From Squalus acanthias (taxonomy: Eukaryota): a stretch of 60,000 bases of DNA. Of the stretch, positions 1 to 60,000 are shown in pieces (within the stretch, counting starts at the first letter, position 1; the number at the start of each line of letters is the position of its first letter). A program made the position numbers and the translations under genes. The notes beneath the pieces were generated by a model. That model made no database searches and had not been told where the DNA came from. It saw only the letters and a program-made list of their open reading frames with translations. The DNA lies in contig CM059432.1 of assembly GCA_030390025.1 (NCBI GenBank), positions 71,488,001 to 71,548,000 on the forward strand, written 5' to 3'.

Positions 1-445
1 TATGATGCTTCTGGCATTCACGAGCTCAGAAACATCTACCCACTGCTGCCATACTATTTGGCGGGACACTTTGCATCTAATTTTGTGGAAGAGGACCTCC
101 TTCCTCCTGGTGACCTCCTCCACCAAGACCTTCATGGTGCCATAAGAGAAACGGGCTGCTCTGGCAGCAGTTATTTCTGAAAAATCCACTGTTACAGAAG
201 GTGGCATTAACCAAAGTCACCTCTTGTTTAATGAGTGCAGGCTGCCTTTAAAATGTGGGATCCCTGCTAGATTTCATGCCTCCCCCAATGGGTAAGCTGC
301 CAATTACGAGTACAAGTAGCACTGACAGCTCATCCTTCCTATGGTAATGAAGCATGGCCCTCAAAGATGTCCATGCCTCAGGCAAGTCCAGCGGACATTC
401 TGCCTGCTTCACATCCATTCTAGGCGGAGGTTTAAAATTCCCCCA
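1..445 (-). mobile_element. End of a Harbinger element with the N-terminus of the Myb/SANT-like partner gene
   Basis: Reverse translation of ~1-180 gives AARFSYGTMKVLVEEVTRRKEVLF...QQWVDVSELVNARSI (Myb/SANT-like). TIR-like AAAATTCCCCC near 434-444. Confidence 0.6.
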
Positions 446-883
446 TATTTCTTCAATCTCCAAAAGCGGACCAAGCTAACACGAGATGAGGTGAGGCTTT
501 GTTTGAATTGTTAAGATGCTTTATTCCTACCAGCGAGGTGAACACATCGAGCAATAGTTTAATAAGAGTCATTGCACTAGAAATTTTGTGATGAAAATGG
601 CATCCGCGAGGCACGCGCACACTTCTGATGCAGGCCGCGCCAGATGCTGTCTAGGTGAGGACGGTGTGGCGGGCGTTAGGAGCATGCACCAAAAGTATGT
701 AGAGTAGGCAGATCATGGCGTCAATAAGCGGAAAACACTGATTTTACGCCAGCACTGCCATTTTCATCCTTAACGCTGGAGCTACCGCCTTGTCTTAACC
801 TCGCACAGCTGAACATGCGTTCAGCAGCAGCAAGGACCCCCCACCAGAGATAATTAAAGGGATCAACAACCACTCTCAGGTCA

Positions 884-2220
884 TAGAGTCATAGGGGTAA
901 AAATTCAGTTGGTTGCGCCTCCCGTTAGCGCCTTAAGAGGGCGCTAATGGGGCGCAAAGCCGCTAACGCCCAGGCGCAGTGATGTTTGCGCCGCTCGGGA
1001 ACTTAACTAGAGATTGTGTGGCGGCGCTAAACTTTACCGCTGCGACCACCTGCGCGTGCAGATTGTGACGTCATTCCATGGTGCAACGCCCTTGTGGCGC
1101 CCCGGAGCGGAAATTGAGTGACGCCCCCTGCCTTACCGCCTGGCGCATCCAACGACCAGAAGACTGGAACGCTATCAATCGCTGTGGGGCTGGGGGGGGC
1201 GCTATTTAAAGGGGGCCTCTTCCTGTCTTTTATTGTTGGTGGCATTTTTGAACTACGCATTCTGAGAGAGAGAGGGAGAGACTTCTGGAGAGATTCAACG
1301 TTGTGTGAAGGAGTTTTGGGTACTGAGCAGCACTTTGCAGGTTCATTTTGATTTGCCATTCCTTGTATCGATTTAGCAGAGACTGTGGGAGCTGCACTCT
1401 GAGCTCTTTGCCTGGTACTCTCCATTGTTCTTTCCAGCACATTTGATGTGCAGGTCTTTCCAGGCCGAGATTCAAGGCTGCAATGAACAGGATGTGGATG
1501 GAAAGCAAGATCAACCATCCCCTTTAAGAACTGGCCCGTGCCATTGTGTGTGTGTTCCATTGCTGACTGACATTACATGAGCTTCGCCAGCGCTCTGAGT
1601 TAGCGCCTCACTCCTTGGCCTTTGCGCCTTAAGACAGGTGTGCAGCGCCTGATTTAGCGCTCCACTCACCTCCCGGGGCGGTAAAAGTGAAGTTTCCAGT
1701 CAGTGCCGATAATTAGCGCCAGGCGCTAATATTTGCGTCCAGACGATATTTGCGCCCCAAATGGGGCGCGACCTAATTTTTCCCCCATAGAGTTATACAG
1801 CACAGAAAGAGGCCCTTCGGCCCATCGTGTCCGCGCCGGCCATCAAGCCCTATCTATTCTAATCCCATTTTCCAGCACTTGGTCCGTAGCCTTGTATGCT
1901 ATGGCGTTTCAAGTGCTCATCTAACTGCTTCTTGAATGTTGTGAGGTTTCCTGCCTCTACCACCCTTTCAGGCAGTGAGTTCCAGATTCCAACCACCCTC
2001 TGGGTGAAAAGGTTTTTCCTCAAATCCCGTCTAAACCTCCTGCCCCTTACCTTGAAACTATGCCCCCTGGTTATTGACCCCTCTACTAAGAGGAAAAGTT
2101 CCTTTCTATCTACCCTATCTATGCCCCTCATAATTTTGTACACCTCAATCAGGTCCCCCCTCAGCCTTCTCTGTTCTAAGGAAAACAACCCCAGCTTGTC
2201 CAGTCTCTCTTCATAGCTGA
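884..2220 (-). mobile_element. 5'-truncated CR1 LINE 3' end, interrupted by a MITE
   Basis: ORF 1859-2188 FSLEQRRLRGDLIEVYKIMRG...FTQRVVGIWNSLP is the CR1 ORF2 C-terminus. TSD AGGTCA at 878-883 and 2221-2226. Confidence 0.9.
894..1786 (+). mobile_element. Non-autonomous Harbinger element (893-bp family, copy 1)
   Basis: TIRs GGGGTAAAAATT / AATTTTTCCCCC, TSD ATA (891-893, 1787-1789), many TAGCGCC subterminal motifs. Confidence 0.92.
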
Positions 2221-2386
2221 AGGTCAGTTGCTGAATAATTTATACTGGCTCTTTGTAAGTTTGTGGAAGTGTTTGGATCTTTCTAGAGTTGTTTAAAGTT
2301 GGTGAGATGTCAGGGAGTGATGCTGCAAGTGGAGAAGGCCTTGGTTCTGACTTCAAGGGTTCTGGTCAAACCACTTGCTCCCAGTC

Positions 2387-4519
2387 ATGGGTGCTCTAGT
2401 TGTCATCCCCCTTGGCCTGCAGCATGACAGGGAGATGGAGCAGAGGCAGCGAAGAAGAGGACAAGCTGTTCTCAGAGGGAGGAGGAAGAGGGGAGAAGAG
2501 CTCTCAGCAGGAGGCCTTACCCACCTAGGGTCTTCTGAGAGCAATTCTCTTACCTCAGCCTGAGCCAAGGACAGTGTGTGAGGCATCTGTGCTTTATGCA
2601 GGAGGTGCTCACAGAACTCTGCCACCTCTTGCAACCAGACCTGCAGCCTCACACCAGGGCGATGACAGCGCTGCCCGTGGCTGTGAAGGTGATCATGGCC
2701 CTGAATTTCCTCACGTTGGGATCCTTCCAGGCTGGAGCAGGTGACATCTGGAACATCACACAGTTTGCCGTCCACTGCTACGTAAGAGGAGTGACAGAAG
2801 ATATTTATGCCAGGAGATGGGAATTCATTGTCTTCTCTTTGACCAGAGAGAAGCAGGTGGAGCATACAGGTGGCTTTGCCAGGATAGCAGGCTTCCCCAT
2901 GGTATAGGGAGCATTGACTGCACGCACGTGACTTAGTGGGCGCTGCATCTAAATTCTGAGATGCACAGCAACCGCATAGAAACATAGAAACATAGAAAAA
3001 TAGGAGCAGGAGTAGGCCATTCGGCCCTTCGAGCCTGCTCCGCCATTCAATATGATCATGGCTGATCTTCTATCTCAGTACCATATTCCCGCTCTCTCCC
3101 CATACCCCTTAATGCCTTTTGTGTCTAGAAATCTATCTATCTCCTTCTTAAATATATTCAGTGACTTGGCCTCCACAGCCTTCTGTGGTAGAGAATTCCA
3201 TAGGTTCACCACCCTCTGAGTGAAGAAATTTCTCCTCATCTCAGTCCTAAATGTCCTATCCCGTATCCTGAGACTGTGACCCCTCGTTCCAGACCCCCCA
3301 GCCAGGGGAAACATCCTCCCGGCATCCAGTCTGTCTAGCCCTGTCAGAATTTTATATGTTTCAATGAGATCCCCTCTCATTCTTTTAAACTCTAGTGAAT
3401 ACAGGCCTAGTCGACCCAATCTCTCCTCATACGACAGTCCAGCCATCCCAGGAATCAGTCTGGTGAACCTTCGCTGCACTCCCTCTATGGTAAGTATATC
3501 CTTTCTTAGGTAAGGAGACCAAAACTGCACACAGTACTCCAGGTATTGTCTCACCAAGGCCCTGTATAACTGTAGTAAGACATCCTTGCTCCTGTACGCA
3601 AATCCTCTTGCAATGAAGGCCAACAAACCATTTGCCTTCCTAACTGCTTGCTGCACCTGCATGTTTGCTTTCAGTGACTGGTGTACAAGGACACCCAGGT
3701 CCCTCTGTACATCAACATTTCCCAATCTATCACCATTTAAATAATACTCTGCCTTTCTGTTTTTCTTACCGAAGTGGATAACTTCACATTTATCCACGTT
3801 ATACTGCATCTGCCATGTATTTGCCCACTCACTCAACTTGTCTAAATCACCTCGAAGCCTCTTTGCATCCTCCTCACAACTCACAATCCCACCTAGTTTC
3901 GTGTTGTCAGCAAACTTCGTCAGCATAGTTTCCCACTCGCTGAATGTGCAGTTGTTGTGCAACCATGCTCAGCGCATTATGATGGTAAATGCCTGGTATC
4001 CTGGCAGCAGTCATGATGCTTTTATTCTGCACAAGTCCGCTGTTCCTGCAATCTTTGAGCCACCATGACAAATCAGAGGGTGGCAATTGGGTGACAAGGG
4101 CTATCCGATGACCACCTGGTTCATGACTCCACTCCGCAACCCAACCACACGTGGGAAGCATGCATACAATGAGAGAAATGCTCTCACAAACAATCTGATA
4201 GAGCAGACGTTTGGCATCCTTGAACAACGTCCACTGCCTGGACCACTCTGGAGGAGCCTTGCAGTAGTCACCAGAACGTGTCTCAAGATTCGTCATAGTC
4301 TGCTGCATGCTCCACAACCTCTCCATCATGAGGGCACAGCCCTTGCCACCAAGCATACGGCGACCAGCAGAGGAGGAGGATAGGAGGAGGAAGAGGAGGA
4401 GGAGGAAGCGGAAAAGGAGGAAGCAGAAGCGGAGGAAGAGGAAGGGGTGGAGGCAACCCAAACAGCCCCTTTCTGCTTGGGCTGTCCGTGATCGACTCAT
4501 CCGACTGTGGTACCAGTGA
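2387..4519 (+). pseudogene. HARBI1-like DDE transposase, disrupted by frameshifts, stops and a CR1 insertion
   Basis: Motifs LPVAVKV, FARIAGFPMV-GSIDCTHV, HSLNVQLLC, YPGSSHDAFIL, GDKGYP..W..TP, IEQTFGIL, MLHN, low-complexity GAG-repeat tail. Confidence 0.9.
2980..3922 (-). mobile_element. 5'-truncated CR1 LINE (RT C-terminal part)
   Basis: KFADNTKL...LEYCVQFWSP...RGDLIETYKIL, (CATAGAAA)n tail on the + strand, TSD GCATAG (2974-2979, 3923-3928). Confidence 0.93.
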
Positions 4520-4681
4520 ACGCAACCCCAATTCAACAATAGTCCCACACCTTACCTTCCCTCTGCTACTGACAATCACAGTATCCTCGTAGTCACAATG
4601 CTGTAATAAAAGCCACCACAAAAGAAACATTCCAATCCAACTTTATACATGAATCCATCCAATATTGCATAACAAAGTCAA

Positions 4682-6000
4682 CTAATCACCCTTGTACATT
4701 CCCTTAGTGCCTGTCTTCAGTGTGCCTTTGCCTGTCCTAGTGCTCGTATGAAGTGCTACCCCAGTGGCTGCAGCATGGCTGGTAGAAGGCTGTTGACTTT
4801 CAATGGGGGAGACTGCAGATGGCCTTGCAGGTCGACCTCGAGCAGCTCTGGGCCTAGAAGGCCTGGCTGCGGACTGCACCACCTCGGCATTGGCGGCAGC
4901 AGTCTGGGCTGGCTGGCTGACAGGCAACAGCACGGGCACTGGCGGAGTGGCAGTGATGGGAGGGCAAATGCTGTCATCCTGAGAGAGGACAACAGGTTTG
5001 TGCTCCACACAGCCAATACCACTCCTCCGGGGTGGCGCCTCAGCAACTTAGTCATCTGTTGGATGACAGATTGCTGGATAGCTGTGATACCCTGCAAGTC
5101 CCTTTCCACACTGGTAAATGCAGCCATGATGGCAGCAGTCTGAGCTTGCGTGGCAGCAAGCTGAGCCTGCATGACAGCAGTCTGAGCTTAGATGACAGAA
5201 GTCTGAGCTTCCACTGCAGCACACAGATGTTGGGTGGCTTCTGCTTGTGCTGCAATAGAAGCTGAGACATCAGCTGGAAAGGATGGTTCTGAGCTCTGTG
5301 CTCCTTGACATTGCACTCAGGCTTTCTGGCAAGCCTGCCAATGCACCAAGCATTTCATTGTGCATACCCATCAGCGTTCTTCTGTAGGCCATCCCATCGA
5401 AGTCTTCATCTGAGTCCTGTGCAGCAGAACTCATGTGTGACCTCACCCTCCAGAGAGCTGGCACCTGCGGTATCCTTTCCCCGTGCCCTGGCTACAGGCC
5501 ACTCGTGCCCAATGACTCATTATATGCAGATCCTGCCTCTAAGCTACCCTCTACAGTCCGCGCAGTGCCAGTATCTGAGTTGGTGGCTGAGTGTCAGATC
5601 GAGTGACGGTGTTTCTTCTTCATCACTCTGCTCCCTCTTGTTGTTGCATCACTGGCTGGGCAGGTTGAATTTCTTGGGTCTCTGAAATGAGAAGGACACA
5701 AGGGTAGGGTTGTGGTGATGGGAGGGGGGGAAAGCAAGAGGTGCATGCTTACACCATGTGCAGCTTGTAAATCAGAGAGATTGGGGGATGAGGGGTAAGT
5801 GGGCTGTGAGAAGGAGGATTACATATGAGGATACTAGCATCTAGTATTCTCTCAGCCCCGCCGCTGGCCATGGGCTCAGCCATGCCCCTCTCAAGAATGG
5901 CCAGCACCGTCTCCTCCATTGGGTTCATGTTATGCAGGCGCACCTGTCCCCTGCTGGTTAGTACCTGCTGGCACCGGTTGTAAGTCACATTTTCCTGCAA
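4682..6000 (-). pseudogene. Harbinger Myb-like partner gene, exons 2-3 (Ala/Gln-rich coiled-coil C-terminus), decayed
   Basis: Homologous to 53623-54930 and 31387-33290. Acceptor-like sites near 5995 and 5682. PMEETVL motif. Confidence 0.75.
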
Positions 6001-7459
6001 GAGAAAGGGAAGTGTGTCAGTGAGTGTGGTGCAATGTGTTTGGGTGATATGCCTGTCATTGGTTGAATAACTGACAGTTTGTGCAAGCTGTTAGATACGG
6101 GTATGAGGCTTGCACCAGTGCTAGATGTGTGAGGGTGAGGTGAAGCTATGAATGTGAGGCATGAGCTGTGTTTGGTAGAGATTGTTGGTAGGTGAGTGAT
6201 GGGGGTTTGGTGCATTCCTCTCTCCATTTTACACATCCCACAAATTACCATTCATATCTCATTCATGAGCCCTGGAGGAACTTTACTGTCCAGTACAATA
6301 TTTAAGATATAAAACATAGATCAAATGTTCTCACTTGGTCCAAGTTATTAACACTTTTTATTTATCATTATTTTAGAGGATCATTTATTTTCCCAAAAGT
6401 AACTCAATATATACTGCCTGAGTCCATTTTGTCATTTCAAAATTATCCCAAAATCCAAACCTGTTGGACTGACAGGTTTTGTCAATGTTCAATTTCATTT
6501 CTATCAATTTATCTTATCAATTTCAATTTCAGAAACAAGTGATTCCCAGGCTAGGTGGTTTACGCGGTGTTTTAACATTAGAGACAGAAGTGCAGCAATT
6601 AGTTTACAAGGTAACTTCCATATAACAAAAGAAAGAAGACAATCCATTGTGGCTCTGCTTAAGAGCCCAAGGGGTTAATTTATCAAATCATAATTTTCCT
6701 TCTGTCACTGTGGGGAAATATTAACTTAAAATTAAGAAACTTAAATTTAATAATATCCAATATCCTTAAATTTCATTCAGCAATACTAAAGTTGTTGCTT
6801 GGTGAACTTAAACAGCTGTCAATGGAAAAGGTTAACTCCTTTGCAGGTTTTTAAGAGGGCGGAGCGTAACATTGTCAGGCGCACGCAATTGTGTCACTTC
6901 ACGTAAATTTTAAAAAAACTTCCCCGATCGAAAAAAACAGTTGGGTTTTCACAATTTAATAGGTTAGTTACCTTTAATAATTCCAATTTAATTCAGATCA
7001 ATATTTTATTAACTAAACATGAACAGAACAGATAAAACAAAACAAAATAGCACATGCTTGCAAAAAACAGTAAATTACATCATATTTCTTATTGTCCTTT
7101 CTTCAGATGCCTTTCCAAATGACTGTAAAAACATTGAATATAACTGGAGAAAAATTCGTTTTTCACATTTAAACAAATCAAATCAAACTGCTTTGGAAAA
7201 TTTCACCATAGCAACCACAACTCCAAGGTTAAATCTTAGACTGAAACTTAATCTTTTGTTAAATAAACTTTTTGTTTTTCTCAGTTTTTCCACACCAGCT
7301 TAACTTAAATTGTAGATCAAAGTTTTTTTTTCCAATTCTGGGTGCACAATCTTATTCACACATTCTTAAAACTTCCAAAATCCAAGAGAAGACAAAAGGG
7401 TTAAACACTTTTTTTAACACAGAGAAGTGGGTGCAGCTAAAACACACACAATAGACATT

Positions 7460-8283
7460 GGGCTCGATTTTCCAAGCCCCATGGAGGCGGGTTTGGAGGC
7501 GGGAGTGGTGGGAAAATTGCAGATTCTGGGGCACGTACCCATCCCGCCCCCAACCCGCCTCCATGCCAATGTCCCAGGAGGTGGGTACCCAACCTGTGCT
7601 GGGAGCCGCTTCCCCGAGGCGGGAAGGGGATTAGTGCCAATTAACTACCTGTTAACAGGCAGTTTTTTGGCTAATCCCTATTTTTAGCCCTGAAGTGTGG
7701 GCTGCCCGACGGCTCCAAACCACGCCAAGTTAGCAAGGCGGACCATCGGTCTGCAGGGCTTGGAGATGTCCGGTGTACAGGTGAGTGATGGGTGCATGAG
7801 TGCAGACGTAAGTGTGTTTGGTGTGTGTAAAGTGTTTTAATAAGTTTTACTTACCTTTACTTTCTCCTCCAGGCGTCCTCCCTTCAGTTCTCGAGAGTCC
7901 CTCAGCTCACCGGCACAGAAAGCAGAATGGCCGCTGAACTGTCAAAAGCTGCAGCCTCTGCTTTCTGGTCTGGAGAGCTCTCTAACTGAGTCTGAGTAGA
8001 AGGACTCAAGTTAGAAGACAGATTGTCAGTGTTTGACAGCTTCACAGAGCTGTCAAACGCTGATATTTCATCTGTCAAAAGCTCTTGACAGATGAAATGT
8101 CAATCGCTGACGTCACCAGTATCCAGGTGTCCCTTAATTGGCCTGCTGAGCCCGCTGGGCAGGCTTAACAAGGTCAATCAAGGGAAAGTAGTGTGGATTG
8201 GCCACAAATCGATGGAGGCGGGACTACAACCCAAAAAGTGGGAGTCCCGCCTCCATCATGTCCCCGTTGACAAAATCGAGCCC
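7460..8283. mobile_element. Harbinger-type MITE (824 bp)
   Basis: Perfect 12-bp TIR GGGCTCGATTTT / AAAATCGAGCCC, TSD ATT (7457-7459, 8284-8286). Confidence 0.92.
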
Positions 8284-8544
8284 ATTTTCCTTTAAAGACA
8301 GATTTTCAGACTAAAGGAATACTGCAACCTCTTAAACATTCATAGTCAGTAAAACTTCCACACTTTAACACATACTTTCACACAAACTGAAACACCAGCA
8401 TTTTTAAGGTTCCTTTCACTCAGCAAATCTTGTGTTTTATTTGTCTCAGCACAGATGTTAATAACTTCCATGTCAGTAAAAGTTTCTCTTTTTTTTCTCC
8501 TTTTAAATCAGCGTCTCAGCAGCTTTTCCTGGCTCTCCAAATCC

Positions 8545-8898
8545 TTATTTTTTTTCCTTCCTTTGCTGAGTTTTCAGATTGGTTAGCCTGCAACTTAGAT
8601 ATTTTTCCTTTTCTATCTCTCCTTCTCTTTCCTGCACTTTATGCTTCACCTCCTGGCTATGTTTCTCTCTTAACTCATTATATTGTTCTTTTAGCTCTTC
8701 TACCTCTTTACTTTGTTTCTTACAATACTCGTTAAGTTTTTTCTGATTCACGCATTCCTGAATAAAGTTTATCACTTCTTCAAAGGGGACCCGGTCTCCT
8801 TTGGTTAAACATTCTGTCAGTAATACCTGTACTTCCTCCGCACAGGCGCCTCTGTCTAACTTACTCTTATATGCGTTAACAAAACTTTTACTAGCCAT
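8545..8898 (-). pseudogene. Putative gag N-terminus (helical plus coiled-coil)
   Basis: 117-aa ORF MASKSFVNAYKSKL...EEVINFIQEC starts ~160 nt downstream of the PBS. No diagnostic motif recognised. Confidence 0.5.
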
Positions 8899-9055
8899 TT
8901 GGTGATTTTCCTAACAGACCTCTAACATCAATAACTATCAGCGCGCAATCCACGGGCACTCCCCATGAGGGGTTTATCCCTTCTCAAGTGCAACAGTTGA
9001 TCAGGCGGCTACTCTCAAGACTCGATCTATTACACAATACTAGCCACTTTGTCTT

Positions 9056-9073
9056 GTCCCATCTGGGGTGCCA
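9056..9073 (-). promoter_or_regulatory. Primer-binding site complementary to the tRNA-Arg(CCU) 3' end
   Basis: Minus strand TGGCACCCCAGATGGGAC, 2 nt after the LTR-terminal CA. The + strand GTCCCATCTGGGGTGCCA matches the vertebrate Arg-CCT tRNA 3' end as I recall it. Confidence 0.8.
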
Positions 9074-9759
9074 ATTGTAAGATCTTAATGATCTCTCACC
9101 AATAGGCAGCAGTCAGTATGTTTGAGCAATAGATCAAGATTTATTAAGCTTACAGCGTAATATACTTAACAACAGGTGATAGTTTAACGAGTAGCTCGCA
9201 GCCCTTGGTCTCTAGAGCCTCTTGGACAAAGGTGACGTCGTCTTCAGTCTGTTCCTTTGTTCTCGCAGTAGGACTGTGTAAAGTTGTTCTTTGAGTATCG
9301 AGGCTTTAACCCTTTTCTTATCAAAAGTTCGTTTGGCCAGTGTCCATATATGGTCTTCAACAAAATCACCTTTTTTCATTGGTTCTAATGGTCAAAATAC
9401 CATTGTCACTCAGACTAAGGGGAGCATCTTGAACCCGCCTTTCCAATATTTTTCCGACAACTTTACCCTGTTCATCGTAATCTTGTTTATAGTTCTTCAC
9501 CCCATTGGAATTTACCTTATCTCTCTCATTCTAGCTTCCCTAGTACACTGCGTGACTGTCCGTTATCAGAACTAGTCTTGACTAGTCCTGGCTGTCTTTG
9601 CAGTTACATTTTGAGCAAGCCGTAGCAATTTATGCACAAGTCATTACAGGTCATACAGAATATATATATTTGGTTAATGTGAAGTTCACTATTCGACACT
9701 CACACTTATACTTATACATGTTATTACTAAAAACATCCAAGTATCGGTCTTTTGTACAC

Positions 9760-10046
9760 GAGCCTCTGATGCATCCCACCGCTTTTTGCTTCACTATTGG
9801 TGGCCATGCTTTCTGTCCCCTAGGCCCCACATTCTGGAATTGCCTCCTCAACCCACTCCTCATTTCATCAACTTCCTTTCTTTAAGACCCTTCTAAAAAT
9901 CCAACCCTTAACCAAGCTTTTGGTCATCTCTCTTAAGTATCTCTTTCTGGAGCTCAATGTTCCTTTCTTTTAATTAATTCTCTGTGAAGTGCTTTGGGGC
10001 TTTTTCTACATTAAAGGTGGCATATAAAAGCAATTTGTTGTTGCTA
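9760..10046 (+). mobile_element. Old L2 LINE 3' fragment
   Basis: TIGGHAFCPLGPTFWNCL followed by an L2-type 3' end (...TACATTAAAGGTGGCATATAAAAGCAATTTGTTGTTG). Confidence 0.75.
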
Positions 10047-10393
10047 TTGAAGTTATTATTACACTTTCTAATAACTAAATCAGCATTGCCTTTAACAATA
10101 AATACATTTGCCCAGCCTCAGTATGCTAAAGTGTATTCTTCTGTATTACTGATTCATTATCTGTTAAAACCAGCACTGATTAATAATAAAGAAATGACTC
10201 AGCTGGAGACACGAACAACAAACATTTCATCTCTGCCTTTTATGCACCAAAAATGCCTAAGGCCCTAATTTGCTCATCTACTAACACTGCAATGTTTCTA
10301 AAGATTTTGGAACATGCTGTCTCACCAGATGTTCAGAGAAAACTCCTGGCTTCTTTTAACTTTATAGCTTCTCTGAATATTTTTAAGCTTAAT

Positions 10394-11161
10394 GGCCCTG
10401 ATATAAACGGGAAGGCGGGGAGGGAATGGGGGAGATCAAAAGTGGCACAAGAACCCCGCGAGGCTGGGGGCATGGAGGTCCTGCAAAACATAACGGTAGG
10501 ACCTCATTAACAGTTTTATTCCTTTTCCCACTCAGCAGCCGACCAGATTGACAGGCAGACCGGCTGGCTGCCAGGTGGGGCAACCAGCAGCAGGAGGCCA
10601 CACCAGTCCCCAGCAATCAGGAGGGCAGGCAGGCTGCAGATTGGAGCTTGGAGGAAGGGGGGTGTCGGACTTGATCGCGGGAGGGGGGAAGAGAGAGAGG
10701 CCATCGGGGGATGGGGAGGAGGCCAGCGATCACGGCAAGGGGGAGAGCGAGGCCGCGATCGGCAGAGGAGAAGCCAAAGACTTCCTTGAGGGGCCGGGGG
10801 GTCGGGGGGAGCACTCCTGCTTCTCCTGACCCACAAGGAGTGCTGTAAAAGGCATTTACCTTCTGGAGCCGGCAGCTCCCGCCTCGACTTTTGGTCCCGG
10901 GTTTCCCGAGCCATGGAAAACCCGCACGGCATCTGTAAAATTTAAACCAGGCTCCCAATTGCACTGTGGGAGCCTGGTTTAAATATGTTAATGAAGTGCT
11001 CCACCTTTCCACGGCAGGACACTAACATGCCTCACTACCCACTGCCATAAAAACGGTGGCAGGCGCGTAAGAGTCGTGTTGGGGTCGCGTTTACTGCCCC
11101 ACCCCCCTGCCCCCTGACCTCCTCCCACCTGTCATAGGGAGAGGGAGTTAATATCGAGGCC
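10394..11161. mobile_element. Harbinger-type MITE (768 bp)
   Basis: TIR GGCCCTGATAT / ATATCGAGGCC, TSD AAT (10391-10393, 11162-11164). Confidence 0.85.
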
Positions 11162-11734
11162 AATGTCACTGGACTATTCAATTATTGTTGGGATTATTGG
11201 CTAAATGACAGATGAGCCTGGAAAGCAAACACGCCAATTAGGGCTGGATTTTAACCTGGTGACGTGCTGGGAGCAGGAGGGGGAGGGGTCTGGTAGCAAG
11301 CGGTAAACCCGGAAGTAAGTACCGTGCATCTGCCAGTGGCTTTTAACCCAGCCACTGCATTACCACATCATTTCCGGGTTTCCTGACTAATTAGAGTAAG
11401 AAGGAGTTGGCAGAATGGAGTCCAGACGTTCAAAAGCTGTGCCTCATTTTTGTGCATTTTGGTGATGCCTGTATGTACTGCTGGGGCCTGTAAGGACCCG
11501 CAGGGAGATCAACTTGCCTACTGTAATAGAGCCACTTGGTGCACTACTGATGTATATAATAATAAAGCCATATGCAGTACAGTTCTTACCAGAAACCTGT
11601 TGTGCTGTTGTATATATATGCTGTGTCTCAAGATATCACAGAATTGGTGATAAGGGTGCGATTGCAGATTCACTAGCTGAAATTTTGTTGGAGGATAATC
11701 CTGACAACTGAAGGAGGAACTGTTAGAGGTTCTT

Positions 11735-14700
11735 TTTTTAAAATCCGTTTGTGGGATGTGGGCATCGCTGGCAAGGCCAGCATTTATTCCCCATCCCTAA
11801 TTGTCCTTGAGAAGGTGGTGGTGAACCGCCTTGAACCGCTGCAGTCTGTGAGGTGAAGGTACTCCCACAGTGCTATTAGGGAGGGAATTCCAGTATTTTG
11901 ACCCAGCGACGCTGAAGGATCGGCGATATACTTCAAAGTCAGGATGGTGATTGACTTGGAGGGGAACTTGGAGGTGGTGGTGTTCCCATGCACCTGCTGC
12001 CCTTGTCCTTCTAGGTGGAAGAGCTCACGGGTTTGGGAGGTGCTGCCGAAGAAGCCTTGGCAAGTTGCTGCAGTGCATCTTGTAGATGGTACACACTGCA
12101 GCCACGGTACGCCGGTGGTGGAGAGAGTGAATGTTTATGGTGGTGGATGGGGTGCCAATCAAGCGGGCTGCTTTGTCGTTATGCTGTCGAGCTTCTTGAG
12201 TGTTGTTGGAGCTGCACTCATCCAGGTAAGTGGAGAGTATTCCATCACACTCCTTACTTATACCTTGTAGATAGTGGAAAGGCTTTGGGGAGTCAGGAGG
12301 CAAGACACTCGCCGCAGAATACCCAGCCTCTGACCTGCTCTTGTTGCCACAGTATATATGTTGATGGTGGGGGATTTGGCGATGGTAATGCCGTTGAATG
12401 TCAAGGGGCGGTGGTTAGACTCTCGGTTGTTGGAGATAGTCATTGCCTGGCACTTCTGTGGCGCGAATGTTACCTGCCACTTATCAGCCCAAGCCTGAAT
12501 GTCATCCAGGTCTTGTTGCATGCGGGCATGGACTGCTTCATTATCTGAGGAGTTGTGAATGGTGCTGAACACTGTGCAGTCATCAGCAAACATTTCCACT
12601 TTTGGCCTTATATTGGAGGGAAGGTCATTGGTGAAGCAGCTGAAGATGGTTGGGCCTAGGACACTGCCCTGAGGAACTCCTGCAGCGATGTCTTGGGGCT
12701 GTGATGATTGACCGTCAACCACCACAACCATCTTCCTTTGTGCTAGGTATGACTCCAGCCAGTGGAGAGTTTTCCCCCCAATTCCCATTGACTTCAGTTT
12801 TACTAGGGCTCCTTGATGCCACACTCTGTCAAATGCTGCCTTGATGTCAAGGGCATTCACTCTCACCTCACCTCTGGAATTCAGCTCCTTTGTCCATGTT
12901 TGGACCAAGGCTGTAATGAGGTCTGGAGCCGAGTGGTCTTGGCGGGACCCAAACTGGGCATCAGTGAGCAGGTTTTTGGTGAGTAAGTGCCGCTTGGTAG
13001 CACTGTCGATGACTCCTTCCATCATTTTGCTGATGATTGAGAGTAGACTGATGGGGCGGTAATTGGCCGGGTTGGATTTGTCCTGCTTTTTGTGGACAGG
13101 ACATACCTAGGCAGTTTTCCACATTGTTGGATAGATGCTAGTGTTGTAGCTGTACTGGAACAGCTTGGCTAGAGGCGCGGCTAGTTCTGGAGCACAAGTC
13201 TTCAGCACAATAGCCGGGACCCATAGTCTTTGCTGTATCCAGTGCGCTCAGCCGTTTCTTGATATCACGTGGAGTGAATCGAATTGGCTGAAGACTGGCT
13301 TCTGTGATGGTGGGGACCTCAGGAGTAGCCCGATATGGATCATCCACTCGGCACTTCTGTCTGAAGATGGTTGCAAACGCTTCAGCTTTGTCTTTTGCAC
13401 TCACGTGCTGGGCTCCACCATCATTGAGGATGGGGATATTCATGGAGCCTTCTCCTCCCGTTAGTTGTTTCATGGTCCACCACCATTCACGACTGGATGT
13501 GGCAGGACTGCAGAGTTTTGATCTGATCCGTTGATTGTGGCATCGCTTAGCCCTGTCTATAGCATGCTGCTTCCGCTTTTTAGTATGCATGTAGTTCTGT
13601 GTTGCAGCTTCCCCAGGTTGGCACCTCATTTTTAGGTACGCCTGGTGCTGCTCCTGGCATGCTCTTCTACACTCGTTGTTGAACCAGGGTTGGTCCCCTG
13701 GCTTGATGGTAATGATATAGTAAGGGATATGCCGGGTCATGAGGTAACAGATTGTGGTGGAATACAATTCTGTTGCTGCTGATGGCCAACAGCGCCTCAT
13801 GGATGCCCAATTTTGAGCTGCTAGATCTGTTCTGAATCTATCCCATTTAGCGCAGTTGTAGTGCCACACAACCCGATGGAGGGTGTCCTCAGTGTGAAGA
13901 CGGGACTTCGTCTCCACAATGACTGTGCGGTGGTCACTGCTACCAATACTGTCATGGACAGATGCATCTGTGATAGGTAGATTGGTGAGGACGAGGTCAA
14001 GTAGGTTTTTCCATCGTGTTAGTTCTCTCACCACCTGTCGCAGGCGCACACTGGCAGTTATGTCCTTCAAGACTCGGCCAGTAGTGGTGCTACTGAGCCA
14101 CACTTGGTGATGGACAATGAAGTCCCCCACCCAGAGTACATTCTGCGCCCTTGCTACTCTCAGTGCTTCTTCCAAATGGTGTTCAACAAGAAGGAGTAAC
14201 GATTCAACAGCTAAGGGAGGGCGGTAGGTGGTAATCAGCAGGAGGTTTCCTTGCCCATGCTTGACCTGAAGCCATGAGACTTCATGGGGTCCAGAGTCAA
14301 TGTTGTGGACTCCCAGGGCCACTCCTTCCCGACTGTATACCACTGTGCCACCACCCCTGGTGGGTCTGTCCTGCCGGTGGGATAGGACATACCCAGCGAT
14401 GGTGATGAGGAGTTTGGGACATTGGCTGAAAGGTATGATTCTGTGAGTATGACTATGTCAGGCTGTTGCTTGACTAGTCTGTGGGACAGCTCTCCCAGTT
14501 TTGGCACAAGTCCCCAGATGTTGGTGAGGAGGACTTTGCAGGGTTGACTGGGCTGGGTGTGCCGTTGCCATGGCCGTAGCCGGTGCCGAGGTCGCATGGT
14601 CCGTCCGGTTTCATTCTTATTATTGTGTTTCGTAGCAGTTTGTTACAACTGCGTGGCTTGCTAGGCCATTTCAGAGGGCAGTTAAGAGTTAACCACATTG

Positions 14701-14963
14701 CTGTCGGTCTGGTGTCTCATATAGGCCAGGTAAGGACGGCAGATTTCCTTCCCTAAAGGACATTAATGAACCAGATGGGTTTTTACAACAATCCGATAGT
14801 TTCATCATGACCATTACTGATACTCATAATTATTCCAGATTTATTTAATTAACTGAATTTAAATTCCCCAGCTGCCATGGTGGGATTTGAACACACGTCT
14901 CTGGATCATTCGTCCAGTCCTCTGGATTACTAGCCCAGTGACATTACCACTACGCTACCGTGC
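11735..14963 (-). mobile_element. Apparently full-length compact CR1-group LINE with a tRNA-derived head and one APE+RT ORF (frameshifted)
   Basis: ORF pieces [57 protein letters not shown] boxes at the 5' end, A-rich tail, possible short TSD TCTT. Confidence 0.88.
14883..14963 (-). promoter_or_regulatory. tRNA-derived Pol III internal promoter (A and B boxes)
   Basis: Minus strand GGTAGCGTAGTGG (14959-14947) and GTTCAAATCC (14892-14883). Confidence 0.75.
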
Positions 14964-15045
14964 TCTTCGTTTTGCAGAAAAACTTAAAAATCCGAGGTAA
15001 ATTTCGCGCACATGTGGCTGAAGTGTCGACGTTGCCAGAGTCCAG

Positions 15046-15268
15046 ATGGCCACGCCTATGGAATAATAGAGCGCTTGGGTGAGTTTCATCGTGACTGAGA
15101 GACTTTCGGAGCATATGTGGAGTGGCTAGAAATGTTTTTCACCGCGAGTAATATTGTCGAAGTCCCCGATGATGTAAACCGTAACTGGACGGTTTTAGAA
15201 ATGAAACGGGCTATTTTTTTGACTAATGCAGGCCCCGAGGTGTATGAAACCCTGAAAAATTTGCTGTA
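15046..15268 (+). pseudogene. Gypsy gag N-terminus (truncated)
   Basis: MATPMGIIERLGEF..AYVEWLEMFF...KRAIFLTNAGPEVYETLKNLL, typical of K02A2.6-like gag. Confidence 0.75.
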
Positions 15269-15269
15269 A

Positions 15270-15810
15270 AATATCTACGCATTTACCTGGTGGCCCGGGA
15301 GATACGGAGGCTTGTAATCCTGGGCCTCTCTGGGTACACGCGGGCAGAGGTCAACATATCCCAGGGCGCATGCGGTTCGCAAGTGCCCCTGGGATCACAT
15401 GGGTTGGCTCAACCAATAAAAGAAGGGAATCCCCATTCATACTTATGGGAGTTCTGTACGTACAGAACTTCCATAAGTATGAATGGGGATCACTTAAAAA
15501 TACACGAACACATGAAATAATTTTTTTTTAAATTACATATTTAAAATTAATTAAAATGCCGTTTATTTAAATATTTTAAACAGGCGTAAGAATTTCACGG
15601 GCATTCAGCGGGCAGAAGTTGGGCAAATAGCACAACTCTGCACCCGCAGAGGACCTTCACCCGGGGATGCGGAAGATCTGTCAAGATTGACATATCGCAA
15701 GTTCCAGGTTTTAGCGCATGCACTTCGCATGCCTAAACCCGGAACTTGCACGGCCCCTATGGGCGCATGCGCACCTCATATGCACCCGTAGGGTCACAAA
15801 ATATGGCCCA
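15270..15810 (-). mobile_element. Partial MITE, same family as the Penelope host at 38893-42266
   Basis: Reverse-complement similarity to 38893-39387 and 42051-42200. Ends AAATATGGCCC. Confidence 0.8.
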
Positions 15811-15844
15811 ATATCTCTAAGGTAGGTCTGAGTAATTGGGCTAC

Positions 15845-16300
15845 ACCCATTGTTGTTGGGGAGTCCGTGTTCCATGTTTATACGGAATGTGAGAGGTTGC
15901 AGCCCCTCTTCCATTATTTTCAGGGGCTGCTCCTCGATTTTTGGCTGCACTTCAGTCCCACGCTCCTGATCTTATGTTCTTATGTTCTTATCTTTGGTCA
16001 CCTGGTGCGGAGGGGAGCTGGCAGATCAGGGGACCTCCTCGTGGGACTGCTCCTGGGCCTGGCCAAAGTGGCCATCAACTGGTCCAGGCAGCAGGCGGTC
16101 GAGGAGGATGTTCGGTCCGATTGCCTGCCTCTCTTCCATGGCCACGCTCGCGCCCAGGCGGCCCTGGAGATGGAGCACGCGGTGTCCTCCAGCACGCACA
16201 AGGCCTTCCGCGACCGGTGGGCACCGCAGGGACTGGAGTGCATCATCACCCCAGCCAACCAAATTTCAATTTAATTTGTTAAGTTTCATTTAATGTTTTA
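15845..16300 (+). mobile_element. Tx1/L1-clade LINE 3' fragment
   Basis: ESVFHVYTECERLQPLF...LLLGLAKVAI...AFRDRW (ORF2 C-terminal Zn-knuckle region). A related fragment lies at ~32428-32553. Confidence 0.75.
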
Positions 16301-16339
16301 AAAGTTACAGTCCATTTGTTTACGGGTTGCATCAAAAGA

Positions 16340-18890
16340 GTACACCCATTGTTGTTGTACCTAAGTCAGATGGTAAGGTAAGGTTGTGTGGTGATTATAA
16401 GGTAACCGTAAACCAGGTTCTAGAGTGTAATCTACCCAATACATTGCCAAATGTGGAAGATTTGTTCACAACGCTGACAGGTGGCCAGATCTTTTTGAAG
16501 TTAGATCTAACAAACGCCTACCTACAACTTGAGTTAGATGAAGAGTCCAAGTCATGCTTGACTATAAATACTCACCGAGGCCTATATCAGTTCAATAGGC
16601 TACCATTTGGAGTGTCTTCTGCCCCAGACATACTCCAGGGGGTGATGAACCAAATTTTGCAAGGGATTAAAGGGGTAGTGTGTTATTTAGATGACATACT
16701 CATTTCATAACCAAACAGGCAAATCCATGATGGGGTGTTGAATGAAGTGCTCAAACAGCTAGAGAAGCACAGAGTATGAGTGACAGCTCACAAGTGTGAG
16801 TTGTTTCAAAACTCAGTGGAGCACTTAGGGCACAGAGTATACAATGATGGTTTACATCCAACCAAGGGAAAGCTGGATGCAATCAGAAATGCACCCACTC
16901 CCAAGAATGTCTCTGAACTGCGATCATTTTTGGGTCTTTTGAATTATTATGGAACTTGGCTACATTGTTACAGCCACTGAATGAGCTGTTGAGAAAACAG
17001 ATCCCTTGGAAGTGGTCAAAAGAATGCGACACAGCATTCAAAGAGTGTAAAAGCCAGTTGGTAGAGAGTACCATGTTAGTTCACTACGATGTATCTAAGG
17101 AGATCAAGCTAGCATGTGACGCCTCTCCGTACGGAGTTGGGGCAGTGATCTCTCATGTACTAGATAGTGGGGAGGAGAGATCAATTGCTTTTGCTTCATG
17201 CACTCTCAGTGCCAGTGAGCGGAATTATGCACAGATCGAAAGAGAAGCTTTGTCATTGATTTTTGGGGTCAAGAAGTTTCACAAATACTTGTTTGGTCGT
17301 AAGTTTACCATAGTTACTGACCATAAGCCCCTGAAAGCAATCTTCCATTCAAAGTCCCCAGTTCCAACATTAGCTGCAGCCCGAAGGCAAAGATGGGCTT
17401 TGATTTTGTCAGCGTATACGTATGACATTGAGTGCAGACAATCAGCTGACCACAGTCATGCTGATGCTATGTCCAGGTTGCCATCCCCATCACAAGTTAC
17501 ACCCAATAAGGAAGAAGAGTTCTATTTCTCATACATTGATGAGCTGCCAGTCACAGCTGAAGAGATTGGTAGGGCAACCAAACGTGACCCAATTATGTCA
17601 AAGGTGTATGATTACTTTGCAAAAGAATGGCCAAACCAGGTATCAGAGGAAGAGATCCATCCATACTTCATTCGTAGGAATGAATTGTCAGTGGATAAAG
17701 ATTGTATCATGTGGGGAGCAAGAGTGGTTATCCCAAATAGGTTCAGGTCTAAATTGTTAGGAGATCTTCATGACCAGCACTTGGGAATGTGCTTGACCAA
17801 GAGCTTTGCACGCAGTTACTTATGGTGGCCAAGTTTAGATAAAGAGATAGAGTACATAGTCAGTCAGTGTACAACATGCCAATCGGTGAGCAAGAAACCA
17901 CCATTATTACCATTACAGCCATGGAAATGGCCTCCCAGAGTGTGGCAAAGGTTACATGTAGATTTTGCTGAGTTAGAAGGACAGCAATTGTTCATAGTGA
18001 TAGTCATTCCAAGTGGGTAGAGGTGTTTCCGATGCGGATAATAACAACAAGCAAAACACTAGACAATTTGCGAAGATTGTTTTCTTCATATGGCCTCCCA
18101 GAAGAAATTGTGTCTGATAATGGGCCACAATTTTGTTCAGAAGAGTTTACAAAGTTCATGAGCAGAAAAGGTGTGAAACTTTCCAAAGTTCCACCATACC
18201 ACCCTGCTTCAAATGGTGCAGCAGAGTGCACAGTGCAAATTGTCAAACGTGCCCTCATCAAGCAAATGTTGGATCCAAATCCAAAGAAACGCCTGTTGTC
18301 ATTGGACCACAAACTGGCAAATTTTCTGATTACCTATCGGAATACTCCTCAAACCAGCAGAGTTGTTTCTCAAATGACAGCCACGAACCAGGTTCTTGTT
18401 GTTAAAGCCAAACTTGGCAGAGTCCGTAGAAGAAAAACAATCAAGGCAGAAAGAGAGTCATGATAAAGGTAGAGTTAGAGAGAGAAGTGTGAAGTTGAAC
18501 CAGAAGGTTAGAGTGAAGAACCATCACCATAAATGGTTAAAGTGGTTACCAGGAAGAGTAGTGAAGATATGTGGCCCTCGCACATATTTGTTCAAGATGT
18601 TTGATCATGGAAAGGTTAGGTTTGTTCACATTGATCATATCTTACCTACAGATGTGCTAGGAGTTAAAAGCTGGGATGATTTAATTTATTCTGATGAGTC
18701 AGATAGTCATGTTACAAGTAGAGTACCAGTAGCAAATCCTACATCAGATGTACCAGAAACAAGTCCAAGACAAAGTCAGAATTTAAGTCTGAGCCCGAGT
18801 CAGGCAGATAAACAGTCTGAAAGTGTAGCGAGTCCAAATGTAGATCAAGGTCAGCCCTTGGAGAAAAATTCACCCGCAGGCTCAGCCTAG
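16340..18890 (+). pseudogene. Gypsy pol (RT, RNase H, integrase), frameshifted
   Basis: PIVVVPK..RLCGDYK, RLPFGV, YLDDILI, LACDASPYGVG, TDHKPL, H..H...C..C, IVSDNGPQF, PYHPASNGAAE. Confidence 0.95.
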
Positions 18891-21786
18891 AATGAGTCAA
18901 AGTCCGACAACAAGATCTGAAAGTTCTGTTGAAGAAAGAAGGTAACCTCTTCAAAGCAGAAAACCAGTGGTTAAGTTTAATCTGTAAAAATGGAAAATAA
19001 GTTCATATCTTTTATTTGTGTTACAGAATTCTATAGTAGAATTTGGAAACATAAAATGGGTTCCATTTGAGAAATGTATACCAAGAGTTGTATATACCAT
19101 GCAAGTCATGCACAATGATTATTTGCTATGATTAACTTATTCAATAAGGAGGGAGAAGTGTAATAGAGCCATCTGGTGGACTACTGATGTATATAATAAA
19201 GCCATGTACAGTACAGTTCTTACTGGAAGTCATGTTGTGCTGTTGTATATATATGCTATGTCTCAAGATATCATACCTACTGATGGGAGGAAGAAGCCTG
19301 CAGGTGTGGCTGGAGGGTGCCCATGAGGTTGGCAGAAGGAGCATGGTGCCACACTTGTGGATTCAATGCCAAAAGTGATTTAATGACCTAAGCAGGGCTG
19401 GAAAGGTGCGTACAGTGGCACATTCAACTATATCCTGATGTGCGTATCACCCCAACCCCCTCACTCTGCCTTCTCAAGCCTACTCCACACATCAATCTTC
19501 ACATCAACTCAGCCATCCCTCTCTGTCTATGCATTTCCACACATCTTCATCTGCCCATCCATCACTGACACTCACCCTCATCCTTATGCAATGCCATGCC
19601 TCTCTCCCATAGTCACCCTCAACAAATGCTCCCCATCCATCTGTTCAACACATGCCATTACTCTCACTTATAGGTCTCTTCTTTCCCTCCATGCAAGAGA
19701 AGAAAGTGCAGAACACGAGGGAGAGGCAGAGAACCAGAGGTGGCCCTCCACCATCTCGCAACTGACAGTTACAGAGGAGGAGGAACTGGACATCAGTGGA
19801 GTCTTGGCGTGCCTGACCATCAGAGACAGGGAGATGGTGGCCTCCCAGCTACCTGGTGACATCATGTTGATTTCAGCAGTGAGTGAAATATGATCATGCA
19901 CATAATGATCACTTAAAACATTCTTACATTTGGCAGTTCTAATTCATGTCTTTAATCTCTCAAGGGTCTTCAAGCGTCCCGCAGGAGGTGGTTCAGGAGA
20001 ATGACAACGATTCCTCAGAGGAGGCTGCTCCCTCGGAGGGTGCACCATCACAGGACACATGCAGACCATGCACTAGCTCAGATATTCACACTTCGTTGGG
20101 ACCGGTAAGGCAGATAGTTGGATTTTAATCTGGTGACTCACATACCATAAGTGAGCAAGAGCAGATGGTGGAGACAGGGACAGCTGTGGAGAGTCCACGT
20201 CGGAGGTTGCAGGACGCTCCAAGCTCTGCTCAGCTGGACGCAGATGCTGTACCTCGGGGGCCGTCGATGAACAGGATACGTCTGGAGCAGCAGCAAAGAA
20301 TGTGCGATGTACTGGCGAGCGTGCCAGCCGCACTGTGCAAGCTTGCAGAGAGATTGGAGGAGTCCGTCTCAAGCATGAGTGGCATGATATCACTGGCCTT
20401 TTTGTTAGCCTAGACAGTGATGGTCCACAGGCTATTTGACCATGGGGAGTATCACAGGTGAGCCTTATCCTCTCATCACCTGGCATCCAAGAATTTTCCA
20501 GTAGGAGTCATTGGATGGCTATCTAAAGTTGGAACTGTGGTAAATACAAATACTGTAATAAATCAATTCATAACAATCTTTATTTATTTTAAATATCTTT
20601 CCATCAGAAACATCTGAGTAAAGTCTAAAAATGTAACAGGAGCACTGGTAGAATTTTCTCTACTCTTGCACAGTTACAGTGTCACCCTGCTGAAATCAGC
20701 TAACTAGGATTGAAGCTAAAGTTTTCCTAATCCATGTGGCTCGGTTCTGAGGAGCTCCAAAGCTATTTTTCATTTGACATTTGTATGACATTTGCCTTTG
20801 AGCCGAGGGCACTTCTGTTGTGCTGTGTTCTTCTGCTGACCACTGGGATGTAATTGTGCGGTGAAATACCAGCATACGTTATTAGTATATTGATACTGTC
20901 CAACAGCCACTGTTGCATTGAGCGCACAGTTTTTTTTTTGACTTGCAGTGATTTCACAATTAAACCTTATGAACATTTTCTTATTTTAGTTTTGACCTGA
21001 AAAACATTTTGTTTGATCGCAGCTGATTTCAAAGTCAAAATAAAAATAAAATCGCCAAAATGAGATTGCCTATTTATGTACTGGGTCAAAGGTATTAACA
21101 AAACACAATAACCCGCTTTACACAAAGTGTATACATTTCAAGTTAGATTTTATTCAGATTCAGCTCAGCAACATTAAAAATGCAGCAGCTTACAGTTAAC
21201 AATATATATGAAATAGGAAGCATTTACAGAACATCTATTAATGATATATATCTCCCAATAAGGTAGTATTTTGCATCCAATATATAAAATGCATATTCTC
21301 TACACTGTGCCCATTAATGAGTGCATAGAATACAGAATAGAATTTTTGGCCCTGGCCTAATCTTACGGTTCAACTACCCCCGCCACATCATACTGTCTAA
21401 AATAAACCCTACTTACAATTGAAAGCTTCTGCCAAGTAAAACATTTTTTGTAAATTTCAGTTGACCATTGCAATTGCACTTTGTGTTACAGTTTTCAGTT
21501 ACTACTGTGGTAAAAATGGTCAAATCTAAAATTGCAAGATCTTATCAAAAAATGGTAGCTTGTATGGTACTTAAAAGGTTATTGCACCAACATGTGCTTT
21601 GTGTGTTTTGTACTGTGTACTGGTCTGAGAGTTTGTGCCTGCACATTTCCTAAGGAACCTCTAATACCTAATGCTTTATATGCATGTTTCTATGACTGTT
21701 AACCCTGTGAGATGAAAGTGTTGACAAGTTTAGTTATTGTAAATGGATTAAAATGGTAAACAGGCAAGTATTTGTCTAAACATATA

Positions 21787-22679
21787 GGGGGGAAAATTCA
21801 GTTGGTTGCGCCTCCCGTTAGCGCCTTAAGAGGGCGCTAATGGGGCGCAAAGCATCTAGCGCCCAGGCGCGGCGAAGTTTGCACCGCTCGCGAAATTAAC
21901 TAGACATTTTGCGGCGGCGCTAAACACTACCGCCACGATCTCCTGCGCCGGCAGATCATGACGTCACTCGAGTGCGCAACGCCCCGGTATCGCCCCGGAG
22001 CGGATATTGAGTGGCGCCCCCTGCCTTACCGCCTGACGCTAGCAACGACAGGTTGAGGGGAGCGTTCTGCAGTCATGAAGGGAAAGGGGGAGCGCTATTT
22101 AAAGGTGACCGCTTCCTGCCTTTTATTGTTGGTGCCATTTTTGAACTACGCATTCTGAGAGAGAGATGGAGAGACTTCTGGAGAGATTCAACGTTGTGTG
22201 AAGGAGTTTTGGGTACTGAGCAGCACTTTGCAGGTTAATTTTGATTTGCCATTCCTTGTATCGATTTAGCAGAGACTGTGGGGGCTGCACTCTGAGCTCT
22301 TTGCCTGGTACTCTCCATTGTTCTTTCCAGCACATTTGATGTGCAGGTCTCTCCAGGCCGAGATTCAAGGCTGCAATGAGCAGGATGTGGATGGAAAGCA
22401 AGATTAACCATCCCCTTTAAGAACTGGCCCGTGCCATTGTGTATGTGTTCCATTGCTGACTGACATTACATGAGCTTCGCCAGCGCTCTGAGGTAGCGCC
22501 TCGCTCCTCGGCCTTTGCGCCTTAAGACAGGTGTGAAGCGCCTGATATAGCGCTGCAATCACCTCCAGGGGCGATAAAAGTCAAGTTTGCAGTCGGTGGC
22601 GATAATTAGCGCCAGGCGCTAATCTTTGCGCCCGGCCGATAATTGCGCTCCAAATGGGGCGATACTGAATTTCTCCCCC
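21787..22679 (+). mobile_element. Non-autonomous Harbinger element (893-bp family, copy 2, divergent arms)
   Basis: TIR GGGGGGAAAATTCAG / CTGAATTTCTCCCCC, TSD ATA. Confidence 0.92.
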
Positions 22680-22733
22680 ATAGATACTCCTTTAACGATA
22701 AAGGTGACATGAATGTTATATACAGATAAATAC

Positions 22734-23759
22734 AGGAGCCCTAGTAAGCCTGAATTCAATGGGGATCGGGGGAAAACGCTCCACTGGCTGGAGTCATACC
22801 TAGTGCAAAGGCAGATTGTTGCAGTCGTTGGATGCCATTCATCTCAGCCCCAGGACATTGCTACAGGAGATCCTCAGGCAGGTACCTAGGCCCAACTGTC
22901 TTCAACTGCTTCATCAATGATCTTCCCTCCATTATAAGGTCAGAAAATGATTGCACAGTGTTCAGCTCCATTTGAAATTCCTCAGATACTGAAGCAGTCT
23001 GTGCCCTCATGCAACAAGACCTGGATAGCATCCAGGCTTGGGCTGATAGGTGGCAAGTAACATTCGTACCACACTAGTGTCAGATAATGGTCATCTCTCA
23101 CAAGAGAGAGTATTCTACCACCCCTTGACATTCAATGGCATTACAATTGCCAAGTCCCCCACTATCGACATCCTGGGGTCACCATTGACCAGAAATTGAA
23201 CTGGACCAGCCACATAAATGCCATGGCTACTAGAGCAGGTCAGAGGCTGGGTATTCTGCGGCAAGTGGCTCTCCTCCTGTCTCCCTTAAGCCTCTCTACC
23301 ACCTACAAGGCACAAGTCAGGAGTGTGATGGAATACTCTCCACTTGCTTGGATGGGTGCAGCTCCAACAACACTCAAGAAACTTGACACTATCCAGGACA
23401 AAGCAGTCCACTTGATCAGCACCCATCCATTGGTTTAAACATCCACTCCCTCCCCCATTGGCGTACCATGACTGCAGTGTGTACTATCTACAGGATCCAT
23501 TGCAGCAACTTGCCAAGGCTTCTTCAGCAGCACCTCCAAAACCTGCAACCTCCACCAGTTATAAGGGCAGCAGGTGCATGGCAATAACATCACCACCAAG
23601 TTCCCCTCCATGTCACACACCATCCTGACTTGGACATATATCGCCATTCCTTCATTGTCGCTGGTTCAAAATCCCTACCTAACAGCATTGTGGGACTAGG
23701 GATGGGCAATAAATGCCGACCTTACCAGCACTTGCACAACCTGAGAATGATAAAAAAAA
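22734..23759 (+). mobile_element. 5'-truncated copy of the 11735-14963 LINE family
   Basis: Collinear with the RT C-terminus (ATRAGQRLGILR, YKAQVRSVMEYSPLAW) and the 3' end GATGGGCAATAAATGC...A-tail. Confidence 0.88.
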
Positions 23760-25126
23760 GGTGTCAAGAAATCTGTTTGATGCAAATAATCATTGTTTTA
23801 GCTCAGAACTGTTAAGGAAGCCAAACTAGTTGAATTTGATTAGATCTTGTTAAACTATCAATGAAATATGCTTCATTAAATCAAACAATTGTATATTTAG
23901 TTCCTTTTATGTTGATGTTTGTCCCTAAACAACATCTAATCAGATACTCGCAGATTAGTTTCAGATCAAAATTGATTGTTGGTTTGCTCATGTTTTATCA
24001 TTTGCAATTCCATAAAGTAGACTTGTGCAAAATTGCTTTTTCTTCAAATATATTTGGCACTCATCCGAGCCCTACACAATTGTCAACATATCAAAGCAAA
24101 CATAAAATGAAATTGAACACTTCAAGTTGCTGTGATGCACCATTGAATTTCATTCCAGGCCCTCAATCTGTACAGTCCAGATGGGAAGTGCATGTGTTTA
24201 CTTTTGAATGTCAATATTCATTCTCAGAGATTGTTGTGAACCATGTAACCCTCATTATTCATAAGGACATATTTCATCTGTGCCACCTTATGTTGTTGTA
24301 CAACAGGTGCTGGTCCAAGTAAGGTGTATTAAACATAGCAACTAACTTTCCCAGCAATCCAAAGCCGGTTTTAAAGCATATCAACATGAAAGTAACGGTA
24401 CAACTTGGAAGTCAGGATGCAAGCTGACTCTGAAGTGCACTGAAGCCAGGAGTTGTGAGATCATCTGTAATTAGCAATCTCATACTGCTTAAGCTTCACT
24501 TCTGCTGCAATAAAGCTCCAGTGGCAAAAGATATCAGTGGCTTAGCTATTGAGAGAAGTGTGTTTTCCTCCAGATTCCTTTAGTAATGATGACTGTCCTC
24601 CTGGACTTCAAAGATTTGGTTCAAAGATTTAGATGAAAGCTACTGTGCTAATTAAACCCATCCCGGATCTGTCCCGGTCTCAGTACCTTGTTGGAGTCAT
24701 GTGAATATTCAATCCATCCTCAAGGCAGCTGCTAAACACTTACCATCAAAGAAAAGAAGCTGTTTAGATGAGTGAAACACTTCAGCAAAGATAGTTCTCG
24801 GACTTTAAAGGAGAAAGAAAAACAGGAGCAGAAGAGCAGGTCGCCCTAACCTGGAGCATTAAAGCAGGGAGACAACTGAGAGCCCAAAGCCTGCAGCTGA
24901 CTATTTCAACATTTGCAAATGTGAACACAGCTATCTAAACACTGCAACAGAGCAGGAGTAAGAACATTTCAAGCCCAGCCCCCACTCCCACCCCAGTACT
25001 GCCTTCTATCAGCTACCCTAGTGCTACCATACCAAAGCTGCCAGACTTCAACACTCTTTACTGTGCCCTGCGGGCTCCACCTCCCAAGTGCCAGGCTCCT
25101 GATGGCCTGCTCTGCTCCCAAACCTT

Positions 25127-25410
25127 GATAAGAACATAAGAAATAGGAGCAGGAGTAGGCCAATCGGCCCCTCGCGCCTGCTCCGCCATTCAAAAAGATC
25201 ATGGCTGATCTGATCCTAACCTCAAATCTAAAGAACACAAGAAGTAGGAGCAGGACCCGGCCACTCAGCCCCTGGGCCCGCTCCGCCACCCACAGGGCCT
25301 TGACCGATCCGAACTTAGCCTCATGTCCAATTTCCTGCCCGCTCACCGTAACCCCTAATTCCCTTTACTTCTAGGAAACTGTCTATTTCTCTTTTAAATT
25401 TATTTAATGA
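25127..25410 (-). mobile_element. Short CR1 3' end with a duplicated terminal module
   Basis: Similar to 55401-55730, (ATAAGAAC)n tail. Confidence 0.85.
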
Positions 25411-25949
25411 TCCTAGCCATAAACAGCCCACTCCCTGCAGTAGTGCTTTGGAGTCAGAGGAGTACTGCTGCTCCTCCTGGCTCCACATGAAGTTATGTAT
25501 AGAAATACATACTTACATTCTTGTTGAGTCCTCATGTAGAACTCGTAATCCTGAGTGGAGCAGGCTGGCCATGTGCTCTGCTCTAAGCAGCTAAATCTCT
25601 GGTAGGGGTCCTTAAACAGCCAGAAGGCTCCTCATTTGCCGGTGCAAGGGGCCTAACGCCTGTTTCAGAGACACCTGCAAAGCCGACTTTATTAAGATGG
25701 TGGCTCCCCAATGCAGGTGCAGATCGGATGTTGCCCCCCAACCCCAACAAATTGGTCCATTTTGCTCATATTTTCCACCCAAAATACTGTGCAACAAGGA
25801 CCAATTTCCACCTCAGTCAGTCTAGTGTACAATTTGTCCATCACATTTATTTGTTACACTTCAGTGTCTGTGTTGCACTTTCAGCTGATTGGCTGAACAG
25901 CAACAAATAAGTAGGCACTGTATCACTTAGGAAGAACATTAAAAAAAAA

Positions 25950-27102
25950 CAAGAAAATCTTTGAAAAGTATAAGGAAACAAAAAAGGGAGGATTGGGATT
26001 CTAGCAAAAGGCACCTGAAGGTAGCTAAGGAAACAATTAGAAAAAGTAAAAGTAGAGACAAATCAGAGGGCAACAAATGGGAACCAAAGAGGTTTTACAG
26101 CCATGTTAACAGAAGAAGGAAGGTCAAGAACTGATGGTTTCATTAAAGGATAAATTAGGTAAAATGATTACAGATGGTCAGGACATGACAAGTATACTAA
26201 ATGGATTATTCATATCAGTCTTCATCAAGAAAGGACAGATAAGCCAATCATCTAAATTCCAGTCATAGTGAATGGAACTAAATGATCTATAGCACGTATA
26301 GAAGCAAATAGAGAATATGTTATGCAAAAACTGGAAGGATTAAATATCTATAAACCTCCTGGACTAGATGCGATAAATCCTAGAATCCTCGAGGAATTAA
26401 AGCAGCAGATTAGTGATGCTTTGGTTGATGTTTTTCAAAGCTCCATAAATAATGGATAAGAATTTGAGGACTAGAGGATAGCAAATGTAGTGCTATTATT
26501 TTAAAAGTTAATAAGGCAGAGACCTGATAATTACATGCCAGTTAGCATAGCATCAATTGTAGAAAAATGCTTGAATGAATTAGGCACCCCATTATACAAC
26601 GGATATAAAGGCAATGGAAAGGATGCTGCATGCAAGATTCACTAGGATGTCATCAGGAATGAAGGACTACAGTTATAAAGAGTTACTTGAGATCTTAAGG
26701 TTTTTTTTCCGTAGAGCTAAGCAGGTTAAGGGGTGACTTGATAGAGGTCTTCAAGAATAAGAAATGATGTGATAAGGTAAATAGTAATAGACTGTTTCCA
26801 CAGGTCCACAAGATAATAATAGGAGGGCACAAATTTTAAATAATGATGAAAAGTATTCGAGAGGTTAGAAAAATATTCTTCACACAGAAGATGGTTGGAA
26901 TGTGGAATTATCATAAACTGCTGTTGAAGCAGAGTCCATCAATTATTTTAATGACAATTGGATGATTGTTTGATGAAGAGAAATATTAAAAGGTATGGGG
27001 CCTGAGCAGGAGACTGGAATTAGACTAGGTGGCTCATGTGAAAAAAATGGCAGTGATGAGCCAAATGGCCTGTTTCTGTATTGCAATATGCTATATAATT
27101 CT
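25950..27102 (+). mobile_element. Highly decayed CR1 LINE with internal deletions
   Basis: Remnants of ILNG.FISVF, PGLD.I.PRIL.EL, ANVV.LF, LRGDLIEVFK, FTQ..VG.WN. Confidence 0.7.
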
Positions 27103-28634
27103 ACTACAACAACAACAACTTGCATTTATATAGTGCCTTTAACGTTAGCACAGCAGCAGCCTGGACTCTGCAAAGGAGTGGGGACCTTCAGAAAGAAATC
27201 AAAAATAAATCCATTTTTGTGTTTGCAACTAAGGTATAATTCTGATGGGAATCCAACAATCACAGTTGCAGGATGAATTATATACACTTCTGTGAGAATT
27301 TGGATGCAGGTGTAAGCTGGCAGAGCAAAGATCAGATTTAGAATTGCAATGGTAGTGGAGCTAAAATGCTAAAGGAAAATGAGCTTAAATAACTGCAGTA
27401 AGGCTTGTCTCTACAAACCCCACTTTCTTGCTTTTGCCCATAAAATTGGTGTCATATTTTCTTTCTTGTAAGTGTGAATTGATTGTGCCCCTACACAATG
27501 AGACATAAATTAAACATTACCTTACACACAATCTGGGAACCCAAACTAACAGAAATTGAAAATTATTTAATCATCGCTACTATTATGATGTGACATCAAA
27601 GTTTTGTGTTGATTTGAACTGGAACTGTGAACTACTGAAGTCAATACAGTCCTCCCTTAAAATAATACACTTCCTAGGAGGCAAGGGTGAGAACGAGGTT
27701 TTGTATTGTATTGTATATGTGAAGCATGTGTAAAAACATTATTGGAAGTATACAAATGTTAATATTATATATCATAATCAATGATGCTTTTCAGTCATTT
27801 CACATAACTTAGCATAGTGCAAAATACACTGGTCAATGTAATGTAGCTAATTTGTATCAACAATTGTAGCACTTATCCATTCATTGGTTAATACCAAATA
27901 AGAATGGAAAACGCTGGAGTTACACGGCAGGTCTATCAGCATCTGCAAAGAGAAAAGATCGGTTAATGTTTCAGGTGTAAACACATTGGCCTGGAATTTG
28001 CAGGTCGGGATGAGGGCGAACTGGCAGTGTTCGGTGTCATTCCGCCTTTGAAACTGACTGCTACTGCGGGATTTCCTGCAGATTCATGCAGATCTTTCCT
28101 TTCTTTTGTATCCCTAACTCCCATTCTGAATGCATTATTCTTAACATAGCCCTTTAACAAGCACCTTTTTACCTTTGTTTCAGTACTCTTCTGATACCCA
28201 TTTTAGACCATAAGACGGAGGCTAGCTATAATAATGGAAGAAATGTTCATATCCCCTTTTAATCATCAATTTCATTGCATCTACTTTTTTATTCTCATTA
28301 ACACTGAAAATCTCCAGGTTTCTAGCACAATTAGCAAGAGGACTGGTTGCAAAGGTAACAGTATGTTAGACAATCCTTTGTAAATTGGCAAAGGAGCACG
28401 TGCCTGGCTTTTAAGCAATGGATAATGCTTGAACAGATGGTAATCTTACAAAATTTAAAAAAGTCAGACTTTTTTGTGCTGTATCTGGAAACTACCCGCT
28501 CTCACTTTGAGATAAGAGAATTGCCTTAAGAATTTTATTGAATCTGCCCAGATGGAGATAGCCTCAAGCAAAATTAAATTAACCAAAACAAGATTCGGAG
28601 ATGAGAATTCCAACTGAGGTATCAAAGTGTTTAA

Positions 28635-28730
28635 ACAGAAACATAAAATGCTGGCAGCAGATCAGTCAGCATCTGTGGAGAGAACAGGAAAATTTATGTT
28701 TTGGCTGTGGACCCTTCTTCAGAACTGAAA
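28635..28730 (-). mobile_element. Decayed Penelope-like pLTR end with a degenerate hammerhead
   Basis: Resembles 39430-39525 (GCATCTGTGGAGAGA...ACCCTTCTTCAGAACTG). A similar remnant lies at ~27905-27980. Confidence 0.55.
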
Positions 28731-28861
28731 AATAAGAGGCAGAAAGGCATATTAATACAATCAGAAAAAGGGGAAGGGAACAAATATATATAATAAACAT
28801 AGAGAGGAAAGATGTAACAGATCATCTCAGTCAAGTAATGGACAGAGCATTAAAACATTAA

Positions 28862-29754
28862 GGGGTAGAAATTAGGTCGCGCCCCATTTGGGGCGCAAAT
28901 ATCGTCCGGACGCAAATATTAGCGCCTGGCGCTAATTATCGGCACTGACGGGAAACTTCACTTTTACCGCCCCAGGAGGTGAGTGGAGCGCTAAAGCAGG
29001 CGCTGCACACCTCTCTTAAGGCGCAAAGGCCGAGCAGTGAGGCACTAACTCGGAGCGCTGGCGAAGCTCATGTAATGTCAGTCAGCAATGGAACACACAC
29101 ACAATGGCACGGGCCAGTTCTTAAAGGGGATGGTTAATCTTGCTTTCCATCCACATCCTGTTCATTGCTGCCTTGAATCTCGGCCTGGAGAGACTTGCAC
29201 ATCAAATGTGCTGGAAAGAACAATGGAGAGCACCAGGCAAAGAGCTCAGAGTGCAGCTCCCACGGTCTCTGCTAAATCGATACAAGGAATGGCAAATCAA
29301 AATGAACCTGCAAAGTGCTGCTCAGTACCCAAAACTCCTTCACACAACGTTGAATCTCTCCAGAAGTCTCTCCCTCTCTCTCTCAGAATGCGTAGTTCAA
29401 AAATGCCACCAACAATAAAAGACAGGAAGAGGCCCCCTTTAAATAGTGCCACCCCCAGCCCCACAGCGATTGATAGCGTTCCAGTCTTCTGGTCGTTGGA
29501 AGCGCCAGGCGGTAAGGCAGGGGGCGCCACTCAATTTCCGCTACGGGGCGCCCCAAGGGCGTTGCACCATGGAATGATGTCACAATCTGCGCACGCAGGT
29601 GGTCGCAGCGGTAAGTTTTAGCGCCGCCGCACAATCTCAAGTTAAGTTCTCGAGCGGCGCAAACATCGCTGCGCCCGGGCGTTAGCGGCTTTGCGCCCCA
29701 TTAGCGCCCTCTTAAGGCGCTAACGGGTGGCGCAACCAAGTGAATTTTTACCCC
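28862..29754 (-). mobile_element. Non-autonomous Harbinger element (893-bp family, copy 3)
   Basis: Reverse complement of copy 1. TIR GGGGTAGAAATT / AATTTTTACCCC, TSD TAA (28859-28861, 29755-29757). Confidence 0.93.
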
Positions 29755-30199
29755 TAAAGAAATAATTAGACCTGCAAATTCCTAGTTCCCAAATGCATTG
29801 GTGTAAGTGTGGCAGAGTGGGACTTGTGTCTGTTGAAATTGGAGGAGGATGACCCCATCAAATATCTTGGGGTCAGTTAATTTCAACAATGCTGGTGGGA
29901 CAATGGTAAGAGTCCTGCCAGCAGGATACTCCTGGAGAGCCTGGGAAACTTGAGAAGGGGACAGAGCAAGAACACAACTTCTGTATTTAAAGAGGTCCAT
30001 GCACCCCATCTCCCCACCAGTGATACTTAAAGGGATCATGAAGTACTTACAGGTTAGTTGCTGGATTATTTCTTCTGACTGTTGGTGCAATTCTATATGT
30101 TTTTGGAGGCTTCCTATACTTGGCTAAAGTTTCAATAGTCTACAGGAAGTGGTCTGGCTGGTGCTGAAGTACATTTTTTAGTCATATAAAATATTGTGC

Positions 30200-33100
30200 T
30201 GAAAGAAGTTGCTTCCAGATATGGTGGCCTGGTTGGGCTTCCTCTGGGAATTGAACATGACTGGGAGAATGAAGAGAGGTCACATAGAGCAAGACAAGCT
30301 GCTAGAAGAAGGAGGAGGAGGAGGGGGAGAAGGGCACTCAGCAGGAGGCCATATCCATAAAGGGTCTTTAGGGAGAAATTCTCTTACCTTAACATCAGCG
30401 AGGACCAATGCATGTGACCTCTTCGCTTCACTAAAGAGGTCGTGAGTGAAATCTGCCAAATGCTGCAGTCACAACTGAAGCTTCAAAGCAGGGCAAGGAC
30501 AGCATTGCCTGTGACTGTCAAGGTGACTGTAGCTCTTAATGTTTATGCATCTGGTTCCTTTAGTAAACAGCTCACAGTCTGCAGTGCACTGCTGCATAAT
30601 GGAGGTAACTGAGGCTCTCTATACGAAGAGAAACACATTAATCTCATTCCCTCTTGCGAGAGACAAGCAGGAGGAGCCAGCATGAGGTTTTGCACTGATT
30701 GCAGGCTTCCTCATGGTGCAGGGTGCCATTGACTGCACACACATTGCCTTGCATGCTCCTCATCTGAACTCGGCCATTTTCATCAACCAAAAGTGATTCC
30801 ACTCCCTCAATGTGCAGCTGGTGTGTGACCACAGGCAGCGCAGCATGCAGGTAAATGCCCATTATCCTGGCAGCAGTCATGATTCTTTCATTCTGCGACA
30901 GTCCTCTGTTCCACCTGTATTTAAACCACCAAAGCAAGTCGAAGGCTGGCTGCTAGTCAACAAGGGTTATCCCCTCATGACATGGCTCATGACTCTGGTC
31001 AGGAACCCACGCACATGTGTGCAGCAGGCATACAATGAGAGCTATGCTGCTACAAGGAACATTATAGAGCACATCATTGGCATCCTCAAGCAATGCTGCC
31101 TGGACCGTCTTGGAGGAGCATTGCAGTACTCACCTGAGCAGGTAGCAAGATTTCAGAAAGTATGCTGCATGCTGCGCAACCTGGCTATTATGAGGGAACA
31201 GCCTTTGCCACCACCTATTAAGCGAGAAGCTGAGGAACAGGAGCACGAGGCGGAAGAGGAGGAAGTGGAGGAGAAGGAAGTGCAAGAGGAAGTGGAGAAG
31301 GAGGAAGAGGAAGGGAGGCTACAATATAGACAGCCTCTTTCTGCCCAGGCTCTACATGATCAGATTATTCATGAGCGATACCAGCAATCCTGTTGATCTG
31401 CTGGAGAACAGATTGATGAACTGCTGTGACGCCTTCGAAGCCCCTTTGAACAGTAGTATCCAGAGCCACAATGGCAGCAGTCTGAGCTTGCAAGGCAGCA
31501 GTCTGAGATGCCACTGCAGCACTCAGACTTTTGATGAAAGCTGCTTGTGCTGCAATAGAAGCTGTGACATCAGCCACCAGATGCTGCATCATGGTGGGTT
31601 CCACAGGTGTGCTGATTGAGGTGGACCACCAGTTCCATGTTGGAAAAGGTGGACTCCAAGCTCTGTGCATAGCTTTGTGCCAAGTTGGTGCTGGACTCCT
31701 CCATTCTACTTGACATTGAGCACAGGCTTTCTTGTAGGATTTCCAGTGCACCAAGCATTTGGTTGTGTACACCCATCAGTCTTCTTCTGTAGCTTGGGCC
31801 ATCAAAGTCCTCATCTGAGTCCACTGCAGCAGAAATAATGTGTGACTTCACCCTTCGGCGAGCAGGCATCTGCGCTATCCTTGCCCCCCCCACCCCCACC
31901 CTGGCTCCTGTGCACTTGTGCCCAGTTTCTCACCACATGCATATGCCCCCTCTATCCTAGCCTCTAAAATACATGCTGTGTCAATTTCAAGCTGGTGGCT
32001 GCGAGTGTAAGATCGAGTGACGGTGTCTCTTCATCATCACTGTCTTCTTCCTCTTCCTCCTCTAACTGGGAAGGTTCCAATTCTTGGCTATCTGAAATGA
32101 AAAAGGGACAAGGTTTGGGTTCTGATGAGGGGAGAGGAGAAAGTAAGAAGTGCCTGATTACAACATCTGTAGCTTGTGAGTCAAAAGAGATTCAGTAATG
32201 CCAACCCCACAGTCTCAAAACTCAAGAGACAAACTCTCAAGAATCAAGAGATTTGGTATATAAATCATGAGTTGCTATTTTTCAAACATAAACAAATAGA
32301 GATTGGCAGTTAGCTTATAAAACTCATTAATGGCTTATTTAATTTCTAACAGGTCAGTGCTCTATACAAAAACTATTACTGCACCTGAAAATGCTGTACA
32401 AAAAACCTTTAAAAAAAATCCTAGCTTGTCCGTGCCCAGGTGGCCTGGAGAAGGAGCATGTGGTGTCCGCCGGTACATTTGAGGCCTTTCGCGACCAGTG
32501 GGTACCGCAGGGACTGGCGTGTGTGCTGGACAAGGGTGATAATATTTCATTTTAAAAGTTTCCTTTTGTTTTAGTTCTTTATTAGTTGTGCCCCTATAAA
32601 AAAGGGGGCACTTTTGTTCGATGGGAAGACCCCAATGTCTCCTTATTGATTTATTAGAAAAAGCAACAAAAAAGATCTTATGCAACCTGCAGCTACAGTA
32701 ATGTATTTTGCATCCTGAGCATTGCATGTAGTGCATTGCCCCTTTAAGAATTGTCAAGTGGGGGGAGGAATCGAAACAAAGCCCGGTGGAGCTGGTCCCG
32801 CCTTCTTTTTGGGCAGCCATGTCTGATTGGTCAGCACAGACGTCAGTCGCGGCGTTATGGTACCCAGACGTCAACGACCTGCAAGCTTGTCTTCCGGTGA
32901 GGGAGCGAGGCTGCAGAGAAACGGACGCCATGTTTGATTGTGGAGTGTAATCTGCTGCCCGCCTTAAAAGCCCTGAGATTTGTGAGTTCTATTGTGAGAT
33001 CATGAGTGAGGCTTAATTTTACTTAGAAATCGCATCTCTCGTGATAAATTCGCGAGACTTGGCATGTCTGGAGATTGTGGGATGAGGGAGAAGTGGGATG

Positions 33101-34104
33101 GGAGAAGGAGGATTAGGTATGCAGATACCCTCATCAATGATCCCTCCAGCCCTGCCTGTGGCCACAGCTTCACCAATGCCACTTCCCATGATGGTCAGCA
33201 CTGTTTCCTCCATGGGAGTTAAAACATGCAGGCGTGCTTCTCCTCCTCCAGTTCTTTCCGGCTGCCTCTTGTTATGTCCCAGTTTCTCCGGCAAGGAAGA
33301 GGGAAATGCGTCAGTGAGTGTCCTGCAATATGTTTGGGTGATGTGGCTGTCATGGTAGAATAGCTGCCAGTGTGTGCAAGCTGTGAGATGTGGGTGTGAG
33401 GCTTGCAACAGTGCTAAGTGTGTGAGGGTGAGGTAAAGCATATGAATTGAAGAGTTGAGTACTGATTGATAGAGATTGTTGGTAGGTGGGTGATGGGGGT
33501 GTGGTGAATTGAGCAGTGGATGAGGCGAGTGGAGCAGTTGGTAGGAAATGCCTTTTGACGATTGAATTCACTCACCTCATGTCAGATCGTTAAGCTTCTT
33601 CTTGCACTGCATCCATGTTCTTGGAGCTACACTCCCGGCAATGACCTCCGCCTTTACTACTTCCCACTGACTCCTGAGCATATGTCTCGAAGGCCTCCTG
33701 TCCCCTTGCGGATACAAGTTGTCTCTTTTTCTCTCCATGTCTTGCACCAGTTTATTGTCAGAAAACCTTGGTGCACGCTCTCTCGCATGTTCAGCCATTC
33801 TTCAATCTTTCACAGCACAGAATCGCTTCACAAAGGACTCGCACCACTTCTTCCAGCCACAATGTACCTTCCCTTTAAGAGGTGCAGGCTACCTTTAAGT
33901 AGCGCTGGGCACTCGCGATATCGGGCCCCTGCTGATGCATGCAGCCAATGAACAGTGTGGGTAGCACTGGCTGCATGCAGCAGTCATGTCAAAAAGCAGG
34001 CAGCACCAATTTAACATGTTGCCTGCAACACAATGAACAGGTGCCAATTAACCGTGTACCGCGATCCCCATGCCTGGTTTTGGGGGTTATCCAATTTAAT
34101 CCCC
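30200..34104 (+). mobile_element. Decayed Harbinger: transposase ~30221-31385 (+), Myb-like gene ~33798-31387 (-), right TIR
   Basis: GAIDCTHI, VQLVCDH, YPGSSHDSFIL, acidic tail. MAEHARERAPRFSD...RTWMQCKKKLNDLT. End AATTTAATCCCC. Confidence 0.88.
32193..33070. mobile_element. Non-autonomous TIR element with a 6-bp TSD (hAT-like termini) containing a Tx1 fragment
   Basis: Ends CAGTAATGCCAA / TTGGCATGTCTG, TSD GAGATT (32187-32192, 33071-33076). Sits in a Harbinger intron that is uninterrupted in other copies. Confidence 0.75.
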
Positions 34105-35797
34105 AGTTTCTCCTTATTTACTCTATCAAAACCCTTCAAAATTTTGGACACCTTCTATCTCCCCTTAACCTTCTCTGCTCTAAGGAGAACAATCCCAGTT
34201 TCTCTAACTTCACCACATAACTGAAGTCTCTGTCATCAGTGCCGCCTTTGTCATCTGGTTGAAGATCCTCATCCAATGCTGCACCATGTATCAAAGCTGT
34301 CTTGCCTGCAGCGGACCACTATGATACAGGACAAACTCCATGAGCTGTATTAGAGGAAGCCACCAGACCTGCACAGGCAGCAGGTATAACTGAAGGTGGG
34401 GCCTTATCCTGTGTGTCTCTCTCATTTCCACTTTCTCCTGTTCCTGTCTGCCACCATCAAAAGGACATATATAGGAATGGCCATCGAGAACCCCATGACA
34501 ACGGCTCCATGACAGAGTGTGGGTAAGGAAATCATTCCCTTCTTGAAGCTGCTAAAGAGCAGTTTGCAGAATTCTTTCTTAGTTGCGCAGCTGAGATAAG
34601 ATTTTTCAAATTACTTTAGTCAAAGCTTATGGTTCAGATAAAGGTTTTTGGACATTCAAAGCCTGTGAACTCAACCACTGACAATTTATGCTGATAACTT
34701 ACCCCTCTTTTCTATAGCTGCAATTCTGGTATAAATGGCAGAGTTTCTGGGACAGCAGCTTTCCCCTCATTATCTTGTCATTTGCAAACAACACCACTTT
34801 ATGGGGCGGATGAACCTGCTGCCACTAGCCAATTTTACTGGAATTTAGTATCTATTTTAGAATGGGTGTAGCTTTAGCATATCTGACTTACACTCCAAAT
34901 TCTGATTCTCTTCCAGAACTGGACCACTTTTGCACTAAATAAAAACATAATTTTCAGGCTCCGGAAGCATAAGTATGGCAGAAGAACCTCTGGCCCCAGT
35001 CCAAAGCTGGTGACACCGTCCCAATTCTCAGGATCATTTGGATGGATGAAGCAGTCGGGTCACTCATCAACGGGACCACTTTGAGCACTGGCTGGAATGT
35101 TGGAGTGGTGCCCTGACCTCCAATGGTGGACAGGAGGCCCAGCAACACTCCAATGAAAATTCTTCTCTTCACGTGGAGAAAGTGGCACCTTTGAGAAAAT
35201 AATCAATCACCTCTGTAAAGGTTTAGGACTTCTTAGTTCCCTCAGCGGGATGCATGCCAATGCTCAGCTGGTATGAGTTCTCCTGAAGTCTATGTAAAGG
35301 ACTAGAAAGGCAGAGGAACCTTGTTGTGCAGATACACAGATCATTAAAGTTGAAAGCATAAGTAGATAAGGGATGGGAATTTCCTTTGAGCTGCTCCCAT
35401 TCCACATCTGTAACTTCACTGGAAGTGCAGCAGAAGCTCCCTTTATGCTCATAAAATCTTACTATTTGATGTGTATTATTTCACATTTTTCTACATTTTA
35501 CTGCATCTGCCACCTATCTGCCCATCCTGCTTGTCTATCTATGTCCTCCTAGAGTCTTTTATAATCTTCATCACAATTTACTATATCCGTCCATTTAGTA
35601 TCAACAAATTTTGATATTAAATCCTCAATCGCTAAATCCCAATCATTTATGTAAATTATAAGTAAGAACCGTCCCATCACAGACCTCTGAGGAACACCAC
35701 TCACCTCATTTTTCCAATCCAAGAAGCTTCCTTTAAGCACCACTCTTTGCTTTATAACCATCTCTCTATCCACATGGCCATGTTCCCCTTAATTCCC

Positions 35798-35992
35798 TGT
35801 GAGAAGTCGCACAACACCAGGTTATAGTCCAACAGCTTTATTTGAAATCACAAGCTTTCGGAGCGCTGCTCCTTCGTCAGGTGAAGTGCGTCGAAAGCTT
35901 GTGATTTCAAATAAAGCTGTTGGACTATAACCTGGTGTTGTGCGACTTCTCACATTTGTCCACCCCAGTCCAACACCGGCATCTCCACATCA
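35798..35992. mobile_element. Miniature palindromic Penelope-like insert
   Basis: 63-bp perfect inverted arms (35798-35860, 35892-35954), 38-nt tail, 13-bp TSD TTAATTCCCTGTG (35789-35801, 35993-36005). Confidence 0.88.
35848..35884 (-). ncRNA. Minimal type I hammerhead ribozyme
   Basis: UCAC-CUGACGA-A-GGAGC-AGC-GCUCC-GAAA-GCUU-GUGA: conserved core, 5-bp stem II, 4-bp stem I, palindromic stem III. Confidence 0.85.
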
Positions 35993-38112
35993 TTAATTCC
36001 CTGTGTCATCATTTTTGATGCAAGCCCCTTATGTGGTACCTTGTAAAATGCTTTTGAAAATCTACATAAACCATTACATTTTCTTTATCTAAGATCTTTG
36101 TTTCTTCAAATAATTTTATAAGGTTAGTCAAGCATGCCCTACTTTTTAGAAATCTGTGCTGATCTGTGCATTATTAGCTCATGTTTCTCCAATTGCTTAG
36201 ATATTAATCCTGTATTAAAATATCTATTAGTTTATATCCAATAGTTTACCAACAACTGAAGCAAGACTAACTAGCCTATAAGTTCCTGCTTTATCCCTGT
36301 CTCCTTTTTTGAACACGGCTGTCACATTTGTTACACTCCTGTCTTCTGGCACAGTTTTCCTTTCTACAAAAATTTAGCACAGATCCTGCGCTATTTATTC
36401 CTGAGCTTCCCTCAGGATCCTCAGATATAAACCATCAGATCAATCCCAGTGATTTGGCCAGGTGTTTTGATTTTAATAGTTTGCTTTCAATCTCATCATG
36501 CAGAACAACAAAAAAGAATAATTTGGCAGATGACATTTTGTCCTGAGTTTGAGGAGAGGAAGAAATTGTCCATGTGGCTTCTATTTTACTGAATTGTACA
36601 TGGGTCTTCTGTTTGTGAAAGCAATGGTGGGAGAGGAGTCAGTACATGTGGTTGGATAAGAGAATTATTGTGTCTGCAATGGGCTGTGGAGGATGATGGG
36701 CAACAGAAGAGTGTGTTGAGTTATTGCATTAATATTTACAGCAAAAAAGTATGGGCGATGCATGGCAAGCAGAAACTCAGCAGGCGGGGAGTTAAAAATG
36801 CCCAGGAGACTTGCCCACTGGCATCCTGCTCCCTTCCTGCAGTCTTCAAATTTAACCTGCTCTTCTGAGCAGACAGAAAGGATACCAACCAGAAACCAAT
36901 AGGGTCCTTCTTTAAATATGCAGCTCGGGGTCCAATGACCCCCAAGGAGATCACTTCGCACAAAAAGTATGTACTGTATCACATTAATCAGGGCCACAGT
37001 GGTCTCCTGGATTAGTTTTGATCAAATAAGGGGGTCAGAGAGGAATTTTACAGATTTCCTTTCCCAAACTGGCCTGGGTTTTCCGCCTCTCTCAAGAGAC
37101 ACATGCCTTTTGGATGGGGTAGGAGTGTATATATTGTGATACACAAAGCATCACAGTTGTGTGGGACAGACTGGATGGACCAGAGGGTCATTCCCTGTCT
37201 GTCATCGTTCATATGTTCATATTTCATTGGGGCTCGTCTGCTATTTCAATGGGTGCCCTGAGCGGGGAAGCCATTGCAACTTTTCCGTCAAGTGAAGCTA
37301 GTGGGTAGAACTATTTTTAACTTTCTTTGTGGGGCCAAGAGGAGCAGGAGTGCCCCGGGCTTAGCCCCTCCTGTTTGAAAGGCCCTCCCAAACCCTCTCC
37401 TGGTGAATTATCTGAGTGCTGGGGACAGTTCCTTTGGTCACCAGCGATGGCATCCTGTTACCTGACATTCCGCTCCCACCCGTCAGCCAGCTGCCACTTC
37501 CCATCGTTTCAGGTGGGCATCTGACCAGGGGCATGCAAATAAGGCCTGGAGTTAAAATTGCCTCACACTGCTGATGGTCTCCACCTGCCCACCCAAAGTT
37601 AAAATCAGGACTGCACAGTTGGGGCTCAGTTATTTGGATATGTTATGACTCAAAGGGTGTCTACACCTTTGAAATGACCATAATTTTGAAGTATCATTTT
37701 TTATAACAGAGGATGACAGCTAATCTTTTTTTTGGCGGGGGTGGGTGGTAGAGGGGCAGGCTTTACTGGTCTAGGGCCCAAGTCCAGATGCCTTAATCCA
37801 GCTATCCTCCACTGTGCTCAGAAGATTAGAACTCAATGTCATTTCTCAAAACAATTTGCCTTCCTGAAGCAACTACATAGGAACAGGAGTAGGCCATTCA
37901 GTCCCTCGAGCCTGTCCTGCCACTCAATTAGATTATGACTGATCTCCAGTAAACTCCATTTACCGCCTTGGTTCCATATCCTTTAATACCGTTACCTAAC
38001 CAAAATTTATCAATCTCAGTTCGCTGTGCCCAGGCGATTCAGTGTGCCTAGGTGCAGAACCAGGAGAGTTTCTCTCTCTTAGTTACTTACATGGCTTGTA
38101 AGTAAAGATCTG

Positions 38113-38815
38113 GGGGGAGAAATTGGGTACCTTAGCACCTCGACTTACCGCCCAGGCGCGACATTGCTGCCGACTCCCATTAAATTCAGTGGTAGTTTAG
38201 TGGCGGCGGTAACCAGTAGCGCCCCGCTCTGCTGTGCAGGCGATGACAATGTCATCACCGTGCGCAGCACCCCGTTTTTGCCCCACCTGGAAAATTGTCC
38301 CACGCCCCCTGAATCTGCGCCGGGTGATGACAGGACCGATTCAGGGGTGGGAATGGAGCAGCAGGAGGCTCGCGGGGCGGTAACTAAAGGGGAGGTGGCG
38401 GGCGGGGAAAGAAAATCAGCCGACTTACTTGTCGCGGCCTGTTGCGTCTTTGAACGCGGGGTCCTTGCTGCGATCTGGCTCCTCTTGAGTGCCAGGCTGC
38501 TGGCACGGCACCCCGCTCCCCGGTGGTCCAGGTAGGGCCCCGCAGAGTTGTGGGCTTCGGCCCTCCCCTTTAATGAGGGGAAGAGCCCGTCCCTACGGCA
38601 GCGCTACATGGCCCAGTGCGCAGCGCTGCAGAACGCTGTATATTCGGGGTTATCACGTTAAGAAGGAAGTGGAGTTCTTGAATTAGCGCTCTACCTCCCT
38701 CTTGGGGCGCTAAAACTGAATTTCGCGGTCGCCAGCGTTAATTAATGCCGGGCGCTAAAGTTAGCACCCAGGAGATGTTAGCGCCCCAAAATAGTCGATA
38801 CCGAATATTTCCCCC
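38113..38815. mobile_element. GC-rich Harbinger-type MITE (703 bp)
   Basis: TIR GGGGGAGAAATT / AATATTTCCCCC, TSD CTG, TAGCGC motifs. Related to 43439-44165 in the opposite orientation. Confidence 0.85.
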
Positions 38816-39486
38816 CTGGGATATAACAAAACAAGTTTACTTTTGGAGATAACTGTAGAGGTAACAGAAAACGTTTTATGTTGGATAAATATTGGCCCAT
38901 ATATTCTGATCCCTATGGGTGTGTACGCGTTGTGTACACACCCGTAGGGACATCGGAAATGCCCGTTTCAGGCATGCGAAGCGCATGCACTGAAAACAGG
39001 CATTTCTGATCTGTCAAGAATGCTCTTGACAGATCGGACATCTGCCCTAAAGAAGGGCCTCTGTGGGCAGAGAGTTCCGCTTTCTGCAGATTCTCCGCCC
39101 GCAGAAAACCTTTAGAAATCTTACGCCTGGTAAAAGCAGTTGAAAAAAAGTAAAAAAAATATTTTTTTTTCACTCATTTATAATTTTAAAATAGTTTTTA
39201 AAAAGGTAAGTTTATTTTTAGCCCCGTAAAAAACTTTAATTACTTTTTCCAAAAAATTAAATTTTTGTTTCAAATATTTAATTTAATGTAATTTTAACTC
39301 ATTTTAAAAACGTGTTTTAGTGTCTTTTTGGGGTGATTTGATAGGTCTATCTGTCAAAAGTATGAAGGGAGATTCCCTTCTCCTATTACGATAGCAAAAT
39401 ACTGCAGATGCTGGAAATCCGAAATAACAACAGAAAACGCTGGAAAAACTCAGCAGGCCAGGCAGCATCCGTGGAGAGAGAAAGAG

Positions 39487-39523
39487 AGTTGACGTTTCAG
39501 GTCGATGACCTTTCATCAGAACT
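39487..39523 (-). ncRNA. Minimal type I hammerhead ribozyme (inverted-arm copy)
   Basis: Exact reverse complement of 41951-41987. Confidence 0.85.
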
Positions 39524-40314
39524 GGGAAGAGCTGGAAATCAAATAGATTTAAGGCCAGGGTAAAGCTGGGAAAAGGGGGAGGGGATAAAGGAACAAAGGA
39601 GGAGATGAAGAGACATTAAGAGACATTAAGAGATATGCAAGGCTAGAGGTGGTGTTAATGTGACAGATTAAGGCTGAATGAAGTGTGAAATCTACTGGCA
39701 GAATGAAGGACAGCTGCCAGCTTCTAGGAGGAAAAAAAAGGGTGGGGGGGACAAATAAAAGGGTGGATAAAATAAAATATAAATGTGATTGGAGCTGAGG
39801 TTATGATCTAAAATTGTTGAACTCGATATTGAGTCCAGAGGGCTGTAGCGTGCCTAAACGAAAGATGAGGTGCTGTTCCTCGAGCTTACGCTGAGCTTCC
39901 GTGGAACAGTGTATTAGGCCGAGGACGGTGAGGTCAGAGTGGGAGTGAAGCGGTGAATTAAAGTGACAGGCCACCGGGAGCTCGGGGTCCCCCTTACGGA
40001 CTGAACGGAGGTGTTCCGCAAAGCGGTCACCCAATCTGCGTTTGGTCTCCCCAATGTAGAGGAGTCCACATCGTGAGCAGCGAATACAGTATACTAAATT
40101 GCAGGAAGTACAAGTAAATCGCTGTTTCACCTGGAAGGGGTGTTTGGGGCCCTGGACAGTGGGAAGAGGGGAGGTATAAGGGCATGTGTTGCATCTCCTG
40201 CGCGTGCACGGGAAGGTGCCGGGCGAAGGGGAAGGGGTGCTGGGGGTGGTAGAGGAGTGGACTAGGGTGTCGCGGAGGGAGTGGTCCCTGCGGAATGCTG
40301 AAAGGGGAGGTGAG

Positions 40315-41673
40315 GTACAATCCCTCTACACCTCCATTCCCCACCAGGATGGCCTGAGGGCGCTCCGCTTCTTCCTTGAACAGAGGCCCAACCAGTCCCC
40401 ATCCACCACCACCCTCCTCCGCCTGGCTGAACTTGTTCTCACATTGAACAACTTCTCCTTTGACTCTACCCATTTCCTCCAAATTAAAGGTGTTGCTATG
40501 GGTACCCGCATGGGTCCTAGCTATGCCTGCCTTTTCGTGGGATATGTGGAACACTCTTTGTTCCAGTCCTACTCGGGTCCCCTCCCTCACCTCTTTTTCC
40601 GGTACATTGATGACTGTATCGGTGCCGTCTCCTGCTCTCGCCCTGAACTAGAACATTTCATTCACTATGCTTCCAATTTCCACCCTTCCCTCACCTTCAC
40701 ATGGTCCATCTCCGACTCTTCTCTTCCCTTCCTCGACTTCTCCATCTCCATCTCTGGGGATAGGTTATTGACTAACATTCACTACAAGCCCACCGACTCC
40801 CACAGCTACCTGGACTACACTTCCTCCCACCCCGCCTCCTGTAAGGACTCTATTCCATTCTCCCAGTTTCTCCGTCTCCGCCGCATCTGCTCTGATGATG
40901 CCACCTTCCATACCAGTGCTTCCGACATGTCTTCCTTTTTCCTCAACCGAGGATTCCCCTCTACCGTGGTCGACACGGCCCTCGACCGTGTCCGTTCTAT
41001 CTCCCGCACATCTGCCCTCACCCCTGCCCCTCCCTCCCGGAACCACGATAGGGTTCCCCTTGTCCTCACCTTTCACCCCACCAGCCTCCACATTCAACGG
41101 ATCATCCTCCGCCATTTCCGCCACCTCCAGCGTGATCCCACCACCAAACACATCTTCCCCTCACCTCCCCTTTCAGCATTCCGCAGGGACCACTCCCTCC
41201 GCGACACCCTAGTCCACTCCTCTACCACCCCCAGCACCCCTTCCCCTTCGCCCGGCACCTTCCCGTGCACGCGCAGGAGATGCAACACATGCCCTTATAC
41301 CTCCCCTCTTCCCACTGTCCAGGGCCCCAAACACCCCTTCCAGGTGAAACAGCGATTTACTTGTACTTCCTGCAATTTAGTATACTGTATTCGCTGCTCA
41401 CGATGTGGACTCCTCTACATTGGGGAGACCAAACGCAGATTGGGTGACCGCTTTGCGGAACACCTCCGTTCAGTCCGTAAGGGGGACCCCGAGCTCCCGG
41501 TGGCCTGTCACTTTAATTCACCGCTTCACTCCCACTCTGACCTCACCGTCCTCGGCCTAATACACTGTTCCACGGAAGCTCAGCGTAAGCTCGAGGAACA
41601 GCACCTCATCTTTCGTTTAGGCACGCTACAGCCCTCTGGACTCAATATCGAGTTCAACAATTTTAGATCATAA
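40315..41673 (+). CDS. 5'-truncated but uninterrupted PLE reverse transcriptase + Cys-rich linker + GIY-YIG endonuclease
   Basis: VQSLYTSIP, GVAMGTRMGPSYA, RYIDD, PFLD, YKPT, C..RRCNTC, VYCIRC..CGLLYIGETKR..R..EH, E, GLN. The ORF track's first 43 aa come from the inverted arm. Confidence 0.95.
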   Translation, partial: VQSLYTSIPHQDGLRALRFFLEQRPNQSPSTTTLLRLAELVLTLNNFSFDSTHFLQIKGVAMGTRMGPSYACLFVGYVEHSLFQSYSGPLPHLFFRYIDDCIGAVSCSRPELEHFIHYASNFHPSLTFTWSISDSSLPFLDFSISISGDRLLTNIHYKPTDSHSYLDYTSSHPASCKDSIPFSQFLRLRRICSDDATFHTSASDMSSFFLNRGFPSTVVDTALDRVRSISRTSALTPAPPSRNHDRVPLVLTFHPTSLHIQRIILRHFRHLQRDPTTKHIFPSPPLSAFRRDHSLRDTLVHSSTTPSTPSPSPGTFPCTRRRCNTCPYTSPLPTVQGPKHPFQVKQRFTCTSCNLVYCIRCSRCGLLYIGETKRRLGDRFAEHLRSVRKGDPELPVACHFNSPLHSHSDLTVLGLIHCSTEAQRKLEEQHLIFRLGTLQPSGLNIEFNNFRS

Positions 41674-41950
41674 CCTCAGCTCCAATCACATTTATATTTT
41701 ATTTTATCCACCCTTTTATTTGTCCCCCCCACCCTTTTTTTTCCTCCTAGAAGCTGGCAGCTGTCCTTCATTCTGCCAGTAGATTTCACACTTCATTCAG
41801 CCTTAATCTGTCACATTAACACCACCTCTAGCCTTGCATATCTCTTAATGTCTCTTAATGTCTCTTCATCTCCTCCTTTGTTCCTTTATCCCCTCCCCCT
41901 TTTCCCAGCTTTACCCTGGCCTTAAATCTATTTGATTTCCAGCTCTTCCC

Positions 41951-41987
41951 AGTTCTGATGAAAGGTCATCGACCTGAAACGTCAACT
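41951..41987 (+). ncRNA. Minimal type I hammerhead ribozyme in the PLE pLTR
   Basis: AGUU-CUGAUGA-A-AGGUC-AUC-GACCU-GAAAC-GUC-AACU. Predicted cleavage after GUC at 41983. Confidence 0.87.
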
Positions 41988-42959
41988 CTCTTTCTCTCTC
42001 CACGGATGCTGCCTGGCCTGCTGAGTTTTTCCAGCGTTTTCTGTTGTTATTTCCCTTCTCCTATTGGCTGGCCTGGCCCACGTGATCCCAGGGACGCTTG
42101 TGAACTGCATGCGCCCCTGGGATACGTGGGCCCTGCGCATTTCGACTGTGGAGAGGCCCAGGAGCGGAAGTGTCCGGACCTCGGAACCCCTCAGGTAAGT
42201 TCGTAGATTTTTTTCCGATAGGAGACATCCGCACGCAGGAAGCCTCCTATCGGAAATTACGGGCCCACTAAGTTAGCAGAAAGACAAAATTCCAACAAAG
42301 TGTTCCCATCAATCCCCAATTACCATTATCGTGCTACTAATATGAGGTTGTAAAGTGCAGAACACTTCGTGCTGCATTTTGCTAGATGTTCTCATAAAAC
42401 CTAATGTATAGTTATAATAAAACTGGAGATTAGCATTTGAGCAGCATCCTTTTGTATATGGAGCGTTACACCACTGCGTATAGTACAAGAAATCTCATTA
42501 AACTTCTTGACAATATATTCACTTTATTTCAGTAGAAAGATCACATCCACTGTATTATTAATATTACCCATGTTTATGACCCATAAAACTACGGATGATT
42601 TTCCTGGCTCTGCACCCAGGCACACTGGATCGTCTGGGCACAGTGAATATCAGAAAATCGGGTGGGTCGGAGCACATGTCTTTAAAGTTTGAATCGCGAG
42701 TAAAAAATATTTTTGCATTTTCAATTACATTTTGCTGCATTTTTGCCACAAGCATTAGTTGGTTTTCCTGGGTAGACTGCCATTTTTGACTTTTTAAAAT
42801 ACTTTTCTTCATTATTCTTGGTCATTGCTGCCATTTAAATAGCACCATACAAAGTGACGAGGATGGGAATTCCTTTGAGGGTCCCCATTGCACTACATAA
42901 TTTATTTGAGGAAGACAATTTCACGAGTGGACAAAAAAGTCAGAGGTAATGACATCTGA

Positions 42960-44220
42960 GGCCTTTTGTTAGCCCCCATCACTACACAGGCGCAGCATTT
43001 CTAGACCCCTCTACACATAACTAGTCATTTCAGAGGAGACCTGCCTTCACTGCCTCCACTTCACAAAGCAAGCTGTCACTGAGGTGTACCATCTGCTGCA
43101 GGGTAACCATCAGGCAATATTTGGAACTGGAATGGTTCTTCTTGCAGAAGTGACGGTGAACTGGACCCTTCACATCACCACGGGAAACATCTGCCACATC
43201 AGGCAGTCTACAGTGCACGTATGTATCAAGGAAGTGACAAATGGTATGTTTTCAAGGGACAACGCCTTCATCATATTCTCAGTGGAAATTAAGGCGTCAG
43301 CTGGACAGGGCACAGAGCTTTACCTGAGTGGCAGGGTTCCCTCACAGATGCAAGGCATCAAAGACGCTACCTCTCTGGTTATCAGAGCTGCCCATTTCAA
43401 TCCATGACCAATGTGAACAGGAAGGGTTTGCACACAATGGGCTAAAAATTGAGTCGCGCTCCATTTGGGGCGCTAACTTCGCCAGGGCGCTACTTTTAGC
43501 GCCCCGGAAAAATTAGCGCCCCCACGACCGAAATTGAGTGGTAGTGCCCCAAGAGGGAAGCGGGGCGCTACTGGAAGCGCCCCGCCTCCCTCTTGGGGCG
43601 CTGTGAGGGAATATCGCGGCGCTACGTGCCGTGGTATTGCAGGCCTTCCTCCCCTTCTTAAAGGGGAGGGGCCTTGCGCAGCGCGACCCGGGGCCCAGCT
43701 GGGCCCCCGGGTATCGGGAGTGCCGGCAAAAGAGCCCGGCACTCAAGAGAAGTGCCGGGCTCATGGAGCGCAGCCAGCACTCCGCGGGGACGCGGGTAAG
43801 GAGGCCGGGGACGGGAGCGGAGGCAGGTGCTGGCAGGTGGCCAGCAACAAAAATGGCCGCCCAGCACCTCGCCTTTAAATAGCGCCACCCCGGCCGCAGG
43901 TAGGCCCCCTGACCCCATCGGACATAGAGTGCGGCGGTAAGTCGGGGGCGCTATCGAAGATCGCGGCCGGGGCGCTGCGCACGGTGATGATGTCATCGCC
44001 GGAGGCACAGCGCCACGGGGCACTAATGGTTAGCGCCGCTGCTAACCTCCTGCTGAATTTCATGAGGCATTGGCGGCGCCGCACCCGGGCGCTAGTTGCT
44101 TTGCGCCCCATTAGCGCCCTCTTGGGGCGCTAATGGGAGGCGCAAAGCAACCAAACTTTTCCCCCAATTAATTTTCAGGTGGTATCTGACCACAGAAGCA
44201 TCATTATGCACATCAATAGC
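42960..44220 (+). pseudogene. Very old Harbinger transposase fragment split by a MITE
   Basis: ICHIRQSTVHVCIKEVT. Joining across the MITE gives RKGLHTINFQVVSDHRSIIMHIN. Confidence 0.7.
43439..44165. mobile_element. GC-rich Harbinger-type MITE (727 bp)
   Basis: TIR GGGCTAAAAATT / AACTTTTCCCCC, TSD AAT (43436-43438, 44166-44168). Terminal similarity to the 893-bp family. Confidence 0.88.
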
Positions 44221-46451
44221 TGCTTTGACAGAATCTTGGCTTATAGGTGGTGATGCCTTGCCAATTACTGAAGCCTCCCTGCCTGGCTATACCATATTTC
44301 CACTCAGAAGTTTGCCCAGCAGAAGACCCATGCCACTTAGGCAAGGTACATGAAGGTATTTGGTGCTCAAAGACCTGTATCCCATGAGTCAGTACTTTCA
44401 GGAGAGGAAGAAAATTGGATGAAAAACAAGCAAAAAAAGAAAGTACAGTGGAGAAGAGAAATGTTACTGGTAAGAAGTCCTAATGAAATCGCTTCAGGTC
44501 CATTAACACATTTAAATAAGTACGGTTCTTGAGGGGAAACCCTGATCATGCACAAACAAATCAAAGTGACGTGAGGAACGCCAATCTTCCTCCAGCTTGC
44601 TTATTTTTGCTCATAATTAATTAAATATGCGTACAATATAATTATCTTCTCCCTCAGCCACCGATGAGCAAACTGTTGTCAATTGCCCTGGAATCCAAGC
44701 AGATTCATTTAAGGTGATGATCATGCATCATCAAAGTAATCCTTCAAACTCACATTTAGATTTTTCTCATTATTGGAAAAGTAGCATTGTTTTTGTTATC
44801 CCAGTCCATCCAAGTATGAGGGCTTGGCATGGGGTGAGGAATAGATGTAGGACAGCCAACTTTTTGTAGCAAGTAACCTATTGGCCATCTATGAGATATA
44901 TGGCATAGTTGGGAATTGCTTCCTTGCCAGATTCTTCTGCATTTTGTTTTCTTCCCTATCTAGTCCCAGGTCCTGTAGTTATCAACTTCCGTTATCATTT
45001 TGAGCACCTCAATTACATCATCCCTCAACTTTGTAAACATCAGGGGAATACAAGCCAAAATTATGAAACATGTCCACATAATTTAACCCTTTCAGCCCTG
45101 GTTTCATTCTGGTAAATCTGGTACCCTCTCCAAGGCCAAGATTGTCCTGAAGTGCCAAATTGAGGAATCCCCCTCACAACCACCTCATGCAGCTGCTGCA
45201 TGTCTGTTTAGCCATCCCCGAAACAGGGGAGCGGCTGATCTACCACTCATTCCCCTGCTCACATTATCAGTTTTGTGTCTCCACAATAGATTCCCTTTAT
45301 ATCTGCCTTTTACTTCTCCTCTTGCCCCATCCACCATTCCCTCCCCACCCACCCGCGCCCCCCCCCCCCCTACCCCCGACCCACCATCTTGTCCAAGACT
45401 CACAAATATGTCAAACTGATTTTGAAGTTTGATAAAGCTGAAATAAACATAGGCTCTCACCTTTAATTTTCTCAGTTTAGCCAGAAATTCCTGGCTCCAT
45501 TGGGGAGACTCTCTGCACAAGGGCAAAGCTGCATTGAAACCTAGGTGTAAATATTCTATGCGCTGGAACAAAAAATTCAGAGCAGTCAAGGACTTCTAGA
45601 CTGGGAAATTGTGTGCAGACAAAGCAGCACAAACACCTCTCTTGCCCTGGAAGTGAAATTTCAGGCCCTTAGGTTAAGTACAATCCAGACTAAATAACGA
45701 TATAACAACAATTTGCATTTATATAGCTCCTATAATGTAGTAAAACATCCCAAGGCACTTCACAGGAGCGGAATCCGCCTATAAATTGACATCGAGCCAA
45801 ACATTAGGGTAAATGACCAAAAGCTTGGTCGAAGGGATAGATTTTAAGAAGCATCTTAAAGGAGGAGAGGTAGAGAGGCACAGAGGTTTAATGAGGGAAT
45901 TCCAGAGCTTAGGACCTAGCTGGCTTAAGGCATGGTAACCAATGATGGGGTGAAGGAAGTGGGAGTAGCATAAGAGGCCAGAGTTGGATGAACTCAGAGT
46001 TCTCAGAGCATTGTAAGGCGGTGGGAGGTTACAGAGATAGGGAGGAGTGAGGCCATGGAGGGATTTGAACAACAGGATGAGAATATTGAAGTTGAGGCGT
46101 TGCTGGACTGGGAGCCAATATAGGTCAGCGAGCATAGGAGTGATGGGTGAATGGGACCTGGTGCTAGTTAGGATATGGGCTGCAGAGTTTTGGATGAGCT
46201 TAAGTTTATGAAGAGTGGAAGATAGGAGGCCAGCCAGGAGAGCATTGGAATAGTCAAGTGTAGAGGTAACAAAAGCAAGCATGAGGGTTTCAGCAGCAGA
46301 AGAGCTGAGGCAGGGGTGGAGATGGGCTATACTATGGAAGTGGAAGTCGGCGATCTTTATGATGGAGATGATATTGGATCAGTAGCTCAGCTCAGGGTCA
46401 AATAGGACATCGAGGTTGTGAACAGTCTGGTTCAGCAGTAAAAGTTTCTCT

Positions 46452-48704
46452 GGGGGAGTAATTCGGTAGCTTAGTGCTTCCAGTTAGCACCTGGTGGTGG
46501 TGCTAATGGGGCGCTGAGGCAGTAGCACCACGGCGAGGCGAATCCAGCGGCGCATGCCAAATTCGGCCCCCCGTAGTGCCGCCACTACGAGTCAGCGCCG
46601 GGGACTTCAGTGCCAGGCAGATCGTGACGTCAGCGAGTGTGCAACGCTCACTGGGCGCCCGATCTGCCAAATTGAGTATTGGCCCCCTGCCTTAGTGCCT
46701 GGTCCTGACAGCGACAGGGAGAGGAGGCATCAAACAGGCGGATGTTGGCTCCAGGGGCGCCACTTAAAGGGATCATTACTAATGAGTCGCAGCTGTCAGG
46801 TTAGTGGTGTTTCACTGCTTCCTTGTCAGTTTGGGATAGTTAAAGAGTTGAATTCATTCATTCAAAGGTTGTTTAGTCACCGGAGTGTTGCGGCTTCTAA
46901 AAGTTAGTTACATTTATTCTCACAAAATATCAAAGTGCTTCCTTACATTAATGGGGGCTATACTGGCAGTCGACCTCGCCCTCCAGGATCTACTGCGGCA
47001 GGAGCGCAGGCAGTGAGAAAGATTGGAAAATGTGGCCAGAGGGAGGAGGAGGGCCATCAGGGCTCTCAACAGGAGGCCTTACCCTCTGAGGGTCTTCTGA
47101 CAGCAATTCTCCGACCTTCAATTTATCCAGGAGCAGTGTATTAGAAGGCACCGCTTCAGTAAGGAGGTGATCACAGAACTCTGCCACCTCCTGCAACCAG
47201 ACCTCCAGTCTCAGATCAGGACAAGGATGGCTCTCTCAGTGGCAGTCAAGGTCACCGTCACAACAGGAGATATAGGTAACATCTCGCAGCTCGCCGTCCA
47301 TTGCTGCATCCGGGAGGTCACAGAGGCTCTCTACAGTAGGAGAAGGGACTATATTTCCTTCCCCATCACCAGAGAGAAGCAGGAGGAGTGTGCATGTGGC
47401 TTTGCCAGGATAGCGGGATTCCCCATGGTGCAGGGTGCCATTGACTGCACCCACGTGGCTTTGCGGGCACCACATAACAATCCTGACATCTTTCGTAACC
47501 ACAAAGGCTACCACTCACTTAATGTGCAGTTGGTGTGCGACCTCACACAGCGAATTCTCAATGTGAATGCCCGCTATCCTGGCAGCAGCCAGAATGCCTT
47601 CATCCTGTGCCAGACTGGTGTGTCAACACTCTTCCAGCCACCACATCAAGCTCGCGGCTGGCTGGTCAGAGACAAGGGCTATCCGCTCTCCACCTGGCTC
47701 ATGACTCCCCTCCACAACCCCAACACGTCTGCACAGCACTCATATAATGAGAGCCATGCCGCCACCAGGAACATCATCGAGCAGACCATCGGGGTGCTCA
47801 AGCAATGGTTCCGCTGCCTTGACCACTCATGAGGAGCCCTCCAGTACTCACCCACACGGGTGTCCCATTTCGTCGTGGTCTGCTGCATGCTCCACAACTT
47901 GGCCATCATGAGGGCCCAGCCCTTGCCAGCAGGGATTGCGGGACCATCTCAGGAGGAGGAAGAGGGAGAGAAGGAGGAGGAGGACAAGGAGGAGGATGAG
48001 GAAGGTGAGGTGGAGGAGGAGGAGGAGGAACAGGAGCGAGGGGGGAGGCAGCCACTCAATCGGCCTTCCGGAAGGGCAGTCCGTGACCGCCTCATCAGAC
48101 TGCGGTTCCAATAAATTAAACCCCGGATCCCCATTGCTCACCACATCCCCATCATTCCATGCCTGTTGCAGGCCATATCACAGTGCACAGCTGAAATGAG
48201 AGAAAGTACAAAATTATCCGAAGTGAATTAATAAATTTATCAATAATCAGTGAACACATCTTTACAACAACAATATTTACTATTCACCCTTCTGCCATCC
48301 CTTAGTGCCTCGTGTTACTGTGCCTTTGCCTACTCTAGTGCTCCTACAAAGTGTTCACCCAGTAGTTGCAGCACGGTTGGTGGAAGGCTGCTGAGTATCC
48401 GTGCAGGAGACTTCAGATGGCCTTGCAGGAGAGATCATGGGGGGGCGGGGGAAGAGATCGGATCGTGGGGAAGGGGGCAGATCACAGAAGGTTTGCTTGA
48501 GGAGCCGGGGGAAGCACTCCTGTTACTCCTGGCCCACAAGCATTGCTGGAAAAGTACTTGCGTGCTGGAGCCGCCAAACCCACCGCGGTTAAACCAAAAG
48601 TATGCATGTTCACAGCAGGTTGGGTTGGGTTTCCCCTTTTTAACAATTGAACCCCCTGCTCCCACTACTCTCCCACCCATCCTCTCATCGTTAAAATTCC
48701 CCCC
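46452..48704 (+). mobile_element. Harbinger left end and transposase fused to the right end of a different MITE
   Basis: TIR GGGGGAGTAATTC, transposase ~46949-48114, switch near 48430 to sequence like 10690-11160, end AAAATTCCCCCC. Confidence 0.8.
46949..48114 (+). pseudogene. HARBI1-like transposase (best-preserved copy, still disrupted)
   Basis: GFPMVQGAIDCTHV, NHKGYHSLNVQLVCD, YPGS, DKGYP, HAATRNIIEQTIGVLKQWFRCLD, CCMLHN, poly-E tail. Confidence 0.92.
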
Positions 48705-49943
48705 AATGGCTTTGGTGTTTCCAATGTTTAATTGGAGGAAATTTTGGCTCATCCAGGACTGGGTGTTGGACGAGCAGCTTGACATCAGAGGGGCAATGGA
48801 GGGATCAAGAAAGGTGGTGGTGAGGTAGAGCTCAGTGTCATCAGTGCACATGTGGAACCTGATGCAACGTTTTTAGATGATGTCACCTAAATGTCTTTTG
48901 ATATCTTTTGGCTATAGCTAAGCATAGGAAGATGTCATTATTTCTATTTACAACATTCATCCTGTCTGTTTGTGATAACTTGTGAAAGAACAGAGGATGT
49001 TTAGAACATGGAATTCTCTGCCACAAACTGTTGAAGCAGAGTTCATAAATAATTGCAAATTGGAATTATATAGTTTCATTAAAAAATATTATTATCGGTA
49101 TGGGAAGTGAATAGTGGAATGGTGTTCAACTAGATAGCTCATGTAGAGAAAAACACTGGCACAAACCTGATGGGCTGAATGATCTGTTTCTGTGCTGTAA
49201 AACTAACGATTTTATGATGTTTACTGTTTTTAAGCTATCTTTTGTTCCGAGCGTGGTTTCTAGTTTTCTATTAATGCCAATTCAAGGATGACCTGCCCTG
49301 TTTCTGCATTAAATTAACTTTAGTTCCTGAAGAAACGAAGTAACTTAGACATGAATGTACTAGCTTTTCAAATAATACTGTAGAAACCAGACATATAAAT
49401 TAAGTCTCCTGTGAGACACACTTTCTGGTAAACAATGGTGTCATCAGTCTGTATAATACACTCACTTCAGTCTGAGTGGAGTATCCTGAGGCAGAGTCAT
49501 TTCGGATGGACACCAATGAAATGTCTCACCTATCTTTTCTGTTTGTTTTTCTGTCTTTTAAGTGAGAATGCCAGGAGGAAATCATTTCCATTCACGTTAT
49601 CTACAAGAAAACATCATATTGTGTGTGAACTATATGAAACTCCCCAATGCTTCACATATCCTAATCTTAAACAATGGTGGGATGCTTAAAATACCACCAG
49701 CAGATACTTCAGTATAATCTTCATATCATGCAATTTGAATATTTTACTTTCTGATCTACTGTGAAAGTGCTGAAAAGCAATCAACACCACTTCCGTCCAT
49801 ATTCATGTCAATCCTATAACAATAACAGTTAATAAAAGTTATAGATTTCCATTAATAATCTCATCTGGGTCTATTTATCTAAACCCATCACATGTAGGGT
49901 TGTGTGTTTACTTGAACATTTTTTGCCAGTACATAGAAACATA

Positions 49944-51635
49944 GGCCACGATTTCCCTTACCTCGGTGGTGGGTTGCAACCCCGCTGCTGGCTCCAGCCC
50001 GCTGTCCAAAGTGATCTTACGCTGATTGGGCTTGTTATGCCCGCCCAGCGTGGTACCCAGCCAATTGAAGGAAGCGGGTCTGATGATGTCTCATGATGAT
50101 GCGTCATCAGCTGGTTTCCTTAAAGGGACCATGCGCAAATTGATTTTGACAGTTGTGCTGTCAGTGTTCTACAGCATTCAGGTGCTGCAAACACTGACAA
50201 GCATTGCACAGAGGTGCACGACTGCACTCAGGCTCTCCCATGACTCCCGCTATATACTTATGGAGGGAGTCATAGCACGCAGGGAGGTCCACTTCCCTTC
50301 ACATGGACGAAAGACACCTTCCCAGGTGATCAATGCAGCCTGGTTACACATTGCACAGGAGGACACAAGCAGGGATGTCGTCAGGAGGACCAGGCTGCAG
50401 TGGCGCAAACCTTTCAATGATCTCAGTAGATCACGAAACGTTACTGCAAAGCCATACTCAACCTCATCCTGCTGTGCCACTCATCATATCCCCATCACTC
50501 TGCCTTCCCTACTCTACTTCTGCACATCCTTACTCACACCTGCACCCATCCCTCTCTATCTACATTATCACTTCCCCATCTCACCAGCCACCCCTCACAC
50601 TCACCCTCATATTAGTCCAATCATACCAACTAACAACACACAAGGGTAGGCACTTGTGTGTTTTAGCTAATGTTCATGTGAAGTTTCTTTTAATGTGCTG
50701 TCAAACATTGAAATCTTTATTTTCAGCACTTTGCATTCTTGGACAGATTTCTGTGCACCTTTGGAAGTGGCTTAGTGAGTTGCAGTGAATGGTGAGACAT
50801 AATGTTAGCCCCCGCAATGAACATGAGTGTGAAAGGAATGGCTTGGCCATTGTAGGGATGCTTAATGGTGTTGGTGTGGGGTGGGGCCAACCTGGTGCAT
50901 CATGTGGCAGCCAGGGTGTACAGTGTCAAGTGAACTAAATCTGGCCACAATGGGGCGAACCCTGGCCTCCCAGGCAGCAATGTGCTTAGGTGCTGATGCC
51001 CTGTGTCCTGTGCAGCATCAGTTGATTGTGGAGAAGGTTGCTGTTGTTGTTGGTGCTGCTGGTGTTGGGGCTGATCGTGGTGGGATTATGAGGACCAAGG
51101 TGAGATAGTTTCAAGGGCACCGATGCTGATGTAATAGATGGCAGGTGAGGTTGAGATGACGGAAGCGATCTGTCAATGGTGAGAGAGGTTATTCCAATAA
51201 GATGACACTAGATAAAGAGTTTACTCCAAACACTTGCAACCTGCATAAAGCTCAATCTATCTTCCAAATGCAGTAAGCAACAGCTTGTGACCTTGGAAAG
51301 TGAGCAGCTGTTAGATGGGAGCTTTTATAACACATTTGCAGCTGTCAAGTAAAGAGATGATTTTGTGGTGGCACAACTCCCAACCTGCTTACCTGACATG
51401 ATCCCCGAGCAGCGTGGACCCCATGAGAGACCTTGTAAAATTTAAAGGTGAGCTCAAAATAGTTTTAAGTGGCTATTAAAAAGCTCTTAATTACCGAAAT
51501 TGCCTCACCCGCCGCTTAGTGCCGGGTCTGTTCAGCGATGACAGACCCGACATCTGGGAAACTAGCGTGGCGGTGGGTTGACAGCGGGTTCCCATCCACC
51601 AAACGTACCTGCTGACTCCCCGAAAAATTCCCCCC
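49944..51635 (+). mobile_element. Non-autonomous Harbinger derivative retaining Myb exon 1
   Basis: Ends GGCCACGATTT / AAATTCCCCCC. ARREVHFPSHGRK...AWLHIAQE...RTRLQWRKPFNDLSR at ~50210-50430. Confidence 0.7.
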
Positions 51636-51713
51636 TTTGTAACATAGTAACATAGGAATAGGAATAGGAATAGATCATCATTCAGCCCATTGAGCCTACA
51701 CCATCATTTTTGA

Positions 51714-51835
51714 GGTGTCAGACTTTGCTAAGTGGTATAAATTTCAGCTCTGAGTCAGGTAGTTCTGGGTAGAATTTAGCATAAAATCTAAGCTGACATT
51801 TCTGTGCAATACTGAGGGAATGCTTCATTATGGGA
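51714..51835 (+). mobile_element. Degenerate tRNA-derived SINE 5' fragment (SacSINE/DeuSINE-like)
   Basis: CTCTGAGTCAG...AAAATCTAAGCTGACA...GTGCAATACTGAGGGAATGCT resembles shark SINEs as I recall them. Confidence 0.45.
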
Positions 51836-51842
51836 AATGCTG

Positions 51843-54800
51843 ATTGCAAAATTCGTCTCCGTAGCGCCCGTTGTTTGGGCGCTACAAGTGCCGTTATGGT
51901 TCCAAACTGGCGTGCACGTCACGCGTGCACATTTCTGGTGTGGGCCGCACCAGACGTCATCTTGGGTAGGGCATTGGCAACCACAACCGAAAGGGATTCC
52001 ACTCCCTCAACGTCCAGCTGGTGAGCAACACTGATTTGACACCAGCGCTGCCATTTTGGAGCTCAACACTCCAGCTAATGCCCTGTTTTAAGCTCGCACA
52101 GCTGAACATGCGTTCAGCAGCAGAACCCCCAGCAGCGATATTTAGAGGGATCATCACCTACATACAGGTTAGTTGTTGACTGATTTCCATAGGCTGTTTC
52201 TGCATTTGTAGAAGTGTTTGGTAGTTTCTAGAGTTCTTTAAAGTTTCTAAAGTCTACAGGAAGTGGTGTGGCAGGTGCTGAAGGACTTTGTCCTGACTTC
52301 AAGGATTCTGCACAAACTACTTGCTCCCAGACATGGGTGCGGTAGTATGCATTCCACCTGACCTACAGCATGACTGGGAGAATGAGCAGGGACCATGCAG
52401 AGCAGGACAAGCTGCTGGAAGAGGGAGAAGAAGGATGGGGAGAAGGGCTCTCAGCAGGAGGCCATATCCATCCAGGACCTACCTGAACCTCAGCAAGGAA
52501 CAGTGTGTCAGATGTCAGCGCTTCACCAAGGATTTCCTCACTGAAATCTACCACCTGCTGCAGCCACAACTGCAACCTCAGAGAAGGGCGAGGACTGCAT
52601 TGCCAGTGGCTGTGAAGGTGACAGTGGCCATGAACTTTTATGCGCGGGCTTCTTTTAGGTTGGAGCAGGAGATATTTACATCATCTTCCAATTTACTGTC
52701 CACTGTTGCATAAGGGAGGTAACTGAGGCTCTGTATTCCAAGAGAGCTGAATATATTTCCTCTCTGGCCAGAGAGCAGCAAGTGGAGCGAGTACGCAGCT
52801 TTGCGAGGATTGCAGGCTTTCCCACGGCGCAGGATGGCATTGATTGCATGCATGTCGCTTTGTGGGCACCGCATGTAAACTCTGAGATGTACTGCAACCG
52901 AAAGGGATTCCATTCCCTCAATGTCCAGCTGGTGTATGACCATACTCAACAAATCATGCAGTCATCCTGTCAGCAGTCATGATGCCTTCATTCTGCAGCA
53001 GTCCGCTGAGCCATCTGTGTTTGAGCCACCACGACAAACCAGAAGGTGGTTACTGGACGACAAGGGCTATCTATTAACAAAACGGCTCATGACTTCGGTG
53101 CGCAACCCACGCACACGTGGGCAGCGTTCATATAACAAAAGCCATGCTGCCACATGAAATATCATCGAGCAGACCATTGGCGTACTGAAGCAGCGCTTCC
53201 ACTGCCTGGACTGCTCTGGAGGAGCCCTGCAGTACTCAGCAGAGTGCGTGTCAAGATTCGTGGTGGTCTGCTGTATGTTGCACAAACTTGCCATCCTGAG
53301 GGCACAGCCCTTGCCACCAGGCATATGGTGACCAGCTGAGGAACAAGAGGAGGAGGAGGAAGAGCAGGAGGAGGAGCAGAAAAAGGAAGGGAGGAGGCAA
53401 CCTAGACAGTTCCTTTCTGCCCGTGACTAACTCATCCAACTGCGATACCAGTAAACGCAACCCCAATTTCCCATTCACCAACAGTCCCACACATTACCTT
53501 CCTTCTGTCACTGACCATCACAGCGTCCTCTTGGCCACAATGCAAAAATAAAAGCACCACAAATTAAAAATTCCAAACCAAATTTATAAATAAATTAATG
53601 CCATGTTGCATACTAAAGTCAACTAATCACCCTTGTGCATTCCCTTAGTGGCTCTCTTCCATGTGCCTTTGCCTGTCCTAATCCTCCTATGCAGTGCTAC
53701 CTCAGTGGCTGCATCATGGCTGGTGGAAGGCTGCTGACTTTCAGTGGAGGAGACTGCAGATGGCCTTGGAGGGCAACCTCGAGCACCTCTGGGCCAAGAA
53801 GGCCCAGTTGCAGACTGCACCATCTCGGCATGGGCGGCAACAGTCTGGGCTGGCTGGCTGACAGGCAACAGCAAGTGCACTGGCGGAGTGGCAGTGGTGG
53901 GAGTACAAATGCTGTCATCCTGAGAGAGGACAACAGGTTCGTGCTCCACAGAGCCACTGCCACTCCCCTGGGGAGGCACCTCAGCAATCCTAGAAATCTA
54001 TTGCTGGACTTCTGTGACACCCTGCAAGCCCCTTTGAACACTGGTATCTGCAGCCATGATGGCAGCAGTCTGAGCTTGATTGGCAGCAGGCTGAACTTGC
54101 ATGACAGAAGCCTGAGCTTCCACTGCAGCACCCAGATGTTGGGTGGCTTCTGCTTGTGCTGCAATGGAAGCTGAGACATCGGCCATCAGACGCTGCTTCA
54201 TGGTTGGGCCCATAAGTGTGCAAACAGAGTTGGCCACCACTTCCATGCTGGAAAGGATGGGCTCCAAGCTCTGCGCAAAGCCCTGTGCCAAGTTGGTGCT
54301 GGACTCCTCCTTGCTCCTCAACATTGCACACAGGCTTTCTGGCACCAAGCATTTCATTGTGCATACCCACCAGCCTTCTTCTGTAGCCTGCCTCATCAAA
54401 GTGCTCATTTGAGTCCTCTGCAGCAGAACTCCTGTGGGACCTCACCCTCCTGGGAGCTGGCACCTGCACTACCCTTGCCCCGTGCCCTGGCTGCAGGCCA
54501 GTCATGTGCAGTGTCTCACCTCATGCAGGTCCTGCGTCTAAGCTATCCTCTAAATTGCGCGGAGTGTCAGTATCTGAGCTGGTGGCTGCAAGTGTGAAAT
54601 CGAGTGATGGTGCTGTGTCTTCATCATCACTGCCTTCTTCCTCCACAAGGGTAGGGTTGCGGTGTGGGGAGGGGGGAAGGTAAGAGGTGCATGCTGACAC
54701 CATCTGCAGCTTTTAAATCAAAAGACATTGTGGGATGAGGAGGAAGTGCGATGTGAGAAGCAGGATTATGTATGTGGATACCAGCATCTTCGATGATTTC

Positions 54801-55276
54801 AGCCCTGCCGCTGGCCATGGACTCAGCGATGGTCGCTCCAATGATGGCGACCACCATCGCCACCATCAAGGCAAGGTCATGCAGCCATATCTGTCCCCTG
54901 CCGATTAGCTCCAGTTATGCACCATCTTGTCCTGCAACAGAGAGAGACGTGTGTCAGTGAGTGTCATGCAATGTGTTTGGGTGATGTGCCTGTCATGGTT
55001 GAATAGCTGGCAGTGTGCGCAAGCTGTAAGATGTGGTTGTGAGGCTTGCAGCAGTACTAAGTATGTGAGGTTGAGGTGAAGCTATGATTGTGAGGTATGA
55101 GTCCTGCTTGATAGAGATTGTTGGTAGGTGAGTGATGGGGGTGTGGTGTATTGAGCAGTGTGTGAGGCTTGTGGTGCAGTTGGTGGGATATGGCACTTGA
55201 AGATGCATTCACTGACCTTGACTACTCGTGTGAGGTCATTGAACTTCTTCCTGCACTGCATCCAGGTCCTCGGGAC
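51843..55276 (+). mobile_element. Decayed Harbinger: transposase ~52333-53454 (+), Myb-like gene ~55276-53623 (-, 5'-truncated)
   Basis: GIDCMHV, NRKGFHSLNVQLV, DKGY, IEQTIGVLKQRF; PRTWMQCRKKFNDLTRVVK followed by a GTCAGT donor-like site. Confidence 0.9.
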
Positions 55277-55400
55277 TAAACTATTTTTTCCTGGTGTGAA
55301 TCTTCTAATGAGTACACAAGAAACTGCATAGGAAACCACAATGGAAACACAGGGCGCATTGTACAGAAAAAGTTAAACCATGATATATGGAGTGCTGATT

Positions 55401-58400
55401 ACATAAGAACATAAGAACATAAGAAATAGGAGCAGGAGTAGGCTAATTGGCCCCTCGAGCCTGCTCCGCCATTCAATAAGATCATGGCTGATCTGATCCT
55501 AACTGCCAATCTACTATCACAGAACCATCTCCTGAACCTAACAGAATTGGACACACGAAATAGGAGCAGGATCAGGCTACACGGCCCCTGGGCCCGCTCC
55601 GCTACCCACAGGGCCATGACCGATCCGAACCTAGACTCATGTCCAAATTCCTGCCCGCTCCCCGTAACCCTTAATTCCCTTTACTTCTAGGAAACTGTCT
55701 ATTTTTGTTTAAAATTTATGTAATGATGTAGCTTCTACAGCTTTTTGGGGCAGCATATTCCATGGACCTACCACCCTCTGAGTGAAGTAGTTCCTCCTCA
55801 TCTCAGTTTTGAAAGAGCAGCCCCTTATTCTAAGACTTATGCCCCCTAGTTCTAGTTTCACCCAACATCGGGAACATCCTCCCCGCAGCCACCCGATCCA
55901 ACCCCTTCACAATCTTATATGTTTCAATAAGATCGCCTCTCATTCTTCTGAACTCCAATGAGTAGAGTCCCAATCTACCCAACCTCTCCTCATATGTCCA
56001 TCCCCTCATCCCGGGATTAACCGAGTGAACCTTCTTTGTACTGACTCGAGAGCAAGTATGTCTTTTCTTAAGTATGGACACCAAAACTGTATGCAGTATT
56101 CCAGGTGCGGTCTCACCAATACCTTGTACAACTGAAGCAATACCTCCCTATTTTTATATTCTATCCCCCTAGCAATGAAAGCCAACATTCCATTGGCCTT
56201 CTTAATCACTTGCTGCACCTGCATACTAACCTTTTGAGTTTCGTGCACCAGGACCCCCAGATCCCTTTGTACTTCAGTACTTTCCAGTTTCTTGCCATTT
56301 AGATAATAACTTGCTCTACTATTTTTCCTGCCAAAGTGCATGACCTCACACTTTCCAGTATTGTATTCCATCTGCCAAATCTCTGCCCACTTACTTAGCC
56401 TGTCTAAGTCCCCTTGCAGATTTTTATGTCCTCCTCACTACTTTCCCTCCCATCTTAGTATCATCTGCAAACTTTGATATGTTACACTCGGTCCCCTCCT
56501 CCAAATCGTTAATATAGATTGTAAAGAGTTGGGGACCCAGCACTGACCCCTGCGGAACACCACTAGTTACTGATTGCCAGTCTGAGAATGAACCATTTAT
56601 CCCAACTCTCTGCCTTCTGTTAGATAGCCAATCCTCTATCCATGCCAAAATATTACCCCTAATCCCGTGATTTTTTATCTTAAGCAATAATCTTTTGTGT
56701 GGCACCTTGTCAAATGCCTTTTGGAAGTCTAAATACACCACATCCACTGGTTCCCCTTTATCCACCCTGTATGTTACTTCCTCAAAGAACTCCAGCAAAT
56801 TTGTCAAACATGACTTCCCCTTCATAAAACCATGCTGACTTTGTCCTATTAAATTATGATTATCCAAATGTTCCGTTACTGTCTCCTTAATAATGGACTC
56901 CAAAATTTTACCTACCACAGATGTTAGGCTAACCAGTCTATAGTTTCCAGCCTTCTGTCTACTGCCCTTTTTAAATAAGGGTGTTACATTAGCAGTTTTC
57001 CAGTCTGCTGGGATCTTTGCTGAGTCCAGGGAGTTTTGGAAAATTATTACCAATGCATCCACAATCCCTACCGCCACTTCCCTCAAGACCCTAGGATGTA
57101 AGCCATCACGTCCAGGTGATTTATCCACCTTGAGTCCCATTATTTTACCGAGTACCACTTCCTTAGTGATTTTGATTGTGTTTAGCTCCTCCCCCCCTAT
57201 AGCCCCCTGTTTGTCCAGTGTTGGGATATTCTTAGTGTCCTCTACTGTAAAGACTGATACAAAATATTCATTCAGTGTTTTTGCCATCTCCATATTTCCC
57301 ACCATTAATTTCCCGGTCTCATCCTCTAAGGGACCAACATTTACTTTAGCCACCCTTTTTCTTTTTATATAACTATAAAAACTCTTACTATCTGTTTTTA
57401 TATTTTTTGCTAATTTACTTTCATAATCTATCTTCCCTTTTTTAATCAATCTTTTTGTTATTTTTTGCTGTCTTTTAATGTTTTCCCAATCCTCTATCCT
57501 CCCACTAGATTTGGCTACCTTATACGTCCTTGTTTTTAGTCGAATACTATCCTTAATTTCTTTACTTAGCCACGGATGACTGTCTTTTCTTTTACACCCT
57601 TTTCTTCTCAGTGGAATATATATTTTTTGGAAGTTGTAAAATAACTCCTTAAATGTACACCACTGATCATGTATCGTCTTACCCTTTAATCTATTTTCCC
57701 AATCCACTCTACTCAATTCCACTCGCATACCTTCATAGTCTCCTTTATTCAAGCGTAGCATGCTTGTTTGAGATCCAACCTTCTCACCCTCTAATTGAAT
57801 ATGGAATTCAACCATGTTATGGTCACTCATTCCAAGGGGATCCTTTACTAGGACATTTTTAATTAATCCTGTCTCGTTACACAGGACCAGATCTAAGGTT
57901 GCTTGCCCCCTGGTCGGTTCAGTTACATACTGCTCAAGAAACCCATCCCTAATACACTCAATGAACTCATCCTCAAGGCAGCCCTGCCCAATTTGATTTG
58001 TCCAATTAATATGATAGTTAAAATCCCCCATAATTATAGATGTTCCCTTATTACAAGCCTCAACTATTTCCTGATTGATACTCCGTCCAACAGAGTTGCA
58101 ACTGTTCGGAGGCCTATAGACTATGCCCACTAGTGTTTTTTCCCCTTATTATTCCTTAGCTCCACCCAAACTGTTTCATTATCCTGATCTTTTGACCCAA
58201 TATCATTTCTCTGTATTACAGTGATTCCTTCCTTTATTAACATAGCCACCCCACCTCCCCTTCCTTCCTGCCTGTCCTTCCTGATCGTTAAATAACCTAG
58301 TATGTTTAATTCCCAGGCATTGTCACCCTGAAGCCATGTTTCTGTAATGGCCACAAGATCATACCCATATGTAGTTATTTGTGCCATTAACTCGTCTATT

Positions 58401-58794
58401 TTGTTACGAATGTTACGTGCATTCAGATAGAGAACTTTCAAATATGTTTTGTGACACTTAGTTCCTGCTTTTGCCCTTTTTATTACATTACCTTTTACTC
58501 CATACCTTCTGCCCCTTCCTGACACACTCTGGTTTTTAATTTCCCCACTGCTACCTAAGTCTATGACCTTCTCTGTTGTCATTTTTATTATTTGCTCTCT
58601 AGGAACCTCCCCCCCACTAGTTAGTTTAAAGCCCTCTCTACAGCCCTAGTTATATGATCCGCCAGGACACTAGTCCCAGCAGTGGCCAAGTGAAGCCCGT
58701 CCCAATGGAACAGCTCCCTCCTGCCCCAGTACTGGTGCCAGTGTCCCAGGAAGCAAAACCCATTTCTCCCACACCAGTCTTTGAGCCACTCATT
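55401..58794 (-). mobile_element. Long CR1 LINE: ORF1 C-terminus (SGNH esterase-like) and near-complete ORF2 with a few frameshifts
   Basis: ORF1 end WDGLHL..AGTSVLA; ORF2 [51 protein letters not shown]; (ACATAAGA)n tail. Confidence 0.95.
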
Positions 58795-58924
58795 GTTTGC
58801 TTACCAGCTTTAATGAACTATAGGCATTAAATCAGGATTAGAAAGAGTCTTCAATACTTAGAATGGCTAACTTAGAAGCCACTCTTCAGTAACTTTGAAA
58901 TCAAATTTTATGTGGGGCGATACT

Positions 58925-59826
58925 ATTGCTAGGGGGATAGAATATAAAACTGGAAAGTACTGAAGTACAAAGGGATCTGGGGGTCCTGGTGCATGAAACT
59001 CAAAAGGTTAGTATGCAGGTGCAGCAAGTGATTAAGAAGGCCAATGGAATGTTGGCTTTCATTGCTAGGGGGATAGAATATAAAAATAGGGAGGTATTGC
59101 TTCAGTTGTACAAGGTATTGGTGAGACTGCACCTGGAATACTGCATACAGTTTTGGTGTCCATACTTAAGAAAAGACATACTTGCTCTCGAGTCAGTACA
59201 AAGAAGGTTCACTCGGTTAATCCCAGGGATGAGGGGATGGACATATGAGGAGAGGTTGGGTAGATTGGGACTCTACTCATTGGAGTTCAGAAGAATGAGA
59301 GGCGATCTTATTGAAACATATATGATTGTGAAGGGGTTGGATCGGGTGGATGCGGGGAGGATGTTCCCGATGATGGGTGAAACTAGAACTAGGGGGCATA
59401 GTCTTAGAATAAGGGGCTGCTCTTTCAAAACTGAGATGAGAAGGAACTACTTCACTCAGAGGGTGGTAGGTCCATGGAATATGCTGCCACAAAAAGCTGT
59501 AGAAGCTACATCATTACATAAATTTAAAACAGAAATAGACAGTTTCCTAGAAGTAAAGGGAATTAAAGGTTACGGGGAGCGGGCAGGAATTTGGACATGA
59601 ATCTAGGTTCGGATCGGTCATGGCCCTGTGGGTAGCGTAGCGAGCCCAGGGGCCATGTAGCCTAATCCTGCTCCTATTTCATGTGTCCAATTCTGTTAGG
59701 TTCAGGAGGTGGTTCTGTGATAGTAGATTGGCGGTTAGGATCAGATCAGCCATGATCTTATTGAATGGCAGAGCAGGCTCGAGGGGCCAATTGGCCTACT
59801 CCTGCTCCTATTTCTTATGTTCTTAT
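58925..59826 (+). mobile_element. 5'-truncated CR1 of the same subfamily, opposite orientation
   Basis: Nearly identical to the reverse complement of 55401-56290, 203-aa ORF2 C-terminus, TTCTTATG tail. Confidence 0.93.
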
Positions 59827-60000
59827 AAAGTTTTAGAACCTGGATTACACCAGTAATGACATGAAAATATATCACCTAGAAACCAAGTCATTACTCATGT
59901 ACTAGGAAAACAGTGGGAACTTGTACAAAACTCAACTACTAACAAAATAGCCATACATGAGCACCCTGAATTGTCAATCATTTGTGCTATTTTTCATTTT

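Follow-up and report, generated by a model that had tools for sequence, protein, structure and literature searches.

The locus and its mobile elements

The window, that is, the whole 60,000-nucleotide stretch of Squalus acanthias DNA analyzed here, consists almost wholly of mobile DNA. Positions 11733..14965 on its minus strand contain a decayed full-length elasmobranch Zenon LINE of ~3.23 kb, which is 96% identical to the majority sequence of 25 copies. The element begins with a tRNA-derived head (14873..14965, minus strand), the 5' end of the family, with a Thr-AGT-like anticodon arm and a long extra arm. Both internal Pol III promoter boxes are present; the A box (14947..14957) has an intact consensus at 34 of 39 head-bearing loci and the B box (14884..14892) at 36 of the 39, and the distance from A to B box in the family majority is 54 nt. 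A preliminary description of this DNA had reported both boxes from the sequence; the B box was recovered at 14892-14884, and the A box at 14957-14947, the earlier interval of 14959-14947 having taken in two extra bases. In the window copy ARAGORN predicts a tRNA-Thr(AGT)-like gene (14873-14964), but it does so in only 4/39 other heads, and the Rfam tRNA score of the head is 17.7 bits against a cut-off of 29; the head is thus tRNA-derived rather than a tRNA. A stable cloverleaf or other strong 5' structure was sought in it and not found (z -0.9 and -0.25).

Directly behind the head lies an A/T-rich patch with an AATAAA (14840..14845), possibly the remnant of a SINE-type tail, followed by a conserved 5' body (14645..14839) that is common to the SINE-like forms described below. 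A short upstream ORF (14474..14614; 46 codons in the window copy, 48 in the majority) starts at a conserved AUG and overlaps the start of the endonuclease in a different frame. A single ORF (11797..14537) codes for an APE endonuclease and a reverse transcriptase, with Pfam matches to PF14529 and PF00078, respectively, and comprises 973 open codons in the majority. The window copy has this ORF in four pieces in alternating frames (14642-14406, 14427-13216, 13220-12171 and 12180-11800). The Asn codon of the endonuclease is at 14522, ~430 nt downstream of the head boxes, in agreement with an earlier estimate of ~420 nt. The 3' end consists of a stem-loop (11753..11797) with an AATAAA at 11788-11783, in a tail common to the SINE-like forms, a TTTT (11740..11743) that varies in length among copies, and a 7-nt oligo-A tail (11733..11739). 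All of these features are on the minus strand.

The preliminary description had remarked on the scarcity of TTTT in the sense strand, and its account of the runs held throughout. The sole run of four or more T between 14965 and 11730 is that at 11743-11740, and there are 17 runs of four or more A in the element. A second copy on the plus strand (22734..23759), which is older, 5'-truncated and 83% identical to the majority, likewise has no T4 and only two T3 runs. T4 is present in other elements of the window, with 10 runs in the CR1 at 55600-58700 and four in the Penelope-like ORF, and the flank immediately upstream of the Zenon element contains two T5 runs.

The Penelope-like element (39421-42053) has a pair of fully (100%) complementary 895-nt inverted arms along with a 497-codon GIY-YIG ORF, and it looks very young. 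Also present are three copies, 88–96% alike, of a ~900-nt GC-rich repeat (892-1797, 21785-22682 and 28851-29756) and four diverged copies of a DNA transposon (2490-6216, 30324-33509, 47052-48429 and 52419-55152) that we take to be Harbinger-like from its ORF motifs. Broken Gypsy-like pol pieces at 16294-18890 served as unaltered shuffle controls. A 121-codon open stretch on the minus strand (8545-8910) resembles a host exon with a coiled-coil end, and a near-perfect hairpin at 35798-35954 has 76-nt arms, 93% complementary, around a 5-nt loop.

A LINE family that begins with the head

A search of the 3.7-Gb assembly with the head plus its junction gave 41 matches from 7107 candidates, 40 of which were scored, and 39 other full matches were retrieved. 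Twenty-four of these 39 loci are near-complete elements, 3.13–3.44 kb long, that all start at a single point and finish in the same A-tailed end, with flanks that are unrelated; the remaining 15, which are truncated, interrupted, rearranged or have large deletions, were left out of the alignment. Copies are 95–97% identical to their majority. Since this set was chosen on the head, a second set was chosen on the endonuclease alone (the best 20 of 39 matches). The head is at the expected place in 16 of these 20 copies, the remaining four are cut in the same 5' region (majority positions 86, 199, 201 and 418), and neither an alternative 5' end nor an ORF1 was seen among the 20. Eighteen further loci were chosen on the head alone; 15 continue into the LINE, two jump to its 3' part and one stops. 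The head-to-LINE junction has 267 exact matches in the genome, and its control has none. This is a multi-copy, single-ORF LINE family with the tRNA head as its 5' end, and both sets of copies bear out the expectation that full-length copies consistently open with it.

These counts bear on whether the window locus could be a SINE-LINE chimera that arose once or only rarely. In its favour, the genome has many SINE-like elements that carry this head, but the chimera is refuted by the 16 of 20 endonuclease-picked copies that share this one 5' end, by the 267 junctions, and by the same head in the published consensuses of five species; its probability is negligible.

The preliminary description also proposed to look for the head inside the target site duplications (TSDs) of full-length copies. 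No consistent TSDs were found in 24 copies: the longest word shared by the two flanks averages 5.0 nt, compared to 4.5 in mismatched pairs, and three of the 24 copies reach 7 nt, compared to 2.9% of mismatched pairs. A test of whether the head lies inside TSDs therefore cannot apply. In a search for an older subfamily, the best matches to the second copy (22734-23759) were 5'-truncated copies 93–97% identical to the majority. Relatives with DNA sequence outside the host genome amounted to one weak metagenome match, with none in viral or prokaryote collections. Two full-length copies (L050 and L052) sit in or beside an opposite-orientation copy of the same family. Three shark gene models, storkhead-box 1-like, SVEP1-like and LRRC32-like (P0121, P0123 and P0124), hold pieces 74–86% identical to the LINE protein; these represent either exonised fragments or errors of annotation, and they point to the family's presence in other shark orders.

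Identity with elasmobranch Zenon

Zenon LINEs have been reported in sharks, rays, coelacanth and hagfish (Stuart, Du, Hassan, Adelson 2026, PMC13343379), and their described traits include the lack of an ORF1 and a poly-A end. The present family shares both traits and has the endonuclease and reverse transcriptase in one 973-codon majority frame. It departs from canonical vertebrate CR1 in having no esterase ORF1 and in having an A tail, and its protein is ~28% identical to that of the CR1 in the window. Over the first 400 nt, the part of the published SquAca_Zenon-1 consensus that is visible, the family majority matches it by eye except at two short spots, and otherwise without sequence difference; the lengths are 3314 nt and ~3.31 kb, respectively, and both have an APE-RT, no ORF1 and a poly-A tail. 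To judge by sequence, the family is the already catalogued elasmobranch Zenon LINE. The earlier claim that there is no ORF1 stands, as only the 48-codon upstream frame is found in the ~450 nt before the endonuclease; its being unusual does not, since Zenon elements are known to lack ORF1.

The published consensuses extend the distribution of the head. By eye, it opens all seven Zenon consensuses of five shark and ray species in the supplement of PMC13343379; across them the A and B boxes are kept, the spacer between the boxes diverges, and the extra-arm hairpin has changed on both sides. Two B-box 10-mers match, in that supplement, elasmobranch Zenon rows only (3 + 3 matches). The head is absent from the two hagfish rows and one coelacanth row, the 5' ends of which may include flank, and T4 or longer runs occur in all three within the 400 nt visible (both by eye). 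The words 'tRNA' and 'polymerase' are absent from the main text of PMC13343379, as is 'tRNA' from its readable supplement, and the parts examined do not mention T avoidance, SINE-like derivatives or a missing AUG. Within the literature covered, to which Repbase, Dfam and most subscription papers do not belong, no Pol III-driven or tRNA-headed autonomous LINE was found. The tRNA head of elasmobranch Zenon is apparently deeply conserved and so far unremarked.

Avoidance of T-rich runs on the sense strand

The preliminary description proposed that the element is selected against Pol III terminators. The majority ORF contains no T4, compared to 3.0 expected from base shuffles (P 0.04) and 1.7–1.9 from codon-aware shuffles (P 0.11–0.16), and the depletion expected relative to codon-shuffled controls is thus not significant on its own. 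T3 occurs five times, compared to 11.2 expected from synonymous shuffles (P 0.005). A first-order Markov null absorbs both (T4, P 0.21; T3, P 0.13). At synonymous C/T sites, T is used in 41%, 28%, 12% and 0/2 of cases as the resulting T run lengthens, and this graded avoidance has an odds ratio of 0.25 with the next base allowed for (P 0.011); the L2-like control is also graded (P 0.049). For 5-mers with at least four T, which give the clearest signal but were the fourth or fifth statistic tried, the majority ORF contains one where 9.5 are expected, which was equalled by 21 of 5000 synonymous shuffles. Dense 5-mers of A, C and G are not depleted, and hence neither is antisense T, so that the effect is specific to sense-strand T, which argues against a DNA-level cause such as avoidance of an endonuclease site.

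The controls were 10 ORF pieces from the CR1, L2-like, Penelope-like, Gypsy-like and Harbinger-like elements. None falls below P 0.05 in the 5-mer test, and they contain 4–43 T-dense 5-mers per kb versus 0.3–1.5 in the family; each control is a short piece of one decayed copy and has lower power, and the test sequence is a majority. The same test on the two intact pieces of the window copy gives P 0.20 and 0.04, and the second copy (22734-23759) has two T-dense 5-mers where base shuffling predicts 12.3. Internal T4 is lacking in 18 of 25 copies, and the mean of 0.40 per copy agrees with what a T4-free master would give under neutral decay (0.53 simulated). Phe makes up 3.0% of residues, compared to 4.4% in aligned homologues; of the 109 distant homologues, 91 have a higher share. 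Since all copies belong to one lineage, these figures constitute a single evidential observation, and the T avoidance is real but moderate evidence. What stands of the proposed selection is a strand-specific avoidance of T-rich runs, seen in T3 and T-dense 5-mers; the absence of T4 by itself lies within chance under the codon-aware and Markov nulls.

These results also bear on a reading that takes the element for an ordinary Pol II LINE, driven by a body promoter or by host read-through. The head would then be a passenger retained by descent or a module of RNA structure, and the low T content would stem from base composition or from U-rich splice and poly(A) signals being avoided. LINEs are generally Pol II products (PMC5786205). 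Capped RNA would be easier to translate. The sense strand is only 19–20% T and under-uses TT, which accounts for the absence of T4 under the codon-aware and Markov nulls, and the L2-like control shows a similar trend. However, the A and B boxes have been retained in sharks and a ray alike despite divergence of the spacer, the depletion of T-dense windows exceeds what codon usage accounts for and is confined to the sense strand, and the other unspliced LINEs of the window are not T-poor by the 5-mer densities above. An AATAAA ~125 nt into the RNA would also be awkward for Pol II. We regard this reading as unlikely, yet as the foremost alternative to transcription of the element by Pol III.

The 3' end and SINE-like derivatives

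The terminal 96 nt have a stem-loop z of -2.6, and the AATAAA is 40 nt before the A tail. Runs of four or more T precede the tail in 5/24 full-length copies, most copies having only 1–3 T, and at ~5/58 distinct places among the tail-motif matches listed (by eye). This variability rules out the tail TTTT as a fixed family terminator. Loss by truncation of terminators in daughter copies and gain of T at worn A tails have both been described (PMC8466645), and the variable T run thus fits Pol III termination without proving it. The tail motif has 21,743 exact genome matches on one strand, a figure that pools LINEs and SINEs; overlaps inflate the count for the opposite strand.

SINEs had been suggested as internal-deletion products of the element, and head-body-tail forms were indeed found. 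A joint of 5' body to tail within 15–45 nt has 258 exact genome matches, compared to none for the control. Of these, 16 were retrieved, picked to span junction types, and 12 reach the start of the head; they are ~430–460 nt long, with 72–93% identity. The 12 forms plus two other loci contain nine different body-to-tail junctions, several of them at more than one locus. Some of the forms retain additional LINE sequence on either side, and at least these therefore arose from the LINE. The element itself has the tRNA-derived head with A and B boxes of a SINE2, but at 3.3 kb with a full ORF it is not short and non-coding, as its deletion forms are. A teleost SINE presumably has a body and tail similar to those of these forms.

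Contigs from sequencing runs contain the same structures. The joint 11832-14644 is present in contigs of all four runs (three presumed RNA, one of uncertain kind), and contigs of the four span the whole element; contigs cannot give strand, start or level. In the three presumed-RNA runs, summed contig depth over the last 550 nt (11793-12316) is much higher than in the rest of the element, and there are loose ends around 12177-12181. The excess is perhaps another short derivative, contig depth being a poor measure.

The LINE may have captured a SINE head, or the SINEs may have been shed by the LINE; a tree of SINE and LINE heads is mostly unresolved, with no starred branch. The shared 5' sequence would make a template switch of the head easy, in the reverse direction of the published route (PMC5786205). 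As for known SINEs, identity with SacSINE1/Deu was ruled out by a body unlike the printed Deu alignment (PMC7245038 Fig. S4, by eye), and three short Deu motifs are absent from the body on both strands. The printed Meta and UCON3 alignments are also unlike the family body by eye. Since the body is not a Deu domain, the SINE-like forms are not filed as SacSINE1.

Reading frame and translation

Catalytic motifs are intact in the family majority ORF. None of the 24 full-length copies has an intact ORF, the longest being 536 codons, and current activity of the family is therefore putative. The family majority has no in-frame AUG before the endonuclease, and the first in-frame Met of the APE-RT ORF is codon 287, far beyond the endonuclease start. 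The AUG at 14614 is conserved in 22 of 25 copies, and in 21 of 25 the 48-codon frame that it opens overlaps the endonuclease start one base off, a relation that is the same by eye in the stingray Zenon consensus. No canonical -1 slippery heptamer was found. In reporter assays, RNA made from Pol III promoters can be translated, and removal of TTTT approximately doubled the output of such reporters (PMC8223928). The need to translate an RNA that has neither a cap nor an in-frame AUG nonetheless counts against the best explanation.

This difficulty could be eased by split labour, in which Pol III makes the RNA that is copied and the protein is supplied in trans from capped Pol II read-through of other copies. 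Such an arrangement would explain the boxes and the T avoidance with no need to translate uncapped RNA; tens of thousands of genomic tails offer many sources of read-through, and the SINE-like forms show trans action. It leaves the missing in-frame AUG just as unexplained, however, and a 973-codon open ORF with intact motifs, in a lineage common to sharks and rays, is easier to account for by cis preference. We consider this arrangement improbable, and distinctly more so than the passenger head of a Pol II LINE.

A putative Pol III-transcribed LINE

From the conserved boxes and the strand-specific T avoidance, it is probable that tRNA-headed Zenon is transcribed by Pol III as a coding LINE. 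Under this explanation, the Zenon lineage would have taken on a tRNA-derived, SINE-type head before the split of sharks and rays and kept it since. TFIIIC would bind the internal A and B boxes, and Pol III would transcribe the whole 3.3 kb from the first G. T-rich runs would have been purged from the sense strand such that Pol III does not stop early, and the RNA would terminate in a T run that lies at the A tail or past it. The APE-RT protein would be made from this uncapped RNA without an in-frame AUG, through either a shift of frame after the conserved upstream AUG or non-AUG entry, and would bind the 3' stem-loop and A tail and copy the RNA by target-primed reverse transcription. Deletions that join head and body to the tail would yield SINE-like RNAs, which APE-RT would move in trans.

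Taken in full, the proposal is of a natural, long-lived autonomous retrotransposon that owes its 3.3-kb coding RNA to Pol III and a captured tRNA-type promoter. Its translation would need neither cap nor in-frame AUG, the avoidance of terminators would have shaped its codons and even its Phe content, and it would go on shedding SINEs by simple internal deletion, which would make it a missing link between LINEs and SINEs. For this combination we hold the chances to be evenly balanced.

As the field commonly divides them, LINEs are transcribed by Pol II and code for protein, SINEs are transcribed by Pol III and are non-coding, and Pol III is said to make no coding RNA in normal biology (PMC8223928). 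If the proposal is true, a head-driven shark LINE breaks both rules. First, it would provide a natural example of a Pol III RNA that is translated cap-independently. Second, it would allow the birth of a SINE in one step by deletion of the middle, the reverse of the published route in which a head is added to a deleted LINE. Should the Pol III part fail, a correction to annotation remains, as a family catalogued in 2026 carries an unremarked tRNA head and has SINE-like derivatives.

Comparison with known systems

The 3' end resembles that of B2, Dip and Ves, T+ SINEs in which an AATAAA and a variable T run precede the A tail and T runs lengthen at worn A tails (PMC8466645). T+ SINEs are, however, mammalian, non-coding and L1-driven, and the built-in terminator of the present family is only putative, as most copies have 1–3 T. 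The SINE-like forms resemble the DeuSINEs SacSINE1 and LmeSINE1 (PMC5499810) in having a tRNA head and a similar length of up to ~460 nt. They differ in a body without a Deu match; SacSINE1 is set apart by the printed Deu alignment and not by its own sequence.

Similar in architecture are Bov-tA from Bov-B, SINE2-1_ACar from Vingi-2_ACar, and CoeSINE4, each of which combines a tRNA head with 5' and 3' parts of a LINE, and which, like the present family, include internal-deletion derivatives (PMC5786205, PMC4494074). In these, a non-coding deletion product acquired the head, and Pol II is taken to transcribe the autonomous LINE, whereas here the coding element carries the head. Sources of ORF-free bipartite forms are given by Kojima 2018 as RTE, Ingi, Vingi and R2 only (PMC5786205); the family belongs to the CR1 group and is thus outside that list. 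Known tRNA-SINEs also borrow Zenon tails, but only 35–61 nt of them, whereas the present forms additionally share ~330 nt of the 5' end.

Follow-up and report, generated by a model that had tools for sequence, protein, structure and literature searches.

A fold-back insert with a net length of 191 bp (35802-35992) is located between two direct copies of the 13-mer TTAATTCCCTGTG (35789-35801 and 35993-36005) in the window, i.e. the whole stretch of 60,000 nucleotides that was analysed. Its inverted repeat arms, 35798-35860 and 35892-35954, are complementary at 63 of 63 positions, form the longest perfect inverted repeat at this locus and are separated by a spacer of 31 nt (35861-35891). The tetranucleotide TGTG at 35798-35801 is both the end of the left 13-mer and the start of the left arm, and a stretch of 38 nt (35955-35992) separates the right arm from the 13-mer on that side. 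On the top strand the insert reads as antisense family positions 87 to 1 followed by sense positions 29 to 129; positions 1-28 are exclusive to the left copy and the tail is exclusive to the right copy. The first-pass annotation had described perfect arms of 63 bp, a one-sided tail of 38 nt and a TGTG microhomology at the tail-less end, all of which were confirmed; its length of about 195 bp holds with TGTG counted, the net insert being 191 bp. The hairpin has a folding z-score of -20.2, with none of 200 shuffles folding equally well, and 2 of 20,000 randomly drawn window pairs had a 13-mer in common (pairs less than 300 nt apart were skipped). No further copy of the small element was found within the 60,000 nt. 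The following features were assigned (PLE, Penelope-like retrotransposon).

35468-36436, minus strand: host sequence, a decayed LINE reverse-transcriptase (RT) region interrupted by the insert (tblastn with the window's own LINE ORF)
35789-35801: left copy of the target-site duplication, 13 bp; its last four nucleotides, TGTG, match the tail-less element end; site empty in organisms B and C
35802-35888, minus strand: longer, tail-less copy of the family 3' end, 5'-truncated, in sense on the minus strand, with the whole minimal hammerhead; family contigs agree with it as far as 35888 and carry other letters beyond
35848-35884, minus strand: predicted minimal type I hammerhead (motif, constrained fold and palindrome check)
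35889-35891: junction filler CGT, 3 nt, or a microhomology join with small deletions (from the sequence; fillers of 1-8 nt at other junctions)
35892-35954, plus strand: shorter 5'-truncated copy, which begins within hammerhead stem II and has the ribozyme 3' half only
35955-35992, plus strand: 38-nt tail, with the sequence of family members, on the right side only (summed depth 0.9-3 million in three DNA-type runs)
35993-36005: right copy of the target-site duplication, 13 bp
39375-42065, plus strand: comparison element of another family, a 5'-truncated RT/GIY-YIG PLE

In the predicted hammerhead, stem I is UCAC/GUGA (4 bp), followed by CUGACGA and one extra A. Stem II is GGAGC/GCUCC (5 bp with a 3-nt loop), followed by GAAA, and all that remains of helix III is the palindrome AGCU. 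Of the complete minus-strand hammerhead annotated before, both core boxes and stems I and II stand, with helix III consisting of AGCU only. The predicted cut lies between 35852 and 35851 of the minus strand and the right copy starts 8 nt ahead of it; as had been noted, only the 3' half of the ribozyme is found in this opposite arm, the copy starting inside stem II. A scan of both window strands for hammerhead cores with a paired stem II returned three sites, one here (core start 35880, minus strand) and two in the element at 39-42 kb, and no core on the plus strand of the insert. No Rfam hammerhead family matched the window at E ≤ 1. In the computed fold of the full-insert transcript (-133.6 kcal/mol) the 63-bp stem dominates, with predicted pairing probabilities of about 0 for stem I and below 0.01 for stem II. 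When two isolated ribozyme copies were cofolded, the helix III dimer was not the minimum-energy structure; the method ignores tertiary contacts, which makes this outcome uninformative. Judged by its motif, the ribozyme is a minimal, dimer-type PLE hammerhead, predicted to be buried by the long hairpin, and such a minimal motif would be unable to form helix III alone. In the available text of Cervera and de la Pena (2014, PMC4209133), the minimal hammerheads of PLE repeats are mostly single motifs of truncated copies, and the minimal hammerhead of metazoan PLEs, which the motif here matches, was inactive in cleavage as a monomer and weakly active as a dimer. The predicted helix II has 5 bp here versus 7-8 bp in the Schistosoma families described there.

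Empty site and age of the insertion

Contigs of four sequencing runs (X1, X2, X3 and X12; 24 listed) were compared with 35560-36240 at 88% likeness, 55% of X1 being read. From organism B and from organism C, a single contig (X2 record 17 and X3 record 24, respectively) spans 35560-35788 and 35993-36240, with consecutive record positions at the junction (865/866 and 1038/1039, respectively). Missing from both is exactly 35789-35992, which corresponds to one copy of the 13-mer plus the 191 bp, so that the orthologous site is empty in two of the two other organisms compared. These contigs differ from the window by approximately 5-6% (13 or 14 of 228 letters and 13 or 12 of 247). The filled site is represented in organism A by X1 record 1, a single-copy flank contig that enters the element up to 35812.

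The insert interrupts the LINE reverse-transcriptase region of the host sequence. Matches of the LINE ORF flank it on either side (amino acids 474-495 at 36060-35995 and 492-507 at 35802-35755). The empty site, together with the alignment to the LINE reverse transcriptase that resumes across the insert, identifies the 13-mer as a target-site duplication and bears out the 13-bp duplication proposed earlier. The insert is a real, lineage-specific insertion. Most simply, it postdates the divergence of A from B and C, and the identical arms fit such an age; that B and C lost it exactly, through recombination of the two 13-mers, would be a less parsimonious explanation.

Abundance, ends and joints of the family

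The family of the insert is very abundant. Depth over the arm bins, which is a sum over contigs and not a copy number, amounted to 0.7-4.6 million in three DNA-type runs compared with 10-22 for single-copy flank contigs, and the rough bounds for the family are 2,000-200,000 copies. The depth at the centre (35890) was 1,461, 1,254, 2,169 and 0 in X1, X2, X3 and X12, i.e. 0.07%, 0.11%, 0.14% and 0 of the depth at 35836, and part of it comes from intact family sequence that was assigned to the wrong arm and carries two inserted C. A recurrent junction variant was considered for these insertions (35890/35891) and rejected, since intact family sequence placed on the right arm gives them. In run X12, which is RNA by guess only, the family is present at zero centre depth. 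Upstream of 35888 the family goes on with common sequence (40 and 42 loose ends with an agreement of 0.83-0.84 in X2 and X3, respectively), which shows that the source is longer than the stub at this locus. Small shares of the sequence words occurred in the metatranscriptome runs X16-X20.

Ninety-eight joints were found, of which 15 were listed, and at least eight further arm-to-arm joints were readable from a second listing. The readable distinct arm-to-arm joints, 23 after three duplicates and one go-back joint had been left out, all differ, and the offset between the two 5' ends ranges from -27 to +101. Several other joints carry fillers of 1-8 bases, resembling CGT at 35889-35891. Among the 15 joints listed, 14 have fewer than 30 letters on the short side and are weak singly, and hairpin fragments are possibly under-sampled in short-read libraries. 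As a set, the joints nevertheless demonstrate the recovery of fold-back junctions and their variation. The reference junction cannot register as a joint, hence its absence among the 23 is no evidence. The first-pass annotation had contrasted a recurring centre, expected for an independent family, with a varying one, expected for truncations; the rarity of the centre relative to the arms and the varied junctions point to truncation. The extreme truncation that it had offered as one explanation is favoured by the abundant arms and tail, the varied joints and the upstream continuation.

Some joints reached a depth of 100-270, i.e. 10-25 times the single-copy value of approximately 10-22, and two of the 15 listed recurred in two runs each (35831-35913 in X2 and X3, 35839-35914 in X1 and X3). 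A few fold-back units may thus be multi-copy. Joints of this depth, such as 35831-35913, 35855-35948 and 35881-35937, could represent multi-copy units, hot spots or library artefacts. A few of these joints form loop-free, near-perfect palindromes. The go-back joint leads from 35952 to 35920 and represents a head-to-tail arrangement; it is one among the 12 of 46 rows listed.

The 3' ends of the family concentrate at two places, the tail-less site (35797-35800, with its mirror up to 35957) and the tail end (35989-35994). Loose ends behind 35993 start with GACT in all four runs, so that the T at 35993 is shared, which is the 1-nt match at the tail end. The arm contains the words AATAAA (35910), TATAA (35926) and TCACA (35950), the last located 19 nt after TATAA, a spacing resembling that between TATA and initiator in a rotifer pLTR, as given in the available part of PMC3846280. 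The tail-less end coincides with the initiator-like word TCACA, and the family sequence seems to read ATG at the tail end. Judged from these words, the tail may be the 5' leader of a next unit.

An RT-coding parent of the small element, which for an EN+ PLE would have one ORF for both a telomerase-like RT and a GIY-YIG endonuclease, was not found in pattern scans and protein searches. When viral, metagenome and prokaryote collections were scanned for exact matches to family motifs, none of the six scans returned one, which is expected for an animal repeat and uninformative. A 55-aa frame had no match at E ≤ 0.01 among 61 candidates when compared with longer proteins, and blastx of the element against 121 proteins gave none at E ≤ 1. 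A 32-aa sense frame covering arm and tail was compared with 1.84 billion representatives; the one match (E 5e-5) was the translation of a tandem repeat without RT and was dismissed as chance. In the literature covered (subscription journals, Repbase/Dfam and bioRxiv supplements lay outside it), neither this shark family nor the palindromic PLE stub as such was the subject of a paper, and the family may well be catalogued already.

Identity of the insert and route of integration

Taken together, we consider the locus, with a probability of roughly 80%, to be one insertion in which the 3' end of a very abundant repeat, likely a Penelope-like retrotransposon, is present as two short copies head to head, most likely produced by twin priming with an early stop on both sides. 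Its identity as a truncated PLE-type insertion is the firmest part and very probable, an autonomous parent is probable, and twin priming as the route is moderately favoured. The assignment to the PLEs is likely and draws on the end anatomy and the ribozyme type. At the locus and in the family we found a minimal type I hammerhead by motif, varied 5' truncation, fixed 3' ends, an inverted 5'-truncated copy joined at its 5' end and a 38-nt tail on one side; the duplication of 13 bp was derived from this one locus.

In the available parts of the literature, an inverted, 5'-truncated copy and a tail of 30-40 bp on one end are standard PLE features (PMC8557442, PMC8969392), and the same inverted copy with a 30-40-nt tail belongs to the published PLE anatomy (PMC8557442, PMC3846280, PMC11167929). 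The insert shares with the complex insertions of EN+ PLEs (Craig et al., 2021, PMC8557442; Arkhipova et al., 2013, PMC3846280) the head-to-head inverted copy, the tail on one end (38 nt here), strong 5' truncation and a hammerhead in the end repeat. A short duplication is common to both, 13 bp here compared with 8-10 bp for rotifer PLE-type inserts (PMC3846280). Unlike the published insertions, the copies here are approximately 101 nt or less, with no ORF and no direct pLTR pair. Similarly, PAc, the Poseidon element of Anolis carolinensis (Frangieh et al., 2024, PMC11167929), has two preferred 3' ends that flank the tail and a hammerhead upstream. In this comparison of layouts, the geometry of our insert is compatible with both strands of the target being cut and extended.

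Both outer ends of the insert are element 3' ends, each joined to one copy of the duplication. Since each arm has bases that the other lacks, the second half of neither strand was copied from its own first half, and simple fold-back self-copying cannot make the insert. For the preferred twin-priming route, the parent GIY-YIG/RT protein would nick both target strands, leaving a 13-nt staggered cut with 3' overhangs. The top-strand end would anneal to the inner start site of the RNA over four nucleotides (TGTG) and copy 87 nt, and the bottom-strand end would prime at the tail end with a 1-nt match, copy about 101 nt and halt at the base of stem II. Both reverse transcriptions would stop early and the cDNA ends would be joined by repair with the 3-nt filler. 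The product was likely dead on arrival, having no coding capacity and a single ribozyme buried in the 63-bp stem.

Twin priming is supported by the available text on the PAc enzyme, a predicted dimer that cuts the two strands, extends each of them and has two start sites bounding the tail (PMC11167929). Against an annealed start, the same source has the Anolis enzyme in vitro starting at RNA sites without homology to the cut DNA, unlike the 4-nt match at the tail-less end here, and the fourth base that matches TGTG is variant-dependent, position 35954 being T in 57% of the X1 depth. Furthermore, Arkhipova et al. favour self-priming, on another template, for inverted junctions, as far as the available part of PMC3846280 goes, which speaks against twin priming.

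Several other explanations have to be weighed against the twin-primed insertion of an autonomous element. The parent could be a non-autonomous element, given that no RT-coding parent or other ORF was linked to the insert. The stub would then be of the same type, and its RNA would come from a short PLE derivative, SINE-like or retrozyme-derived, using the enzyme of an autonomous PLE. Derivatives of this kind have been described, according to the available text of PMC8557442 and bioRxiv 10.64898/2026.07.22.740005; non-autonomous families typically reach such very high numbers, and the go-back joint is a head-to-tail arrangement in DNA. However, strong 5' truncation of an autonomous element also predicts many 3' ends, and the ribozyme is of the minimal PLE type and not of the canonical type of retrozymes (PMC7229834, available part); we regard this origin as unlikely. 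Less probable still is that the palindrome itself is the mobile unit, a fold-back mini-retroelement transcribed and re-inserted whole. The perfect arms, the joints at 10-25 times single-copy depth, two of which recur among the 15 listed, and the depth across 35890, which is not zero, would fit it, but the centre has at most 0.07-0.14% of the arm depth, partly from misplaced family contigs, and none in X12, the family extends upstream of the stub, and the hammerhead is predicted not to fold in the hairpin transcript. That some fold-back stubs of the family are mobile, as palindromic non-coding mini-retroelements of two Penelope ends re-copied whole by the parent enzyme, seems marginally less improbable, though very doubtful as well. 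If true, such units would be the retro-counterpart of MITEs, the joints at 10-25 times single-copy depth would be sub-families, and this locus would be a member or the founder of one.

A MITE, i.e. a non-autonomous DNA transposon, or a microRNA precursor would also be short and non-coding with a long inverted repeat, and weak Rfam matches to plant miRNA hairpins were obtained. These matches scored 49.9 and 38.4 bits versus gathering scores of 90 and 80, and we rejected a known microRNA precursor, no curated family matching above its gathering score. A MITE was ruled out because its inverted repeats would have to abut a short fixed duplication. Here 38 nt lie between the right arm and a duplication of 13 bp, and the family contigs are mostly one-sided with varied 5' ends and lack a uniform two-ended structure, which leaves this pair of explanations almost no credence.

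A retrozyme was rejected too. The published non-LTR retrozymes (Cervera and de la Pena, 2020, PMC7229834; Li et al., 2026, 10.64898/2026.07.22.740005) resemble the insert in being short and non-coding, in their type I hammerhead and in a proposed ancestry from PLE ends, so far as the available text describes them. Their units are arranged head to tail in tandem with a ribozyme per unit, whereas the insert is head-to-head and has one minimal ribozyme, a single minus-strand core with none on the plus strand. Their hammerhead is canonical with a helix III, in place of which only AGCU is present here. According to the same sources, release of a retrozyme unit takes two same-strand ribozymes; hence the locus should be unable to act as a retrozyme and, judging from its one predicted motif, to release a unit-length circle. 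The retrozyme-like or independent parasite suggested by the first-pass annotation was not supported, given the rare centre, the single hammerhead, the lack of a same-strand tandem and stem pairing probabilities below 0.01.

Thus, the locus is ordinary, in a pattern already described for PLEs, and not a new mini-parasite. Its modest value lies in being a clean record of PLE integration: everything from the two ends to the junction and the empty site can be read, and each arm has bases missing from the other. The PLE integration cycle is still described as unresolved in the available parts of PMC8557442 and PMC11167929, and thousands of such young stubs, together with the empty sites of related species, would allow a genome-wide test of twin-nick priming versus self-priming. 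For annotation it should be kept in mind that PLE stubs of this kind resemble MITEs or miRNA hairpins.

The neighbouring PLE and the rest of the window

The large PLE at 39-42 kb shares the layout of the small insert, a longer tail-less and a shorter tailed copy arranged head to head with a duplication of 13-15 bp, as the same architecture claimed before implied. It has 895-bp identical inverted arms (39421-40315 and 41159-42053), a 33-nt tail on the shorter copy (39388-39420) and a GIY-YIG domain, and its best named relatives, 64-70% identical, are from whale shark, rays and bamboo shark, which assigns the window to a cartilaginous fish. The best local score between the two elements was 15 and blastn gave only 14-nt chance matches, in agreement with the earlier statement that they are unrelated outside the ribozyme core. 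Of the further proposal that a second PLE family follows the same integration rule, the sequence-unrelated family and the shared layout were retained, and the rule itself is the published PLE anatomy. The tail-less end of the large PLE also shows an overlap of 1-3 nt between target and element (39373-39387, 42051-42065). At 15340-15450 on the minus strand lies a paralogous empty site of its host repeat, in which the target is present once, supporting the duplication of 13-15 bp; a 62-bp palindrome (15429-15490) abuts this site. Two older same-strand fragments (27890-27976 and 28640-28727), approximately 750 bp apart, are 71-74% like the end of the large PLE, and the latter has a hammerhead-like core.

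The window consists mostly of mobile DNA. Fragments of LINE (endonuclease, RT), LTR-retrotransposon (RNase H, integrase zinc finger) and DDE_Tnp_4 transposase ORFs were identified at 12261-14457, 16917-18020, 30797-31396, 47101-47832 and 56424-58145. Short palindromes of 42-60 bp are located at 8061-8102, 10940-10984, 43543-43602 and 44095-44151, two of them with sub-threshold miRNA-like Rfam matches.

Follow-up and report, generated by a model that had tools for sequence, protein, structure and literature searches.

A 2.7-kb Penelope-like insertion with inverted arms and a one-sided tail in Squalus acanthias, a candidate product of dual priming

The window analysed was a 60,000-nucleotide stretch of Squalus acanthias DNA (GenBank assembly GCA_030390025.1, contig CM059432.1, positions 71,488,001 to 71,548,000, forward strand); positions are counted from its first letter and features are collected in Table 1. 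Nine ORFs of the window were scanned, of which seven matched transposon domains and two matched nothing; no host exon was identified among these nine, the scan being one of ORFs and not a gene search. The structure described here (~2.7 kb as a whole) interrupts a host interspersed repeat that has a high copy number in contigs and whose ends, tested for MITE terminal inverted repeats, gave a weak inverted match only. In an exact test the two arms (39421–40315 and 41159–42053) were 100% complementary over 895 nt each at a spacing of 843 nt, so the alignment agrees with an original prediction that had called the arms identical by eye; the spacer between them is single-copy. A direct repeat (39373–39387 = 42051–42065) is 15/15 identical and allows no extension on either side; the rough chance odds of an exact repeat near both ends are 2e-5 for a 15-mer and 1e-3 for a 12-mer. 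The three bases 42051–42053 (TTC), proposed earlier as a microhomology, belong both to the right repeat copy and to the right arm end (probability of a chance match ~0.02), and the target-site duplication (TSD) is for this reason given as 12–15 bp. The 33 extra terminal nucleotides foreseen for the left arm were found at 39388–39420 and at that end only, so that the left arm is not a plain mirror copy of the right. Within this tail the inner 28 nt (39393–39420) match the family, and the outer 5 nt are without assignment. The inner joint is head to head with an overlap of 1 nt at 40315. Inverted pLTRs, a tail of this length and a TSD together conform to the terminal repeats of Penelope-like elements (PLEs), in which the pLTRs are direct or inverted and a 30–40-bp tail is optional.

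Table 1. Features of the insert and of the host repeat, in window coordinates.
Feature	Position	Strand	Remarks
Paralogous host-repeat copy with empty site	15268..15793	-	single target copy at ~15414–15428
Host interspersed repeat, left part	38893..39387	.	boundary approximate; high contig depth
Left TSD copy	39373..39387	+	15 bp, or 12 bp with the three arm-shared bases assigned to the element
One-end tail	39388..39420	-	33 nt; from sequence comparison and family contig ends at 39393 and 39421
Left arm	39421..40315	-	5'-truncated copy in inverse orientation, with the ORF 3' part and the 3' region/pLTR
Mirror copy of minimal hammerhead motif (predicted)	39487..39523	-	
Forward 5'-truncated PLE copy	40315..42053	+	~1.74 kb; 40315 shared with left arm
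ORF remnant	40315..41673	+	452 aa, free of stops and frameshifts; RT (starting one residue past the motif-A Asp), thumb, linker, GIY-YIG
Single-copy spacer	40316..41158	+	rest of RT core including YIDD (~40603–40614), and thumb
Right arm	41159..42053	+	no tail; ends at the family's other preferred end
CX4CX2C linker motif	41266..41292	+	fits CX2-5CxxC; residues 318–326 of the remnant
GIY-YIG core	41380..41430	+	two internal cysteines of the CCHH motif
Minimal type-I hammerhead motif (predicted)	41951..41987	+	4-bp helix I, bulged A, 5-bp helix II, palindromic rudimentary helix III
Right TSD copy	42051..42065	+	
Host interspersed repeat, right part	42066..42265	.	boundary approximate

The stop-free frame 40180–41673 was found to be a chimera: its first 45 codons (40180–40314) read the left arm in antisense and matched no part of the relatives, and homology starts at 40315. 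The remnant that follows aligned over its full length to RT-GIY-YIG proteins at 42–55% identity. Eight aligned relatives of 798–955 aa have ~350–450 more N-terminal residues, including the RT motif-A Asp, which are missing here. A search for longer relatives returned 234 proteins, the best of them at 50–55% identity and ~800–950 aa long, and contigs of the family continue upstream of 40315 with a normal motif (18 contigs, run X1). The insert thus lacks what marks an autonomous copy, an ORF of ~800–950 aa with the N-terminal region and all RT motifs. As the 5' truncation removes the N-terminus and the catalytic motif-A Asp, the forward copy encodes no working RT and the insert is non-autonomous and dead on arrival; its mobilisation must have depended on the protein of another copy. 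The uninterrupted RT-GIY-YIG frame claimed at the outset is indeed open without stop or frameshift, but the RT in it is truncated at the motif-A Asp and not intact.

Assignment to a clade was based on motifs. The order of RT and C-terminal GIY-YIG in one frame is that of PLEs, and two cysteines of a CCHH motif lie between GIY and YIG; against Pfam the GIY-YIG domain scored an E of 0.00028 (21.5 bits, just below the 22.6 cut-off) and RVT_1 an E of 0.016 (below cut-off). A sequence search of the PDB with the element protein gave 0 matches. The linker motif is conserved in 8 relatives and has the form CX2-5CxxC that defines Neptune and Nematis (PMC8557442); since Penelope and Poseidon are characterized by its absence, its presence excludes these two and indicates Neptune or Nematis. 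The highest-identity named relatives, among 120 listed of 1018 of similar length, were shark and ray proteins (58–73%). Motifs and host point to a Neptune-type PLE; the RT-GIY-YIG alignment and the CX4CX2C motif uphold the PLE identity and the Cys-rich Neptune-type linker as originally proposed.

The terminal region contains a predicted minimal hammerhead, a kind of motif described for PLEs (PMC4209133). Its cut is predicted after 41983, which is 70 nt from the untailed end and 98–103 nt from the tailed end. The first pair of helix II is A-U where G10.1-C11.1 is usual, and an Rfam scan gave no hammerhead match and one chance match outside the element. A stem-loop at the tail/start region was not significant (z -0.58 and -0.86). 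A 43-codon open frame running from the hammerhead ATG through the tail has no visible resemblance to the N-termini of relatives.

The site before insertion was reconstructed from a paralogous copy of the host repeat. The paralogue (15268–15447, minus strand) runs continuously across a single target sequence (13/15 identical), before which it corresponds to the left flank of the insert and beyond which to the right flank; this bears out the empty site that had been held against an assembly fold-back. An assembly or read artefact, with one arm duplicated as a fold-back chimera or both made alike by the assembler, would explain long inverted arms that are perfectly identical, and among the contigs listed for the four runs described below none spanned the locus or its specific joints. 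Such an artefact would not, however, yield a family-matching one-sided 33-nt tail plus TSD, nor differing flanks that rejoin as the empty site of the paralogue, and it is extremely unlikely. The 2.7-kb stretch is very probably a real, ordinary PLE insertion.

Age was estimated from the arms and from decay. Zero differences in 895 nt bound the arm divergence to <0.33% (95%). With a mutation rate of 7e-10 per site per generation, reported for the epaulette shark with an interval that spans tenfold (PMC10587355), this corresponds to under ~2.4 million generations by our own arithmetic and at a rate that is not the host's. The CpG observed/expected ratio was 0.64 for the spacer and 0.76 for the ORF part of the arm, versus 0.32–0.37 in four neighbouring TE remnants. 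Among 40 rows listed of 280, 17 differences from relatives fell inside the element, 15 of them coding (9 synonymous, 6 not). These values are consistent with a little-decayed and relatively recent copy; the arm alone, where no more than 3/7 listed coding differences were synonymous, counts against it. The insert can be called young, as it had been, in this relative sense, the identity of the arms setting an upper bound on divergence and nothing narrower. The arms could also have arisen in two events, if a second copy inserted or recombined at the first one's 5' end, or could be older arms homogenised by gene conversion from one inverted repeat to the other. PLE nucleases are able to cut their own sequence in vitro (PMC11167929) and the family is very abundant, both in favour of this; a single TSD surrounds both copies with none seen at the inner joint, and the single-copy spacer shows no more decay than the arms do, both of which make it very unlikely. 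One insertion event is supported.

A run search listed 24 runs, all as Logan contigs and none recorded as RNA. For the family-wide comparison, Logan contigs of four runs (X1, X5, X6 and X15) were aligned to 38300–41158; run X5 was read to ~55%, and run X1 may be the source sample. Contigs of the family swamped the alignment, between 60,427 and 131,701 contigs aligning in each of the three larger runs. Among relatives of at least 90% identity, loose ends into unlike flanks were found at 39421 (95 contigs in X1, 69 in X5, 160 in X6) and at 39393 (119 in X1, 6 in X15); these counts come from 24 of 5116 rows, and 39393 was among the displayed rows in 2/4 runs, not X5 or X6. The right arm ends exactly at the preferred position 39421, and the left end runs 5 nt past 39393. 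Loose ends behind 39525 (147, 115 and 159 contigs) belong to a related family that shares the terminal ~130 nt only (39393–39525) and that may supply many of the contig ends at 39421 and 39393. Joints on 'opposite strands' near 40310–40316 and 41147–41158 were rejected as evidence, being the normal continuation of the element past the end of the aligned stretch. Counts of A>G and T>C in run X15, guessed to be RNA (11 and 16), resemble those in the DNA runs and are uninformative on editing. In addition, 48 related loci were fetched, and the 18 with at least 1.3 kb on either side of the match were eligible; an upstream inverted copy of downstream sequence was present in 8 of these (two being the same site and one weak, at 79%). 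A TSD search in 7 related loci gave none that was convincing.

The best reading of the insert, and in our judgement a somewhat probable one, is dual priming, the PLE counterpart of a scheme proposed for L1: each of the two nicked target strands would have primed a cDNA at its own start site, and head-to-head joining of the cDNAs would have followed. A PLE protein from an intact copy elsewhere, possibly dimeric, would nick both target strands 12–15 nt apart. The 3' end of the bottom strand would prime cDNA at the untailed start (42053), perhaps aided by 3-nt pairing, and be extended by ~1.74 kb; the 3' end of the top strand would use the tailed start site, which lies 33 nt downstream on the RNA, and be extended by ~0.93 kb on a separate RNA or on the second repeat unit of a tandem transcript. 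End joining of the cDNA 3' ends, with no more than 1 nt of homology, and fill-in would complete the product. Both start sites probably lie inside a longer transcript. That both strands were primed near the RNA 3' end was already part of the original prediction; it is retained as the best, not a proven, reading, given the two family-wide end positions and PMC11167929. The polarity had to be reversed: the second priming had been placed ~33 nt upstream, whereas along the RNA the tailed (left) cDNA would have started 33 nt further downstream than the untailed one.

Several observations count for dual priming. The two ends of the insert coincide with two family-wide end positions, to within 0 and 5 nt, as dual priming predicts, and a cDNA anchored at the right end could not have served as template for the left end, since the right arm has no tail. 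The protein of PAc, a Poseidon element of Anolis carolinensis, cleaves and extends both target strands in vitro and is a predicted dimer; its cDNA synthesis begins at two neighbouring internal sites, between which lies the tail (Frangieh et al. 2024, PMC11167929). For L1, a dual priming was described in which two mRNAs serve at the two nicks and the inner joint shows no microhomology (PMC2837659); a second paper shows a twin-priming intermediate (bioRxiv 10.1101/2024.12.14.628481) but adds nothing specific. Counting against it, the 1-nt overlap at the inner joint is at chance level (seen in 40% of random joints), PAc belongs to another clade and its priming is described as not homology-driven (PMC11167929), and a clean TSD was seen in none of the 7 related loci. 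As the arms are identical, one template and two are indistinguishable.

Head-to-head PLE layouts were, moreover, read as self-priming by Arkhipova et al. 2013 (PMC3846280), and the tail was ascribed to endonuclease resolution by Craig et al. 2021 (PMC8557442), so that a model of this class is already in print for inverted PLE junctions and tails. Applied to the insert, a single cDNA (or an antisense-templated intermediate) would fold at ~40315, switch to 41159 and copy itself, and the GIY-YIG nuclease would resolve and integrate the hairpin intermediate, leaving the tail on one end. Identity of the arms is what self-copying would produce, and an imperfect 10-bp hairpin (-6.9 kcal/mol) straddles the inner joint; this hairpin is, however, at chance level, 9.9% of 2882 random joints of the C/T-rich strand folding equally. 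The missing tail on the right arm would demand an extra trimming step, and it is extension of both strands that was demonstrated in vitro (PMC11167929). Self-priming by fold-back is considered rather unlikely.

Dual priming may be carried further. Tentatively, and with more doubt than confidence, we suggest that an asymmetric dimer regularly makes two-armed PLE inserts, with one protomer priming one strand at the tailed site and the other protomer the other strand at the untailed site. If this were true, a single dual-priming reaction would account for the TSD and the inverted arm as well as for the tail on one side, and would replace the readings by self-priming and nuclease resolution. A link of this kind between an asymmetric dimer and dual priming in PLEs was not found stated in the literature searched, the scope of which excluded older subscription papers on Penelope. 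A single locus does not prove dual priming by an asymmetric dimer; the reading is testable, and the abundant family would permit a direct genome-wide test. The structure itself is ordinary, and its value is that of a clean single example of how PLEs may finish insertion. A transcript that read through both arms would form a perfect duplex of 895 bp and could in that case enter small-RNA silencing or be edited.

The two-armed layout with a one-sided tail is the published typical PLE layout, already known and not unusual, and consists of an inverted 5'-truncated copy, a one-sided 30–40-bp tail and a TSD (PMC8557442, PMC3846280). Inverted pLTRs and short extensions are listed among the known peculiarities of PLEs (PMC8969392), and such inserts with a 31-bp tail and 9–10-bp TSDs were described for Pen2a_Av and a Pen2 derivative of Adineta vaga (PMC3846280). 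As in endonuclease-bearing PLEs, the insert has a truncated inverted copy at the 5' end, inverted repeats round the unit, a tail at one end and one enclosing TSD. It differs from the A. vaga examples in a TSD of 12–15 bp versus 8–10 bp (PMC3846280), and from the typical layout in having no direct pLTR upstream of the ORF, a long inverted copy (895 nt, including 515 nt of ORF) and no clear palindrome at the inner joint. With Neptune PLEs, which have been reported in vertebrates (bioRxiv 10.64898/2026.07.22.740005), it shares the C-terminal GIY-YIG with CCHH, the CX2-5CxxC linker and a predicted minimal hammerhead in the terminal region, a likeness that rests on motifs, of which the linker motif is also found in Nematis.

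As in PAc, two adjacent start sites, putative in the insert, bound the tail downstream of the hammerhead, and the extension of both strands that PAc performs in vitro would have its inferred counterpart in the insert (PMC11167929). PAc differs in being without the linker motif that the insert has, in a first start site ~85–92 nt past the ribozyme cut versus 70 nt here (predicted cut), and in a start-region stem-loop that is not significant in the insert; inverted inserts or TSDs are not discussed in the main text of that study (PMC11167929). Compared with L1, the insert has no poly(A) tail, and RT and nuclease differ. The likeness to L1 twin or dual priming is that both nicks would prime and that inverted pieces lie within one TSD (Meyer et al. 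2010, PMC2837659). In L1 twin priming one RNA gives non-overlapping pieces (PMC2837659), whereas the insert carries the same 3' 895 nt in both; a twin-priming product of the L1 type is ruled out by this overlap, and the double presence of the 3' 895 nt would correspond to dual priming.

The predicted hammerhead cleavage base (39491 in the left arm, 41983 in the right) was C in the insert and T in most of the family depth in all four sequencing runs. Contigs leaving the insert sequence at 39525 for a common other sequence numbered 147, 115 and 159 in runs X1, X5 and X6, respectively, among the loose ends listed; this divergence marks an abundant related family that has only the hammerhead-and-tail end in common with the insert. 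Both terminal relics of a related element in the window (table), spaced 750 bp apart, are old.

Other repeats were tabulated likewise, and a domain scan of window ORFs gave DDE_Tnp_4 matches in two of the four Harbinger-type copies. LINE 3' pieces at 55411-56309 and 58947-59834 formed an inverted pair (96-99% identity) enclosing a LINE ORF remnant, possibly a LINE with an inversion.

Repeats and PLE terminal relics in the window
Feature	Position	Strand	Identity to insert's left end
Diverged Harbinger-type DNA transposon region, copy 1	2490-6216		
Copy 2	30324-33509		
Copy 3	47052-48429		
Copy 4	52419-55152		
Repeat, ~900 bp	892-1797		
Repeat, ~900 bp	21785-22682		
Repeat, ~900 bp	28851-29756		
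PLE terminal-region relic, related element	27890-27976	-	73%
PLE terminal-region relic, related element	28640-28727	-	71%

In NCBI, the ray PLE ORF remnants P0123 and P0128 are entered under the names of host genes, as isoforms with a kinase domain and a chitinase domain; the likely cause is that intronic inserts were annotated. A distant relative (locus L023, 2638-6472) had inverted arms of 1142 bp (95%) and an additional 153-bp terminal piece, a layout similar to that of the insert but more complex.

The empty target of the paralogous host repeat is immediately adjoined by a near-perfect 62-bp palindrome (15429-15490; 31-nt arms, 97%), of which one arm was mostly gone at the filled site. ATT was present at both duplication boundaries (39372-39374 and 39385-39387), the motif that the Poseidon-clade PLE protein of Anolis carolinensis (PAc, PMC11167929) favours in vitro; that protein belongs to a different clade, and the insert is a single case.
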